Below are positions 1 through 55,434 of a stretch of 55,434 bases of DNA, one piece after another (positions within the stretch are counted from its first letter, which is position 1; each line of letters starts with the position of its first letter). The notes beneath the pieces are model-generated. The model did not search any database, was not told where the DNA came from, and saw only the letters and a program-made list of their open reading frames with translations. This DNA is from Thermoprotei archaeon (GTDB taxonomy: Archaea; Thermoproteota; Thermoprotei; Thermoproteales; B15-G16), in assembly GCA_003649205.1 (NCBI GenBank), contig QMRC01000013.1, positions 1 through 55,434 of the forward strand, in the 5' to 3' direction. A program made the position numbers and the translations under genes.

Positions 1-123
1 ACTCTCAGAGGATCATCCTCCTCACAGCATTACGCTCAGAGTCCCCCCTGAGAGTAGAACCCCCTCATCGCCTTACGCTCAGGGAAATCACCCCGTGAGG
101 ATAACCCTCACGAGGGTCATTCA
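1..123 (-). ncRNA. 5' part of a structured, K-turn-rich stable RNA (probable rRNA-operon leader), runs off the window edge
   Basis: Minus strand folds into hairpin ACCC(U)CGUGAGG/CCUCACGGGGU, K-turn hairpin CCCUGA-GC-GUAAG-GC-GAUGA-GGG, and stem ACUCUCAGGGG/CCUCUGAGAGU with two nested K-turns. CUGAGCGUAA occurs twice. BRE/TATA lies upstream. Confidence 0.6.
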
Positions 124-142
124 AGGTGTAGAGTAGGTAATC

Positions 143-160
143 CATAAAATAAATTTTTCA
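143..160 (-). promoter_or_regulatory. BRE + TATA promoter for the minus-strand RNA at 1-123
   Basis: Minus strand reads TGAAAAATTTATTTTATG, about 25 nt upstream of the first hairpin. Confidence 0.55.
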
Positions 161-169
161 ATGATAAAT

Positions 170-191
170 TGGTGTACCACATGGTACACCA
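170..191. repeat. Perfect 10-bp inverted repeat TGGTGTACCA-CA-TGGTACACCA
   Basis: Read directly; lies just upstream of the minus-strand promoter. Confidence 0.8.
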
Positions 192-1167
192 GATACATTA
201 GGCAATGTTGATGTACACAATCTGGCGACAGCTATCATTAGTGATCTCGAAAGTAATGAACATGCAGTTAATGGTATCAAGCTTCTCCTTCTCCTTACAT
301 CTCATACAAGATTCACCAAGTAGAAATTAGTAGAACCATCTTGAAGATTGTTGATTTATGTTTGTGAGCTTAGGTAAGTATTGTGGTTAATTGGTGTACA
401 TGTGATGTTAAGGTTATGGTGAGGGATGGAGTAACAGGTTGTCTAGTCATAGCTGAGGATGATGGTTGTCTCAATTTACTTCTCGATGAATTGAGTAGAG
501 TACTGACAAACTCACTAATTGTTAACATAGCTAAGCTAGGTACCTAAAATTGGTACCACATAAGCAACCACTAGATACCTAACCTAGGTACCTAAAGCAT
601 CTCATGAGGTAGCTTAATTTGGTATCTCTCATTCAATGTGGGGTACCTCAATGAGGTACCTCAAGTCGTGTTTTGCATGCCTGTATTCAGTGAGTAGGCT
701 ATATGTGGTTTTGTTCTTTGGTGAAGGATAGTGTGTGGGTAGGTATGTTGTTGTCGTTTCGAGGTTTTTGGTGGTGAGTTTATTGAGGATGTGGAGTTCT
801 GTAATCTGCAGAGGAGAGTGTGCTAGTTAGCTAAGTCTTTTGTCTCTAGATTTAGTGTGGTGAACCTTGAGTATGTTATTATTGAGCTAGATGGTATTAA
901 GCTTTTTTCATTTCAGAGCTTATTAGTTCGATGGTATTGTGGGGAGTTAATGTATCTGAGTTGGTTGTTAAGGGGTTAGGGAGCATACGCTACTAATTTC
1001 TACACATTCATCGCCTATAGCAGACTATACTTTTTCGAACACGTTTTTGTTCAGTACTTCAGATTTACGGGGCTTCGTTGTGGTGTAGAAGTAGTTTTTA
1101 ATTTGTACTGTGATGTGATAAGGTAGTAACGGTAGCACTCCTGCCTCCACTAGAGGGGTGTTGCGCA

Positions 1168-2586
1168 GTGTCGTACCTAGCACGTGTCAGGGGTATCTAT
1201 GCTACAGCGATAACGAAGCTTCTTCTAGATCATGGGTTTGGGATAACGCAAGCCTCTGATAAGATTCTCAAGAGATTTTCTCTAGAACCTCGATATGATC
1301 CACCGCACGTAACGGTTAAGGATAATGATGAGAAGACAGGTCTAGTAATCATAGGTCAGGAAGATGCTGTGAAGAAGGTGCTTGAGGTACTGAGTGGTGA
1401 AATTGATGACCTAATTGTTGAATGGTATGAACCGCAGATACACAGTACGTACCTAGGAGTTGTGTTGGAAGCACACGACGATAAGTACGTAATTGATCTA
1501 GGGAACAACCTCCGTGGTGTACTACATTCAAGGGTTAGGTATAATGTAGGTGATGAGGTACTGGTATCTGTTAGGAGACCTGCTCCACCTGGTGAGTATG
1601 CTGAGTTAACGGATAACATAACGATAAGTGGTCGCTACCTACGTCTCATTAGAGGTGGTATCATAACGTTTAGTCGCTTCATAAAGGATGATAGGAAGAA
1701 GGAAGAGCTACTGAGTATAGCTCTGTCCTTCAACATTGAGGGATGGGGGGTTAGATGGAGGAGTAGCGCAGCGTACGCTAGCTCTGAAGAGCTGTGTAAG
1801 GAGCTTAGTGAACTACTTGAGCTAGGTAACAGGCTAATCAAGGAGAAGCCAAGTGGTGGACCGAAGCTAGTTAGAGAAGGTGAGAGAGTTGTTGAGGTAC
1901 TTCTACCGAAGACAGCAAAGCTTAAGCTAGATGAAGCGAGGAGTAGAGTAGTACCGACAGTAACTGGACACCACATACTGAAGAACCTTGGAGAACCCTA
2001 CACAACACTAGTTGACTTCTGTGAAGAGTTGCTAGCTATGGGGGTGAGTAAGGAGCAAATTGAGAAAGCTATGTCAGTAGTGATCTCGGATAAGGGACCT
2101 CACGTAGGTTCTACAGTAGCTATCAAGCACGTACAGATATATGGCAGAGTAATTGAGCTCGGTAGAGGTAAAATCATTGAGAGAACAGATGAGTATCTAG
2201 CAATTAGGCGTGAAATATACGGAACAGGTATTTACGATGGTCTTGGAGTACCTAAGGAGAGAGGAGACTACTGTATAACCCACGTATACCCAGATAAGTG
2301 GTACCTTGTACACCACTACTTCAGCAGAAATGGAGAACTAAAGGGGGTGTATGTAAACATAAATACACCACCAGAAGTATCACCAAGTGAAATCACGTAC
2401 ATAGACCTAGAAGTTGATGTAGTAACTACACCCAATACAGAACCCAGAGTAATAGACGAAGAGAAACTACATCACTACCACAGCATAGGTGCAATACCAC
2501 AGAAGCTACTCCTCAAGATAGAGCAAGTAATACAGGAAGCAAAGAAAGTAGCGCAGGAACACGTAGAGATGTTCAGCAAGAAGTAG
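1168..2586 (+). CDS. fau-1: FAU-1 family AU-binding ribonuclease (S1 domain + C-terminal DUF402)
   Basis: N-terminal RVRGIYATAIT; GWGVRWRS; C-terminal GxYxNINTPPE...YIDLEVDVV. Confidence 0.9.
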   Translation: MSYLARVRGIYATAITKLLLDHGFGITQASDKILKRFSLEPRYDPPHVTVKDNDEKTGLVIIGQEDAVKKVLEVLSGEIDDLIVEWYEPQIHSTYLGVVLEAHDDKYVIDLGNNLRGVLHSRVRYNVGDEVLVSVRRPAPPGEYAELTDNITISGRYLRLIRGGIITFSRFIKDDRKKEELLSIALSFNIEGWGVRWRSSAAYASSEELCKELSELLELGNRLIKEKPSGGPKLVREGERVVEVLLPKTAKLKLDEARSRVVPTVTGHHILKNLGEPYTTLVDFCEELLAMGVSKEQIEKAMSVVISDKGPHVGSTVAIKHVQIYGRVIELGRGKIIERTDEYLAIRREIYGTGIYDGLGVPKERGDYCITHVYPDKWYLVHHYFSRNGELKGVYVNINTPPEVSPSEITYIDLEVDVVTTPNTEPRVIDEEKLHHYHSIGAIPQKLLLKIEQVIQEAKKVAQEHVEMFSKK

Positions 2587-2641
2587 CAAGGTGAAAGAGG
2601 TAAAGTAAATAAGTGAATCAGTAAGAGGTATCCAAGGAATA

Positions 2642-2729
2642 GCCGGGGTGCCCGAGCCAGGTCAAAGGGGGCGGGTTGAGGACCCGCTGGCGTAGGCCTG
2701 CGTGGGTTCAAATCCCACCCCCGGCACCA
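2642..2729 (+). tRNA. tRNA-Leu(GAG), long variable arm, encoded CCA
   Basis: GCCGGGG/CCCCGGC acceptor stem, anticodon loop UUGAGGA, T-loop UUCAAAU, discriminator A, then CCA. Confidence 0.97.
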
Positions 2730-2992
2730 CAAACCCCTCTCCTCAGCGTTCTCAACTATGTAGCTCTACCTCCATGGTCTACGAGAATGGCTCCATGGTA
2801 TTTACCTCTTAATTAGTCTACCTAGTTGAATGTTGAGAAAAGGTTACTAACGATCTTCACATGGCAATCTTTATGAAAGATCTCTTGAGCTAACCAACAA
2901 ACTCTACTACTCGCTATGTTGTTGATTAACCTAACTGCATCAATTGGCGTATCAGTAGTTATGGTATCCGCGTGGAGAAAGCTTCACGACAT

Positions 2993-3511
2993 TTACATCT
3001 TGAAAATCTCTCGTGGCATTCTTCTCAGCAATAGGAGTAAACCTAGTAGGAACACTAGAGTAGCGGTTATGGTTGCAGCGAGAGTACCTACTATGCTCTG
3101 TGGTGTTACTACTATGGTGTCGTTAGCAATTCGTACGTCACCTGTCTTTACACCGATTACCAAGGTGACAAAAAGTACCATAGCTGTTGCGGGAATTAAC
3201 ATCTTTAATATACTACTTAACGATAGTTTAATACCAATGCTCTCACTCTCTAAGTTCTTCGCAACTCTATACCCAAGCTCAGTCAATCTGTAGTACTTAA
3301 TCCCATTCTTCTCAACACTGGTCACTAGTCCACAGTTCATCAGTGCTCTAAGGTGGTAGTACACTAAGGTCTTCTTCTTAGGATCTAGATTTAGCTTAGT
3401 AAGTACCTCACTTAGTGAGAGATCTCCATAGTGAGCTAGTGTAAGTAGGATATCCCTTCTTAAACCAGATCTAAGAACTCTCTCAAGATCTTCCCTATTG
3501 ATCGTCTTCAT
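2993..3511 (-). CDS. ArsR-like winged-helix regulator with two C-terminal TM segments
   Basis: RRDILLTL...LSLSE...YYHLRALMNCGLV...YYRLTELG, followed by two hydrophobic stretches. Confidence 0.8.
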   Translation of the reverse strand: MKTINREDLERVLRSGLRRDILLTLAHYGDLSLSEVLTKLNLDPKKKTLVYYHLRALMNCGLVTSVEKNGIKYYRLTELGYRVAKNLESESIGIKLSLSSILKMLIPATAMVLFVTLVIGVKTGDVRIANDTIVVTPQSIVGTLAATITATLVFLLGLLLLLRRMPREIFKM

Positions 3512-3568
3512 TCATGTAATGACGCTATGCTCTATAATAAAAACTTATCACCGCTACGGTAATTGAGG

Positions 3569-4867
3569 TCAATACGTACTGTACTCGTAGAAGATACGGT
3601 ACCGCAATATCGCAGCAACACCACCAAATGTGGACTTGAGTAGCTTACCCTCCTCAGTTTCAGAGCTAATTAGCTCAACCTTTGCACCTGTTTGTCTAGC
3701 TAGTTTCAGTAGGTACTCAACGGCATCTACCTCATCAACTGTTGTCAATTCTGCACCACACTTTGGACATCTCGTATCTGGCTTCTCAGCTCCAACAACT
3801 AACTTCGTACTCTTGTAATCACACTTTGGACACTTGAGGTAGAGAGCCTTACCCTCAAGCTCTTCAGATATCAGGAGTAGCGCAACAGCACCTTGCTCAA
3901 GTGCTCTCACTACATCACGTATACCGTAAGCAGTTAACTCACTCTTCTTCACTACATAGTACATGAATTGCTGAACTAGGTGCTTCTCCTTAATGTACTG
4001 AACATCCTTTAGTATCTTGTACGACTTCTTAGCTAGCTCGTAGATACCTGCTTCACCTGAGTACCCTGTATCTACAATACCAAGTATCTTATCTTTTAGC
4101 ATGTAGTGTATGTAGTCTCCCTGTACGAACGTGTACTTAGTAGGTCCTGGTCCTCCAATAATTATACCCTTTAAATTAGGTATGTTGAGGAAGATCTTAG
4201 CCATGTACTCGCCAGCTCTTTTGAAGAATTCGTGAGCTAGCTGCTCGATAATTCTCTGGAATCTTCTCTGTGATTGACCACCAGCACTGTGTTTACCTGG
4301 TACGCCTGACGTTATATTTTCGACAATCTCTAATCTCCGTCCTTTCAGAAGTGCAAATGTCGCCTCACTCCTATCAATGACCATTAGCCCGTAGACGTCT
4401 TTGTCCTCTAACATCTCTTCAAGAATCTCCGTATAGAATCTCGAGTCACATCGGTAGAGATACGACGTTAATCTCTCAGGTGGTTCGATTACATAGCACT
4501 CAAGTTTCTCATCACCAGGAGCACCTCTCGATACGTAGCCACAGAATATCACTAATCCATTAGGTGGTGTCTGCCTGAAGTACTTTAGTCTCTGCATTAT
4601 AGCTTCAAGAGCATCAAGTACGTGATGTCTTGTTGTTCTATCCTTAATGTTCGTTGCTGTTGCATATTCCTGTCGCAGAACATTCATGACATCTGCAATT
4701 GGTCTACCAGCAGGTATGTAAAGTGATATCAGTTCAGTTCCTCTACCCTTCTTATTCCTTAGCTCTCTAATTAGCTTACGTAGTAAGTACTTCCGAATCT
4801 CTTCCTCTCCCAATCCCTCGGTATCTATCTTCTCGAATTCCTCCTCCCATTCATCACGCGATGACAT
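3569..4867 (-). CDS. prf1: Peptide chain release factor aRF1
   Basis: GTELISLYIP, NIKD, YRCDSRF, GGQSQRRF, Zn-ribbon insertion, FGGVAAILRY. Confidence 0.97.
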   Translation of the reverse strand: MSSRDEWEEEFEKIDTEGLGEEEIRKYLLRKLIRELRNKKGRGTELISLYIPAGRPIADVMNVLRQEYATATNIKDRTTRHHVLDALEAIMQRLKYFRQTPPNGLVIFCGYVSRGAPGDEKLECYVIEPPERLTSYLYRCDSRFYTEILEEMLEDKDVYGLMVIDRSEATFALLKGRRLEIVENITSGVPGKHSAGGQSQRRFQRIIEQLAHEFFKRAGEYMAKIFLNIPNLKGIIIGGPGPTKYTFVQGDYIHYMLKDKILGIVDTGYSGEAGIYELAKKSYKILKDVQYIKEKHLVQQFMYYVVKKSELTAYGIRDVVRALEQGAVALLLISEELEGKALYLKCPKCDYKSTKLVVGAEKPDTRCPKCGAELTTVDEVDAVEYLLKLARQTGAKVELISSETEEGKLLKSTFGGVAAILRYRIFYEYSTY

Positions 4868-4915
4868 TGTCTCTACTGTGTCGTGAGTTGAAGACTTAAA
4901 AAATGTTGCTCACAC

Positions 4916-5626
4916 GTGTTTAAGGGTCACAACGTGAGGATTGTACTGAAGTTAGGTGGGCACGTACTTTGGTCTGAACAAGGTATTAGAGCTGATGTAG
5001 TTGAAGGTTACTGCACTGTAGTTCGTGAACTCGTTAACGAAGGTCATAGGGTAGCACTAGTCGTTGGTGGCGGTTCTATAGCTAGAATGTTTGTCAAATA
5101 CGGTAGAGAACTTGGTTTAAGTGAAGGTCAGTGTGATGTACTTGGTATTGAGTGTGCTAGGTTGAATGCCTTACTTGTGGCACAACTTATGTCTGACATA
5201 TCCTATCCAGAGGTTCCTCGTAGTCTGGATGAAACCTTAAAGGCATTAGCTACCTCGAGAGTCGTTGTCATTGGTGGTCTTCAACCTGGTCAATCAACAA
5301 CAGCAGTTGCGTGTGTCATAGCTGATACTTGGCCGTGCGATGTACTGATCATAGCTACTGACGTAGATGGTATATATACGGATGATCCGAAGAAGAATCC
5401 AAGAGCTAACAAGCTTAGATCTGTGAGAGCAAGTGAACTCCTTAAGATGTTTCTGCATCAGGTTAAGTACTGCGCAGGAACGTACACTCTCTTCGACTAC
5501 GTATCACTTAGCATACTGGCTAGAGCTAGATTCAGAGCCTATGTCATCAACGGTCTAGATCCACGAAATGTAGTTAGAGTACTTCGTGGTGAGGACATTG
5601 GTACGGAGATACTGTGTGGTGAGTAA
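4916..5626 (+). CDS. pyrH: UMP kinase
   Basis: VLKLGG, VVGGG, PGQSTTAVA, TDVDGIYTDDPKKNP. Confidence 0.93.
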   Translation: MFKGHNVRIVLKLGGHVLWSEQGIRADVVEGYCTVVRELVNEGHRVALVVGGGSIARMFVKYGRELGLSEGQCDVLGIECARLNALLVAQLMSDISYPEVPRSLDETLKALATSRVVVIGGLQPGQSTTAVACVIADTWPCDVLIIATDVDGIYTDDPKKNPRANKLRSVRASELLKMFLHQVKYCAGTYTLFDYVSLSILARARFRAYVINGLDPRNVVRVLRGEDIGTEILCGE

Positions 5627-6010
5627 CTACCTAATACCTATCTTCATCTTCTCTAGCTGATACAGCATCAACATTGAGAGTATGAGTAGGAATGCACCAA
5701 GTAGTAGCACATTTCTCAGAGTAGATACCTCGAATCTTCTCACTGTTGCGTAGTACAGCACGAGTAAGCCAGCAACACCCATACCGTATGATAGGAATAC
5801 CATAGCGGTTTCATCTATTGCCTGCATGCCTGGACCTACTCTACCGGTAGCTAGTAGCGATAGTCTTGAAGCTTCTCTGAAGTAGACAAGTGGGTAGAAG
5901 AATCCACTGAAGAGGAGTAGTACGAGTGTTGTCACGATTGCTACCTGAATGTTCTTGTTACGTAGGTAACTGTATAGTTTCTCAAGTCTTTTAGTAATTA
6001 GCTTACTCAT
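5627..6010 (-). CDS. Three-TM membrane protein resembling OSTC/DC2 (OST3/OST6 family)
   Basis: LFSGFFY..., Q-x-x-x-E followed by FLSYGMGVAGL, third helix ending MK; this is the pattern of the OSTC C-terminal three-helix unit. Confidence 0.6.
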   Translation of the reverse strand: MSKLITKRLEKLYSYLRNKNIQVAIVTTLVLLLFSGFFYPLVYFREASRLSLLATGRVGPGMQAIDETAMVFLSYGMGVAGLLVLYYATVRRFEVSTLRNVLLLGAFLLILSMLMLYQLEKMKIGIR

Positions 6011-6093
6011 ACGCTACCTCACCTATGTCGTGAGGTCTCATTCACTAGAGTTTATTAGACTTATCCATTGAGTGCTAGTGCTGGGGATTTCCT

Positions 6094-6708
6094 GTGAGTG
6101 ATGAGGTTAAGAGAGAGTTACGTGGTAGAGAGATATCAGCGTACTCAGAGGGTATTCAGGAATATACATCAACTTGTCCGCTATGTAATGCCAATACCCT
6201 TCAGATTCGAGAGACAGTGTATGAGGTTCCTCACATGGGTAAGGTACTCATAGTGTCTTACAGGTGTGGAAGGTGTGGTTACTCACATTGTGACATATTT
6301 TCTCTCGATAAGCGAGAACCTGTTAGGTATGAGTACCGTGTCGATCGTGAGGATGACCTCTCTGTTCGTGTCATAAGATCTAGAACAGCTAGAATCAGGA
6401 TACCTGAGCTAGGTATCATAATTGATCCCGGTCCTCAGGCAGAGATCTTCATATCGAATATAGAGGGAGTACTTACTAGAATTGAGGAGCTAACTAAGAG
6501 GATGATGCTACTATCCGAAGATGAAGAGGTCAAGAAGAGGTGTACTGAGACATTAGAATTAGTTGAGAAAGCTAAGAAGGGTCAACTACCTTTCACGCTC
6601 ATAATAGAGGACCCGCTCGGTATCAGTACAATAGTACCACCACCGAGTAAAGAACATAAACTGAAAGTTACTAAGATCACACTAGAGGAGTTCTTCGGGG
6701 TGAGGTAA
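6094..6708 (+). CDS. ZPR1 zinc-finger protein
   Basis: CPLC...CGRCGY, IPELGIIIDPGP, SNIEGVL, FTLIIEDPLG. Confidence 0.93.
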   Translation: MSDEVKRELRGREISAYSEGIQEYTSTCPLCNANTLQIRETVYEVPHMGKVLIVSYRCGRCGYSHCDIFSLDKREPVRYEYRVDREDDLSVRVIRSRTARIRIPELGIIIDPGPQAEIFISNIEGVLTRIEELTKRMMLLSEDEEVKKRCTETLELVEKAKKGQLPFTLIIEDPLGISTIVPPPSKEHKLKVTKITLEEFFGVR

Positions 6709-6879
6709 GTGTCCTCAAGAAGGAGAAGACGAGAAGTATCACCACTAACAAGTGCTGGTCTAATCAGGTTCTACGAGGGTAAGGAAATAGAGGTAATCAA
6801 GATATCACCCTACATGTTGATACTCTTCGCAGCAGCACTCATAGCGTTCACAGCAATAGCGTACCTCATCGGGCTCTAA
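6709..6879 (+). CDS. secG: Preprotein translocase Sec61beta (56 aa, absent from the ORF track)
   Basis: Hand translation from GTG: MSSRRRRREVSPLTSAGLIRFYEGKEIEVIKISPYMLILFAAALIAFTAIAYLIGL*; AGLIRFY...KISP plus one TM helix. Confidence 0.93.
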   Translation: MSSRRRRREVSPLTSAGLIRFYEGKEIEVIKISPYMLILFAAALIAFTAIAYLIGL

Positions 6880-7636
6880 GTCTCTCTCTACCACCGTCCC
6901 TCACACCCCTCACAATTTCCTTCAATTTATCTGGTTGATGCTCAATTACAGTACCTGTAACCACGATATCTGCACCAGCCTTAGCAGCTACGTAGGCTGC
7001 TTCATAACTCTTAATACCACCACCAACAGTTAGTAACACAGTGGTGTAGCTCCTAACCCTTGAGATTACTTCAGGAGGTATTGGCTTACTAGCACCTGAA
7101 CCGGCTTCAAGGTACACGTTCTTCATGCCCATGAACTCAGCAGCTAGAGCATAGGCAAGTGCTAACTCAGGTCTACTGTATGGAATTGGTCTTGCACAAC
7201 TGACATATGCTGCAGCTCCTCCATCCCCCATGAGTATGTACGCTGTAGGTATTATCTCTAGATTGCTGTAGTGCCTCTTAATCGCTATAGCAGCTTGTGC
7301 CTGAGCACCTGTTATGAAGTAGGGATCGACCGAGTTCAGTACTGAGAGGAAGAACACTGCATCAGCTAACCTACTTAACCCAGCAACACTACCTGGAAAC
7401 AGTATTACCGGAATAGACGTATACGATCTAATCTCCTTTATCACCTCATCTAGCTGGAACTCTACAACACCTGTACTACCACCAAGTAGTATAGCGTCAC
7501 TACCCGCCTCATCAATTACTTGACATAGCTTACTGATAACCGATAGATCACCTACCTTATCAGGATCAATCAATGTCATGTGTAGTGCTCCGTATCTCGA
7601 CTTTCTCTCCTCAATGTACTTCAGCACCCTACCCAT
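6866..7636 (-). CDS. Geranylgeranylglyceryl phosphate synthase
   Basis: TLIDPDK, LGGSTG, PVILFPG, YLEAGSGA, VGGGI, GADIVVTGT. Confidence 0.95.
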   Translation of the reverse strand: MGRVLKYIEERKSRYGALHMTLIDPDKVGDLSVISKLCQVIDEAGSDAILLGGSTGVVEFQLDEVIKEIRSYTSIPVILFPGSVAGLSRLADAVFFLSVLNSVDPYFITGAQAQAAIAIKRHYSNLEIIPTAYILMGDGGAAAYVSCARPIPYSRPELALAYALAAEFMGMKNVYLEAGSGASKPIPPEVISRVRSYTTVLLTVGGGIKSYEAAYVAAKAGADIVVTGTVIEHQPDKLKEIVRGVRDGGRERLRAR

Positions 7637-7969
7637 CTACTCCTCAGCCTCACTAATCTCCTCTTCACCTTCACTACTCAATTCCTCAAGTGAGATAGTT
7701 CTACTCTCAACCTGCTTACTTGGAGTAGGTAGCTTACCCTCGTAGAAATCATCTACGAACTTGTTGTAGTAGTCAACTGGGTGAAATATTGGATTGTACT
7801 CGTACTCAGCCTGTAGACCACATGAACCACAGATAACAACTACCTTACCCTCACTCTTCCTCACATTTATGTTCACTGTCTTACTATCGCAGTTAGGACA
7901 CGTGAATACCTTAGGCAAAGTCTTCCTTCGAACTATAATTTTCCTTCTCCTCCTTCTCCTTCTACCCAT
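7637..7969 (-). CDS. elf1: Transcription elongation factor Elf1
   Basis: Basic MGRRRRRR N-terminus, LPKVFTCPNC...CGSCG...VDYYNKFVD, acidic tail. Confidence 0.92.
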   Translation of the reverse strand: MGRRRRRRRKIIVRRKTLPKVFTCPNCDSKTVNINVRKSEGKVVVICGSCGLQAEYEYNPIFHPVDYYNKFVDDFYEGKLPTPSKQVESRTISLEELSSEGEEEISEAEE

Positions 7970-8031
7970 GAATACACCACCACTACTTGGGATAAGACAA
8001 CTAGATTATATACCTCGCTACATCAATTTAA

Positions 8032-8835
8032 GTGATGAGCTTAGTAGAGAATGGCATAGTGTTAACTACGTACAGTGGAGAGAGGATCCTCGTAGTTGCT
8101 GACCTTCACATTGGCTATGAAAGAGAACTAGCTTTGAGAGGTGCTAGAGTCCCTCTACAGCACAGAAAGCTTCTCAGTAGGTTGACTAGGTTAATTAAAG
8201 AGAATAGAGTTGATGAGGTTATACTACTGGGTGATGTAAAGCACACCGTTACAGGAGTCAGCGCTTGCGAAGTGGCGGGATTGAAGGAGTTCCTCACAAA
8301 TCTAAGAGACCTAGTCAATTGCATTATTGTTCAGGGTAATCACGATGGTGATATTGCTGAAGTACTACCTGAAGGAATTAAGCTAGTTCCATCTCGGGGA
8401 CTAACCATTAGAGATCATGAAGGGAAGGAGATACTGCTACTACATGGACATGCTAAGCCAAGACCTGAAGATCTCGAGAAAGTAAAGGCAGTTATCATAG
8501 GTCACGTACATCCACACATCTACATGAGAGATAGCACACTCCTAAGAATCTACGAACCAGTATTCCTAAAGGTCACGACCAATAAGCAGTACATGCTCCA
8601 GAGCTTAAACGAGGTAGTTAAGATAATAGTGCTCCCTCCATTCAACACAATTGTGGGTGGAACACCAGTTGAGAACCTACTAAATCCAGATAGAGAGCAC
8701 AGAACCCCCCTCCTCAAGAAGGAAATCCTAGAGAATGCAGTTATAGAGCTATATCTTCGAGACGGTACCTACATAGGTACACTAAGTGAGTACCTACAAG
8801 TACTTAGACAGGAAGAAGAACAACTACTGAGTTAA
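8032..8835 (+). CDS. Calcineurin-like metallophosphoesterase
   Basis: ADLHIG, LGDVKH, GNHD, HGH, GHVHP. Confidence 0.9.
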   Translation: MMSLVENGIVLTTYSGERILVVADLHIGYERELALRGARVPLQHRKLLSRLTRLIKENRVDEVILLGDVKHTVTGVSACEVAGLKEFLTNLRDLVNCIIVQGNHDGDIAEVLPEGIKLVPSRGLTIRDHEGKEILLLHGHAKPRPEDLEKVKAVIIGHVHPHIYMRDSTLLRIYEPVFLKVTTNKQYMLQSLNEVVKIIVLPPFNTIVGGTPVENLLNPDREHRTPLLKKEILENAVIELYLRDGTYIGTLSEYLQVLRQEEEQLLS

Positions 8836-8882
8836 CCTTTTATCAAGAATACTGAACTTAATTAAACTAGAGGTAGTAACCA

Positions 8883-8930
8883 ATGATGAATTGAACCCAC
8901 GATGATTGGTGATTAAGCCCAGTACCCTGA
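8883..8930 (+). ncRNA. C/D-box sRNA 1
   Basis: C AUGAUGA, D' AUGA, C' GUGAUUA, D CUGA, guides of 11-12 nt. Confidence 0.88.
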
Positions 8931-8939
8931 GGGTTGGAG

Positions 8940-8988
8940 ATGAGGAGGAATCTGGGCACTGATAGGTGAAGAAGACTGGCAACACTGA
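8940..8988 (+). ncRNA. C/D-box sRNA 2
   Basis: C AUGAGGA, D' CUGA, C' GUGAAGA, D CUGA, 12-nt guides, terminal UGGA/UCCA stem. Confidence 0.85.
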
Positions 8989-9034
8989 TCCACCAGAACA
9001 CATTCATATACCCATAACGAAGCACTAGAGATAG

Positions 9035-9415
9035 GTGTGTAGAGTGAGAGAAGTTACTCGCTACGTAGTTTTCATAGGTAGGGAAGACAAGGTAGAAGAC
9101 TTCATGAAGTTCATACAGAAACCAAATATTGTAGTACTCAGGAAGGTCATTACAGCAGCAGTAGAACCATCCAAGATGAGCGAGGTACTAGTGGACCTAG
9201 TTAAGGCAATATACGAGCACTACCTAAGTGGAGACATAATATACCTAGTCCTACATCAAGCAGATCCAGCACTCACAGCACTCCTCGCAGCAGCTCTCGA
9301 GACCTTAAACGTAAACGCCGTGATCTTCAGGTACAATCCAGATAAAGGTACGTATGAAGACTACCCACTAACAATGGGATTAGCATCTGCAATAGCAGTC
9401 TTGAGAGGAAAGTAG
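9035..9415 (+). CDS. Small alpha/beta hypothetical protein (SAVED/CARF-half-like pattern)
   Basis: Clean ORF with RBS-like AGGTG; IYLVLHQADPALTALLA...VIFRYNPDKGTY. Confidence 0.65.
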   Translation: MCRVREVTRYVVFIGREDKVEDFMKFIQKPNIVVLRKVITAAVEPSKMSEVLVDLVKAIYEHYLSGDIIYLVLHQADPALTALLAAALETLNVNAVIFRYNPDKGTYEDYPLTMGLASAIAVLRGK

Positions 9416-9470
9416 CTAGCTACGGTAACGAAGCTACAGTAAAATACTTCCGGTACAGAGTTCAATAACA

Positions 9471-9519
9471 GTGATGAACTGGGTGGGTCCTGAAAGGTGA
9501 AGAGACAACACCTATCTGA
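9471..9519 (+). ncRNA. C/D-box sRNA 3
   Basis: C GUGAUGA, D' CUGA, C' GUGAAGA, D CUGA, 12-nt guides. Confidence 0.9.
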
Positions 9520-9549
9520 TAAGTACTCCTATAGGGGTCTAGAGTCATA

Positions 9550-9597
9550 GTGATGAGTACTCGCGGGTCAGAATGGTGAAGAGAGCCACCGTGCTGA
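9550..9597 (+). ncRNA. C/D-box sRNA 4
   Basis: C GUGAUGA, D' CAGA, C' GUGAAGA, D CUGA, terminal UAG/CUA pairing. Confidence 0.87.
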
Positions 9598-9659
9598 CTA
9601 AAGAACCTTAGGGAGTTTAAGGATTAGAGTTTTGTTTACACCACCTAACTTGTACTCCG

Positions 9660-11471
9660 GTGTCCTCAATGCTTTGGAAGTCCCTACCTATAATCCTGAT
9701 ACTCATAGTGATAGCTACATCGTTATTCACTATAGCTCTAGCAGAGGCTAAAGGTCCTGAGGTAATAACTGAGGATAATTGGAGAGTATACTTCAAGCCA
9801 CAGGGGCCATGGGTAGAGAAGCTAGTGATTAAGCTACTACCTAATCCTAAGGATGAGGCACTAGCAGTTGAGAGAGGAGAGGTCGATATTACATCGTGGC
9901 ACATACCTATTGACCTAGCTAGGAAGTTAAAGGAGGAGAACTTCACTGTTGTAGCAACACCAAGCTACTTCTACTACGCACTATACTTCAACCTAAGGAA
10001 GTGGCCACTTAACGATATTTACTTCAGGAGAGCAATTGCTCACTTAGTGGATAAGGACAGAATAGTTAGAGACATACTGAAAGGTGCGGGAGTACCGATC
10101 GATACCTTTGTACCACCAATATTTGGGGAGTGGGTTAATAGAAAGGTCAAGAGGTATGAGTACAGCCCTGAGCTAGCTATTAAGTGTCTTGAGGAAGGTG
10201 GGTACAGGTATAGTAAGGAGAGAGGTACGTGGATTGGGCCAAATGGTAGGGAAGTTCCTAGATTGTACATATTAGCTCCCAGCAACGACCCTATTAAGGT
10301 TGAGGTAGCTAAGTTAATAGCACGTGAAGCTAGGAGAATTGGATTACCTATCTACGTGAAGGAGGTTGACTTCAATACACTACTACAGCTCATAGACCCA
10401 TCAGTAGCTAGGTTCGACATGTTCATACTTGGTAGACATCCAGGATACACGCTAGATTACCTCTACCAGAGCTTCCATAGCTCACAGGATAGAGCACATG
10501 GATGGAATTGGGCTGGTGTTAAGGATCCAGAGCTAGATAGGTGGCTAGAGAAAATTCTCCTAGCTAGATCTAGGGATGAGGTTATGATGGCGGTTCACAA
10601 GGTTCAGGAAATACTAGCAGAGAAGTTACCGGGTATACCGCTCTACGTGAGGATCCTGTACTCAGTAGCTAGGAAGGGTTGGAGGTATTTAGTTGCTGAG
10701 CCTGGCTTTGGTGTTACCGGTAGCATACCTCTAGGTGGTTGGACGTACTTAATGGCTAGATCAGAGAAGTTCAAGGTACTACGACTCTCACTACCAACGT
10801 CGAGAATTAGCTCACTAAACCCACTAGTCACAATAAGTGGTTATGACTGGTATGTACTAGGTAGAATCTACGATCCATTGATAGCTATAAACCCGTTCAC
10901 ACTAGAGCTAATGCCATGGATCGCGGTTAAGTGGAGTACCGAGAAGTGGAGTAGAGGGATCATAGTCACAATCCACATAGCTAAAAACATCACGTGGCAC
11001 GATGGTACACCATTGACAGCACATGACGTAGCGTACACCTACAAGCTCCTAAAACTTTCCAGTATTTGGGCACCAAAGGTGAAGTACGTAGTTAAAACAG
11101 AGGTAGTTGATAACTATACAGTGAGAATCTATCTAAACACATCGAGTTACTGGGCACTGTACTGGATCGGGTACGTACCAGTACTCCCTAAGCACATTTG
11201 GGAGAAAGTAGAGGACCCACTAACGTACCCAAACGATAGACCAGTTGGTTCAGGACCATACATCTTCAAGAGCTATGAACCAGAGAAGAAGATAGTTGTA
11301 CTGCTAGCAAATAAGAAGTACTTCAAGTACCCTAAGGTGCTGAAGATCAGGACTGCAGAAGAGGTAGGTGTGGGTATGAGAAATGTGCTTCACTACATTG
11401 TAATAGCATCCATAGTAGTAGTAGCTGTAGGTATTGCACTGTGGAGGTTGAGAAGACACCATGAGCACTAG
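9660..11471 (+). CDS. ABC peptide/nickel transporter substrate-binding protein (family 5), permuted domain order
   Basis: Signal peptide; FRRAIAHLVDK; WHDGTPLTAHDVAYT; PVGSGPY; C-terminal TM anchor. Confidence 0.9.
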   Translation: MSSMLWKSLPIILILIVIATSLFTIALAEAKGPEVITEDNWRVYFKPQGPWVEKLVIKLLPNPKDEALAVERGEVDITSWHIPIDLARKLKEENFTVVATPSYFYYALYFNLRKWPLNDIYFRRAIAHLVDKDRIVRDILKGAGVPIDTFVPPIFGEWVNRKVKRYEYSPELAIKCLEEGGYRYSKERGTWIGPNGREVPRLYILAPSNDPIKVEVAKLIAREARRIGLPIYVKEVDFNTLLQLIDPSVARFDMFILGRHPGYTLDYLYQSFHSSQDRAHGWNWAGVKDPELDRWLEKILLARSRDEVMMAVHKVQEILAEKLPGIPLYVRILYSVARKGWRYLVAEPGFGVTGSIPLGGWTYLMARSEKFKVLRLSLPTSRISSLNPLVTISGYDWYVLGRIYDPLIAINPFTLELMPWIAVKWSTEKWSRGIIVTIHIAKNITWHDGTPLTAHDVAYTYKLLKLSSIWAPKVKYVVKTEVVDNYTVRIYLNTSSYWALYWIGYVPVLPKHIWEKVEDPLTYPNDRPVGSGPYIFKSYEPEKKIVVLLANKKYFKYPKVLKIRTAEEVGVGMRNVLHYIVIASIVVVAVGIALWRLRRHHEH

Positions 11472-13725
11472 GAAGAGAGTGCTGCGTACAGTCATAGTAA
11501 CTGCAATAACTATTCAGGTAGCACTGACACTAGTATTCATCATAGTGAACCTCCTACCAGGTAGTCCCCTCAACGCACTCGATATCCTAGCAGGTAACAT
11601 ACCGAGTGATGTCAGGAAGAAGCTCGAGGATAGACTAGGTCTAGGTAGCGACATCGTAACCAGGTACATTATATTCCTAAGATCTGTTCTCACATTTGAC
11701 TTCGGTTACTCAATATCTATTCACTACATGGTACCTACATCAAGTATCCTACCTAGATACTTAGCAATAACGCTCATCCTCATGATACCAGCAATAACAC
11801 TAGCAGCAGTGATATCGCTAGTACTAGCAGTAGTGACAACACCATACGTAGGTACTACTAGAGACTACGTAGTTACTACGCTCATGATTGCACTATACTC
11901 AGTACCACCGTACTGGTTAGGTATGGTACTTCAGTACATAGTAGCGTACAAACTAGGTATACTGCCAGCTTCAGGAGTAGTATCTGAAGAAGGCACAGTA
12001 CTCGACATGTTGAGACACCTAGTACTACCACTCACAACACTAACACTATGGTACTCTGGCCTACTGTACATAGTTACGAAGTCAGTACTAGCACCTGAAT
12101 ACAGTACACAGTATGTACTGCTAGCTAGAGCAAAGGGATTATCTAGGTACGCTGTGGTTTGGAGACATGTACTTAGAGCGAACGCAGCACCGTTGATTTC
12201 GCTGATAGCACTACTCTTAGGGTTCTCAGTTTCAGGTATGGTATCAGTGGAGAGAGTATTTTCTTGGGAAGGAACAGGGTACCTCATTGCCGAAGCAGAG
12301 CTACAGAGAGACTACACACTAATCTACGCACTCTTCACAGTACTAACACTATCTGTCGTACTAGCTAATTCAGTAGCAGATATCGCAATAGCAGTGCTCC
12401 ATCCACGACAAGAATTGGCACCTGATGGAGGAAAGGTAGTGAGGAGACCACTAATCTCGAGAGCAGTACTGAAGTCAATGTACCCACTAATCATCCTAGC
12501 ATCAGTGATAGCACTCACACTCCCCCTACTCCCACTGACACAGCAAACGCTAGAGAAAGTAGCAACACCATATGCACCACCCATCTGGTACACAGCACTA
12601 ATCCACAAAACAAAACTACCTGATACCAGGGACTACGTACTCAAACTAGTAGAGAGGGTAGAGAACGACAGAGAAGCAGTACTACACTACAGAACATCGA
12701 TCAATTACACGTGGGAACCACCGAAGGTATTTGAGGTAAAGCTAGAGAACATACCCAAGTACACACCCCTAAAGCTTACATTAAGGATAACGAAGCCAAG
12801 TAGTGAAGAAGTGATCGTGTACATAAAGAGAAAAACTGCAAGCAATCCCCTAATTCTATCCTCGTTAGATCCAACACTTAGAATCATAACCAGAGAGAAG
12901 CTGTGGAAGGTAATTGATCCATACTACGTAGCTAGGTACGTATTTAGTGAGGAGGGAGAGTACAAAATCGATCTAGTGATCAAGGTACTTAAGTCAGGAA
13001 ATGAGAACTACCTCACTAACACACCAAGAGCTGTCCTGAGAATCTACGGTCTAAAGTGGGGTCTACTAGGTACTGATGCATGGGGTAGGGATGTAGCTAG
13101 TGAAATTGCTCTTGGACTAGTGACAACACTATGTGTCGGTGCTATTATATCGCTACTCTCGACAACCATCGGTACAGTAGTTGGTGTTGTTGCGAGCTAC
13201 TTCAGTAAATTAGTTGGTACGGTACTCATGAGGATCTGCGACATAGTCCTCATACTACCCACAGTACCACTACTCATAGTACTGTCATGTACACGAGCAC
13301 TATCACCAGTAGAGATAGGGATTGTAGTTGGTTCACTTAAGTGGGGTTTCGTTGCACGAGTTGTGTACTCTGCATCGATTAGAGTCTGCAGAGAAAGCTA
13401 TGTGGAGTCAGCTAGAGCAATTGGTCTAGGTAGCTGGAGTATTTTGGTGAACTATGTAATTCCAGCAATATCGCCAACCATAGCAGCAATGGCAATACTT
13501 CAGCTAGCATATGGTATACAGATTGAGTGCATTGCTAGCTTTCTAGGGTTAACATCACCAGAGTACCTATCGATCGGTCAAGTGCTGAGGTATGTAGCTT
13601 ACACAGGTGCTGTAGCGTTGGATGCTTGGTGGTGGTTCATACCACCAGGAGTCGTCATCGGCTTGCTCACAGCACCGTTACTGATCATAGCTTATAGACT
13701 AGTAGTTAGCTCTAGAGGAGGATAG
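11461..13725 (+). CDS. Fused DppB/OppB-DppC/OppC ABC permease
   Basis: N half: LPG..FDFGYS, YVLLARAKGL, ERVFSWEGTG. C half: LGTDAWGRD, YVESARAIG, AWWWFIPPG. Confidence 0.9.
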   Translation: MSTRKRVLRTVIVTAITIQVALTLVFIIVNLLPGSPLNALDILAGNIPSDVRKKLEDRLGLGSDIVTRYIIFLRSVLTFDFGYSISIHYMVPTSSILPRYLAITLILMIPAITLAAVISLVLAVVTTPYVGTTRDYVVTTLMIALYSVPPYWLGMVLQYIVAYKLGILPASGVVSEEGTVLDMLRHLVLPLTTLTLWYSGLLYIVTKSVLAPEYSTQYVLLARAKGLSRYAVVWRHVLRANAAPLISLIALLLGFSVSGMVSVERVFSWEGTGYLIAEAELQRDYTLIYALFTVLTLSVVLANSVADIAIAVLHPRQELAPDGGKVVRRPLISRAVLKSMYPLIILASVIALTLPLLPLTQQTLEKVATPYAPPIWYTALIHKTKLPDTRDYVLKLVERVENDREAVLHYRTSINYTWEPPKVFEVKLENIPKYTPLKLTLRITKPSSEEVIVYIKRKTASNPLILSSLDPTLRIITREKLWKVIDPYYVARYVFSEEGEYKIDLVIKVLKSGNENYLTNTPRAVLRIYGLKWGLLGTDAWGRDVASEIALGLVTTLCVGAIISLLSTTIGTVVGVVASYFSKLVGTVLMRICDIVLILPTVPLLIVLSCTRALSPVEIGIVVGSLKWGFVARVVYSASIRVCRESYVESARAIGLGSWSILVNYVIPAISPTIAAMAILQLAYGIQIECIASFLGLTSPEYLSIGQVLRYVAYTGAVALDAWWWFIPPGVVIGLLTAPLLIIAYRLVVSSRGG

Positions 13726-13729
13726 TGCT

Positions 13730-13806
13730 TGGCGGCCCCGCCGGGATTTGAACCCGGGACCTGCGGCTTAGAAGGCCGCCGCCCTTCCAGGCTAGGCCAC
13801 GGGGCC
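13730..13806 (-). tRNA. tRNA-Arg(UCU), encoded CCA
   Basis: Reverse complement GGCCCCG...GCGGC-CUUCUAA-GCCGC...UUCAAAU...CGGGGCC-G-CCA. Confidence 0.97.
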
Positions 13807-13839
13807 TGTTCGAGGTATACACCGTGATTGTAGGTTATA

Positions 13840-14406
13840 TTAACCTTTTCCCAATCTCTTGAGGTACGTGCTACGTAGGTAACCTGCAACTACATCAGCT
13901 AGCTGAATACCAGGTACTCTCGCACTGCTCCTCATCTTGACCTCAATACTGGGTATCACGTATAAATCCCTAATAGCTGATATCAGTGCTCTTCTCAAGT
14001 ACCTTAAATCGAGGGGGACCTCATCAACTACAATAGTCAATAACTCAATACTACCCAAGATATCCACGCACGACCTAAGTAATGAGAACAGAGCCCTCTT
14101 AATTGATAGTAATCTCACCTCTAGAGCATTGTCAGTAGATACGTGAACTACAGAGAAACCAACTCTAAACCTAGAGAGGATAGTGTCAACAAAACTACGT
14201 AACTCAGCAACGTCGAGAACACGCTTAGCATCACGAAACTTAATCTCACCCTTAACACGAAATCTAGACCTAACAAACTCAACGAGATCACGACCAATGA
14301 ACAAATACGAAACACCACTAGGAACAACAGCACCAAGAGCAGCAACGACAAACACCTGACACCTAACAGGGAGACCAGACTCATCAATAAAGACAACAAA
14401 CCTCAC
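13840..14406 (-). CDS. DUF3800 family protein (RNase H-like; start probably GTG 14406 or 14421, not 14490)
   Basis: N-terminal VFIDESG and C-terminal SARVPGIQLADVVAG (DE and QxxD motifs). Confidence 0.85.
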   Translation of the reverse strand: MRFVVFIDESGLPVRCQVFVVAALGAVVPSGVSYLFIGRDLVEFVRSRFRVKGEIKFRDAKRVLDVAELRSFVDTILSRFRVGFSVVHVSTDNALEVRLLSIKRALFSLLRSCVDILGSIELLTIVVDEVPLDLRYLRRALISAIRDLYVIPSIEVKMRSSARVPGIQLADVVAGYLRSTYLKRLGKG

Positions 14407-14458
14407 AGAACATAAAACCACAGAAACACAGAAAAACAACCAAATAAATAGACACATA

Positions 14459-14516
14459 GGGGGATGTGAGGCGGGGATGCCCCCCCGCAAGGGGGTCGAA
14501 GTACCGCCTAAACCCC
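14459..14516 (+). ncRNA. GC-rich structured element, putative small RNA next to the DUF3800 gene
   Basis: AGGCGG/CCGCCU stem, internal loop, CCCCC-GCAA-GGGGG GNRA hairpin, outer GGGG/CCCC; AAATAAATA upstream and a pyrimidine tract downstream. Confidence 0.6.
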
Positions 14517-14518
14517 AA

Positions 14519-14800
14519 TTACCTCTCCTCTAGCATCCTCCTACTCGCTCTAATAACCATGGTGTAATTAGGGAAGAACCTCCTAACAACCTCGAGAACA
14601 GGACCAACATCTTCAAGACGCTCAAAAACCCAAACAACAACCCTACAGAAATGAGGCTCAACCTCAAGTAAACACCTCAACCTACCACCAAAACCAATGA
14701 GAAACTCATAAGCATGCCAACGAACATAGAAACCACGCTTCATAAGCTCAATAGCAAAACGCCACAAAACATCACGAGACAAACTACTCATCATCACCAA
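14519..14800 (-). CDS. Hypothetical protein (~90 aa)
   Basis: ORF with natural-looking composition; GAGGT RBS-like motif upstream. Confidence 0.6.
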   Translation of the reverse strand: MVMMSSLSRDVLWRFAIELMKRGFYVRWHAYEFLIGFGGRLRCLLEVEPHFCRVVVWVFERLEDVGPVLEVVRRFFPNYTMVIRASRRMLEER

Positions 14801-15074
14801 AGTAACCTCGAAACTATTTAACTACTAACTACTTCACCCTAACCTCATAACCTTAACATCAAACCCTAAATAACATGACCTTCTCGAAACCTCACCATGA
14901 AGTTCCTAAGACAAACAACATACCAACTACATACCTTCTAACTCACATGACATCCTCCTTCAACACGAGTAACAACACTACAAAATCCTCAATAGGATCT
15001 TTAACAACAGTTAGGGCACAGAACTTAACTTTCTCTATCCCTTAACCTCTTCAAACTAACCTTCCATAACCCTT

Positions 15075-15779
15075 TCAATAACCTAAAACCTTCTTAACAC
15101 ACTCCCTAACTAACTCATATACCTGCTTCACGTAAGTCCATTCATCTTCAGAAGGTACATACTCAGGATCGTACCTAGCCATATTTCTGATACGTAAAGC
15201 CTTGTGAAGTTTAGCAATTAAGTTCTCAGGTACTATATCACGATACAACTCAGCAAATACATGGATATAACCACCGCGAGTTCTAGGTAAAGGTCTCTCC
15301 TTAACCATTATCAGAGCCTTCAAGAGAAGCTCTATAGCATTGTGAAGTAGATCAACACTAACTCTAACATATCCCATCCTGTAGTTAACTTCAGCAACCT
15401 CACGATAGTGATTAGATAAATCAAGTAACTTCTTAACATGATCCTTAACAACATCTTCATTCACGTACAACACCTTACCGAACTTCTTAACTTCAACATA
15501 GAGAGGATTACCACTAAGTTTCAGAAAGTATTCTTCAAGAGAAACAACAAGAGGTTCAATAACTTCACCAAACTCAACAAAGTAACGATGACAGAGATCA
15601 GCAAGTTGATGATCAATCCATGGATGGTAACAGTCAACAATAACCATGATATCTATATCACTACACTCATCAGCAAAACCCTTAGCAACACTACCAAAGA
15701 GAATAACAGCGTAAACCCTACTATCGAGGATACAAACTAAATCCCTAACAAACCTAAGAGCAACATCAAACTTACTCAC
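15075..15779 (-). CDS. Fused minimal nucleotidyltransferase (MNT)-HEPN protein; true start GTG 15779
   Basis: LFGSVAKG..SDIDI (MNT); AIELLLKA...RNMARY (HEPN); GGAGGAGGT RBS before GTG 15779. Confidence 0.88.
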   Translation of the reverse strand: MSKFDVALRFVRDLVCILDSRVYAVILFGSVAKGFADECSDIDIMVIVDCYHPWIDHQLADLCHRYFVEFGEVIEPLVVSLEEYFLKLSGNPLYVEVKKFGKVLYVNEDVVKDHVKKLLDLSNHYREVAEVNYRMGYVRVSVDLLHNAIELLLKALIMVKERPLPRTRGGYIHVFAELYRDIVPENLIAKLHKALRIRNMARYDPEYVPSEDEWTYVKQVYELVRECVKKVLGY

Positions 15780-15965
15780 ACTACCTCCTCCACAAACCAC
15801 CACAAACTCCAACAAATAACCTACCCAACTCACCAAAACAACATACCCCATAACTAAACGAAGAAACAACAATGAGAAACAACACCCAGAAAACAACACA
15901 AACCAAAGATGTAGACCAAAAAGAAGAAACCAATTTAAGAAAAACAAGACACCTATAAGCCAAGA

Positions 15966-16042
<77 letters not shown>

Positions 16043-16326
16043 AATCCTCATCTTCACTACGTAGCAGGTACACATCATGAATACGTAGGTCGCACAAGAT
16101 GTTACTGGTAATTACGCAGTGAGTTCCCACTGCTAACTACAAAATAGTACGTGAACACTAGTACCTCTCAAGTACTGTGGAGAATCTTCTCCTCTACGTT
16201 AGCTCTTCTCTTATTGAGACCTCTCATTTGCACTACTTTGTATCGCTGATTGTGTTAACTAGTTGATTTCCAGGTGCTATTTGCCATGGTTTAAGTCTAG
16301 TAATGTTATTGATAATGTTATGTTGA

Positions 16327-16750
16327 TTAATCTGTCACTATTCTAAGGTAGTCCTTAGTGAGGACTACGTAGACTTCTCCTTCCATAATCTTCTTGGAAG
16401 CTGGTATGTCGACTACTGTTTCCTGTCCACATACATCTATGAAGTAACTAACTACTGGTCCTAGGAAGACGCTTTCCTTGATGTATCCTTTAACTACGTT
16501 ATCTGCTGTAGGTGGTTCTCTCGATACCTTGATGTACTCTGGTCTAATTGCTAATGTCACCTGATCACCTATGTTGAGTACTTGATCAGGTGTCTTTCTT
16601 GCTTTCACGTACGTATCTGTTGCTAGTTCTATTGTCACTTCGTTATTGATTACTTCAACTACTTTTCCGTGGAGGAAGTTTGTTGTTCCTACGAAATCTG
16701 CTACGAACTTACTTCGTGGATTGTAGTAGATGTCTTCTGGACTACCAACA
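16327..16750 (-). pseudogene. C-terminal (TOBE) fragment of a PotA/MalK-type ABC ATPase
   Basis: GSPEDIYYNPRSKFVADFVG...AIRPE...VFLG; Walker A/B region absent. Confidence 0.8.
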
Positions 16751-16958
16751 TTTGATGAAGCTAAAGAATTCATTGAGAGAAATCCTGAGGTACATGTTGA
16801 GGTTAGAAAGTTGTGAGTAGAGAAATCTTTAATCTCTAGGAAATCGTGAAATCATCTAGGTATCTCCTCAGTTCTCATAGCTATCTCCACGTTACTTATG
16901 CTGGTACAAACTATCCCGTATCTACGTCACTGGGAGGTACTTGAAAGTTTGAGCTAGG

Positions 16959-17765
16959 TTACTTTACTGGTTTTACCCTAAACATGCAGTGTGTACTACC
17001 CATTGCTCTACACTGTATTTCCTCACATACCATGTCTCTACCCAGTACGCTTGAAGCTACACCAGCTATTGTTCCTCTAGTCATGTGGCATACAGGTCTA
17101 TTACTTCTACCGAAGAGTTGAAGGTAGGAATCTGCTTCCCAGCAGTTACTAGCTCTGAATAGAGCTTCGGAAGCTAGTGGATTTATCTTGACTATCTCTA
17201 TGTCTGCCCAACCACATACTCTCGATACGTGTGCGAAGTACTCGGTTACTAGCTTGATGTTCTGTACGATATTGAGGAAACCTCTTGTACCTAGGATCTT
17301 CTTCATGTTCTCAGCAGAGGTGTAGCCGTACCAGAAACCTATGTGGTAGAGTACTGCATCGAGGGCTGTACCTAGTTTATCTCTTAGTGCTACCATAGCT
17401 TCTATAAACCTATCACCAATTATGAGTATCATTCTCCAGTAATCACCACAGATATGTGGATAGTAGAAGTGATCAAAGCAGTACCCTCTCTCATGTAGTT
17501 CAGATGAGATGTACTCCACTCCCACTACGCCATTGAGGCCTTTCAAGGTATTTAGCAGCTTCTCCTCATCTACATTTGTTACGTTGATAAAACCAACGAT
17601 CTCAAGGATATCGTTCTTAACCTCCATAATTGCTGGTGAGAGGAGGTACTTCCCAATTACCTCCATCACATCACTAATTACATCTACTCTACATCTAATC
17701 CTTACCTCAATACACCTTGCACCAGGTACTATCTTGAATAGTGGATACCTAAACTCTGTGTACAT
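16959..17765 (-). CDS. ACT-like + V4R ligand-binding domain protein
   Basis: LYHIGFWYG, CGWA, CWEA, PVCHMTRGTIAG, CEEIQCRAMGSTHCMF. Confidence 0.85.
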   Translation of the reverse strand: MYTEFRYPLFKIVPGARCIEVRIRCRVDVISDVMEVIGKYLLSPAIMEVKNDILEIVGFINVTNVDEEKLLNTLKGLNGVVGVEYISSELHERGYCFDHFYYPHICGDYWRMILIIGDRFIEAMVALRDKLGTALDAVLYHIGFWYGYTSAENMKKILGTRGFLNIVQNIKLVTEYFAHVSRVCGWADIEIVKINPLASEALFRASNCWEADSYLQLFGRSNRPVCHMTRGTIAGVASSVLGRDMVCEEIQCRAMGSTHCMFRVKPVK

Positions 17766-17829
17766 AAGTACTAGCAGAATTGAGGTCTACTTAAAAAGCT
17801 GATGTTTGGAGATTCAGATAATGCATAAG

Positions 17830-18759
17830 CTATAGCTTTGATTCTAGGAATAGTTGGTACGCTCTAATTAGGACACTCTTAGCTGCGTGAAGTACTTCTA
17901 GTGGTTCTTGATCTTGTTCTGGTTTAATCTCGAAACTTACTGCTCCTCTATACTTTATGTCGTGCAATACTTCAAGTAATTTAGCTACTTCCTTCTCGGT
18001 ATTCAGTGCACCTGGTCTATGAAATCCTGGGTGCCAATCATATAGCTTGTCACCTACTTTCTTAGCACAGCCGATGTGTATGTGACCTATGTAGTCTGGG
18101 TACGACTTCAGTACTTCTGGATCCTCATTGAGTAGTGGTGCGTGACTTAGATCCCACAGTATGTAGACGTTCTTGTGTGTTTCACGTACTTTCTCAATTA
18201 CCTTAACGGCTTCTGATAGTGGTCCAAGTAATCTCTTCTTATCCCATATCTGGTCAAAGGTTTCTAGATAGACATTCATTCCGTACTTACCTGCTTCCTC
18301 GGCCAGTTCTCCCAGTGTCTTGATTAGTGCTTCAATTGCTTTCTCCCTCTCTGGTCCTGCAACGTTAGGTCCTGTACATAGTGCTACAGCTCTCATCCCT
18401 CTCACACTAGCTCTCTTAATTTCCTCAATAAATGACGCTACTACTGCTTTCCTCTCCTCTTCATTCACCGAACTAGGATTCCTACCCCTAACCAATATCT
18501 CAGGTTGTAGTGCTAGTGCAAATTCCTTCTCCTTAACTGCATGAGCTATCTTACTCCACTCCTCATCCCTCATTGGTGCTACTTCAAATACTTCGAAGAA
18601 TGGGTCTTCAAGTAGCGTTTTTATCTTATCTCCAGCACCTACATCTGACTTCAGTAGCTCTGGAAATATCATGAATGTCACGATACCTATCTTCCATGGG
18701 AACTTAGCTACTACCTCAATACCGCGAATCACAGCATGTGTGTAGAACATGTGGTTCAC
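17830..18759 (-). CDS. Xylose-isomerase-like TIM-barrel isomerase/epimerase (start probably ~18712)
   Basis: YLETFD, WDLSH, GHIHIG, YRGAVSFE metal-ligand pattern. Confidence 0.85.
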   Translation of the reverse strand: MNHMFYTHAVIRGIEVVAKFPWKIGIVTFMIFPELLKSDVGAGDKIKTLLEDPFFEVFEVAPMRDEEWSKIAHAVKEKEFALALQPEILVRGRNPSSVNEEERKAVVASFIEEIKRASVRGMRAVALCTGPNVAGPEREKAIEALIKTLGELAEEAGKYGMNVYLETFDQIWDKKRLLGPLSEAVKVIEKVRETHKNVYILWDLSHAPLLNEDPEVLKSYPDYIGHIHIGCAKKVGDKLYDWHPGFHRPGALNTEKEVAKLLEVLHDIKYRGAVSFEIKPEQDQEPLEVLHAAKSVLIRAYQLFLESKL

Positions 18760-18789
18760 CTAAGTTGTAGGGACGTGGTTACGTACTTA

Positions 18790-19620
18790 TCAGTACCTCA
18801 ATTCTAGTACTCTCCTAAGGGTTTCAACTCCGGTCCTCACCATCTCTTCATACGTTGGGTAGGGTATACACTCAATACTGAGGTAGTCACTGTACCCTAC
18901 TGCGATAAGTCTATAGATTATTCTCTCCCAATCTAGCATACCCATACCTGGTGCTAGTCTGTTGTTTTCAGCTACGTGTACATAACCTATGTACTCTCTA
19001 GCTCTGGCAATAGCATCGTATGGACTTTTCTCCTCTATTGTGGAGTGGTAGGTATCGAGTAGTAGCTTAACTCTGGGGCTACCGATTGACTTAATGAACT
19101 CTATGGTCTCATCAAGCTTGTTCAGTATATCCGTTTCGTAGTGATTTATTGGTTCTACCAGTAGTGTTGTTCCATAGCCATTAGTTCTCTTCAGTATCTC
19201 CTCGATGCTGCTTCTCAGTATGTTTAGTACCTCTTCTCTTGACCTACCTTCACTTCGACCACGAGCTAGACCAATGACAACTCTATTGTACTTACTCAAT
19301 CTATGAGCAATCTCACAGTACTTCACAAAGAACTCTATTGACTTCTTACGTAGTTCCTCACTTGGATGTGTTAAGCTGTACCCGTACTCTACGTATGATA
19401 GTCCCGTTGAGAGAGCAGATAGTTCAAGACCGTAATCACTCAACTTCTTCTCCAGCTCAGTAACGTTAACCTCAAAGGGGTTGGGGATGTTGAGCTCAAT
19501 ACCGTTAATCCCCACTTCACTAGCTAGCTTAAGTACATTCTCGAGGGGTGCTACTATAGCTGCTTTGAATTTAGTCTTAGGTACTAGTGCATACACTACG
19601 GAGAGCTTCATCAATAACAC
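18790..19620 (-). CDS. iolO: Ketose 3-epimerase family protein, probable 5-keto-L-gluconate epimerase (IolO-like)
   Basis: EPINHYET, LLDTYH, YVHVAENNRLAPGMG, YLSIE; adjacent to the IolN-like gene. Confidence 0.7.
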   Translation of the reverse strand: MLLMKLSVVYALVPKTKFKAAIVAPLENVLKLASEVGINGIELNIPNPFEVNVTELEKKLSDYGLELSALSTGLSYVEYGYSLTHPSEELRKKSIEFFVKYCEIAHRLSKYNRVVIGLARGRSEGRSREEVLNILRSSIEEILKRTNGYGTTLLVEPINHYETDILNKLDETIEFIKSIGSPRVKLLLDTYHSTIEEKSPYDAIARAREYIGYVHVAENNRLAPGMGMLDWERIIYRLIAVGYSDYLSIECIPYPTYEEMVRTGVETLRRVLELRY

Positions 19621-19657
19621 CTAATGTGGGTGAGTAAGGGAAAAGAGAAGAAGGATT

Positions 19658-20635
19658 TTACTTAGTAACTTCTATCGGTTCTACCCATTCCTTTGGTTTG
19701 TTGTAGAAGTAATCCTCGATCTCAATCCATGTCCTTGGTATCTTTCCTGGTGGGTACGTCTTCTTTAACCACTCAATGAACTCAACCATTCTCTTTACAC
19801 AGGTCTCAACAATTACCTTACCCTTCTCTGGTGATGCTTTTTCAGGCCAACCGACGAAGCCCTTGGGGTAGTAGAATAGTTCTGGCGCGTGACTTACGTC
19901 GTACCAGTTAAATGGCTTGTCTGGAAATACGTTACCAGCTGCATTCACGTACTTTGCAGGTATTATCCTAACTACGCCCCATCTCCCTTCCTTCTTAAGC
20001 GTCTCTACATCCACAAGTTCCGGTGCCACATACCATGTAACGCTAGTCTCTACCTCATCTGCGTGTATGAATGGTGTTTCAAGTTTTACTCCGGGTGCAA
20101 TCTCCTCTCCTGTACCTGCTTTCCTGAGTAGATCCTGTACCCAGGACCACCAACTCGTAACTAGAATTAGAGCGTGGACACCCTTCTCTATTATTGCTAC
20201 GTCCTTAGCTATTGGTAGTACGTACTCCTGTCCATGGCTATTCAGAACGATTATCTTCTTGAAACCTGCATTGCTAAGCCACCTAATTACATCTGATACG
20301 TACTCTATGAGTGTTGTTGCTCTTACAGGTATTGTACCTGGTAGACCATAGTGATGACTTGGGTGACTACCGTAGAATATTGGTGGTGCAACTGTGACAC
20401 CTGTTTCGTATGCAACTCTCTCAGCAATTGATACACCAATTATTGTGTCTTCTCCAAGTGGTGCAAAGGGTCCATGACACTCAACTGAACCTACTGGGAG
20501 TATCACTATATCGCATTCCTTAACTCTCTCTTCGAGTTCCTTCCTAGTCATTTGGTCAAGGTATATCTTTTTACCGAATCTGTTTAGAATAGGTTTTCCA
20601 AATCTTTCACTAAGTGGGGTATTCATTGTAGTCAC
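19658..20635 (-). CDS. iolN: Creatininase family protein, probable 3-dehydro-scyllo-inosose hydrolase
   Basis: PVGSVECHG...GEDT, YGSHPSHHYGLPGTI, NSHGQEY, ETPFIHADEVETS. Confidence 0.82.
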   Translation of the reverse strand: MTTMNTPLSERFGKPILNRFGKKIYLDQMTRKELEERVKECDIVILPVGSVECHGPFAPLGEDTIIGVSIAERVAYETGVTVAPPIFYGSHPSHHYGLPGTIPVRATTLIEYVSDVIRWLSNAGFKKIIVLNSHGQEYVLPIAKDVAIIEKGVHALILVTSWWSWVQDLLRKAGTGEEIAPGVKLETPFIHADEVETSVTWYVAPELVDVETLKKEGRWGVVRIIPAKYVNAAGNVFPDKPFNWYDVSHAPELFYYPKGFVGWPEKASPEKGKVIVETCVKRMVEFIEWLKKTYPPGKIPRTWIEIEDYFYNKPKEWVEPIEVTK

Positions 20636-20687
20636 GGCTAAATAAATATTTTCTAGATGTCTAAATCAGTTTTCCTGAGGTGGTTAG

Positions 20688-21701
20688 GTGAAGAAAATTG
20701 GTGTAGCAATTATTGGTCTTGGTAGAATTGGTAGAGTTCATGCTGAGGTCTTCATGGCTCATGTAGAGAATGCTAGGTTAGTGGCTGTAGCCGATGCGGT
20801 TGAGGAGTTAGCTAGGTCTGTAGGTGAGAGATTTGGTGTTAAGTGGTATAAGGACTACGATACTCTACTGAAGGATCCTGAAGTAGATGCAGTAGTCATA
20901 TGTACACCGACATTCCTCCATGCTGAGATGATCATTAAGGCGGCTGAAGCAGGTAAGCACATCTTCTGTGAAAAGCCGATGACAGTGACCTCCGATGAGG
21001 CGAAGAGAGTTATATCAGCTGTTGAGAAGGCTGGTGTAAAGCTGATGGTTGGTTACATGAGGAGATTTGATGAAGCTTACTTAAATGCTAAGAAACTCAT
21101 TGAAGAGGGTAAGATAGGTAGACCGATAATGTTCATTAGCATAGCTAGGGATCCAGCACCACCGCCTGGTTGGGCAGCTGATCCAAAGCTTAGTGGTGGT
21201 ATATTCCTAGATATGCTATCACATGACTTCGATATGGCTAGGTGGCTCATAGGTTCAGAGGTTAAGGAAGTGTACGTACATGGTGGAGTCTACATGTTTC
21301 CAGAGGAGATAGGTAAGAAGGGTGATCTAGATGTTGTATCGATAAGTTTCAAGTTTGAGAATGGTGTTCTAGGGTACATACATGGTACGAGGAAGAATGT
21401 GTACGGTTACGACCTTAGAACAGAGATCTACGGTACTGATGGAATAATCTACGTAGGTGCAAGAGAGAACAATCTCTTCTCCTATGGTAGACCTGATGGA
21501 TTAGTGTTCCTCGGTGTTAAGTGGTTTGAGAAGAGATTCTACGACGCATACATAGCAGAGGATAGGCACTTCATAGAGTGTGTAATTGAGGATAAGACAC
21601 CTCTGATAACGGGTAACGATGGTTTAAGAGCTGTACAGATAGCTGAAGCTTGTTGGAGATCATATAGAGAGGGAAGACCTGTCACAGTAAGTTACGAGTA
21701 G
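20688..21701 (+). CDS. iolG: myo-inositol 2-dehydrogenase (Gfo/Idh/MocA family)
   Basis: GLGRIG, CEKP, GYMRRFD, SGGIFLDMLSHDFD, YGYDLRTE. Confidence 0.85.
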   Translation: MKKIGVAIIGLGRIGRVHAEVFMAHVENARLVAVADAVEELARSVGERFGVKWYKDYDTLLKDPEVDAVVICTPTFLHAEMIIKAAEAGKHIFCEKPMTVTSDEAKRVISAVEKAGVKLMVGYMRRFDEAYLNAKKLIEEGKIGRPIMFISIARDPAPPPGWAADPKLSGGIFLDMLSHDFDMARWLIGSEVKEVYVHGGVYMFPEEIGKKGDLDVVSISFKFENGVLGYIHGTRKNVYGYDLRTEIYGTDGIIYVGARENNLFSYGRPDGLVFLGVKWFEKRFYDAYIAEDRHFIECVIEDKTPLITGNDGLRAVQIAEACWRSYREGRPVTVSYE

Positions 21702-21777
21702 TGCAGTAAAGATGGTGAGTAAGATTAGGTAAGAGAAGGTAAAAAGAATAGTGTGCTCTTTCCTACTTCCTACACTA

Positions 21778-23238
21778 CTAAGCTATGTGTATCGTTCTCC
21801 ACCTTATAGCATTGTTCACGTAACCTAGCTTAGTTAGGAACCTAGTTAGTAAGTGCGCTAGCTCACGTTCATATGCCTTTCTAAGTTCTTCATCCTCTCT
21901 ATAGAGCTCTAGTACCTTCTCTCTTAGATACCTGAACCCCCTACTATCCCTAACTGTCTGGAATAGGAAGAAGTAGTGCCTGAAGAAGTCTGCTCTTGGA
22001 TCCATTTCCTCTCTGAGACCCTTTCTAACCTCATCCTCATACCTCCTCAACATCTGCTCTAACTCAGGTGAGTATAGGTAACCTCTCTTCTCAACTTCCT
22101 TAATCAAGTAATCGTGTACAGTGCTGAAGATCTCCTCGTAGAGAGTTCTAGGTCTTGAACCTCTTGGGAATCTAGCCATGACCTCGAGTAGTAGCTGAAT
22201 GAAGATGCCAGACACTTTGTACTTAACAAGTCCACTAGTTGCATCACGAACTGTTTCCCAAACACCAATACCCTTGTCGCTGTATGGATGAGCACCACTA
22301 CCTGAGTGAATTGACAGTAAGGTACCGAATGACTTAGCTACGGTACTCAATACCTCCAACCTCTCTCTTAACTCACCTAGTTCACCGGCATAGTCCTCAC
22401 GTTTCCTAAACCCTACGTTTGGTGCTATGAAGTTAATGTTGAGACCTCTGTCTCTTAACTCATTGAGGTAGAACACTAAGTCCTTTACAGGAGTTAACTC
22501 AGGTAACTCATCGAGAGCTACCTCAAGACCTACAGGACCTAGGTATGTCTCAACTAAGCTGTATACCTTCTCAACGTACTCAATACTCTTGAGGTACTTC
22601 AGAGCTAATCTAGCTACATCAATCCTACTGAACTTAACCTCAATACAGTACTCAGGCCCGAGAAAAGTGAAGACCTTACCAATATACTTCTTCTCGAGAC
22701 TCCTCCTAACGTCTTCAGGTACCTCACTCTCGTACCTAGCAAGAACCTCACTCTCACTCAACTTATCAACACCGAGATCAACGAGTTCACAGGTATCTAC
22801 TGTAACAAACTCAACACCACCAACCTCCTTAGCTTCCTTCATCTCCTTCTCAATGTAGTTCAGAGACTCACGAATTTCCTCATCAGTAAGACCATACTCG
22901 AAAGCAGCACCACTAATCCTCTTAATAGCTCTCTCCGGCGACGCCATTAACGATACGTGATCAGCCTCAATTTCAACGACCACAGAGTATAGGTCAGATA
23001 GCTTTCTAGCCTTAGAGATGTACTCCTTAATCGAGGTTCCTGTATGTCCCTTCAGGAAATCCCTTGGATTTAGCGATGCTATGACATCTTCAGGACCAGT
23101 CTCTCTATGGTATGACAACATGATATTGGCAACAACGTTAAGCTCCTTAAAGATCCTGTACATAGTAGGCAGCACTACATCAGGTAACCTCACACCAAAT
23201 CCAGGTCTCGGAGTCAATCCAAGGTACCTACTAGGCAT
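21778..23238 (-). CDS. uxaE: Tagaturonate/fructuronate epimerase (UxaE family)
   Basis: EADHV, EVALDE..T, FIAPNVGFRKREDY, LSIHSGS, KYKVSG. Confidence 0.82.
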   Translation of the reverse strand: MPSRYLGLTPRPGFGVRLPDVVLPTMYRIFKELNVVANIMLSYHRETGPEDVIASLNPRDFLKGHTGTSIKEYISKARKLSDLYSVVVEIEADHVSLMASPERAIKRISGAAFEYGLTDEEIRESLNYIEKEMKEAKEVGGVEFVTVDTCELVDLGVDKLSESEVLARYESEVPEDVRRSLEKKYIGKVFTFLGPEYCIEVKFSRIDVARLALKYLKSIEYVEKVYSLVETYLGPVGLEVALDELPELTPVKDLVFYLNELRDRGLNINFIAPNVGFRKREDYAGELGELRERLEVLSTVAKSFGTLLSIHSGSGAHPYSDKGIGVWETVRDATSGLVKYKVSGIFIQLLLEVMARFPRGSRPRTLYEEIFSTVHDYLIKEVEKRGYLYSPELEQMLRRYEDEVRKGLREEMDPRADFFRHYFFLFQTVRDSRGFRYLREKVLELYREDEELRKAYERELAHLLTRFLTKLGYVNNAIRWRTIHIA

Positions 23239-23418
23239 AGACTATACCTCCTCTACATGCGTAATCAAGCTCACTAATATTAGTTGAACCCTCAAAAACT
23301 ATCAAGAGGTTGCAGTATCGATGCTGGGAACTAACTACTACTATGTAGGTAGACTCTGAGCTACACTAAATGAGTATCCTTAAATAGCTGTATAGTAACC
23401 TCTCTAGGGGGTGGTATC

Positions 23419-24597
23419 ATGCCAGAGAAGATGCTAGCAGCTGTTCTACATGGCGAGTGGGTTCCAAGACCTGGCTACAAACCTACTCCAGAAGAAGAGA
23501 AAACAAGGAAAGCAAAACACGGTAGTAGGGTGTGGAAGAATCCAACACTGAAGCTAGAGGAGATTGAGAGGCCAAAACCTGGTCCAAGGCAGGTAGTCAT
23601 TAGGGTTAAGGCCTGTGGTATCTGTGGTAGCGATGTTCACATGTACGAGAAGGATGAAGAGGGCTACATGCTGTATCCCGGTATGGTGAGGTTACCAGTA
23701 GTCATAGGTCACGAGCTATCGGGTGAAATAGTTGAGGTTGGTAGTGAGGTAACAGAGCTAAAGCCAGGTGATGCTGTTACCTGTGTAGAGATGTGGTACT
23801 GTGGTGAGTGTGTTAACTGTAGGAGAGGTTACTTCGATCACTGTATCAATCTAGAGGAGATGGGATTTACGAAGAATGGTGGATTTGCTGAGTACCTAGT
23901 TGTAGATGCTAAGTACTGTTGGAAGATTGATGAGTTCCTAAACGTGTACAGGAGCGAGGACAAGATGTACGAAGCAGGTTCACTAATTGAGCCATTTAGC
24001 GTAGCGTATAAGGCAATGTTCATTAGAGCAGGTGGGTTCCTACCAGGTGGATACGTAGTCGTGTACGGTTGTGGACCAATCGGACTAGCATGTATAATGC
24101 TAGCTAAGGCTGCTGGTGCAGGTAAGGTAATTGCATTCGAGGTAATACCAGAGAGAGCAGAGTTAGCTAAGCAGGTTGGTGCAGATTACGTATTTAATCC
24201 AATTGAGCTAGAGAAGCAAGGTAAGTCGATTCACGAAGTAGTACTAGACGTAACTGGTGGCGTAGGTGCTGATCTACAGGTAGAAGCAGCAGGATACCCA
24301 CCACTAATAACAGAGATGGAGAAGTGCCTATCAGTAGGAGGTAAGATTACCTGGATTGGTAGAGCTGATAGAGAAGCACCAACATGGTTTGAGTACTTCC
24401 AGATAAGGAGCGGACAGATCTACGGTTCACAAGGACACGTAGACTACGCACCATTCATGTGGGTAATTAGATTGATAGCAAGTGGAAGGATAGATCCAAC
24501 GAAGATCATTACAGCAAGGTACAAGCTATCAGAAGTGCTACAGGCAATGGAAAGAGCAAGACTTAGAAAGGACGCAAAGATCACAATTAAGCCATAG
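23419..24597 (+). CDS. iolM: scyllo-inosose 3-dehydrogenase (Zn-dependent MDR)
   Basis: W.PRPGY..GSRVWKNP N-terminus, CGICGSD, YMLYPG..PVVIGHE, CGECVNC, GSQGH. Confidence 0.87.
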   Translation: MPEKMLAAVLHGEWVPRPGYKPTPEEEKTRKAKHGSRVWKNPTLKLEEIERPKPGPRQVVIRVKACGICGSDVHMYEKDEEGYMLYPGMVRLPVVIGHELSGEIVEVGSEVTELKPGDAVTCVEMWYCGECVNCRRGYFDHCINLEEMGFTKNGGFAEYLVVDAKYCWKIDEFLNVYRSEDKMYEAGSLIEPFSVAYKAMFIRAGGFLPGGYVVVYGCGPIGLACIMLAKAAGAGKVIAFEVIPERAELAKQVGADYVFNPIELEKQGKSIHEVVLDVTGGVGADLQVEAAGYPPLITEMEKCLSVGGKITWIGRADREAPTWFEYFQIRSGQIYGSQGHVDYAPFMWVIRLIASGRIDPTKIITARYKLSEVLQAMERARLRKDAKITIKP

Positions 24598-24697
24598 TAG
24601 CTTCACTACCTTGTTCCTTATAGAAAAGAGAAATTATTGTTCTTTATTTCCTAAATCCTCACTCATGATCCAGTGCTCTAGCGTTAGCTCAACAGTT

Positions 24698-24725
24698 CTA
24701 AGTAGGTTAATATATACCTACTTAG
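24698..24725. promoter_or_regulatory. Inverted repeat CTAAGTAGGT-N8-ACCTACTTAG, candidate operator
   Basis: Perfect 10-bp arms about 20 nt upstream of the CTTATATA TATA box of the 722-aa gene. Confidence 0.5.
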
Positions 24726-24800
24726 GTTATCAATGGTAGTAATCCTTATATACACACCTCCGAAAACTATAGTGCAGTACATGTGAGGTGTTAATACTCC

Positions 24801-26969
24801 ATGGTAAGTCTTACACTAGACTACATTAGGGAAGTTATTGAGAGATCAAGACCAGAGAAGTTGACGTTACCAGTACCACCACGAACAGATCACGCTGATC
24901 ACATAGTTAAGTCAGCACTTGCTGGTCACACGAAGCTAGCTGCTGATCACATCCTGTACCCAGAGATGGTTGGTAAGCTATATGACGTCATTGGAGCAGC
25001 CATAAGACAGCTGAACCTAGAGTTCGTTGCTGCTAGGATAAGGGATACAGACGGTAAAGAAGAAATCGAAAGAAAGATAGTGGTTAGACATCGATGTTAC
25101 GATGTCTTGCTTGAAATAGCGTTTAATCTATTTGGTATTGAGAGTAGGAAGGTTGGTTTTAGCAGTGATGAGGTAGAGAAATCACTTAGAGCTATCTACA
25201 GCATATTAAAGAGGTGGGAAGAGATTGAGAGGAAGGAATACGGTAGTGCGCTCATTGCTAAAGCAACTATTGAGGAGCAGCTAAGGTCTATGAAGATAGT
25301 GAATAAGGGCAACAGCATGCTCGCATACATGGCGAATGAGGTTGAGAAGCAACTTGATGAGAATAACCTACTTGAGAGCTATCTAAATGCAATGAGAAAG
25401 CAGTTCGAGACTAACATCTACTATGTGGCTACGTTGAAAGGAATGTGTAAGTTCGGTAATGACTATGCACTAGGTCTAAGGTGGTTGAGACATCTAGGCT
25501 ATGTACAGGTATCGACTAATCCGGTACTAGCCGCTAGAGCATACGATGATGACCCAAGACTGTGGGAACTATTCAAGGAACATGCAAGAGATGTACTCGT
25601 TAAGGAGCATCCCGAGTGGTTCAGGGAACCTGAGAAGTACGCTGATGACATAGCTATGGAAGCGACTAGATTCGCACTCATGGATAACTTCCTAGTGTTC
25701 AGACCAGTGTTCTTCTGGTCTAAGTACCACGATGGTCTAGTGAGCTACCAGTTAAATCCATTAATTGCTCACGATGCTGAGAAGAGTGTTGAGGCAGCAC
25801 TAACCTTCTACATGAGGACACAGAAGGACTTGAAGGTATACGATGAGTACCTACTTTGGGGCTACACGACAGTTACTGAGAAGGGTAGACCAAACATAGT
25901 GATTAAGGTAGCTGCTGCATATCCAGCAGCAATAGAGATTGCTGAGAGATTGAACGAGCTAGGTATTGGTCAGAACATTACAGTGAGCTACACAGTAGCT
26001 CAAGAAGTACTAATTGGCGTAGCAGCAATGAGAGGCATGGCTAAGGCAATTAAGGCGGGAATCCTAGTGACACAGACATACGACACTAACATGGGTGGTA
26101 GACTTGAGGATCACCTAAGAGAGACTATAGCAACTGACCTACTGCTAAAGGGCTTAGAGAAAGTTGATGAGAAGAAGAGAGAAGCAATACTTGAGAAGCT
26201 AGCAAAGGCTCTAGGAGTTCCAGAGGACAAGTATGCTGAGTTGACGAAGCTACCACTTAAGGAGAGAATTGAGGTTCTATGCTCAAAGAAGATCCTAGGT
26301 AGGAACCTACTACGTGATGCATTCGTTGAAGCACTACTCGAGACAGGTGCATACGGTGATAAGGAGAGTTTAGTCAAGATGTTAAGTCAGATAGAGAACG
26401 ACCTACACCTATCGGGTACATTCGTCGCCCATAGAGTATACGAGATATTGTTTGCTCCTGGAAATAGAGAGAGGTGGATTGAGTACCTAATGAAGGAGAT
26501 AGGTGTGACGAGAGAGGAAGCTGAAATGGTGGTGGATAGAATTGACCTACTACCAGCATCAAAGAGACATCCAAGCGATACATTACTGACGTTTGCCAGG
26601 AGAAACATGACCAATACAGAGTTCCCCAATCACCAGCTAAAGGTACTACATGAAACTATGAAACCAGGATTCAGATTAGAAGACTACGAGGAGTCAGTGA
26701 TGAAGGAGCTAGATCCAAAGGTCCTAGAGAGACTAATGCAGTACGAAGACTTCGTCAAGGCATATGAAGCATCACCTGAAGTAAATGAACTATTGAAGAA
26801 GGTAGGTATTGAGCTGAAGTACGGTAATAGAGGTCTCAAAGTTGACGAATGGCCAAAGTACGGACCATGTGTAAAGACGATGAAGGAGTTCACTGAAGGA
26901 TACCTCAAGTTTAGAGATAAGTGTGTACAAGTGATTAAGGAGCTAGCTAAGGAACTAGGTACAGCCTAA
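24801..26969 (+). CDS. Large transaldolase/FSA-fold class I aldolase with ~210-aa N-terminal extension
   Basis: GND, STNP, VSYQL, NIVIKV (Schiff-base Lys), NITVSY, GGR, ASKR. Confidence 0.85.
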   Translation: MVSLTLDYIREVIERSRPEKLTLPVPPRTDHADHIVKSALAGHTKLAADHILYPEMVGKLYDVIGAAIRQLNLEFVAARIRDTDGKEEIERKIVVRHRCYDVLLEIAFNLFGIESRKVGFSSDEVEKSLRAIYSILKRWEEIERKEYGSALIAKATIEEQLRSMKIVNKGNSMLAYMANEVEKQLDENNLLESYLNAMRKQFETNIYYVATLKGMCKFGNDYALGLRWLRHLGYVQVSTNPVLAARAYDDDPRLWELFKEHARDVLVKEHPEWFREPEKYADDIAMEATRFALMDNFLVFRPVFFWSKYHDGLVSYQLNPLIAHDAEKSVEAALTFYMRTQKDLKVYDEYLLWGYTTVTEKGRPNIVIKVAAAYPAAIEIAERLNELGIGQNITVSYTVAQEVLIGVAAMRGMAKAIKAGILVTQTYDTNMGGRLEDHLRETIATDLLLKGLEKVDEKKREAILEKLAKALGVPEDKYAELTKLPLKERIEVLCSKKILGRNLLRDAFVEALLETGAYGDKESLVKMLSQIENDLHLSGTFVAHRVYEILFAPGNRERWIEYLMKEIGVTREEAEMVVDRIDLLPASKRHPSDTLLTFARRNMTNTEFPNHQLKVLHETMKPGFRLEDYEESVMKELDPKVLERLMQYEDFVKAYEASPEVNELLKKVGIELKYGNRGLKVDEWPKYGPCVKTMKEFTEGYLKFRDKCVQVIKELAKELGTA

Positions 26970-27104
26970 TCCTCTACCCCTAACTCTTTTCTCAATACAT
27001 AGATCTAATCACCTATGTTGAACTCATTTGGTATATAGTGTATATGGGGTACCTACAGGTAAACTTATATCTTTATGATCTCCATTTAACTTATCGGTGA
27101 TTTC

Positions 27105-28118
27105 ATGCAGAAACCGAAACTATACGTGACTAGGGAAATATTTGAAGACATACTCAAGAAACTCGAACAGTACTACGAAATTGAGGTATGGGACAAGTAC
27201 TACCCACCACCATACGAAGTACTCCTAGAGAAAGCTAAGCAAGCAGATGCACTACTTACAATGCTCACAGATAGGATAGATGCAAATCTCCTACAGCAAG
27301 CAAAGAAGTTAAGAATTGTAGCTCAGATGGCTGTTGGATTTGATAACATAGACATCAATACAGCAACAAAACTAGGTGTGTATGTGACGAATACACCTGG
27401 AGTACTAACAGAGGCTGTTGCTGAGTTAACTTGGGCTCTCATACTAGCTGTTGCTAGGAGGATTGTCGAAGCAGATCACTTCGTTAGGTGGGGTGAATGG
27501 TCAAGGACAAAGACAGGCTGGCACCCACTAATGATGCTTGGTGCTGAGCTTAAGGGTAAGGTACTTGGAATCATAGGACTAGGTAGGATAGGTTCAAGAG
27601 TTGCTGAGATAGCAGTTAAAGGTTTTGGCATGAAGGTAATTTACTACGATGTCGTCCGTAGGGAAGACCTAGAGAAGCAACTTGGTATTGAGTATAGAGA
27701 CCTCGATACATTACTACAGGAAGCAGACATCGTATCAATACACGTACCTCTGACAAAGGAGACGTACCACATGATCAATGAGGAGAAGCTGAGGAAGATG
27801 AAGAAGGGTGCAATACTCATAAATACAGCTAGAGGCAAGGTCGTTGATACGGAAGCACTGATAAAGGCTCTAAGAGAGGGTTGGATTGCAGGAGCAGGTC
27901 TAGATGTATTCGAAGAGGAACCACTACCGCCACATCATCCACTAACAGCATTCAAGAACGTGGTACTCGTACCACACATAGGTAGTGCCACGTACGAAAC
28001 AAGACATGCTATGGCAGAGCTAGTGGCTGAAAACCTAATAGCATTTTATGAAGGTAGAGTACCACCAACGCTAGTGAATAAGGATGTAGTTAAGGTCAGA
28101 CCACCAGGCTTCAAGTAA
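27105..28118 (+). CDS. gyaR: Glyoxylate/hydroxypyruvate reductase
   Basis: AVGFDNID, TNTPGVLT, GLGRIG, INTARG, GLDVFEEEP, PHIGSAT. Confidence 0.92.
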   Translation: MQKPKLYVTREIFEDILKKLEQYYEIEVWDKYYPPPYEVLLEKAKQADALLTMLTDRIDANLLQQAKKLRIVAQMAVGFDNIDINTATKLGVYVTNTPGVLTEAVAELTWALILAVARRIVEADHFVRWGEWSRTKTGWHPLMMLGAELKGKVLGIIGLGRIGSRVAEIAVKGFGMKVIYYDVVRREDLEKQLGIEYRDLDTLLQEADIVSIHVPLTKETYHMINEEKLRKMKKGAILINTARGKVVDTEALIKALREGWIAGAGLDVFEEEPLPPHHPLTAFKNVVLVPHIGSATYETRHAMAELVAENLIAFYEGRVPPTLVNKDVVKVRPPGFK

Positions 28119-28189
28119 GGTACTGACAAATCCCTTCTCACTCTACCTCCTTTTAAGAACAAGACTCTCTTCTCTAGGATTAAACCTAG

Positions 28190-28918
28190 GTGATGGATGT
28201 GTTGATCGAGGTGCTTGCTAATAAGTACTCGTATGTAATCTACGTGGATAGGTATGCTGATGAATTTAGGAAATACCTACCATTTCGCTCACGTGCTCAC
28301 GTATGGAAAGAGGAGGTGTACTTCGAGACACCTATCGTATTGGGTAATAGAGCAGATACCTACTTGATAGAACTTGGTGAGGTCTACTACTGGCCTCCTG
28401 GTAAAGCTCTTTGTCTCTTCTATGGATTCTCAGAACCGTATACACCAGTCCTCCGTATTGGGTACATAGTAGGTCCTCTTCACTACCTTCGTGAGGTAAG
28501 TGAGGGTACTGAGCTAGAGGTGCGAGAACACAGTATCGATTCTAGGTTCAGCAGATATGTGGAGGTGCTTAAGGAGCTTGGATACTACGTTGCTACACCA
28601 ATTATCGATGGAGCGACTACAGTAGTTGCTTCAAAGGGACTTGGATTCAATAGGGTAGCATTCACCCTGTATATTGAGGAGTACGGTATTCACATTGAGT
28701 CTGAACCGCTCTTCAGATATGAGCAGAACTTGAGCACCATTAAGCTACTGCGCATGTTAAAGAACTCTGTTAAGGCGTTATCAAGGTATACACGTATTGA
28801 TCTAGATGAGATGGGTAATGTGTGCATTACCGCTGTTGCAGAGAGTGCTGATCAGTTGAACACTGTTATTAGGGAATTTGAGAAAATTTGGTCCTTCGTT
28901 GGTTCAGTTCTAAGCTGA
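28190..28918 (+). CDS. Cyclophilin-like (TM1367/DUF369) domain protein with extra C-terminal domain
   Basis: LPF...WKEEVYF...GEVYYWPPGKALCLFYG. Confidence 0.75.
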   Translation: MMDVLIEVLANKYSYVIYVDRYADEFRKYLPFRSRAHVWKEEVYFETPIVLGNRADTYLIELGEVYYWPPGKALCLFYGFSEPYTPVLRIGYIVGPLHYLREVSEGTELEVREHSIDSRFSRYVEVLKELGYYVATPIIDGATTVVASKGLGFNRVAFTLYIEEYGIHIESEPLFRYEQNLSTIKLLRMLKNSVKALSRYTRIDLDEMGNVCITAVAESADQLNTVIREFEKIWSFVGSVLS

Positions 28919-29109
28919 GTACTTCACTACTAGATCACGTATATACTCGTGAATACCACAATTAAACCTTATATAAGGCATCTTGCGCTGTTGAATACTT
29001 AAGTTACTTTACGGAGAAACCCTTATATCTTATAGTGATGTCATCTCAGCAATAAGTGATGAGAGTATTCAGGATCTGAATACTTAACTTCACCTGAGGT
29101 GGAGTCGAA

Positions 29110-30345
29110 TTGGTTAATATATCTCCGTTTGCTGTGTTTATTCGCGATCTCGCTATTATACTGATCGTAGGCAAGTTATTTGAGGAGTTATTCTCCCTAA
29201 TTGACTATCCGCCTGTTCTAGGTGATATTCTTGCTGGTATAATCATTGGTCCTACAGTCTTGGGGCTTGTCCAACCAAATGAAATTACGGAGCATGTTGC
29301 TTGGTTTGGAGTTGCTGTCTTGCTGTTTCTGGCTGGTTTAGAGACTAGATTTTCAGAGTTTAGACACTACTTTACCCCCATGTCCACCATAGCTGTTCTC
29401 GGTGTCATTGTTTCCTTTGCTCTTGGGTACGCTGTTGGTAGTATCCTAAGCTATGACGCTACTACATGTCTAATACTTGGTGCTCTATTAGTTGCTACCA
29501 GTGTCAGCATTACGGTTAAGACCATGATAGAGTTGAAGGTGTTGAATACTCCTGAGGGTATGTCTATCCTCGGTGCTGCTGTTCTCGATGACATCCTTGG
29601 TCTCCTAGTACTAACGCTTGTTCTTCAAATAGTTCATGGTCGTGGTATTTGTTTGCTCGAGATTGCGGTAACTATGGTACTTGCTCTCTTGTTCTGGTTT
29701 ACTATCGTATTTCTTGGTCATAGATGCTCAAGGCATATCCACAGATTCCTATCTTTTTTCAAAGTTGAGGATTCTAGGTATGTAATTGTTCTTGCTCTCA
29801 TGCTGTTAGTGGCGCACTCCTCTGAGTATGTTAGACTAGCACCAATAGTCGGTGCATACGCTTTTGGTCTTGCCTTATCTGAGATGCCTGCAGTCTCTAG
29901 GTACCATGATAGATTAGCTATTATAGCAAATACCTTTGCTACAGTATTCTTCGTATATGCTACGGCATCCCTCGACTTTAAAGAGGCTATGAGGTTTGAG
30001 TACATACTGCTCTACGTACTCGTCCTCACCTCAGGTATAATTAGTAAGGTGATCGGTTGTGGTATTGGTGCTATTGTAGCTGGCTTCGATGCTGTACGTG
30101 CTCTAAGAGTTGGTGTAGGTATGATGCCTAGAGGAGAAGTATGTCTGACTATAGCTACCTTGGGCTTAGCTCTGGATTTCATACCACTCGAGGTATATCT
30201 CTCTGCTATTGTCTTGATCTACGTATCAACTCTCTTGACACCACCCATGTTGAAGTTACTTTACTCACCACGAATAGTTAACGCAATTCAGATACTTAGC
30301 ACAAGAATTAAGCGATACATTAGAGGACGTGTTCGATCTACATAG
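29110..30345 (+). CDS. CPA2 family cation/H+ antiporter (NapA/KefB-like)
   Basis: GIIIGP, LLFLAGLE, ATSV, AAVLDD, GMMPRGEV. Confidence 0.92.
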   Translation: MVNISPFAVFIRDLAIILIVGKLFEELFSLIDYPPVLGDILAGIIIGPTVLGLVQPNEITEHVAWFGVAVLLFLAGLETRFSEFRHYFTPMSTIAVLGVIVSFALGYAVGSILSYDATTCLILGALLVATSVSITVKTMIELKVLNTPEGMSILGAAVLDDILGLLVLTLVLQIVHGRGICLLEIAVTMVLALLFWFTIVFLGHRCSRHIHRFLSFFKVEDSRYVIVLALMLLVAHSSEYVRLAPIVGAYAFGLALSEMPAVSRYHDRLAIIANTFATVFFVYATASLDFKEAMRFEYILLYVLVLTSGIISKVIGCGIGAIVAGFDAVRALRVGVGMMPRGEVCLTIATLGLALDFIPLEVYLSAIVLIYVSTLLTPPMLKLLYSPRIVNAIQILSTRIKRYIRGRVRST

Positions 30346-31378
30346 TCTCCAGTAATCTAGTTGACATAACCTCAATTACCCTCTCAACCTCCTCTCTAGG
30401 TACTTCACGAATTCTCATAGCTATCCTCAGCAACTTTCGAAATGGTGAAGATAGAGGGTACTGTGATACCGCGTATATCAGTACCCAAGCATTGATCAGT
30501 GCTCTACCCTCAAATGTTGTTAACAGCGAATCTACCTCACTTAGTAATGGAAATCCCGTTATGCGAAGTGTATTGATTAACTCACTGAGCTCATCGTGAC
30601 TCATCCTCCTCCTACCGAATCTTATGACTCTATTAGTAACGTGCCTCTCACCAATACCCGGTACGATAACCTTACCGTAAGCAGCCTTAACTCTCCACGT
30701 TGAGCTATCTGTTGAATCTATGTTGAGTACCGACAGTATTGGTACTACTGTTGGTGAACCTATACCGAGTACATGAATTCTAGACCTTGAGAAGTAGTCT
30801 CGAAACAGTTTAAGTACGTAAATGCTATATTCTCTACTCCGTCTAATTCCTCTAGATATCAGTACATAGGGTACAAGTCCACCAATAGCAATTTTCTCAC
30901 AGTTCTCGTATAGTTTGACCTGTGTCTTAATTAGGTCTAAACTTCGCTGTATGTGTAGTACAGGTACTACCTTGTCTCTACCTAGGTACTCCATAAGGAA
31001 GATGTAGTTTCTATGTGTTGCTACTACCTTCTTCTTAGCTTCATCAATTGTGTCGTAAGGTGTTGGTGGGTAGTCTAGGTTCACGAAGTAATCGACATCT
31101 CTTAACACCCTATACACTCTAGCTATCTCATTTACTGTGATGGAGATTCCATGTCTCATGAACTGAAAGCCACCACTGTCAACCCATATCTCAACATCAT
31201 CAGTAACCTCGAGGTATTTCCTAACTCCTCCAACCTCCCTTATCTTCTCCAGTATGCTTGGTGACCTATAGAGTTGAAATGCATTAATAACAATTCCTGG
31301 AACTCTGAAGTGTAGCCATGGCTTTGGTTTTGCTGGGAGAGGTGTACCTAGGAGTATCCTGATGCTATGGTGGTTCAT
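30338..31378 (-). CDS. tRNA-guanine transglycosylase-like (TGT/DpdA-like) protein
   Basis: VDSGGFQ, LDYP, PVLH, AIGGLV, HVLGIG, DSTDSSTW. Confidence 0.82.
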   Translation of the reverse strand: MNHHSIRILLGTPLPAKPKPWLHFRVPGIVINAFQLYRSPSILEKIREVGGVRKYLEVTDDVEIWVDSGGFQFMRHGISITVNEIARVYRVLRDVDYFVNLDYPPTPYDTIDEAKKKVVATHRNYIFLMEYLGRDKVVPVLHIQRSLDLIKTQVKLYENCEKIAIGGLVPYVLISRGIRRSREYSIYVLKLFRDYFSRSRIHVLGIGSPTVVPILSVLNIDSTDSSTWRVKAAYGKVIVPGIGERHVTNRVIRFGRRRMSHDELSELINTLRITGFPLLSEVDSLLTTFEGRALINAWVLIYAVSQYPLSSPFRKLLRIAMRIREVPREEVERVIEVMSTRLLETM

Positions 31379-31451
31379 CGAGTATCTTTTCTTGTCGAGA
31401 AATTTTATCAGTCCTACCTCCTGAAGTAGGGGTATTACAGTAACTTCACTA

Positions 31452-32267
31452 CTAAAGTAGGTATGTGTGGAAGTCCTTGCTAGTGACGTAACTACGTAAC
31501 TGCTGCATATCTATGCACTTACTGATTAAGGACATGAGGTCGCGATAGGTAGTACCTCTAGCAAGTACCTTAATTACTTCAGCTAACTTCCTCTTTGGTC
31601 TTAATGCACTGAACGTACATCTTGGCGTAACTGAGAACCTCATCACCTTTGTGGCTATGTACTCAGTAACGTCCTCACCCAGTACTAGAAGTGGGTGAAT
31701 TACAGTAACACCGTCACGTGCTCTGTACTTAGGTAGAAACCTAGAAAGAACCTCGACTCCCCTCTCAATGTTAAGTGCTCTCTCTAGGTGAAAATTTGTG
31801 AGGAAAAGCAACTCAATAAGGTACGCTATGAGGTCCCAAAGCGTATGTGCTGTAGCTACTTTCCTAAATCCTCTCTCAATGACGAATTCTTTAATGGTTT
31901 CTCTCCGAACTAACTTACATACTTCACAAGGTTTCTCAGATTTAGCGAGAACGTAATCATCTTGTTCAGGAACTACTACATTTAAGTCTGGAATTACCTT
32001 CCTGAGGTAGTTCAGGAATTCATTGCTGAATCTATGTCTTGGGTAGGTTACGAGTAGAGGGATCAGTGATATCCCCATTTCCTTCCTTAGCTCATGTAGT
32101 AGGTAGTACATAGCTATCGAGTCCTTACCAAAGGAGATACACACAACAACTTCGTCGTTAGGTTCAAGAAGTTCATTTTCATAACAGAAATCCCTAATGA
32201 GATCAACTACAGCATGGAGATCAGTGATATTGTGCATGCACGCTGCTGCACCCTCTACTAGCGTCAT
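31452..32267 (-). CDS. PP-loop ATPase, TtcA/TtuA-like tRNA thiolation family (divergent)
   Basis: SFGKDS, CEVC..RR, ATAH..D, HPL, C-terminal CTF. Confidence 0.8.
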   Translation of the reverse strand: MTLVEGAAACMHNITDLHAVVDLIRDFCYENELLEPNDEVVVCISFGKDSIAMYYLLHELRKEMGISLIPLLVTYPRHRFSNEFLNYLRKVIPDLNVVVPEQDDYVLAKSEKPCEVCKLVRRETIKEFVIERGFRKVATAHTLWDLIAYLIELLFLTNFHLERALNIERGVEVLSRFLPKYRARDGVTVIHPLLVLGEDVTEYIATKVMRFSVTPRCTFSALRPKRKLAEVIKVLARGTTYRDLMSLISKCIDMQQLRSYVTSKDFHTYLL

Positions 32268-32306
32268 AACCTAGCTACCGCTACATTCGTAGAATATATA
32301 CTTAAC

Positions 32307-33098
32307 TCATGACCTCTCCCGCCCATTGCAGTACTCAGCATATATTTGCTCCACTAGCCTCCTACCTTCAGTAGATGAGAATAGTGGTACATTCCACTCA
32401 ACATAAGTAACTCTCCTAGTAACCTCGACTTCAGTACCTGTTAAGGGATTTCGACTAATCTTAGTTACCTTCTTCTTAAAGATAAGGACCCCACGTCTCT
32501 GCCATGTAGGGATTGCATCTACTGAACCAAATTCACTACAAATTAAGTTAAGTAGGTACTCACTACCTTTACCACTTAACTCCTTCGAGATCTCTCTCGG
32601 TGTGAATCCCCTCTTAAGTAGGATTGTTTGTGCATAGGAATTTAGGAAGTTTCTCCAACAATCGCTTTGTCTCCAAATCAAGTAGTTCACTATGTCATTG
32701 AAGTCACTAAGTAATACAACCCTCGCATCAAATGCGGCAATAACATCCCTCCCAAATAACTTCGATAGCTCGACACTCGTTCTAGCAGATACTATTGAAG
32801 GTAGTATCGATACTAGCTTCTCATACCTTCTACTAAATGAAGTATCTGATGTGAATACGATATTTAGCTCATCTGAGAACACGTAAATGAGCAGTGGATT
32901 AAAACCTGCTTCATAAATCTCCATCCCTGCCCTTACTAGCACCTTAATCAATCGCTCATCATACGGTCTTTCTAATCTCAACTCAGTACATAGCCTATGG
33001 AAGTTCCTACCATCACACCTTATGACGAATGGTATTGTTGGTGGTATCCTCAGGTTACTAAAGAATTCATGCTCTTTATACTCTCTAAGAACGCTCAT
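32307..33098 (-). CDS. thg1: tRNA(His) guanylyltransferase Thg1 / Thg1-like 3'-5' polymerase
   Basis: IRCDGRNFH, SDE, FDAR, YLIWRQ.DCWRN, PTWQRRG. Confidence 0.93.
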   Translation of the reverse strand: MSVLREYKEHEFFSNLRIPPTIPFVIRCDGRNFHRLCTELRLERPYDERLIKVLVRAGMEIYEAGFNPLLIYVFSDELNIVFTSDTSFSRRYEKLVSILPSIVSARTSVELSKLFGRDVIAAFDARVVLLSDFNDIVNYLIWRQSDCWRNFLNSYAQTILLKRGFTPREISKELSGKGSEYLLNLICSEFGSVDAIPTWQRRGVLIFKKKVTKISRNPLTGTEVEVTRRVTYVEWNVPLFSSTEGRRLVEQIYAEYCNGRERS

Positions 33099-33159
33099 CG
33101 AGTAAACCTCTGTGAAACTAACTTAATACCCTAAGTACGTTCAGTAATTAGGTGGTTCC

Positions 33160-33834
33160 ATGGGTTACATCAAGTGGTTAGGTCACGCTGCTTTCGAAAT
33201 AGAGATTGACGGTAAGATCCTGTATATCGACCCATGGATTACAAACCCTATGTCACCAGTGAAGTTAGCTGATATCTCGAGAGCAGATCTCGTGCTGGTT
33301 ACACATGACCATGATGATCATTTAGGTGAGGCAATCGATGTAGTGAAGAAAACAGGTGCTAAGTTCATATCAGTTTACGAACTAACTCAGTACGCTATTT
33401 CACAGGGAGTACCTGAGGATAAGGCCATAGCCATGAATATCGGCGGTGTAATGGTGGTAGATGGAATTGAGGTAATCATGGTACCAGCTCACCACTCATG
33501 TACGAGAGGTACACCATGTGGCTTCATCGTTAGAGGTAAGGAATGTAGTGTATACCACGCTGGTGATACAGGTATAGTTCACGAAATGTCTATCATACGT
33601 GAACTGTACCCGATAGACATAGCTCTACTACCCATAGGTAGCGTATTCACAATGGATCCTAGACAAGCAGCTAAATTTACCGAGATACTACGACCAAAGG
33701 TAGTAATACCGATGCACTACAATACGTTTCCGGTAATAAGACAGGATCCAGAACTCTTTAAGAGGTTGGTTAAGGAGAAAGTACCTGAAGTTGAGGTAGT
33801 GATCCTAAAGCCGGGTGAGGTCTATAGGTTCTAG
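33160..33834 (+). CDS. Metallo-beta-lactamase fold hydrolase (UPF0173)
   Basis: WLGHA, IDPW, THDHDDH, YHAGDT, LLPIG, IPMHYNTF. Confidence 0.9.
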   Translation: MGYIKWLGHAAFEIEIDGKILYIDPWITNPMSPVKLADISRADLVLVTHDHDDHLGEAIDVVKKTGAKFISVYELTQYAISQGVPEDKAIAMNIGGVMVVDGIEVIMVPAHHSCTRGTPCGFIVRGKECSVYHAGDTGIVHEMSIIRELYPIDIALLPIGSVFTMDPRQAAKFTEILRPKVVIPMHYNTFPVIRQDPELFKRLVKEKVPEVEVVILKPGEVYRF

Positions 33835-34196
33835 ACCTAAATCTTCTTCATCAAAATCCAATAACTGGTGTTGTTTTCCTTTGGTATCTCCTCTATCTTA
33901 TTCAATGCTAAGTACCTACCTATGCTCAAGTGATTACTGCCTAATCACATCTACTGCACACATTGATTTGTATGAGAGTGGTAGTTGTCAGGAAGGGAGT
34001 TCATTTGAGAGGTATCACTATTCACTATAGTATCTCTAAGATAGTGCTCAATTGGATCGAATTCTACTTCTCTCAGGTCTCGCAAATACGATGACCATAG
34101 TCCTCATATGTTGTGAGTTAACTATTTCGGCAAAACAACTTACTCTTTATCAAAAGTAAGTTGTCGTTAAGTTTGTGGTGATTGTACTTGAGTTAC

Positions 34197-35321
34197 TTAG
34201 CTACCTAGCTTCAGTATTGTCTCTACGAGTAACTTGACTGTATTTTCTAAATCCTTTAGGTTCACTACTTCTGAACCTGTATGCATGTACCTCAGTGGTA
34301 TACTAACTACCGTTGCCTCTATTCCAGTTCTCACTATTTGAGCGACATCGAGGTCTGTTCCTGTTCTACCTGCTTCAGGAACTATTTGGTATGTAAATTC
34401 ATTGTCCCGTACCTTTAACCTATTTGCGATTTCGAGAATTTGCTCTGTTAACTCCTCGTGAACTGGTGGTCCTCTCGATATTGCTGGACCTTTACCTAGT
34501 TCAACAGGGTACTCAATATACTCTAGGCCTGGGTACCCAGCTGCATGAGTTACATCAATTATTATTGCCTTTTCTAAGCCCTCTTCATGGAGCTTGTATG
34601 TGATGACTCTACTACCTCTTAACCCTATTTCCTCCTGAACTGTGAAGACCAGGTAGAGAGTAGCTTGAGGTTTTACCTCACGATCAATAAGCTGCTTGAG
34701 AACTCCTAGTAGTACTGCACATCCTGCTCTATCATCTAGAGCTCTTGCAGACACTACATCACCTATCTCTGTAGGTAAGCGTATGAAAGATCTCTCTACG
34801 TGACCTACATCACCTACCTGAATAAGCTCCTCAACCTCTTCCCTCTTTCGTAGACCAATATCTATGAAGAGTTCTTTGACATCAGGAACCTTCTTCCTCT
34901 CCTCCTCACTCAGCAGGTGAATTGGCTTAACACCAACAACACCAAGGACCTTTCTCTCCCACCAACTCTTACCACGTAACTTCGATCCTGATCCATATAT
35001 GGCAACTACTTGTCCTAGCATCACTCTAGTATCTAGACCACCAACGTACGAAAACCTAATGAGACCACGTTCCTCAATGGACTTCACGACAATGCCTACT
35101 TCATCCATGTGAGCCATGAGAGCTATCTTCGGACTACCTTCACCGAGCTTCACAACGAGATTACCTAGGGTATCCGAGTACAGTGAAATACCAGAAGGAC
35201 ATAGCTCCTTAATGTACTTAGCAATGTACTCCCTAACAGGTCTCTCAGCACCTGATACTCCAGGTACCGAACACAGTTCCTTAAGTAGGTTAGCTAGGTA
35301 GTTCTTCGAGATTGAGTACAT
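34197..35321 (-). CDS. M42 family aminopeptidase (TET-like)
   Basis: PGVSGAE, AHMDEVG, ALDDRAG, VQEEIGLRG, PLRYMHT. Confidence 0.92.
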   Translation of the reverse strand: MYSISKNYLANLLKELCSVPGVSGAERPVREYIAKYIKELCPSGISLYSDTLGNLVVKLGEGSPKIALMAHMDEVGIVVKSIEERGLIRFSYVGGLDTRVMLGQVVAIYGSGSKLRGKSWWERKVLGVVGVKPIHLLSEEERKKVPDVKELFIDIGLRKREEVEELIQVGDVGHVERSFIRLPTEIGDVVSARALDDRAGCAVLLGVLKQLIDREVKPQATLYLVFTVQEEIGLRGSRVITYKLHEEGLEKAIIIDVTHAAGYPGLEYIEYPVELGKGPAISRGPPVHEELTEQILEIANRLKVRDNEFTYQIVPEAGRTGTDLDVAQIVRTGIEATVVSIPLRYMHTGSEVVNLKDLENTVKLLVETILKLGS

Positions 35322-35393
35322 GTGGTGATATTGATCCCCTAACCCTAAATTTACATTACCTCAATATCAGCATCAGGCTGACTCATCACCTCA

Positions 35394-35910
35394 TCAGGAC
35401 CCAAGGCACTCATCACAAATTAGAAATACTTCCGTACAGATTCTGAATTCACATAACTTAATCGGTTCCTTCATGTACTCAAGAGCCTCTGGTATCGATC
35501 TACTAGCTGTAATTTCTCTGAATACCAGCGCACTTGGTCTTAGGTATCTCTTCTTTGTACTGTAATCGACATAGCAGAGCCCAACCCCCATTCTAAATCC
35601 TTGAGTCCACTCGTAATTGTCAATCAATGACCAGTGTAAGTACCCCCTAACATCAACGCCTCCCTTCAACGCTTCAATTACCTGAGCTACGCACGATACT
35701 ATGTACCTTGGTCTCAAGATATCAAGCTTATTAGCTATACCATTTTCAGCAACTATCATGGGCACACCATATCTACGCTTAAGCTCTAGTAGTAGGTACT
35801 TAAGACCTTCAGGGTAGAATTCTCAACCAGAATCACTTGTTGATTTATCATCTGCAGAAAGTGAGTTTGAACTGTAGTGGAATTCGTAATTCTTAGCTGG
35901 TCTCCATGGT
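35394..35910 (-). pseudogene. C-terminal remnant of a GH1 beta-glycosidase with internal stop
   Basis: Hand translation ...SDSG*EFYPEGL...PMIVAENG...RGYLHWSLIDNYEW; TGA at 35823-35825 replaces the conserved Trp; N-terminal part absent. Confidence 0.88.
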
Positions 35911-36011
35911 AGTAGCCGAGGAGAAAGTCCTTAGGGAACTCAGTATACATGTATCATATCCTCTAGCTACTTCTGTAGGGTACTTTTTATAAGCTAGGAA
36001 GTAATTGTACT

Positions 36012-36878
36012 GTGGAAATCTTTAGAGAGATGATTTCTGTGAAAAAGTGGCATTACTGCATTGTCATTGAGGAGTTCGGGTATGTAAGTGATGAGTTCAA
36101 GATGAAGATACTACACATAGCAAGAGATGTGCTACGTCGAGTATGTCCAAGGGACTACAGCCCGAGTGTAATTCATGCTCTAGTATTCGATACCTGGGAT
36201 AGGATGTTACGAGTATTAGGTGAGTACTCTAGTTCGGTTGGCGCTTTCACTGAGTCCATAAGTCCAGAGCTCTTAGCTCTACATGAGTGTTGGAGTGGAG
36301 TACCGAGAATATGGATTTGTTGCGAGGTAATGAAGACTTTACCGCAAAAAGTCACAACAGCAGTGCTTCAACATGAAGTGTGTCATGCCATACTCCATGG
36401 AACAGTAGCTCATTACATGCTTCCGGTACTAACTAGAGAGTATCTGGAACCACTCTCGAAAATACTTAATACAAGTAATGTAGGTACAGTGGTTAAAGCT
36501 GTTCTCAACGACCTGTCTATGGCTATTAAGGATGCTGAAGTGACATTAGAGCTACTTAGAGCTGGTCTACTACTAGATCAAATACACTTAGCACTTTACG
36601 TGACTACACAGTATTGTGAAGAAGACTTTAAGTTCAGCAACATGAGAGCGAGGCTTCTCATACTAGCTAAACCTCTAGCACTTATATCTCATGTGTTGAG
36701 AACTAGCCTACGTCAGCTGGCTATGAGGTACTTGGAGTATCTAAGCTCGAGAAGTGAAGTACCTCTTAGTACTTTAATTTCAGTCGCTAAATACATTGGA
36801 GAATTGAGTACAGTAAAACTAGATCTTTACAGTAAGGTCAAGAAGTTACTACTGTACCTATGCTACGTACCTACGTAA
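36012..36878 (+). CDS. Hypothetical zincin-like protein (HExxH)
   Basis: VLQHEVCHAILHG. Confidence 0.65.
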   Translation: MEIFREMISVKKWHYCIVIEEFGYVSDEFKMKILHIARDVLRRVCPRDYSPSVIHALVFDTWDRMLRVLGEYSSSVGAFTESISPELLALHECWSGVPRIWICCEVMKTLPQKVTTAVLQHEVCHAILHGTVAHYMLPVLTREYLEPLSKILNTSNVGTVVKAVLNDLSMAIKDAEVTLELLRAGLLLDQIHLALYVTTQYCEEDFKFSNMRARLLILAKPLALISHVLRTSLRQLAMRYLEYLSSRSEVPLSTLISVAKYIGELSTVKLDLYSKVKKLLLYLCYVPT

Positions 36879-36892
36879 CTTCAATACTGAAG

Positions 36893-37570
36893 TCACGGAT
36901 TTTGCTGTTTCTTTAATCTCAGTTCTTCAACTAAATCCCTTTCTACAACATCTCCATTAGGTGTTACTTCCATGAATATCTGAGCTTGAAATCTATACAC
37001 CCTAGTATCTCTCTCTAACCATGCATCTGGTGGTAGCATAGCTTTGATACAGGTCTCACATAGAAAAGTCTCTTCATCCCAACCATATTCTACAGGTACT
37101 TGAGGCAACAGTAAACCACTTCTAAATCCCTTCTCAATCATTAACCCGTGATAACCCACCTTAATGTGCTTAAGGTAGTCCCTAGGATCTTCAACCTTTA
37201 TCAATTCCATTGGTGATAGTATTGACACTTCGAACACTACCTTACTAAGCTCATCAACAGTCATTGGTGGAAACCGAGGGTCTTCTGTTGCAGCAGCAAT
37301 AGCTGACAGTATTACTGCTGTAGCTACGTTCTTGTACCCTTGTGGAAATCCAATACATCCACGTAATTCCCTATGAGCAGGACCTAGGTAAACCTCAATT
37401 GTTGTAAATACACCATACCTATCTCTAAGTAATTTCTCAGGGGTTTCAGATGGTGGATCAATGACCTTACCATGTATGAGGTACTCTGTAACAGCTTTCC
37501 TAGCTAACTTAACTAGAAATCTACCTTCTTCAATGCTGTAAGGTTTGAAAACCTGAATCTCTCCACTCAT
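36893..37570 (-). CDS. AMMECR1 domain protein
   Basis: GVFTT, LRGCIG, AATEDPRF, GLLLPQV. Confidence 0.93.
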   Translation of the reverse strand: MSGEIQVFKPYSIEEGRFLVKLARKAVTEYLIHGKVIDPPSETPEKLLRDRYGVFTTIEVYLGPAHRELRGCIGFPQGYKNVATAVILSAIAAATEDPRFPPMTVDELSKVVFEVSILSPMELIKVEDPRDYLKHIKVGYHGLMIEKGFRSGLLLPQVPVEYGWDEETFLCETCIKAMLPPDAWLERDTRVYRFQAQIFMEVTPNGDVVERDLVEELRLKKQQNP

Positions 37571-37603
37571 ATGCTTAACCTCAGTATGAACCTAGGTAAG
37601 TAC

Positions 37604-39259
37604 CTACATAAAGACTTCCTTCTTCCACTTTCGGTAGAGATACAGTATCACAGCTAGAACAGGTACTATGGGGAAGAACGATAGTATGGTTACTGGGAGA
37701 AGAGCTGTTGATTCACCGGTTAGGACATAGTCGTAAAACCATTCCCAGTAGAAGAATAGTATTGATGGTATAGCAAATATGCCAAAAACTATGGTAAGTA
37801 GTAGCTGCATCTTAGTTATCCTATCTTGGTATCTAGTTAACATGACATAATTTAACGACTCAAACTTACTATTGACCAAAGATGCTAGATCATCAACTCT
37901 AAAGACCTTTACACAGTGATTGAATAATCTCCTTGACTCAGCATCCTTGAGGTAGAAACAGTTACTTAGGTAATCTGTTGCCCTACTGAACTCCTCTCTA
38001 AACCTCGTCAAAGCATCAATGTCATTAAGCTTCTTTGAAGTTAATAGGTAGTCTAAGGTCTTAAGTAGATGCCTCACGATATTGAGAAACTCCATAATTG
38101 TAATGTTGAGAAGTCTAAGCTTCTTACCCATTTCACCTCTCCCAATGTATCTCTTCTGAACAGAAACTATGTGAGCCTCATCTTCACTGAGAACCAATGT
38201 TATTCTCGGTGCTACTCTCCTTACTCTACCTCTACTGAAATCCATTAGCTCTACTGTCCTAGCATACGTGCTAGATAATGACCTAGATACAATTGAATGC
38301 GGGATAACACCTCTGTGGAGGTACGTCATAGCGTATAGCTGCGCATAGTACCTCCTAAGTACCTCTATGAATTTTCTCTCACCCTTCAACACTTCAGTAA
38401 AGAGAATAGTGAAGAAGGTATTCCAGGGATTTCTCATGTTGTTCTCCAATTCAGTTAGCGAACTCACTCTACTACCTCTCTTCAAGAGAACTAGGTACCT
38501 AATGTAGTTAGCATACATCTCAAGTACGTCTGCAACCCTTAGGTACCTCTCTTCACCTCCTATATCACGTACAACGACGTATGGTAGAGGTCCTAACTCA
38601 ATTTCCTTACCATACCTCAGCAATATGTTCACTTTCAATACATCTTTATATATAGAGTAAAGAGAACCCTCAATTTCGAGTCTATACCTCAGATCTATGA
38701 CCTCTGTAGATGAAATTTCTCCCCTTATTGGAAACCAAAGCGTTAATGTGAAGATTCCAGACTCATGCACAAGAAGCTCGAGGTAACCAGTTATCGGGCA
38801 GTATCGATCAGTTAACACCATACCTACCTTATCTAATCCACTTCTTGCTAACCTCAGTACCTTGACCTTACCAAGGTGTATTCTAGCAAATTCACTCCTT
38901 TCCAAGTACATCTCATCCATGAGCTGTGTATCTACTGAACCTCGAACAGTAAAGTACTTGATATACTGCTCACTGACCTGTGAGGGATACAGTACAGGCA
39001 CTATCCAGGATGTAGGGTCGTGAGGTAGAACTCTCCAACCGCTCTCCCTGTACTTCTCAACTTCACTACGTGGGATGTAGACTAGAGCACAGACACCAAC
39101 ACCTGTACTGAGTAGAGCATCTATCAGATCCCTAATGGATACTGGTGAACCCACATCGAATGAGTACACATAATATAGGTCTAGGTATTTTGTCGATAGC
39201 TTCTCGACCTGCTGTGCCTTAGCCACGATCACTCCCTCAGCGTAGCTCAGCTTCAGCAC
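37604..39259 (-). CDS. Large soluble domain plus two C-terminal TM helices (CorA/RMD1-like architecture)
   Basis: alpha/beta N-domain, long helices, two terminal hydrophobic segments; no GMN motif. Confidence 0.6.
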   Translation of the reverse strand: MLKLSYAEGVIVAKAQQVEKLSTKYLDLYYVYSFDVGSPVSIRDLIDALLSTGVGVCALVYIPRSEVEKYRESGWRVLPHDPTSWIVPVLYPSQVSEQYIKYFTVRGSVDTQLMDEMYLERSEFARIHLGKVKVLRLARSGLDKVGMVLTDRYCPITGYLELLVHESGIFTLTLWFPIRGEISSTEVIDLRYRLEIEGSLYSIYKDVLKVNILLRYGKEIELGPLPYVVVRDIGGEERYLRVADVLEMYANYIRYLVLLKRGSRVSSLTELENNMRNPWNTFFTILFTEVLKGERKFIEVLRRYYAQLYAMTYLHRGVIPHSIVSRSLSSTYARTVELMDFSRGRVRRVAPRITLVLSEDEAHIVSVQKRYIGRGEMGKKLRLLNITIMEFLNIVRHLLKTLDYLLTSKKLNDIDALTRFREEFSRATDYLSNCFYLKDAESRRLFNHCVKVFRVDDLASLVNSKFESLNYVMLTRYQDRITKMQLLLTIVFGIFAIPSILFFYWEWFYDYVLTGESTALLPVTILSFFPIVPVLAVILYLYRKWKKEVFM

Positions 39260-39341
39260 GAGAACTCAGCGAGGGTTCTATTCAGCATCTAGAGTAGTAA
39301 CTCGTGACGACCCTATTTAATAATACTCTCAATGCAGTGAA

Positions 39342-39584
39342 CTACACTAAGCTCAATTTAATCTTCTCAGCTTTTCTAAAGGCCTCGTCCTCCTCTGTTG
39401 GTACATAGATCACGAATATGTCCCCAGCCTCACCTGAATCCCAAATCATCCGGTAGATGTCCTTATAGCTATCTGATGCGAAGAGTACCTTACCATCCTT
39501 AACAGCAACCCACTTACCCCTATACCTATTCCTCTCTTTCTCAAGTAACTCCAACACCTTTCTCAAGTAATCCTCCAAACCCAT
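39342..39584 (-). CDS. DUF5678-like small protein
   Basis: RYRGKWVAVKDGKVLFASDS; ATG at 39584. Confidence 0.7.
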   Translation of the reverse strand: MGLEDYLRKVLELLEKERNRYRGKWVAVKDGKVLFASDSYKDIYRMIWDSGEAGDIFVIYVPTEEDEAFRKAEKIKLSLV

Positions 39585-39585
39585 A

Positions 39586-40158
39586 CTACTTCTTAACCTC
39601 CCTAAGAACATCTATGAGTGCGGACAGAGCATCAAGACAATTACGAAGGAAAACCGAGGAAGGATCCTCACCACGAACTTCAATACTCTTTACAGCATCA
39701 AGAATACTCTCGAGATCCTGTCTACTTAAGGAAAGGAGCTTCCTTGCGCAACGAAATACTAGGTAGCTCATGCTAGAGAATTCGCCTCTGAGAACAGCTT
39801 TTGCAGCGCTTGGTAATTCCTTCTCAAGATCAAGATCTTCAACTCCATCTCTTGTAAGACCTATCACGAACTGATGTAGAATGTGAAGGAGGTCACAAAC
39901 TCTATACCTCACGTACCTTCCTCTATCATCAACGTACTCACACTCAGCTAGTAACATGGTTGAGTAGTCATGGAGTTTAAGTGCTAATTCACGTAGTTTG
40001 TCCCTATCGTGGAGAATCGAGAAGACGACGTCAAGTAGCTTACGGACATAAGGTCTAATATCTACGGTATCTACCTTCTCGAGAACTCTAAGCAGTTCAT
40101 CAAAGATACTACTGATGTCTCCAATGTATAGCGACATACTTTTAGCCTCAGACAACAA
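39586..40158 (-). CDS. Hypothetical helical protein
   Basis: ORF translationally coupled to the DUF5678-like gene. Confidence 0.65.
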   Translation of the reverse strand: MLSEAKSMSLYIGDISSIFDELLRVLEKVDTVDIRPYVRKLLDVVFSILHDRDKLRELALKLHDYSTMLLAECEYVDDRGRYVRYRVCDLLHILHQFVIGLTRDGVEDLDLEKELPSAAKAVLRGEFSSMSYLVFRCARKLLSLSRQDLESILDAVKSIEVRGEDPSSVFLRNCLDALSALIDVLREVKK

Positions 40159-40216
40159 GAACTTGTACTTGAGGTAGCAATAAAGTTTTACCTAGGTACC
40201 GAGTAAGGGTTGTCTC

Positions 40217-41452
40217 ATGAAGATTGTGTTGACATTTCAGGGTATCGAACACAGGTTCCAGTGTACTAGATGTGGTTCATGCTGTAGCGACTATATCAGG
40301 TTGACGCCGATGGAAGCTAAAGTGTTGAAGAAGGTAGCTAGTGACAGAGGTCTATCAGACGTAATTGATGACATTGCATGTGTCATTGTGCCGACAGAAT
40401 CTGGGACTTGCCCATTTGTTGCGTTTGGTAATGTAGCTACCTGTACCATATATGGTGATAGACCAGGTGTCTGTAGGTTATTTCCCATCTACATAGCGGT
40501 TCCTAAACCTGGGGAAATCTTTGTTGATCTGTATCGTTGTCCTGGTGTTGATCGTGGTGATGGAGTGGTCATTACTGAGGAGTACGTACGTAGGTTGCTA
40601 AGTGAAGTTCCCACAGGTGAGGAGTTCCTCAAGTGGTGCTACTACGATTCTAGGTTCTCGTTAGGTGGATTGCTACCACTGTGTATTGTCGATGACTTAG
40701 TTGTGTTGCTTGATTTCGATGGTAAGAGAGCCTTTATGTGGTGTATAGCTGATGTCCTTAGAGAATTGGACTGTAGCTCTCTTGTAGAAGCTACATTAGC
40801 TATTTCGTGGGCATTTGAGAAGTATTGTCAGCACCTAGCTAGCTTACGTCGTGAAGGTTCTTGTCGTAGAGTTATGGTTAGTGGTCGTGAGTACTATGTA
40901 CTTCGTCTAGGTAAGGATTGCGTTGAGAGCTGTATTTCTGACCTGAGGAAGTTTCTGAAGGAGTTAGCGTGTAAGTACTTGGAGAGTAGGGATGATGTTA
41001 GAGGTAGAGTTCTCAAGGTTCTCAAGATGTTGGTTAGCGAGGGTACTAGTGTTGAGGTACCTGAGGAGGTTCTACTGATGAGGTTTTCGGATGATGCATT
41101 GAGGTTTGGTAGGGACTATATGTGGGAGGTCTTGAGAAGGGTAGGTGTATTGGAGCCAGCATACCTTACATACATTACTGAAGTTCTCAGAGGTGGATTA
41201 GTTGGGTTAGTTGCTATGATTGAGATATTGGCTAAGACTAGTGCGAGGCTAAGTGGTAGGGACATTGTTGAGGTTTCTGACCTGAGGTACGCTATTGCTG
41301 AGAGTGATCTAGCTTGTAAGTACGTATTTGAGCGTGTGCTTGAGTCTGTACTAGAGATTGATCCTATACTCTCACTACTACTAGCTAGAAGGATTAAACG
41401 TAGAATGAAATTCTTAATTAAGAGATTGTTGAGTCATGGAGGTAGTTCTTAG
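40217..41452 (+). CDS. YkgJ-family cysteine-cluster protein with long C-terminal extension
   Basis: CTRCGSCC, CPF, CTIYGDRPGVCRLFP, CPG. Confidence 0.82.
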   Translation: MKIVLTFQGIEHRFQCTRCGSCCSDYIRLTPMEAKVLKKVASDRGLSDVIDDIACVIVPTESGTCPFVAFGNVATCTIYGDRPGVCRLFPIYIAVPKPGEIFVDLYRCPGVDRGDGVVITEEYVRRLLSEVPTGEEFLKWCYYDSRFSLGGLLPLCIVDDLVVLLDFDGKRAFMWCIADVLRELDCSSLVEATLAISWAFEKYCQHLASLRREGSCRRVMVSGREYYVLRLGKDCVESCISDLRKFLKELACKYLESRDDVRGRVLKVLKMLVSEGTSVEVPEEVLLMRFSDDALRFGRDYMWEVLRRVGVLEPAYLTYITEVLRGGLVGLVAMIEILAKTSARLSGRDIVEVSDLRYAIAESDLACKYVFERVLESVLEIDPILSLLLARRIKRRMKFLIKRLLSHGGSS

Positions 41453-41473
41453 AGTTTATAACTTAGTGCCACT

Positions 41474-42640
41474 GTGGATTACTGTGTGGAGTTGAGTATG
41501 TCATCTATTCTGAGTAAGGTGATTGAGATCTGTAGACTGTATCCGGAGGTTGCTGAGTGCAGCTACTTACTCTCTCAGTATCGTGGTGATGAGCCTATTG
41601 ATGAGTTACTACCACTACTCAAGTTGAGATACGGTGGTAGGTTTCGGAATGTACTCTCGATGTGTCTCCTCGTGCTGAAGCTAAGTGAAGAGGAGAGGAG
41701 TACACTATGCTCAGTTATAGCTACCGAACTACGAAAGGTATTGGAGGAGCTGGTTCTCAACAGAATTAAGAGTGAAGGTGATAGAGCTGAGAAGGTACTT
41801 AAGGTCTTTGCGAAGTACTGTAGTAGTGAAGTTGACCTAGATACCCTATCAGCATTAATGGAGTTAGCTACAGGTACAGGTGCTGAACTGCTACTGAAGC
41901 TAGGTATACTGAATAAGGTTAGTCGCGACACCGTACTGGTACCTCAGTACGTATATAACATACTTGCGCAGTATGCTGAACTACCTGAGGAGAAGCACTA
42001 CATACCGATATACGAGAGGTTCATGAGTTTAGTTGAGGCTAAGCCCTACGTACTAGCTATTATAGAGAATTACTTGGTTGGAGATGACGTAGATTATGAC
42101 CTTCTCTATGCACTCTATGGTGTAAATTACGAAGATGCGATCAAGGAGGTCTATGTACCTGAAATATGTAAGTTAACGAGATCAGGAACTCTAGTTGTTA
42201 ATCCACTGACTACACAGGATACAGTACTATGTGAGCTATTTGAAGTGAAGACAAAGGTTGCTAGAGATAAGATGAGTCATGTACTTGTGCTACCAGGACA
42301 GGTAGAGTTCGATACTAGAGTTCGTGCTCTAGTCTCGTACATGTACCTACCTGAAACAGGAGGTTCACTAGCAATACTACTGTTTCCTTGGTTTGCACCA
42401 TCGAGGAGAGTACTGTACTGGAATTGGAGAGCTAATCGCATAGTAGTTCTCCTAGGTAAGCCAAGACCTGAGTTCCTCGAATTAGTGACTTACGATAGAA
42501 AACTTGATAGAACAGCTTGGCTCTTCATGTCAGAACACACGACCCTTCATTACATACCACCGAAGTACGAGGCATCTACAATCAAGAAATTCCTTGAGGA
42601 ATTAAGAGATGAAGGATTTGAGATAATAGAGGTCACGTAG
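41474..42640 (+). CDS. Hypothetical protein
   Basis: 388-aa ORF with genome-typical codon usage. Confidence 0.7.
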   Translation: MDYCVELSMSSILSKVIEICRLYPEVAECSYLLSQYRGDEPIDELLPLLKLRYGGRFRNVLSMCLLVLKLSEEERSTLCSVIATELRKVLEELVLNRIKSEGDRAEKVLKVFAKYCSSEVDLDTLSALMELATGTGAELLLKLGILNKVSRDTVLVPQYVYNILAQYAELPEEKHYIPIYERFMSLVEAKPYVLAIIENYLVGDDVDYDLLYALYGVNYEDAIKEVYVPEICKLTRSGTLVVNPLTTQDTVLCELFEVKTKVARDKMSHVLVLPGQVEFDTRVRALVSYMYLPETGGSLAILLFPWFAPSRRVLYWNWRANRIVVLLGKPRPEFLELVTYDRKLDRTAWLFMSEHTTLHYIPPKYEASTIKKFLEELRDEGFEIIEVT

Positions 42641-42686
42641 GGAAACGGTACTACAAATAAATATGTCTACGTGGGTTAGTCCTCTA

Positions 42687-42735
42687 GTGATGACTCCACG
42701 TGGCGTTGATGAGTGATATAGCTTACAAGGTCTGA
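42687..42735 (+). ncRNA. C/D-box sRNA 5
   Basis: C GUGAUGA, D' UUGA, C' GUGAUAU, D CUGA, 12-nt guides; AAATAAATA upstream. Confidence 0.85.
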
Positions 42736-42808
42736 CTAGGTTAAGGTGGCCACGTGGATTAAGTTTTATTTTCTCTATTAACTTCTGTTCTTCAGTACGT
42801 TACTTGAG

Positions 42809-44179
42809 GTGAACTCCTTGGGTAGGTTGTTCGGTACTGATGGAGTTCGTGGTGTGGTTAATCGAGAATTGACTCCAGAGTTTGTCACTAGGCTAGCACT
42901 TGCTATAGGCACTTACTTCAGTGGTGGTGAAGTACTTCTTGGACATGATGGTAGATCAAGTAGTGTGGCGTATGCAGGTATTGTCGCAGGTTGCCTAGCA
43001 TCATGTGGATGTGAGGTCTATAACCTAGGTTACACGCCAACACCAACACTTCAGTACTTAGTCAAGAAGCACGGTTTCTCGGGTGGTGTAATGGTTACTG
43101 CATCCCATAATCCACCAGAGTACAACGGCATTAAGGTCATTAGTAGATTCGGAATTGAGATCCCTAGGGAGGATGAGCGGAAAATTGAGGATATATTCTT
43201 TGAGCAGAGATTCACTAGAGTTGACTACAGTAAGTTTGGTAAGGTTTATAGCTGTAGTGAGCTAATTGAGGATTACATAGACGATGTTGTGGCTAAAGTC
43301 GATGCTGACTTAATAGCTAAGAGGAGGTTTAAGGTGTTGCTTGATTGTGCTAATGGTGTAGCCTCCTTAACAGCTCCAGAGGTTGCTAGGAGGTTGGGTG
43401 CTAAAGTCATTTCAGTTAACTCACATATTGATGGTACGTTCCCAGGTAGAGCACCGGAACCAACTCCAGAGACCTTAGTGTCAACAGCTGAAATGGTAAA
43501 GAAACTCGATGTGGATTTTGGTGTTGCCTACGATGGTGATGGTGATCGATCGATCTTCATTGATAGGAGAGGAAGAGTTATCTGGGGTGATAGGTCAGGT
43601 ACATTACTCGCGATGTATCTCGTTGATAAGGGTAGGAGAGGACCTGTAGTTACAGCTGTATCGTCGTCATCCCTTGTCGAGGAGATCCTCAAGAAGAAGG
43701 GTGTTGATGTTGTGTGGACTCCTGTTGGTGCTATCTACATAGCGTGGAAGATCGTGGAGCTAAATGCTTGCTGTGGGTTTGAGGAGAATGGTGGTTTCCT
43801 CTATCCTGAGTTAGTACCTGTTAGAGATGGTACTATGACTACAGCATTGATGATGCAGATGTTAGCTGATCTAAATGCTAGTCTAGATGAATTATACGAT
43901 AAGTTACCAAGTTACGTACTGCTGAAGACAAAGGTAAGGCTTGAACCAGAGAAGAAGGTACTAGTACCAAAACTCATTGAGAGGTTGTCAGCTGAATTCA
44001 GTGAATACAAGTGCATCACAGTTGATGGAATAAAGGTTATCATGCCAGATGGTTGGTTCCTGGTCAGACCTTCAGGTACTGAACCTGTACTGAGGATATT
44101 CATTGAGTTCAAGACCGAGGATAGATTGAGGGAGATCTACGATAAGGTAATGAAAATTATCAAGGAGGTTCTAGGGTAG
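42809..44179 (+). CDS. Phosphohexomutase (phosphoglucosamine mutase / PMM-PGM)
   Basis: FGTDGVRG, TASHNP, DGDGDR, FEENGG, RPSGTEP. Confidence 0.93.
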   Translation: MNSLGRLFGTDGVRGVVNRELTPEFVTRLALAIGTYFSGGEVLLGHDGRSSSVAYAGIVAGCLASCGCEVYNLGYTPTPTLQYLVKKHGFSGGVMVTASHNPPEYNGIKVISRFGIEIPREDERKIEDIFFEQRFTRVDYSKFGKVYSCSELIEDYIDDVVAKVDADLIAKRRFKVLLDCANGVASLTAPEVARRLGAKVISVNSHIDGTFPGRAPEPTPETLVSTAEMVKKLDVDFGVAYDGDGDRSIFIDRRGRVIWGDRSGTLLAMYLVDKGRRGPVVTAVSSSSLVEEILKKKGVDVVWTPVGAIYIAWKIVELNACCGFEENGGFLYPELVPVRDGTMTTALMMQMLADLNASLDELYDKLPSYVLLKTKVRLEPEKKVLVPKLIERLSAEFSEYKCITVDGIKVIMPDGWFLVRPSGTEPVLRIFIEFKTEDRLREIYDKVMKIIKEVLG

Positions 44180-44185
44180 AGTACA

Positions 44186-46012
44186 ATGACACTAGATATT
44201 GAGCTAGTTAGGAAGGTAGCTCTCAAGTATGCTCTCTTAAATGCTATTGAGCATGGTGGAAAGGCGGCTACAGGTCCTGTTGTGAATAAGGTTCTCGGTG
44301 AACTACCTCACTTACGTAAGGTAGCTAGAGAGATTGTGAAGGTTGTACAGGAAATTGTTCAGGAAGTAAATTTAATGAGTATTGACAAACAGAAGAGACT
44401 TCTCGAAGAGAAATTCCCAGAAGTGCTTAAGTCGAGGGAAAGACCAAGTGAGGAGAAGAAGCTGCCTCCACTACCTAACGTCAATAAGTGGGGTAGAGTC
44501 GTAACTAGATTCGCACCTAATCCTGATTTTGTATTACATTTAGGTAGTGCAAGACCTGCTATATTGAGCTACGAGTATGCTAGGTTGTACAACGGTAAGT
44601 TCATACTTAGATTTGAGGACACGGATCCTAGAACTAAGAGACCATTGCTCGATCCAGATAGAGGTATTGATGCGTACGAGATGATTAGGGAAGACCTTAG
44701 ATGGTTAGGACTTAGGTGGAGTGAGGAGTACATTCAATCAGAGAGGTTAGAGATCTACTATAGTTATGCGAAGAAGTTAATTGAGTTGGGAGGAGCTTAC
44801 GTATGTACTTGCCCAGCTGAGAAGTGGAGAGAGTACAGAGACAGGGGAATGGCTTGTCCCTGTAGGAATAGAATGATTGAGGAGAATCTTGAGCTATGGG
44901 ATAGATTAGTGAATGGTCAACCTGTGATTCCGGGCAAGAATAGACTAGATGAAGGTGATGCCGTACTACGTGTGAAAACAGATCTAAGCCATCCAGATCC
45001 ATCAGTTAGAGATTGGGTTGCCTTTAGGATCGTAGATCCTGAGAAATATCCTCACCCATACCTACTTTATAGATATGGTAGGAACAAAGCTCTAAGATAT
45101 TGGATGTGGCCAACATACAACTTCGCCTGTGCAATAGATGATCACCTAATGGGTGTAACACATATCTTGAGGGCTCAAGAACATAGTATCAATACAGTTA
45201 AGCAAATGTACATCTACAAGTACATGGGCTGGAAGTACCCAGAAGCAATTCACTTTGGTAGATTAAAGCTAGAGGGTACCGTACTCAGTAAGTCAAGGAT
45301 TAGAGAGGGTATTGAAAGAGGTCTCTTCACAGGATTCGATGACCCTAGATTACCTACTCTAGCTGGTTTAAGGAGGAGAGGTATCTTACCCGAGACTATA
45401 TGGAGGATAATCTTGGACGTTGGGATAAAGCCAACTGATGCATCGATAAGTCTCGAAAACCTCTTCTCAATAAATAAGAAGATACTTGATCCACAAGTAG
45501 ATAGGTACATGTTCGTACCAGATCCCGTAAAGTTAGTTATTGAGGATGTACCTAGTGAACTCGAAGCAGTACTGAAGAGACACCCCACAAGAACTGAGAG
45601 AGGTGCGAGGGTTCTAAAGCTTCGTCCAGAGAACAGTGAGCTAACACTCTACATCTCTAGAAGCGATCTAGAGCTTATGAAGGTGGGGTTAATAGTTAGG
45701 TTAATGGAGCTATGTAATGTAACGGTACTCGAAGTAAGTCGAGACATCATTAGAGCTAGATACCATAGCAAGGATGTAAGTGAGGTAAAGAAGTTTGAAC
45801 CACCAATAATTCAGTGGGTTCACCCAGCCTATAGCGTAGAGGTATCTGTCATAGTTCCTGAAGGTATGAACCTTAAAACAGTACGTGGTCTTGCAGAGGA
45901 CTCCGTAAGACAGCTAGAGGTAGGTGCTAGAATTCAGTTTGTAAGATTTGGATTTGTTAAACTCGATGAGAGAACACCTTCTGAGCTAAGGTTTATATAC
46001 ATACATCCCTAG
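44186..46012 (+). CDS. gltX: Glutamyl-tRNA synthetase
   Basis: TRFAPNP..HLGS, RFEDTDP, PTYNFACAIDD, LSKS, QFVRFGF. Confidence 0.96.
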   Translation: MTLDIELVRKVALKYALLNAIEHGGKAATGPVVNKVLGELPHLRKVAREIVKVVQEIVQEVNLMSIDKQKRLLEEKFPEVLKSRERPSEEKKLPPLPNVNKWGRVVTRFAPNPDFVLHLGSARPAILSYEYARLYNGKFILRFEDTDPRTKRPLLDPDRGIDAYEMIREDLRWLGLRWSEEYIQSERLEIYYSYAKKLIELGGAYVCTCPAEKWREYRDRGMACPCRNRMIEENLELWDRLVNGQPVIPGKNRLDEGDAVLRVKTDLSHPDPSVRDWVAFRIVDPEKYPHPYLLYRYGRNKALRYWMWPTYNFACAIDDHLMGVTHILRAQEHSINTVKQMYIYKYMGWKYPEAIHFGRLKLEGTVLSKSRIREGIERGLFTGFDDPRLPTLAGLRRRGILPETIWRIILDVGIKPTDASISLENLFSINKKILDPQVDRYMFVPDPVKLVIEDVPSELEAVLKRHPTRTERGARVLKLRPENSELTLYISRSDLELMKVGLIVRLMELCNVTVLEVSRDIIRARYHSKDVSEVKKFEPPIIQWVHPAYSVEVSVIVPEGMNLKTVRGLAEDSVRQLEVGARIQFVRFGFVKLDERTPSELRFIYIHP

Positions 46013-46037
46013 AGTAGAGTTGAGTTAGGCGATAAAC

Positions 46038-46478
46038 ATGTTTGAATCTAGCATATCTGGTAGGTCCGTTAGGAAGCTACTTAGACTCATAGAGAGGAAT
46101 CTAGAGGCACAGAAAGAGATGAAGAAAATTCTAGAAGAAAGTCTTAGATCTATTGATAAAGGTGATAGACTATCACTCCTCCTCTCAGCACAACTAGCCT
46201 GCATGTACATAGAACAGAACTTGTACGAACTTGAGAAGTGGCTTCAATCCTCGCAAATAATGTCTCTAATGCCTAAAGAGCTGCTCAAGGAGTTTAGTGA
46301 AGAAATTCTAAAGATAGCGGAAGAACTCATTGAGTTCGATATAAAGCACACCTCAGAGTACCGAGACTACATGTATAAGTTACTTAGAGAGGATAAGTTA
46401 CCTAAGATCTTCCTAACATCATTTACAAGACCTGGAGAAGAGAGAAGAGAGGAAAGGAGAATACCATACTTAGTATAA
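46038..46478 (+). CDS. DUF2153 family protein
   Basis: DRLSLLL...WLQ...MPKELL...LIEFDIKHTS. Confidence 0.8.
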   Translation: MFESSISGRSVRKLLRLIERNLEAQKEMKKILEESLRSIDKGDRLSLLLSAQLACMYIEQNLYELEKWLQSSQIMSLMPKELLKEFSEEILKIAEELIEFDIKHTSEYRDYMYKLLREDKLPKIFLTSFTRPGEERREERRIPYLV

Positions 46479-46479
46479 C

Positions 46480-47337
46480 TCATCTCTTAATGACAGTAAA
46501 TCCATGTACTTTACCTAGCTCGTTAGCAATTTCATATAACCTCTTTCTTAAACCACCCTTAATCCCCTTCCAATCAAAGATAATCTCAGTGACAACTTCA
46601 CTACATCTCTTAACTGCCATAACAATTTCATTACTACTAATTCCCTCAAGTACATACTCCGGAACTATGTGCCCAAATGCAATCCCCTCTCTAAGCGCTA
46701 TTGAAGTGAATTTAGGTGCGTAGTGTGGTCCTCCAATGCCTACAGCCACATGCTTAACCTGTTTTGCCTCAATAGCTGCCTCGATAGCATGAACAAGTAC
46801 CTCAGCTGCTTTCTCATTCCTCCATTCCTCCTCGCTACTACCAATTTCTATGAACATTACAGGAGTTGCCTCAAGGTATGGCCCATGGTGTGTTGCTTCA
46901 TAACTTATAGACCAGCCCTCAAGACCAAATTCTCTGCTCAGATTATGTAGAGTACGAAGGGCTTCAAGCATATTTGAAGGTGGTGCAATACATATTGAAC
47001 GAGGTCTACCGCCATACCTAGCTTCATCAGTCCAATTTCCAGGTACGTGAGTTAGTAAACTCGGTCTTCTACTAGCTGATTCGTGTCTACTAACGAAGAT
47101 GAACAGTTGTGTCACTACGTAGTTTTCTAGGTAATCAACGTACAGTAAGTCGTCAGGAACAGAAATCACGTAGAATCTTTCATCAGGATCCTTATAGACT
47201 TCACTACCGAATAGGTAGGTACCTGTATTCCTCAACCTAGATATCTCAATTAACTTCTTCAGTACTGTATCTGAAGCAGGATCAACCCTTGAGGTCACAA
47301 TACAGTACCTACATGCCAGCTTATGGGTAGTCGACAT
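46480..47337 (-). CDS. dtdA: D-aminoacyl-tRNA deacylase (DTD2)
   Basis: SRH, LTHVPGN, YEATHHGP, FIEIGS, GGPHYAP. Confidence 0.93.
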   Translation of the reverse strand: MSTTHKLACRYCIVTSRVDPASDTVLKKLIEISRLRNTGTYLFGSEVYKDPDERFYVISVPDDLLYVDYLENYVVTQLFIFVSRHESASRRPSLLTHVPGNWTDEARYGGRPRSICIAPPSNMLEALRTLHNLSREFGLEGWSISYEATHHGPYLEATPVMFIEIGSSEEEWRNEKAAEVLVHAIEAAIEAKQVKHVAVGIGGPHYAPKFTSIALREGIAFGHIVPEYVLEGISSNEIVMAVKRCSEVVTEIIFDWKGIKGGLRKRLYEIANELGKVHGFTVIKR

Positions 47338-47399
47338 ACAACTTTATGAGGAATAACACCTTAATTAGGGTCTCCTAGGTGTGTTACTGAGGTGTTTGT

Positions 47400-47984
47400 G
47401 TGTTTACTAGGGATGAGATTAAAGACTTAGTTGTGGCACTAGCGATTACGATCCTCATATTCTCCTCAGGTATGTATAGACAGCCAATATTATCGCTAGT
47501 GACGGTACTATCCAATCCAAAGCTCTTGCTATACGTAATTACTGTGGTTACCATATCCTTAGTCCCTCACGAATTTCTTCACAAGTACGTAGCTATGAAG
47601 TTAGGTTACCCAGCTAGGTACATGTTATCTAAGAGGCTAGCGCTATTATCCCTCATAAGCATACTTCTACCGTTTAAGATCATCGCTACAGGTTATGTAG
47701 CAGTCTTCTCTTGGTACCCCATACCTAGGAGAGATGAAGGTTTGATTGCTGTTGCTGGTCCTACGATAAATCTTATACTTGCACTCGCAACTACAACACT
47801 GTACGTAGTATTAGGGAACTTCTTACTATGGTTCATTGCATGGATTAACTCTCTAATCCTATTCTTCAACCTACTACCAATACCACCACTTGATGGCTGG
47901 AGGATACTGAAGTGGAGCTTTAAGCTGTGGATTACCATATTTCTAATCTCAATAGCGCTACTGGTAGTAACATACGTGGTGTAG
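47400..47984 (+). CDS. M50 site-2 protease family membrane peptidase
   Basis: HEFLH, AGP, FNLLPIPPLDG. Confidence 0.92.
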   Translation: MFTRDEIKDLVVALAITILIFSSGMYRQPILSLVTVLSNPKLLLYVITVVTISLVPHEFLHKYVAMKLGYPARYMLSKRLALLSLISILLPFKIIATGYVAVFSWYPIPRRDEGLIAVAGPTINLILALATTTLYVVLGNFLLWFIAWINSLILFFNLLPIPPLDGWRILKWSFKLWITIFLISIALLVVTYVV

Positions 47985-47987
47985 AGT

Positions 47988-49040
47988 ATGGGTCTTGAGC
48001 TATGGTTTGATGTACTTACACCGAAGCATGCTAGAATGGCCTCTGTACTGTACCATGAGCTAGGTGGTAGGGTACTTGTGACCTGTAGAGAGCACGACTG
48101 CACCAGGTACATACTGGAGAAGTATGGTGTGAAGTACGTGTGTATTGGGAAGTATGGTGGAGGTACTAGAGAGGGAAAGTTGAGAGCATACGCTGAGAGA
48201 GTGTTAAAGCTAGTTGACTTAATCTCTAGCTCAGGAACTAGAGTCCACGTATCCATGTGTTCACCAGAGGGCGTTAGAGTAGCTTTTGGACTAGGTAAAC
48301 CAATTCTACTACTTGTAGATACTCCTCACTCATACTATGTCTGCAGATTAACGGTACCACTAGCTAGTGCACTACTACTACCAAAGTGTATTACTGCTGA
48401 TAGGTTATCGTATGCTCTACCTAGGTGTGGTGTGGTTATCGAGTACTTTGATGGAGTTTTTGAGGTTGCGTGGATTTTGAGACATAGAGTGGATCCTGAT
48501 GAGTTGTCCAAGCTAGGTTTAGAGGAGTTTAGGTACATTCTCGTTAGAACAGGTGAAACATTAGCTTCTTACTACAGTGCACGTGATGTAACTGGAGTGG
48601 ATCAAGTGCTTCATCTTCTCTCTGAGAAGCTTCCTAGTAATACAAAGATCCTTGCAATACCTAGGTATCCAGAACATGTTGAGTACCTAGAGAAGTTAAG
48701 GAGGGTAATTGTTCCGAGAGAACCTGTAGATACACTATCTCTATGTAGGTACGCTATAGCTGTTATCTCAGGTGGTGGAACAGTAGCTACAGAAGCCGCA
48801 CTGCTAGGTACACCAGCAATAACGGTATTTCCACATGACTTCGAAGTTAGAAAGTTTGTAGCGTCAAGAGGATACCCGCTCTACTGGTGCCCTAATCCTT
48901 ACGAAGCTGTGAAGAAGGTTCTTAGCATAGTCAAACGTGTTAAAGCTCATCGGGGGGATTTACTAAAGGTAAGTGATGTGCTAGAGGATCCAATACCAAA
49001 GATCATTCAGATTTGTAGACAATTCTTGGATTCTTCTTAA
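47988..49040 (+). CDS. DUF354 family GT-B-fold protein
   Basis: WFDVLTPKH, RVAFGLG...DTPH, GGGTVATEAALLGTP. Confidence 0.85.
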   Translation: MGLELWFDVLTPKHARMASVLYHELGGRVLVTCREHDCTRYILEKYGVKYVCIGKYGGGTREGKLRAYAERVLKLVDLISSSGTRVHVSMCSPEGVRVAFGLGKPILLLVDTPHSYYVCRLTVPLASALLLPKCITADRLSYALPRCGVVIEYFDGVFEVAWILRHRVDPDELSKLGLEEFRYILVRTGETLASYYSARDVTGVDQVLHLLSEKLPSNTKILAIPRYPEHVEYLEKLRRVIVPREPVDTLSLCRYAIAVISGGGTVATEAALLGTPAITVFPHDFEVRKFVASRGYPLYWCPNPYEAVKKVLSIVKRVKAHRGDLLKVSDVLEDPIPKIIQICRQFLDSS

Positions 49041-49389
49041 TGCACTCTATAATCTTCATGAGGAAGAGAGCTTCCATATAGTCTACTCTATCTTCGAGAC
49101 ATTTAATACCCCTCTTCTCGATTTCAGCTAGAAACTCGTCAATGCTCTTACCTCTTCTCCTCTCGATATCCTCAAGTAGCTTCCTAAGATACTCTGGAGA
49201 GAATCCACCATATTCACGGTAGCAAGGTGGGTACGGTATACCGAGTTCCTTACACAACTGCACAATGACGTAGCAGGTCTCAGGATCTCTACCTTCAGGA
49301 CATCTATCTATACAGAACATCATAGCATACTTGATTAATTTCTCAAGAACCCACCTAGGAACAGTGATAAAGTCCTCAGAACACGTCAT
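49003..49389 (-). CDS. Hypothetical Cys-rich protein
   Basis: CIDRCPEGRDPETC..C..PC; GAGGT RBS. Confidence 0.7.
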   Translation of the reverse strand: MTCSEDFITVPRWVLEKLIKYAMMFCIDRCPEGRDPETCYVIVQLCKELGIPYPPCYREYGGFSPEYLRKLLEDIERRRGKSIDEFLAEIEKRGIKCLEDRVDYMEALFLMKIIECIKKNPRIVYKSE

Positions 49390-49432
49390 AAGTACTAAAC
49401 CTCGTATTTCACAATAAGATTACAAACTATTA

Positions 49433-49921
49433 ATGGGATTACGCATGGATTACCAAATACAGCACAACAGGATACTACTGAGATCGAATAGAAGTACTCT
49501 ATCATTAGTACTGAATCCTCTAGCGTTTAGAGTACGCACTAAAGACGGTACCTTAACTACTGAAAGCGATGAAGTTGCTGTGCTAGCTGGAGTAGAGAAG
49601 TGCTTCAGATATGGATTAGTACTGAGCCTGGTAGTTAAGGTACTGAGTAACATATACCCTCTTGAATGTCCCATAGCTGTAGTAGAGACAGATAAACCAC
49701 ATAGAATCTACATCAACCTACTAGTAGCACTAGACACCATACTGTACTGCACTGCACTTCATGACCAGTACTACACCTACTTTACTCAACACAGCAAATC
49801 TAGGTCGATACTAGTGATGAGGAAGATCTCGGGTAAGGACATCTACTGTGGTGAAACTTCCTCACTAAGAGTATTGCTACTACTTCGACCCAGTATTCGC
49901 TCACATTCCATAATTAATTGA
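49433..49921 (+). CDS. Hypothetical protein (uncertain)
   Basis: ORF fills the gap between convergent genes; no motif recognised. Confidence 0.45.
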   Translation: MGLRMDYQIQHNRILLRSNRSTLSLVLNPLAFRVRTKDGTLTTESDEVAVLAGVEKCFRYGLVLSLVVKVLSNIYPLECPIAVVETDKPHRIYINLLVALDTILYCTALHDQYYTYFTQHSKSRSILVMRKISGKDIYCGETSSLRVLLLLRPSIRSHSIIN

Positions 49922-50487
49922 GTTAGCTCCTCACTCTCATCCAGTAGCCAATCTATTTGCTGCCTATACGGACTTGGATCTATACCTCCTCTAACTATAC
50001 CGAGCACTATATCGCATATCGTATCGACATCAAGACCAGTAACATTAATCTCGAAAACCTTCTCCGAACTAAACCATGATCTAGCTTCGTTAGCGATGAC
50101 ACCAATGTACTCAGCAAGTACATTCTCAGCAATCTTCTCCTCCTTACTACTGTACCTAGCTCTAAGTCTCTTAACCAGTTCAAGAGGGTGTAGTCTCAGT
50201 ACAAAGATGTGCGTTACTAGGTCAGGGGGCATTACTGACGGTATGTGAGTATCAACAACTACCTTACTTAGCTCAGCTAGGTACTCACGTAGCTCACTCC
50301 TAGCTCTCTCAAGATCAATCACATAAGTATCTCTCCTAGCATCGTACTCTACACAGAGATTATGGCTGAGACAAAAACTACCGACATCAATGTACTCGGC
50401 ATTCAATACCTGAGATAGTTTCTTAGCTACAGTTGTCTTACCTGTACCTGGTGTACCTGTTATCAGTACTCTGAGGACTTGAGTCAT
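49843..50487 (-). CDS. Adenylate kinase 6 / Fap7-like NTPase
   Basis: ITGTPGTGKTT, VVDTH, LRAR..KIAENV.AE. Confidence 0.9.
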   Translation of the reverse strand: MTQVLRVLITGTPGTGKTTVAKKLSQVLNAEYIDVGSFCLSHNLCVEYDARRDTYVIDLERARSELREYLAELSKVVVDTHIPSVMPPDLVTHIFVLRLHPLELVKRLRARYSSKEEKIAENVLAEYIGVIANEARSWFSSEKVFEINVTGLDVDTICDIVLGIVRGGIDPSPYRQQIDWLLDESEELTQLIMECERILGRSSSNTLSEEVSPQ

Positions 50488-51791
50488 GGGTATACTCTAC
50501 GGATATCTCTTGGGAACGGTATGGCATCTCTAATGTGGTCAAGTCCACAGATCCACATAACCAATCTATCTACTCCGAGACCAAATCCTGAGTGGGGAAC
50601 TGAACCATATCGTCTCAGGTCGATGTACCACTGATAATCATCTGGATTCAATCCAAATCTCTTGATCTTCTCTATGAGTTCCCGCGCGTCATCTATCCTC
50701 TGACCACCACCAATTATCTCACCATACCCTTCAGGAGCTAACATGTCCTCTGACAGAGTGATTTCCGGTCTCTCAGGATCATTCTTATGGTAAAACGCTT
50801 TACAAGTCTCTGGATAACCAATAACGAATATCGGTGTCTCGAAGTCCTTTGTCAACTCCCTCTCTTCATCAGCTCCCAAATCATCACCCCACTTAATGTT
50901 GAACCCCTTCCTCTGAAGTCTCTCAATAACCTCATCGTACGATAGTCTTGGGAAAGGTGGCTTCACCCTCTCAAGGTGTTCAATTCTCCTACCCAGTATC
51001 GATAACTCCTCGAGGTTCTTCTCGAGAACCCTCCTAACGATGTGGTAAATTAGCTCCTCCTCCACTCTCATAATATCATCGAGCGTAGCCCAAGCAACCT
51101 CGGCTTCAGCATGCCAGAACTCAGTTAAGTGTCTCCTAGTTCTCGACTTCTCAGCTCTAAATGATGGAGCTACCGTGTACACTCTCTCCAAGCTATAGAT
51201 CAAGGCCTCTAAGTAGAACTGAGCACTTTGTGTAAGGTACACATTCTCTCTATCGAAGTACTTAACAGGAAACAACGTAGCACCACCCTCAACAGCAGCA
51301 GTTACGAAGATAGGACAGTGAACCTCATAGAAACCTCTAGATCTGAAGAACTCGTGAATTGCCTCAAACACAGTACTCCTAACCTTAAGTATTGAAGTCA
51401 TCTTTCTACTCCTAATCCATAAGTGACGTAGGTCAAGTAGTATCTCCGAATCAGCCCTCGCAGCTGACTCAGTTATGGGAAAGGCTTCAGCTATGTGAAC
51501 AGGCTCGAGCTTAGTAACTCGAACCTCGTAACCACCTGGTGCTCTAGGATCCTTAGCAACAACCCCCCAAACCTTCACCGAAGACTCAATTGTCAACTTC
51601 CTAGATAACTCGAAGTGAGGAGAATCCCTCTTAACAACACACTGAATAATACCTGTAGAATCACGTAGCAAGATAAAGGTTGAGTCCTTTAAAGTCCTCA
51701 ATCTATAGACCCAACCTCTCAACGCTACTTCCCTACCCACATACTCATCAGATTGAACATCCCTGACATGTAGGAAGGCACCCATGTACAT
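50484..51791 (-). CDS. asnS: Asparaginyl-tRNA synthetase
   Basis: RHLWIRS, VEGGATLF, YLTQSAQFY, FRAEKSRTRRHLTEF, YGSVPHSGFGLG. Confidence 0.94.
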   Translation of the reverse strand: MYMGAFLHVRDVQSDEYVGREVALRGWVYRLRTLKDSTFILLRDSTGIIQCVVKRDSPHFELSRKLTIESSVKVWGVVAKDPRAPGGYEVRVTKLEPVHIAEAFPITESAARADSEILLDLRHLWIRSRKMTSILKVRSTVFEAIHEFFRSRGFYEVHCPIFVTAAVEGGATLFPVKYFDRENVYLTQSAQFYLEALIYSLERVYTVAPSFRAEKSRTRRHLTEFWHAEAEVAWATLDDIMRVEEELIYHIVRRVLEKNLEELSILGRRIEHLERVKPPFPRLSYDEVIERLQRKGFNIKWGDDLGADEERELTKDFETPIFVIGYPETCKAFYHKNDPERPEITLSEDMLAPEGYGEIIGGGQRIDDARELIEKIKRFGLNPDDYQWYIDLRRYGSVPHSGFGLGVDRLVMWICGLDHIRDAIPFPRDIRRVYP

Positions 51792-51852
51792 GTCCTCAAA
51801 GGAGTTGTACAGAACGGGTTTTTATGCCTAAAGCAAAGGGGAAACCTGTAGA

Positions 51853-51886
51853 TAGGGAAGAAGAGGAAAGGTGGGGAAGGAGATTG
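51853..51886 (-). terminator. Pyrimidine-rich terminator-like tract after the structured RNA
   Basis: Minus strand CAATCTCCTTCCCCACCTTTCCTCTTCTTCCCT; similar tracts follow the tRNAs. Confidence 0.5.
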
Positions 51887-52155
51887 AAGAGCTAGGCGTT
51901 AGGGTTTGCCTTGTACAAGTACTCAGTCATCGGCTCATCTTTTTAGCCCGCTCTTAGGTTGGGTTTCATTCATCATTAGACGGGAGTCCTGAGACCCATG
52001 TTAGTTGGTACGACTGCTTACTTTGCAATAAGTATAGGATTAAACGAGTTTTGAACACAGTCTTATCGTGTTGGAAGACATTTGGTCTTGATGGGGGAGT
52101 GGGGATAGGCGGGTTCACTCAAACCCGAAACGGGTCTGTCACCCGCCTGATACCC
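51887..52155 (-). ncRNA. Unidentified ~270-nt structured ncRNA with K-turn motifs
   Basis: TTATAT TATA at 52180-52185; 5' K-turn hairpin, several short hairpins, second K-turn/K-loop hairpin, multibranch 3' domain closed by AAGAGC/GCUCUU; no ORF. Confidence 0.72.
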
Positions 52156-52209
52156 TAGTGTGATCGAGGTAGCTAAGGGATATAAGCGTAGTGTCTAGAA
52201 CTTGAAGGT

Positions 52210-52512
52210 CTAGGTAATGTACCTACGTTCGGAAGGTGATATCTTCTCAGCATATATCGAATGCACAACAAGATCTCCACCACACCTACTGCACTTACCA
52301 ATTACCATACCAACGTAAACTCCCTTCTCTACTCCTCTAACCTCCCTATAACCGCACTTAAGACAGGTAACCTCCATCCTCAGAGCTGACAATCTATTCA
52401 TCCTCTTCAAAACTCTACGAGGACTAAAGACTGTGTAGTAGAGAAGGAGTAGAAGAAGGACAAGAAAGAGAACTAGGATACCTAAGCTCTCAAACTGCAT
52501 TATGAAGTTCAT
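52210..52512 (-). CDS. Membrane-anchored zinc-ribbon protein
   Basis: N-terminal TM helix, CLKCG...CSRCGG; coupled to the DUF1512 gene. Confidence 0.8.
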   Translation of the reverse strand: MNFIMQFESLGILVLFLVLLLLLLYYTVFSPRRVLKRMNRLSALRMEVTCLKCGYREVRGVEKGVYVGMVIGKCSRCGGDLVVHSIYAEKISPSERRYIT

Positions 52513-53621
52513 TGAGCAACACCTACCGTATTACCAACACCTACAACTACTATCGTATCACCCTCCTTAGTGTGCTCGAGTATTATCCTCTTAACTCTCT
52601 CAACAGCTTCATCAGCAGCCTTAGCTACGTCCTTAGTCATAACTGAGAGAGCCTCTGAAACAGACATCTTTATGAGAACAGCATAGAGCGGAACCTTGTA
52701 CTTAGCACCAATCTCCTCAATATTGAACTTCTCAACACCAATACCACCAATAGCAACACCAACAGCATCGACAACAGTACCACTTCTCTCACTCTCTAGC
52801 TTGAGAGCAGCATCAACAGTAATTACGAGGGAAATAGGAGAATACCTCTCAAAGATAACTCTCATAGCATCATCGAGGAACCCTGTCGTACTGCCAGGAC
52901 CCTTAGCCTTAACAATCAAGACCCTCCTACCCCTGTACTTAGTCTCAATGAGGACAGTGTTCTTAGCAATCTCAATAGGATCCGACCTACCCTCACACGA
53001 AAGCGATAACTTATACGCAACCAACGGACCAACACTATCACCAATAGGGTAACCATTTACAAAAGCATCAACAGCACTCTCAATAGCTTTAATCTGCTCG
53101 TAGTAAAATGGCATGAGAGCCTGTAATTGCCACAGAAGCCAAATAGCTTTAAACCTCTTACCCAACCTATAGTAATGATCAAGTAGCTTATATTGGTAAT
53201 TTAGTTCACGAACAGCTGAGAGAACACTCTTAACATTTTCAAGAACATCATCAGGTACGGTCGTCAGTATGTGTCTAATCTCCCTACTCAATCTCTCATC
53301 AGCAACAGTGATTATGTGCTTAAGCTTACTAACAATACCATGGGGATCGAGATCCGTAGGATTGATCAATACACTATTGACGATACTATTTACTCGACCC
53401 TCAACAACTCTATCCTCAACATTGATATTGTACTTCTTAACAAGGTCCTTAATTGACTGAACAGCCTTGCTAAGAGCTGTGTAGTAGATAGTTCTTATGC
53501 TACCTAGGTACTTCTCAATCTCAAGAGTAACTCTCAACATATTTATCTCATTTAGCAGGAAGATGAAGAGTAACCAAAATAGTGCTGTGTAGATCCAAGA
53601 GTAATCAAATTGATTACTCAT
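52509..53621 (-). CDS. DUF1512 family protein
   Basis: PTDLDP.GI, PIGDSVGP, ITVDAALKLE, GVAIGG, GVGNTVG. Confidence 0.9.
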   Translation of the reverse strand: MSNQFDYSWIYTALFWLLFIFLLNEINMLRVTLEIEKYLGSIRTIYYTALSKAVQSIKDLVKKYNINVEDRVVEGRVNSIVNSVLINPTDLDPHGIVSKLKHIITVADERLSREIRHILTTVPDDVLENVKSVLSAVRELNYQYKLLDHYYRLGKRFKAIWLLWQLQALMPFYYEQIKAIESAVDAFVNGYPIGDSVGPLVAYKLSLSCEGRSDPIEIAKNTVLIETKYRGRRVLIVKAKGPGSTTGFLDDAMRVIFERYSPISLVITVDAALKLESERSGTVVDAVGVAIGGIGVEKFNIEEIGAKYKVPLYAVLIKMSVSEALSVMTKDVAKAADEAVERVKRIILEHTKEGDTIVVVGVGNTVGVAQ

Positions 53622-53828
53622 TTCAAGTCACCTAACTTATATAATCGATTTTAAGTGAAATTTAAGTAATTTAAACTTAAGTGCTCAAGCCACTAGCTCG
53701 ACTAGTAGTTCTAGGTAGGTAAAAATCGCTTTAACGTATAACAATGATGCATTAGCTACATACCAAACAAATTTCAGAGTAACGCTTATATTTGGATTAC
53801 TTACTAGCTAATACCCTACGGTGATTAG

Positions 53829-54563
53829 GTGTCTGAGGTCTTGCTTAAACGTGTTAAACTCCTAGTCCTTACCTCCATATTCACAGCTCTAGTCTTCGCA
53901 GCTACTGTCTGCTTTACTGTCTATACACCAGCAACTAAAGGTTACTTTAACCTAGGTGAAACAATGGTTTATACGGCTGCTTTACTTGCTGGGCCTTGGG
54001 TTGGTGCTCTTGCTGGTGGTGTTGGGTCAGCTCTAGCGGATGTATTTCTCGGTTTTGGGTACTATGCTCCAGGTACTTTGGTGATTAAGGGTATTGAGGG
54101 TTTTATTGTGGGTTACTTATCGTCGGTAGCTAGGAGATTGGGTAGGAGGTTTTGGTCATCTACGTTGCTTGTTCTAGCAGCTCTATCTACGTTGCTTGTA
54201 GTTCTCGTATGTATTCCGTACTATAGTGGGGTTACGGAGTTAGTTCTTGGTTCCCATAAGGTTGTTCTCTACATTCCGTGGTTTGTGTGGGTTCTAGTTC
54301 TAGTGCTCTTCCTATGCTTTCTAACGTACATTGGTTTTAAGGTTGATCCACGTAGTGGTGCTGAGGGTCTATGTGTTGTTGTTGGTGGTTGCTGTATGGT
54401 GTTAGGTTACTTCCTCTATGAGGCTTATGTTCTTGGGTTTGGAGTGTACTATGCTGCTTTTGAGGTTCCTGTCAACATTGGTCAGTTAACTGTTGGTTTA
54501 ATTGTATCTCTTCCAGTGGTTAGATCTGTTAGGTCTGTTCTAGGTAGAGATACTGTATGGTAG
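53829..54563 (+). CDS. ECF transporter S component
   Basis: PATKGYFNLGE, GGVGSALAD, APGTLVIKG. Confidence 0.9.
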   Translation: MSEVLLKRVKLLVLTSIFTALVFAATVCFTVYTPATKGYFNLGETMVYTAALLAGPWVGALAGGVGSALADVFLGFGYYAPGTLVIKGIEGFIVGYLSSVARRLGRRFWSSTLLVLAALSTLLVVLVCIPYYSGVTELVLGSHKVVLYIPWFVWVLVLVLFLCFLTYIGFKVDPRSGAEGLCVVVGGCCMVLGYFLYEAYVLGFGVYYAAFEVPVNIGQLTVGLIVSLPVVRSVRSVLGRDTVW

Positions 54564-55381
54564 TTGTTGAGGTTCGTGATCTCTGGGTTAGGTATGTTGG
54601 TAGTGATTGGGTACTTAGGGGTATATCACTTAAGTTGTGTAGTGGTCGAGTGTACCTTCTTCTCGGTCCTAATGGATGTGGTAAGACAACTCTCCTACGT
54701 GTACTCTGTGGTTTCATACCTCATCTATACCCTGGTGAGGTTCGTGGTGAGGTCACTGTACTTGGTAAGTGCCCCAGTACTGAGGGACCTAGTGCCCTCT
54801 CCGGAGCTGTAGCATACCTCTCTGAAGACCCTACTCTCTCCATAGTAGCACCCACTGTTGGCGATGAACTCATTCTATCAAATGCTCTAGAGGCATCTGA
54901 TATAGCTAGCAAACTCAATATCGAATCTTTCTTCACCGATAATGTTTCTCACCTGAGTTCAGGTACTAGAGTTAAGGTTGCTATTGCTAGCTCAGCAATC
55001 CAAGGTGCAAAGATCATTCTTCTCGATGAACCTTTCTCCACGTTGGACGTCGAGAGTAGAATCACAGTGGCAAGGCTCCTAAAGGAACTTGCACATGAGT
55101 ACGGTATCTGTATTGTAATTGCTGAGCATAGGCTAGATGAGTTAGCTAGCTTTGTCGATGAGGTAATAGTGCTATGTAGAGGGAGCATTGTTGCAAGAGG
55201 TACTCTACCTGAAGTTCTCTCTCGATCTGAAGTACATGATATTCTTGGTAGGTATAGTGAGTACCTTGAGTTAGTGTATAGGTTGTATACTGCTGGTCTA
55301 CTACCAGAGTACTTAATTAATGTGGAGGCTGTTAGAGATGCAATATCGAAATTCGTCAAGAGACCTATTGATCGAGCTTAG
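54557..55381 (+). CDS. ECF transporter ATPase (EcfA/CbiO-like)
   Basis: GPNGCGKTT, CGFIPH, LSSG, LLDEP, AEH. Confidence 0.9.
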   Translation: MVVVEVRDLWVRYVGSDWVLRGISLKLCSGRVYLLLGPNGCGKTTLLRVLCGFIPHLYPGEVRGEVTVLGKCPSTEGPSALSGAVAYLSEDPTLSIVAPTVGDELILSNALEASDIASKLNIESFFTDNVSHLSSGTRVKVAIASSAIQGAKIILLDEPFSTLDVESRITVARLLKELAHEYGICIVIAEHRLDELASFVDEVIVLCRGSIVARGTLPEVLSRSEVHDILGRYSEYLELVYRLYTAGLLPEYLINVEAVRDAISKFVKRPIDRA

Positions 55382-55434
55382 GGATGTGTGGTTTAGGTAT
55401 CCTCTATCGAGTACTTGGTGCATTAGGGGTGTAA
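55368..55434 (+). CDS. Start of a second ECF ATPase (partial, runs off the window)
   Basis: TTG ATC GAG... translates as MIELRDVWFRYPLSSTWCIRGV, paralogous to the N-terminus of the preceding ATPase. Confidence 0.75.
   Translation, partial: MIELRDVWFRYPLSSTWCIRGV

Follow-up and report, generated by a model that had tools for sequence, protein, structure and literature searches.

To our knowledge, hexuronates and inositol are so far known to be degraded only through KDG or oxidative routes. In the inositol pathway of Thermotoga maritima, as outlined in an excerpt of PMC5931981 citing Rodionova 2013, IolG, IolM, IolN and IolO are followed by UxaE, UxuB, UxuA, KdgK and KdgA. The window analysed here, a stretch of 55,434 nucleotides from a Thermoprotei archaeon (contig QMRC01000013.1), harbours between positions 17830 and 28118 a gene cluster (Table 1) that, judged by its profile matches, is a Thermotoga-type upper inositol pathway composed of IolG, IolM, IolN, an IolO-like and a UxaE-like enzyme. 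IolG, IolM, IolN and IolO are found together; the first two score above their cut-offs, whereas IolN and IolO give the best hits but remain below them. Compared with T. maritima, the upper steps are alike, including the UxaE-family epimerase. The lower half (UxuA, UxuB-type, Eda), however, is unmatched, and a giant transaldolase-fold enzyme, a second TIM barrel (TIM2) and GyaR are found instead.

Table 1. Genes of the cluster and its flanks, with positions in the window and the supporting profile matches.
Feature	Position	Strand	Profile match
V4R-domain protein, same strand as TIM2 and downstream of it	16959..17765	-	PF02830, 61 bits
TIM2, xylose-isomerase-like TIM barrel	17830..18759	-	PF01261, 87.9 bits
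IolO-like 5-keto-L-gluconate epimerase	18790..19620	-	NF041099, 223.5 bits (cut-off 300); PF01261, 145.8 bits
IolN-like 3-dehydro-scyllo-inosose hydrolase, creatininase fold	19658..20635	-	NF041098, 241.5 bits (cut-off 245)
IolG, inositol 2-dehydrogenase	20688..21701	+	TIGR04380, 371.9 bits (cut-off 355)
UxaE-like C4 epimerase (tagaturonate/fructuronate)	21778..23238	-	PF16257, 107.3 bits
IolM, scyllo-inosose 3-dehydrogenase	23419..24597	+	NF041097, 521.2 bits (cut-off 450)
Giant transaldolase-fold enzyme, 722 aa	24801..26969	+	PF00923 TAL_FSA, 45.3 bits (cut-off 27)
GyaR, glyoxylate/hydroxypyruvate reductase	27105..28118	+	NF009714, 600.4 bits (cut-off 455)
Cyclophilin-like protein, recurs with the cluster	28190..28918	+	PF04126

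The window was scanned for ORFs of at least 150 aa throughout and of at least 100 aa within positions 12000-34000. The ORF coordinates of the initial annotation, which had been made from the letters of this DNA, agree exactly with the ORFs found, and the profiles bear out its two TIM barrels and its GyaR. As it had also stated, the cluster is devoid of mannonate dehydrogenase, mannonate dehydratase, KDG kinase and KDPG aldolase, none of these families being matched among the scanned ORFs. For the UxaE-like protein, PDB entry 9kcs_A, titled 'ISOMERASE', is matched with an E value of 1.5e-136, and Cohnella UxaE (6il9) with 3.4e-17. Of the flanking genes, the cyclophilin-like protein recurs near the giant enzyme in a long form (8 of 80 loci) and a short form (10 of 80), and the V4R-domain protein, which did not turn up close to the enzyme in any of the 80 other loci, is, speculatively, a possible regulator.

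A complete uxuAB-kdgK-eda route, which the initial annotation had set against its own proposal, did not emerge from the source genome: UxuA, Mannitol_dh_C (UxuB-type), PF01081 (Eda-type aldolase) and Dak1 gave no match anywhere in the genome, which spans 31 contigs and is 93.8% complete. The lone gene of the DHDPS family scores as dapA. Of the PfkB genes, two are full-length and have ribokinase or ribose-1-phosphate kinase as their best-scoring models, the second gene staying below both cut-offs; a third PfkB match, on C2, is short (25.9 bits, profile positions 175-234). A MOFRL glycerate kinase is encoded in the genome.

The giant enzyme is the sole TAL_FSA match of its genome, and this Pfam match is limited to residues 231-405. 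An AF2 model (pLDDT 95.2, pTM 0.92) predicts a helical N-terminal domain (~1-203) followed by a TAL barrel with insertions (204-712). The best structural match is the transaldolase of N. gonorrhoeae (3clm), which superimposes on model residues 205-709 with a VIA-align Z of 34.8 and an rmsd of 2.7 over 331 of 350 residues; Foldseek likewise matches a transaldolase-type fold (E 4e-9). On the basis of this model, the protein is a genuine transaldolase (beta/alpha)8 barrel of the PF00923 superfamily, and both the length of 722 aa and the fold given in the initial annotation are upheld. Structure comparison of the N-terminal domain gave no match; its Asp-His ... Asp-His block (D30, H31, D49, H50) is invariant across 36 aligned family members. 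The family comprises at least 886 database proteins, all without a functional name, its members being called only 'hypothetical' or 'transaldolase family protein' in the source records.

We propose an active site formed by Asp221, Asn240, Gln317, Lys369, Asn392, Thr394, Thr429, Met431, Arg434, Ser587 and Arg589, with Lys369 as the Schiff base residue. Lys369 aligns with the Schiff-base lysine on strand 4 (I-K-[IV]-P/A) of solved and genomic transaldolases and is invariant in all 36 members. Across these members the Schiff-base Lys, the N-x-T motif, Ser/Thr-x-x-x-G-R and the anion site A-S-x-R-H-P show either invariance or a conservation of at least 90%. No member departs from Arg434, which the alignment places opposite the Arg in G-R-L-D-D, or from Arg589; the conservation of Ser587 reaches at least 90%. 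In low-confidence alignments, A-S-K-R-H-P of the giant enzyme faces A-S-V-R-H-P of transaldolases. Gln317 (VSYQL), invariant in the family, lies opposite the conserved VS-x-E glutamate of three solved long transaldolases according to three HMMER local alignments, each weak alone but concordant and in agreement with strand beta3 of the model. We take the catalytic Glu of transaldolases on strand 3 to be E96 of TalB and E60 of TaTAL, with Q59 as the FSA counterpart. The substitution of Gln for this Glu, noticed in the initial annotation, is thereby corroborated. The Tyr of 'TVSY', which it had read as the FSA-type tyrosine, is a different matter: Tyr397 sits on strand 5, where it faces the Phe of N-x-T-L-x-F, whereas the diagnostic transaldolase/FSA site (according to PDB titles F178 in TalB, F132 in T. 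acidophilum TAL and Y131 in FSA) is occupied by Met431 on strand 6. Met431 is invariant (36/36) and lies opposite the Phe of S-P-F-x-G-R; the HHalign support for this assignment is low (probability 10.9%, E 0.0028), though the motif match itself is clear. Both known acid-base residues are replaced: Gln317 stands in for Glu and Met431 for the FSA Tyr. Of the classical transaldolase features the enzyme has the anion site and lacks the catalytic Glu and the strand-6 Phe; of the FSA features it has the Gln and lacks the catalytic Tyr and the short single-domain subunit of ~220 aa. The label 'FSA-type' given earlier thus holds for its Gln half and fails for its Tyr half.

We give an even chance to the proposal that the giant enzyme replaces the UxuB/UxuA/KdgK/KdgA route by cleaving fructuronate between C3 and C4, and that TIM2 and GyaR lead on to glycerate. 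In this scheme, IolG would form scyllo-inosose, IolM 3-dehydro-scyllo-inosose, IolN 5-keto-L-gluconate, the IolO-like epimerase D-tagaturonate and the UxaE-like C4 epimerase D-fructuronate. Transaldolase-family enzymes accept donors of (3S,4R) configuration, and D-fructuronate has this configuration. Lys369 would form a Schiff base on the C2 keto group of fructuronate, and the C3-C4 bond would be cut, with tartronate semialdehyde leaving as the C4-C6 fragment. Dihydroxyacetone, the C1-C3 unit, would either be freed, as by an aldolase, or be handed to an aldehyde acceptor, as by a transaldolase, e.g. to glyceraldehyde-3-phosphate to yield fructose-6-phosphate. TIM2 would convert tartronate semialdehyde into hydroxypyruvate, which GyaR would reduce to D-glycerate in the last step of the cluster, and a glycerate 2-kinase encoded elsewhere in the genome would then provide 2-phosphoglycerate. 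A literature search found no description of such a fructuronate-cleavage route, just as the initial annotation had known of none.

The role of TIM2 as a tartronate-semialdehyde/hydroxypyruvate isomerase is a proposal. Among the NCBIfam models Hyi (TIGR03234) scores best with it, at 49.9 bits versus a cut-off of 353.45, and among solved proteins a tagatose 3-epimerase comes nearest (E 3e-4). The reading of TIM2 as Hyi is thus weaker than the initial annotation had put it, and TIM2 could be an epimerase instead of an isomerase acting on the product. GyaR-type enzymes reduce 2-oxo acids; for a 2-oxo C3 acid to be expected as the substrate of GyaR, the C4-C6 fragment would have to be tartronate semialdehyde or hydroxypyruvate.

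Among 301 genomes of the phylum, in which related genomes are not independent samples, the giant enzyme is present in 48 and UxaE in 30. The initial annotation had proposed to look for co-occurrence with uxaE and iolN and for the absence of uxuAB, and the survey, which for the latter covered UxuA, agrees with its expectation. Nearly all UxaE-positive genomes (28 of 30) have the giant enzyme, as do 21 of the 26 genomes with IolN (at least 210 bits), none of those 21 having a strong UxuA. A strong UxuA occurs in one of the 28 genomes with both enzyme and UxaE (G085), and in a further one UxuA is marginal (G185, 21.9 bits).

The neighbourhoods of 80 giant-enzyme loci were compared, counting pathway genes within 10 kb. 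At least one such gene is present in 60 loci (UxaE in 25, TIM2 in 23, GyaR in 22), and in 17 loci UxaE or TIM2 occurs without IolM or IolN. GyaR lies immediately downstream of the giant enzyme in 10 loci, TIM2 orthologs directly adjoin GyaR in two (L029 and L030), and a glycerate 2-kinase is found two genes away in seven. The link is kept in bacterial copies, as in an Aerophobetes locus (L058) with the order IolN-UxaE-enzyme. In Ignisphaera-type loci, which lack IolM and IolN, UxaE, TIM2 and GyaR accompany the giant enzyme together with a beta-glucuronidase-like GH2 and a uronate-isomerase-like protein. The uronate-isomerase-like protein (c14) occurs in eight Ignisphaera/Desulfurococcaceae-labelled loci; in Foldseek its model hits uronate isomerases (E 2e-15, TM ~0.7-0.78), and its sequence matches the NCBIfam glucuronate isomerase over the full length (E 2.9e-8). 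GH2 is present in five of the 80 loci, four of them also with c14, and scores 436 bits to beta-glucuronidase, below the cut-off of 544. These loci lend independent support to the pathway idea: in other archaea, glucuronate would feed the same lower module via the uronate-isomerase-like enzyme, so that, as far as the sequences suggest, the inositol and glucuronate routes would meet at fructuronate. Seven loci have a different context (GH42, class II aldolase and URO-D genes), and six with full flanks lack pathway genes altogether, so that the family may have more than one substrate.

That the giant enzyme acts on another ketose (D-tagaturonate, 5-keto-L-gluconate, 5-keto-D-gluconate, or neutral fructose or tagatose), the neighbouring barrels being 3-epimerases that prepare the substrate, appears rather unlikely, even though several observations point that way. 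According to an excerpt of a review (PMC12042125), a Thermoprotei UxaE-like enzyme converts fructose into tagatose. UxaE is absent from 20 of the 48 enzyme-positive genomes, and xylose-isomerase-like barrels of at least five subfamilies occur in 41 of the 80 loci. Moreover, an IolO-like barrel (141-160 bits to IolO) is found without UxaE in seven loci, a context enriched in Brockarchaeota and Nitrososphaerota-labelled MAGs, where it is directly adjacent to the giant enzyme, and in four Thermofilaceae loci, where it lies ~1-3.4 kb away. 5-Keto-D-gluconate, too, has 3S,4R centres. Tagaturonate and 5-keto-L-gluconate, however, lack this configuration, for which the family is specific, and the invariant Arg/Ser/Arg anion site disfavours neutral sugars. 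That UxaE is needed in 28 of 30 cases favours fructuronate, and GyaR beside the enzyme favours an acidic C3 product.

The same anion site bears on a role as a sugar-phosphate transaldolase or F6P aldolase, acting on S7P, F6P or a phosphorylated keto-uronate in the pentose-phosphate or gluconeogenic context and merely located near sugar-acid genes. Arg434, Ser587 and Arg589 seem to preserve the classical phosphate-binding residues, and the site would fit phosphate as well as carboxylate. In 45 of the 48 giant-enzyme genomes there is no other TAL_FSA match of at least 120 bits, so the enzyme is possibly their only transaldolase, and PfkB kinases accompany it in some loci (c24, c45). We nevertheless consider such a role improbable: the enzyme has a patchy distribution tied to UxaE and IolN rather than a universal one, it lies inside catabolic operons in 60 of the 80 loci, the cluster in the window contains no kinase, and the catalytic Glu has become Gln. 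Furthermore, all 43 of the 43 family f9 genomes that keep a normal 220-aa transaldolase lack the giant form. The loss of both usual acid-base residues, together with the invariant Asp-His block in an N-terminal domain without structural match, could even indicate that no C-C bond is cleaved or transferred in vivo and that the protein isomerises or epimerises its substrate via a Schiff base, has a binding or regulatory role, or performs its chemistry in the N-terminal domain. This is very hard to reconcile with the invariance of the remaining transaldolase active site, and no other step of the pathway would be able to break the C6 chain.

Returning to fructuronate cleavage, we would extend it to the whole family with slightly less than even confidence. 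The ~720-aa proteins would then represent a large uncharacterised transaldolase subfamily of D-fructuronate transaldolases/aldolases which, with a Hyi-like barrel and GyaR, constitutes, in many Thermoproteota and a few bacteria, a KDG-independent lower pathway by which carbon from inositol and glucuronate reaches glycerate and a triose/hexose phosphate. The acid-base chemistry would be supplied anew, possibly by the N-terminal Asp-His block. If true, this would add a C-C cleavage step to hexuronate and inositol catabolism and an undescribed route for the use of inositol and glucuronate. It would also explain how many hyperthermophilic archaea with UxaE and IolN but no UxuAB complete these pathways, and assign a function to the nameless database proteins. 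Since relatives occur in Thermofilum- and Ignisphaera-labelled genomes, several of them single-contig, the idea is directly testable.

When compared with solved enzymes, the giant enzyme resembles most the long transaldolases of N. gonorrhoeae (3clm), C. glutamicum (3r5e) and E. coli (TalB, 1onr), with Z values of 34.8, 33.5 and 30.4 and nearly the whole target chain covered. It shares with them the Lys, N-x-T, G-R and S-x-R motifs, but identity is 14-20%, Glu is changed to Gln and Phe to Met, an N-terminal domain and large insertions are added, and the genomic context is catabolic instead of pentose-phosphate. FSA of E. coli (1l6w) has the Gln, the Schiff-base lysine and the fold (Z 17.7) in common with it, whereas the site of its catalytic Tyr131 is Met431 here, and FSA is a protein of 220 aa with a sugar phosphate as substrate. 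The combination of a Gln/Met active site with an extra domain is of interest for engineering FSA and TalB in aldol synthesis.

The sulfofructose transaldolase BmSF-TAL (8bc2-8bc4; Z 18.7) acts on a non-phosphorylated, C6-anionic ketohexose, transfers a C3 unit to GAP and releases an anionic C3 aldehyde that is then reduced. By analogy, the logic proposed for the giant enzyme would be the same, which would make it the second natural transaldolase fold for a non-phosphorylated anionic sugar. The anion, however, is a sulfonate in the one and would be a carboxylate in the other, and BmSF-TAL is of the short decameric type (218 aa), whereas the giant enzyme has a long-type barrel into which ~175 residues are inserted, and an N-terminal domain of 200 residues. 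The GarL-GarR-GarK and Gcl-Hyi-GlxR routes lead from tartronate semialdehyde or hydroxypyruvate via D-glycerate to phosphoglycerate. The proposed route would share this glycerate exit with the glucarate and glyoxylate pathways. In those pathways a pyruvate-type aldolase or glyoxylate carboligase supplies the tartronate semialdehyde and a beta-hydroxyacid dehydrogenase reduces it, whereas here a putative isomerase and the 2-hydroxyacid dehydrogenase GyaR would take over.

ORF calling on the window returned exactly the coordinates of the initial annotation, and gene names were assigned from curated profile models (see table). The inositol pathway in the window is the one described for Thermotoga maritima, as cited and summarised in PMC5931981, and the step from 5-keto-L-gluconate to D-tagaturonate is also given in PMC12632266. 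The UxaE-like protein matches PDB 9kcs with 459 bits (E 1.5e-136); 9kcs and 9kct, labelled only 'ISOMERASE', are far closer to it than are the UxaE structures characterised from bacteria (E 3e-17). A Thermoprotei 'tagatose 4-epimerase' discovered via structure clustering is reported in a review (PMC12042125). TIM2, the second xylose-isomerase-like barrel and proposed isomerase of tartronate semialdehyde, is on its profile match not demonstrable as Hyi.

Features of the inositol cluster and its flank, with profile scores where available
Feature	Position	Strand	Profile match (bits; cut-off)
754-aa polypeptide, OppB-like + OppC-like permease domains	11461-13725	+	BPD_transp_1, two domains
DUF3800 protein and 351-aa MntA-like/HEPN fusion	13840-16130	-	
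148-aa TOBE ORF	16327-16773	-	
V4R-domain protein	16959-17765	-	
TIM2, xylose-isomerase-like barrel	17830-18759	-	best NCBIfam match Hyi (49.9; 353)
IolO-like epimerase	18790-19620	-	NF041099 (223.5; 300)
IolN	19658-20635	-	NF041098 (241.5; 245)
IolG	20688-21701	+	TIGR04380 (372; 355)
UxaE family	21778-23238	-	PF16257 (107; 27.1)
IolM	23419-24597	+	NF041097 (521; 450)
722-aa protein (giant enzyme)	24801-26969	+	TAL_FSA, residues 231-405 only (45.3; 27)
GyaR	27105-28118	+	NF009714 (600; 455)
Cyclophilin-like protein	28190-28918	+	PF04126

An AlphaFold model of the giant enzyme was built from an alignment of 36 homologs (mean pLDDT 95.2, pTM 0.92). Residues 204-712 superpose on classical long transaldolases in Foldseek and VIA-align, the latter giving Z 34.8 with the N. 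gonorrhoeae enzyme (rmsd 2.7, 331/350 residues aligned), 33.5 with that of C. glutamicum and 30.4 with TalB, whereas the short forms scored lower (T. acidophilum TAL 19, sulfofructose transaldolase 18.7, FSA 17.7). The model predicts insertions of about 175 residues within this region, chiefly helices at 432-579, and a helical domain at residues 1-203. No structural match was found for this N-terminal domain, an ESM Atlas search with residues 1-215 giving only generic helical-repeat look-alikes (TM <0.5); its weak NCBIfam match LIMLP_15305 (E 1e-6) was dropped, as it was not reproduced in 4/4 homologs. Asp30-His31 and Asp49-His50 are invariant in all 36 homologs and His34 is nearly so (window 24888-24953, residues 30-50). 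The conservation of this block equals that of the catalytic motifs, and the block resembles a metal- or substrate-binding site.

HMMER aligned V-I-K369-V to the Schiff-base I-K-V-P motif, N392-I-T394 to N-x-T and V-S-Y-Q317 to V-S-x-E. Searches of PDB sequences with the protein, the family profile or residues 355-460 (phmmer/hmmsearch) gave marginal matches (best E 0.0035-0.24), and these alignments ended short of strand 6. Therefore, the Phe/Tyr site was taken from an HHalign comparison of the 36-homolog alignment with 30 transaldolases of the ordinary 220-aa type encoded within the phylum, which places T-Q-T-Y-D-T429-N-M431-G-G-R434-L-E-D opposite A-K-Y-V-S-P-F-I-G-R-L-D-D. Since the template Glu, Lys and Phe at 57, 83 and 129 show a constant offset of 3 from E60, K86 and F132 in T. 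acidophilum PDB titles, the template Phe is the diagnostic one, and it lies opposite Met431. A lower-confidence alignment paired L-L-P-A-S587-K-R589-H-P with I-L-V-A-S-V-R-H-P, and sub-blocks 205-345 and 575-625 gave low-confidence alignments only, leaving the Glu site unassigned relative to short transaldolases. Gln317, Lys369, Asn392, Thr394, Thr429, Met431, Arg434 and Arg589 are invariant (36/36), and Ser587 is conserved in at least 90% of the 36 members. Of the FSA-type signature of Gln plus Tyr that had been read from the sequence, the Gln holds (Gln317) but the Tyr does not, because Tyr397 occupies the strand-5 Phe position and the FSA Tyr site is Met431. Of the TalB residues with which these were compared, E96 and F178 are named in PDB titles. 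To judge from its active site, the giant enzyme fits the textbook pattern of transaldolase no better than that of FSA.

The giant enzyme has at least 886 matches among database proteins. Of the 120 listed, nearly all have a length of about 700-780 aa; those that bear a name are labelled 'hypothetical' or 'transaldolase family protein', and the names indicate Ignisphaera, Thermofilaceae, Bathyarchaeia and Brockarchaeota. A relative is encoded in 206 stretches of species-representative genomes. The 80 loci (L numbers) retained from these include one from Hadarchaeota and a few from bacteria (Aerophobetes, Anaerolineae, Dehalococcoidales). Neighbouring ORFs were clustered at ≥25% identity and ≥60% coverage, so that 'IolG-like' and 'IolM-like' may hold paralogs. 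Within 10 kb of the giant enzyme lie IolG-like (26/80 loci), UxaE-like (25), TIM2 (23), GyaR (22), other xylose-isomerase-like barrel (21), IolM-like (19), IolN (15), IolO (10), uronate-isomerase-like c14 (8), glycerate 2-kinase (7) and GH2 (5) genes. At least one of these occurs in 60 loci; of the remaining 20, 14 have less than 8 kb of flanking sequence to one or both sides, and six are fully flanked. GyaR is directly downstream of the giant enzyme in ten loci, L029 and L030 have TIM2 and GyaR next to each other in the same orientation, and 17 loci have UxaE or TIM2 without IolM or IolN.

The c14 gene joins the module in Ignisphaera/Desulfurococcaceae-labelled loci (L020-L025, L027, L028), alongside GH2 in L020-L022 and L024; the fifth GH2 locus, L031, is without c14. 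GH2 scores 436 bits against the beta-glucuronidase model (cut-off 544). Over its full length c14 resembles glucuronate isomerase only remotely (E 2.9e-8), and its match to Pfam UxaC (E 0.0024) is below threshold; its structure was therefore modelled (pLDDT 74.8, pTM 0.77). The top Foldseek match was the uncharacterised amidohydrolase 4i6v (E 7e-22, TM 0.83), followed by uronate isomerases of B. halodurans, C. crescentus, T. maritima and Salmonella (E 2e-15 to 4e-13, TMq 0.68-0.78). Seven UxaE-less loci (L036, L038, L039, L040, L044, L048, L069), enriched in Brockarchaeota and Nitrososphaerota-labelled MAGs, hold genes for an IolO-like barrel, two URO-D/MtaA-like proteins, PhoPQ_related, glycerate 2-kinase, a class II ketose-bisphosphate aldolase, GH42 and GH20. 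In four Thermofilaceae loci the giant enzyme adjoins a DeoC/LacD-type aldolase, and an IolO-like barrel is encoded at a distance of about 1-3.4 kb.

Other neighbours were also seen. A DeoC/LacD-family aldolase, above the cut-off of an ADH-synthase subfamily model (290 vs 241 bits), lies beside or near the giant enzyme in L029, L030, L042, L043, L045 and L049. A GDPD-family phosphodiesterase, often paired with a divergent PfkB kinase, is found just upstream in 8/80 loci (L008, L009, L011, L026, L035 and L064 among them), which hints at glycerophosphoinositol or di-myo-inositol phosphate as the inositol source. The cyclophilin-like protein that follows GyaR in the window recurs near the giant enzyme as a long form in 8/80 and as a 133-aa short form in 10/80 loci. 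The V4R-domain protein directly downstream of TIM2 may regulate the cluster by sensing a small molecule; none was seen near the giant enzyme in the 80 other loci. The 148-aa ORF is probably a gene remnant, because its match to MalK/PotA-type ABC ATPases is confined to their C-terminal TOBE part (profile positions 208-330, approximately) and no ATPase domain was seen upstream of it. Between the peptide-type ABC transporter genes and the inositol cluster sit the DUF3800 gene and the nucleotidyltransferase-HEPN fusion; GC skew is strongly negative over this stretch, which looks like a toxin-antitoxin or defence-type insert.

The canonical lower route (UxuB/UxuA/KdgK/KdgA), noted earlier as missing from the cluster, was also sought in the genome (2.07 Mb, 31 contigs, the window being contig 13). 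Whole-genome profile searches gave no match to UxuA, Mannitol_dh_C (covering UxuB and UxaB types) or an Eda-type aldolase, although in a genome that is 93.8% complete the failure to find a match does not prove that a gene is absent. The sole DHDPS-family gene scores above the cut-off for dapA but not above that for the archaeal KD(P)G-aldolase. Both full-length PfkB genes have ribokinase or ribose-1-phosphate kinase as their best match, with the second under either cut-off, and a third PfkB match is short (contig C2, 25.9 bits). The genome carries a MOFRL glycerate kinase and three FGGY kinases, and a search with one c14 query found no c14 protein.

We give an even chance to a route in which the giant enzyme cleaves D-fructuronate at C3-C4. 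Glucuronate isomerisation would yield fructuronate directly and inositol would reach it via tagaturonate and UxaE, so that two upper routes would converge where the enzyme acts. The C6 carboxylate would be bound at Arg434/Ser587/Arg589, Lys369 would form a Schiff base at C2, and breakage of the C3-C4 bond would release tartronate semialdehyde, to be converted by TIM2 to hydroxypyruvate, by GyaR to D-glycerate and by glycerate kinase to 2-phosphoglycerate. The dihydroxyacetone unit may be set free or transferred: the lack of a Dak1 match in the whole-genome search (93.8% complete) mildly favours transfer to GAP, whereas the presence of Gln instead of Glu speaks mildly for release as in FSA.

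Co-occurrence was assessed in the same 301 genomes of the phylum throughout; these are related, so the counts overstate independence, and the pattern recurs in at least eight families of the labelling used. The expected association with uxaE was borne out: UxaE is present in 30 genomes and the giant enzyme in 48, with 28 of the 30 carrying both (exceptions G111, 82% complete, and G197). Strong UxuA (E <1e-40) occurs in 15/301 genomes and among the 28 only in G085, while G185 has a marginal match. IolN (≥210 bits) is found in 26 genomes, 21 with the giant enzyme and none with strong UxuA. A canonical-type UxaE (E 1e-157 to 1e-174) is present in four genomes and is the immediate neighbour of the giant enzyme in G085 and G103. 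On the other hand, 20 of the 48 giant-enzyme genomes are without UxaE, which counts against the proposed route, as do the two recurrent contexts with an IolO-like barrel (seven and four loci) and the poor agreement of TIM2 with Hyi. The main rival, rather unlikely in our estimate, is that another ketose is the substrate. Next comes a sugar-phosphate role, which we consider improbable; it is important to note that the anion site cannot distinguish carboxylate from phosphate. A housekeeping pentose-phosphate role was considered and rejected. The giant enzyme is the only TAL_FSA match in its own genome, and in family f9 an ordinary short transaldolase is found in 43/43 genomes and the giant form in none.

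As for fructuronate cleavage, a literature search, with subscription journals and supplements outside its scope, found no description of a fructuronate aldolase or transaldolase or of such an archaeal route. The giant-enzyme subfamily is wholly uncharacterised and structurally unusual. Sulfofructose transaldolase is a precedent for the type of reaction proposed here.

Follow-up and report, generated by a model that had tools for sequence, protein, structure and literature searches.

On the minus strand of the window (the whole stretch of DNA analysed, 55,434 nt), the segment from 52155 to about 52086-52074 probably encodes a single-hairpin atypical H/ACA, or 'H/ACA-like', guide sRNA for the 790 loop of 16S rRNA, and is followed by a weakly constrained spacer. 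The original prediction had read this region as one multi-domain RNA of about 270 nt that belonged to a new class. The motifs that it listed are all present in the sequence at their positions on the minus strand; structure, conservation and guide features, however, were found in the first ~67-82 nt only.

The source genome is a metagenome-assembled genome (MAG) of an uncultured member of the Thermoproteales (2.07 Mb, 31 contigs, 93.8% complete), and its family contains one further species only, here called G001. The locus is a minus-strand spacer of 418 nt (51792-52209), located between a 100-aa zinc-ribbon-like ORF and asnS, whose closest relatives are also found in uncultured Thermoproteales. 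The N-terminus of the 100-aa ORF is hydrophobic, and two CxxC pairs are present in it; the ORF shares 4 nt with the DUF1512 gene at the stop codon of the latter, and has a single, sub-threshold Pfam match (zf-DNL). A 50-aa ORF with a GTG start, at 51966-52118, was without Pfam match. The features of the locus are collected in Table 1.

Table 1. Minus-strand features of the locus and its two neighbouring genes (window positions)
Feature	Position	Strand	Basis or remark
100-aa zinc-ribbon-like ORF	52210-52512	-	5' neighbour of the spacer; preceded by the DUF1512 gene
TATA-like box CTTATATC	52179..52186	-	sequence; centred ~27 nt 5' of G52155; TTATAT at 52185-52180
Predicted 5' end and 5' guide arm GGGUAUC (7 nt)	52149..52155	-	pairs with 16S GAUACCC; -9.5 kcal/mol
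K-turn hairpin GGCGGGU-GA-CAGACCCG / CGGGUUUG-AGU-GA-ACCCGCC	52147-52108; extended to 52107..52148 by the A52148-U52107 pair	-	sequence, fold
GA stem	A52148-U52141 with A52114-U52107 (8 bp), plus tandem G.A/A.G, 52140-52139 with 52116-52115	-	10 pairs in total
K-turn bulge AGU (3 nt, 3' strand)	52119-52117	-	sequence
Apical stem, loop UUU	52138-52131 / 52127-52120	-	sequence, fold
3' guide arm AUCCCC (6 nt)	52101..52106	-	pairs with 16S GGGGAU; -8.8 kcal/mol
UCA, degenerate 'NCA' box	52089..52091	-	15 nt past U52107, the closing pair of the GA stem
Small hairpin AAGAC-CAAAU-GUCUU	52075..52089	-	fold; directly past the box; last piece kept in a related strain
Poorly constrained spacer with small hairpins, 'K-loop' hairpin (52000-51960) and C/D-like stretch (~51985-51925)	51896..52074	-	
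Pyrimidine-rich tract	51850..51895	-	sequence; T6 run at the matching place in G001
asnS promoter (TATA around 51833-51818); short leader, GAGG preceding the ATG at 51791	51792..51845	-	separate unit
asnS	50484-51791	-	3' neighbour of the spacer; identity by Pfam

Structure of the module

The hairpin shows the complete K-turn consensus, namely a C stem, the 3-nt bulge AGU, tandem G.A/A.G pairs and an NC stem, and stems of 8 bp flank the kink. The canonical K-turn of the L7Ae type that had been proposed is therefore supported at the level of sequence. It is also rare: when both strands of the 2.07-Mb genome were searched for K-turns whose outer and inner stems each have at least 8 bp, this hairpin was the single match, and none was found in any of 10 shuffled genomes. 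With looser stems (at least 7 and at least 6 bp), 10 K-turns were counted in the real genome versus 1 to 5 in the shuffles. The 82-nt module 52155-52074 folds with a z score of -4.46, equalled by 0 of 200 shuffles.

The geometry of the module was compared with that of H/ACA RNPs. According to PMC4652768, productive or crystallised RNPs have a GA stem of 10 pairs and the H/ACA-like RNAs of Pyrobaculum range from 8 to 13, with an ANA or degenerate NCA box 14 to 16 nt 3' of the stem that is absent in some members. The 10 pairs found here lie within the 8-13 range of atypical guides, and the UCA, which counts as a degenerate NCA box, lies at 15 nt, within the range of 14 to 16. Neither ACA nor ANA is present as a box in the module. 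Judging from the fold and from duplex energy, mutual pairing of the two guide arms is possible; in the minimum free energy fold it is limited to GGG/CCC (plus U-A and A-U), and is not a lower stem of 5 to 9 bp. Since both the ACA/ANA box and a real lower stem are missing, the module is not a canonical H/ACA RNA. The earlier statement that the RNA lacks H/ACA hallmarks has to be revised, as the module fits the atypical H/ACA guides of Pyrobaculum and Sulfolobus islandicus.

The TATA box proposed at 52180-85 and the start GGGUAUC at ~52155 were both recovered (52185-52180 and 52155-52149, respectively). Together with the features of the module, this TATA box argues for the independent small-RNA gene with a promoter of its own that had been suggested. 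Near the TATA box, at 52165-52177 on the minus strand, lies a 12-mer, CTTAGCTACCTC, which with its near variants has about 200 copies genome-wide. It was considered as a regulatory signal and set aside: its contexts suggest that the copies are mostly in coding regions, as the reverse complement of GAG-GTA-GCT-AAG (Glu-Val-Ala-Lys codons), and it looks like a codon-usage word. At the other end, no clear terminator was found after the UCA box, so that the primary transcript may be longer; the small hairpin that directly follows the box may be a 3' trailer.

The comparison with Rfam that the original prediction had suggested gave no family at gathering score for 51750-52300 (E values up to 10 allowed, best E = 2.1), and in the whole window only 3 tRNAs were found at the gathering threshold. 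An identity as RNase P RNA or SRP RNA, already excluded in the original prediction, was discarded here too: the window has no match to either Rfam model, and both RNAs are encoded on other contigs, RNase P RNA (type A) on contig C3 (112 bits, covariance model) and SRP RNA on contig C5 (139 bits, covariance model). A search with the RNaseP-T model gave no match. Contig C3 (291,428 nt) has a peculiarity of its own, as every feature on it is doubled in mirror positions: RNase P RNA is present twice, at 108724-109040 (+) and 182389-182705 (-), and C/D sRNAs are also paired. This contig looks like a palindromic assembly artefact and not a true duplication.

Predicted target in 16S rRNA

No rRNA gene, that of 16S included, is assembled in the MAG, and for this reason the target sequence was drawn from three genomes of other families in the order (G002, G003 and G004). 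The scan looked for sites of the form X-U-N-Y in the 16S and 23S rRNAs of four genomes of the order, where X pairs with the arm on the 3' side of the stem and Y with that on the 5' side. The best bipartite site, GGGGAU-UA-GAUACCC, is identical in the 16S rRNA of 3 of 3 relatives (position 750 in G004, 755 in G002 and 1463 in G003), and is matched by 6 plus 7 Watson-Crick pairs. The complementarity between linkers and rRNA that had been suggested as a check was thus found, and the C/A-rich stretches beside the hairpin, described earlier as unpaired linkers, are better read as two guide arms for 16S rRNA. Two controls were run against the 16S and 23S rRNAs of G004, and scored on contiguous pairing with at least 4 bp in both arms. 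Of 2000 shuffled arm pairs one equalled the score, as did one of 2000 pseudo-guides taken at random from the genome. The energies of the arm/16S duplexes are given in Table 1.

By its sequence, the target corresponds to the '790 loop' of 16S rRNA, which belongs to helix 24. GAUUAGAUACCC begins at 785 in an rrs copy of E. coli (1537 nt), and the predicted residue is presumably U789 in standard numbering. The predicted pseudouridine would be the second U of GAUUAGAUACC in this loop. We take yeast Psi999, in the same loop, to align with the first U of the UU pair, the only one of the two that is present in yeast. Because the residue predicted here is the second U, it may adjoin the Sulfolobus site and not coincide with it.

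Cbf5 is encoded in the same genome, at C14:29013-30062 (NF003280, 477 bits versus a cut-off of 242). We infer that the candidate guide is transcribed, bound by proteins and used to modify a uridine, in the following manner. The TATA box ~27 nt 5' of the first G would drive the sRNA gene; L7Ae would sit on the K-turn, and the GA stem of 10 pairs and the 3' tail would be the assembly site of Cbf5-Nop10-Gar1. The arms GGGUAUC (5') and AUCCCC (3') would then open the helix-24 hairpin of 16S rRNA and pair on either side of an unpaired U-A, so that the second U would be placed in the active site of Cbf5 and converted to pseudouridine. The ~200 nt between the sRNA and the asnS promoter would be a spacer under weak constraint, perhaps included in the transcript as a trailer that is then removed by trimming.

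Conservation and the downstream region

For a comparison between strains, contigs from four DNA runs were aligned to 51600-52450 at 80% likeness or more. The contig of a related strain (record 5, run X2) aligned from 52362 down to 52074 with 14 differences (~95% identity), and dropped below 80% immediately past 52074. Two minus-strand changes fall inside the sRNA, A52137G and A52148G, each of which converts an A-U pair of a stem to G.U. In a more distant contig, represented by records 6 and 10 (runs X2 and X3), likeness to the window is confined to 52102-52155, which spans the hairpin with its two guide arms. Homology begins exactly at 52155, both flanks are unrelated, and the three indels are all located in the apical stem-loop. 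The 5' flank of this contig carries a TATA-like TAAATTTAA (about -30 to -22, with ~26 nt between it and the first G) and one additional G that precedes the arm and would lengthen the arm pairing to the fourth C of the target. On the 3' side the sequence is AUCCC-U, which still pairs with GGGGAU via a wobble. This pattern of conservation indicates that the unit that moves and persists is the guide, of ~55-70 nt, and not the 270-nt region. The strain data, which consist of contigs only from few samples, give positions for all but five of the substitutions and do not amount to a covariation test, are supportive of the guide reading.

The same data bear on a role of the K-turn in cis, as an L7Ae element regulating an mRNA, either in the 3' UTR of the DUF1512/zinc-ribbon operon or in a long asnS leader. 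L7Ae binds K-turns of mRNAs in archaea, and the hairpin and the 100-aa ORF share a strand, the hairpin lying 55 to 100 nt past the stop codon. However, asnS has its own conserved promoter some 250 nt further on, and in the distant relative the hairpin and both arms occur between unrelated flanks with a TATA-like box of their own. A bipartite complementarity to 16S rRNA, a GA stem of 10 pairs and a box at 15 nt would also be unexpected in such an element, and we regard it as extremely unlikely.

Searches for the module elsewhere returned no full-length orthologue. With the 418-nt spacer as BLAST query, among 41 genomes a match was found in G001 only; it was partial, and the contig of G001 starts inside the spacer. 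Blastn and nhmmer against 80 asnS loci detected G001 and no others, and the 80 metagenome asnS loci included one close relative only, cut inside asnS. The hairpin gave only short BLAST matches in 62 genomes of the order; a recurrent 16-mer among them, ACCCGCCTATCCCCAC, was rejected, as its context, inspected by eye, appears to place it in orthologous coding regions. Pattern scans for the two arms plus K-turn in 185,579 species genomes gave chance matches only (at least 119 and 36 stretches), and among the matches listed, the stem had at most 6 of 8 pairs, those with 6 being all bacterial. A regular expression applied to the collected loci recovered the window itself and no other.

The region downstream of the guide is central to the proposal of a single stable RNA of ~270-300 nt (52155 to ~51860), with L7Ae at both the K-turn and the K-loop, that would be a new scaffold or multi-guide. 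Such an RNA would agree with the single TATA box upstream and the lack of a T-run before the pyrimidine tract, and with the second G.A-containing hairpin and the C-box-like and D-box-like motifs at 52000-51925. The small hairpins (AACACG/UGUGUU and UACUU/AAGUA), the K-loop hairpin, the AAGAGC/GCUCUU closure and the pyrimidine tract proposed as its parts do exist, but they do not exceed chance: the 194 nt past the first module (52088-51895) fold like shuffled sequence (z of -0.06, with 94 of 200 shuffles doing equally well). For the full 311 nt, z was -1.37 on the minus strand and -1.38 on the plus strand. Given that both stretches fold close to their shuffles, the 'multi-domain' part represents no more than chance.

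Comparison with G001 adds to this. Over ~51976-51880, identity was roughly 65-70% with indels, as estimated from the alignment, while in the same alignment the asnS promoter differs at one aligned position; the TATA that had been proposed for asnS itself is thus confirmed, around 51833-51818. The AAGAGC strand is AAUAGU in G001 and GCUCUU is unchanged; with one strand alone altered, this closure is without compensation. The hairpins GGCU/AGCC and GUAC/GUAC are not kept, and no compensatory change was seen downstream. A few short patches are conserved (AAAGAUGA, AUGACU and GCUCUU), a point in favour of the large RNA. Against it stand, in addition, the related strain, with less than 80% likeness right past 52074 though ~95% upstream, and the other relative, which shares 52102-52155 only. 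Moreover, none of the four downstream hairpins, the 'K-loop' included, has a bipartite rRNA site of at least 4 plus 3 pairs in five registers. We consider the large RNA highly improbable. Much the same holds for a longer composite transcript of ~290 nt, in which an H/ACA-like 5' domain would be joined to the G.A/K-loop hairpin and to a C/D-like K-turn module. Such a transcript would parallel, in an archaeon, the composite H/ACA-C/D scaRNAs of eukaryotes, or else be a precursor loaded with L7Ae that gives rise to two RNPs by processing; the lack of a terminator before the pyrimidine tract and the few downstream patches kept in G001 would suit it, and we give it very little likelihood. The pyrimidine tract is a possible termination zone for transcripts started upstream.

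Two separate genes could also be envisaged, the H/ACA-like guide being followed by a degenerate or atypical box C/D sRNA at ~51985-51925 (AUGAUGA ... CUAA ... AGAUGA ... CUGA). This stretch has weak matches to sR18, sR2 and SNORD51 (E of 2.8 to 5.1), its C box and D box are 43 nt apart, and a TATA-like TTTAATCC lies upstream at ~52045; G001 has CUGA at the D' position, and AGAUGA and AUGACU are kept. The genome itself provided a reference, with 124 matches to the canonical C/D pattern; once 8 mirror copies on contig C3 are discounted, the distinct loci number 116. These matches are very regular (~48-52 nt, a loop of 3 to 9 nt, two spacers of 10 to 13 nt). The stretch is not among the 124, and its loop of 13 to 14 nt and second spacer of 8 nt fall outside this layout. 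Its first spacer differs from that of G001 at about half of its positions. The spacers match rRNA at 8 to 9 of 12 positions, which is the background level, in a test that is weak since, with rRNAs this distant, a score of 9 was common for real guides too. A separate C/D gene is therefore judged unlikely, and the stretch is possibly a degenerate C/D relic. Three of the canonical pattern matches lie in the window, at 9471-9519 (+), 9550-9597 (+) and 35367-35416 (-), none of them reported by Rfam at the gathering threshold.

The best explanation for the ~200-nt stretch remains that a short guide is followed by spacer, and that there are no further domains of a large RNA in it.

Relation to known guide RNAs

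Atypical guides, without lower stem and ACA box, have been reported only from Pyrobaculum and, with functional proof, from S. islandicus; according to a 2024 study (PMC11077068), how widely they occur is a matter for further work. In S. islandicus, six H/ACA RNAs were identified by Cbf5 RIP-seq, four of which are atypical (PMC11077068). One of the atypical guides, sR563, guides 16S-U747, equated by its authors with yeast Psi999, and U1162; a potential lower stem must unwind for substrate binding, and deletion of the gene slows growth (PMC11077068). Atypical guides were active with proteins of P. furiosus in the same study. As far as these descriptions go, sR563 is the nearest counterpart of our candidate. 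Both have a single K-turn hairpin with no functional lower stem and no ACA box, and both would be bipartite guides for small-subunit rRNA whose arms can pair together and must open for the substrate. For sR563 a second target, 16S-U1162, is known, and this RNA is experimentally proven, whereas the candidate is predicted. The site predicted here may also be one nucleotide off that of sR563, and the likeness is one of described architecture.

The H/ACA-like sRNAs sR203-sR210 of Pyrobaculum (Bernick et al. 2012, as described in PMC4652768) are closer in taxonomy, belonging to the same order, Thermoproteales. They too have a K-turn hairpin with free 5' and 3' single strands serving as a pseudo-pocket, a GA stem of 8 to 13 pairs, and, with canonical spacing, a box that is either ANA or a degenerate NCA. 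The candidate, in contrast, comes from a different, uncultured family and has no sequence similarity detected by BLAST in the 41 and 62 genomes of the order. With canonical archaeal H/ACA RNAs (Pyrococcus Pab/Pf, Pyrobaculum sR201/202) it shares the K-turn in the upper stem, the GA stem of 10 pairs, the distance of 15 nt from stem to 3' box, and a bipartite guide leaving two target nucleotides unpaired; unlike them, it lacks a lower stem of 5 to 9 bp (at most GGG/CCC) and has UCA instead of ACA/ANA. The archaeal box C/D sRNAs, of which this genome has ~116, share the L7Ae-binding K-turn chemistry, but the candidate hairpin is without C/D box arrangement.

Four other K-turn hairpins of the same build were seen in the genome. 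Three have ACA or AUA exactly 15 nt past the stem (C2:208465-208503 (+), C2:263287-263325 (-) and C12:25136-25176 (-)), and a fourth, at C7:38832-38878 (+), has a 7-bp lower stem directly followed by ACA. These four are likely to be the rest of the organism's H/ACA guide set, although their target predictions are weaker. As hairpins of the same build exist, this organism appears to have a small H/ACA set that includes our locus. A strong K-turn-like hairpin lies at 1-120 (-) of the window, with a 12-bp outer stem (...GGGGG-GA-...-GAU-GA-UCCUC...), amid repeated CUGAGCGUAAKGC units. It is also found at the ends of contigs C9 and C16, and its presence at three contig ends indicates a multi-copy element that breaks the assembly.

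The locus would thus add a well-defined candidate atypical guide for an uncultured family of the Thermoproteales, and no new RNA class. It is useful for annotation, since Rfam misses the guide. The pseudouridine predicted from it would fall in the 790 loop, a universally conserved part of 16S rRNA, and apparently coincides with or adjoins the site known to be modified in Sulfolobus and yeast. The locus may also help to trace how the architecture of guide RNAs degenerates while their targets persist.
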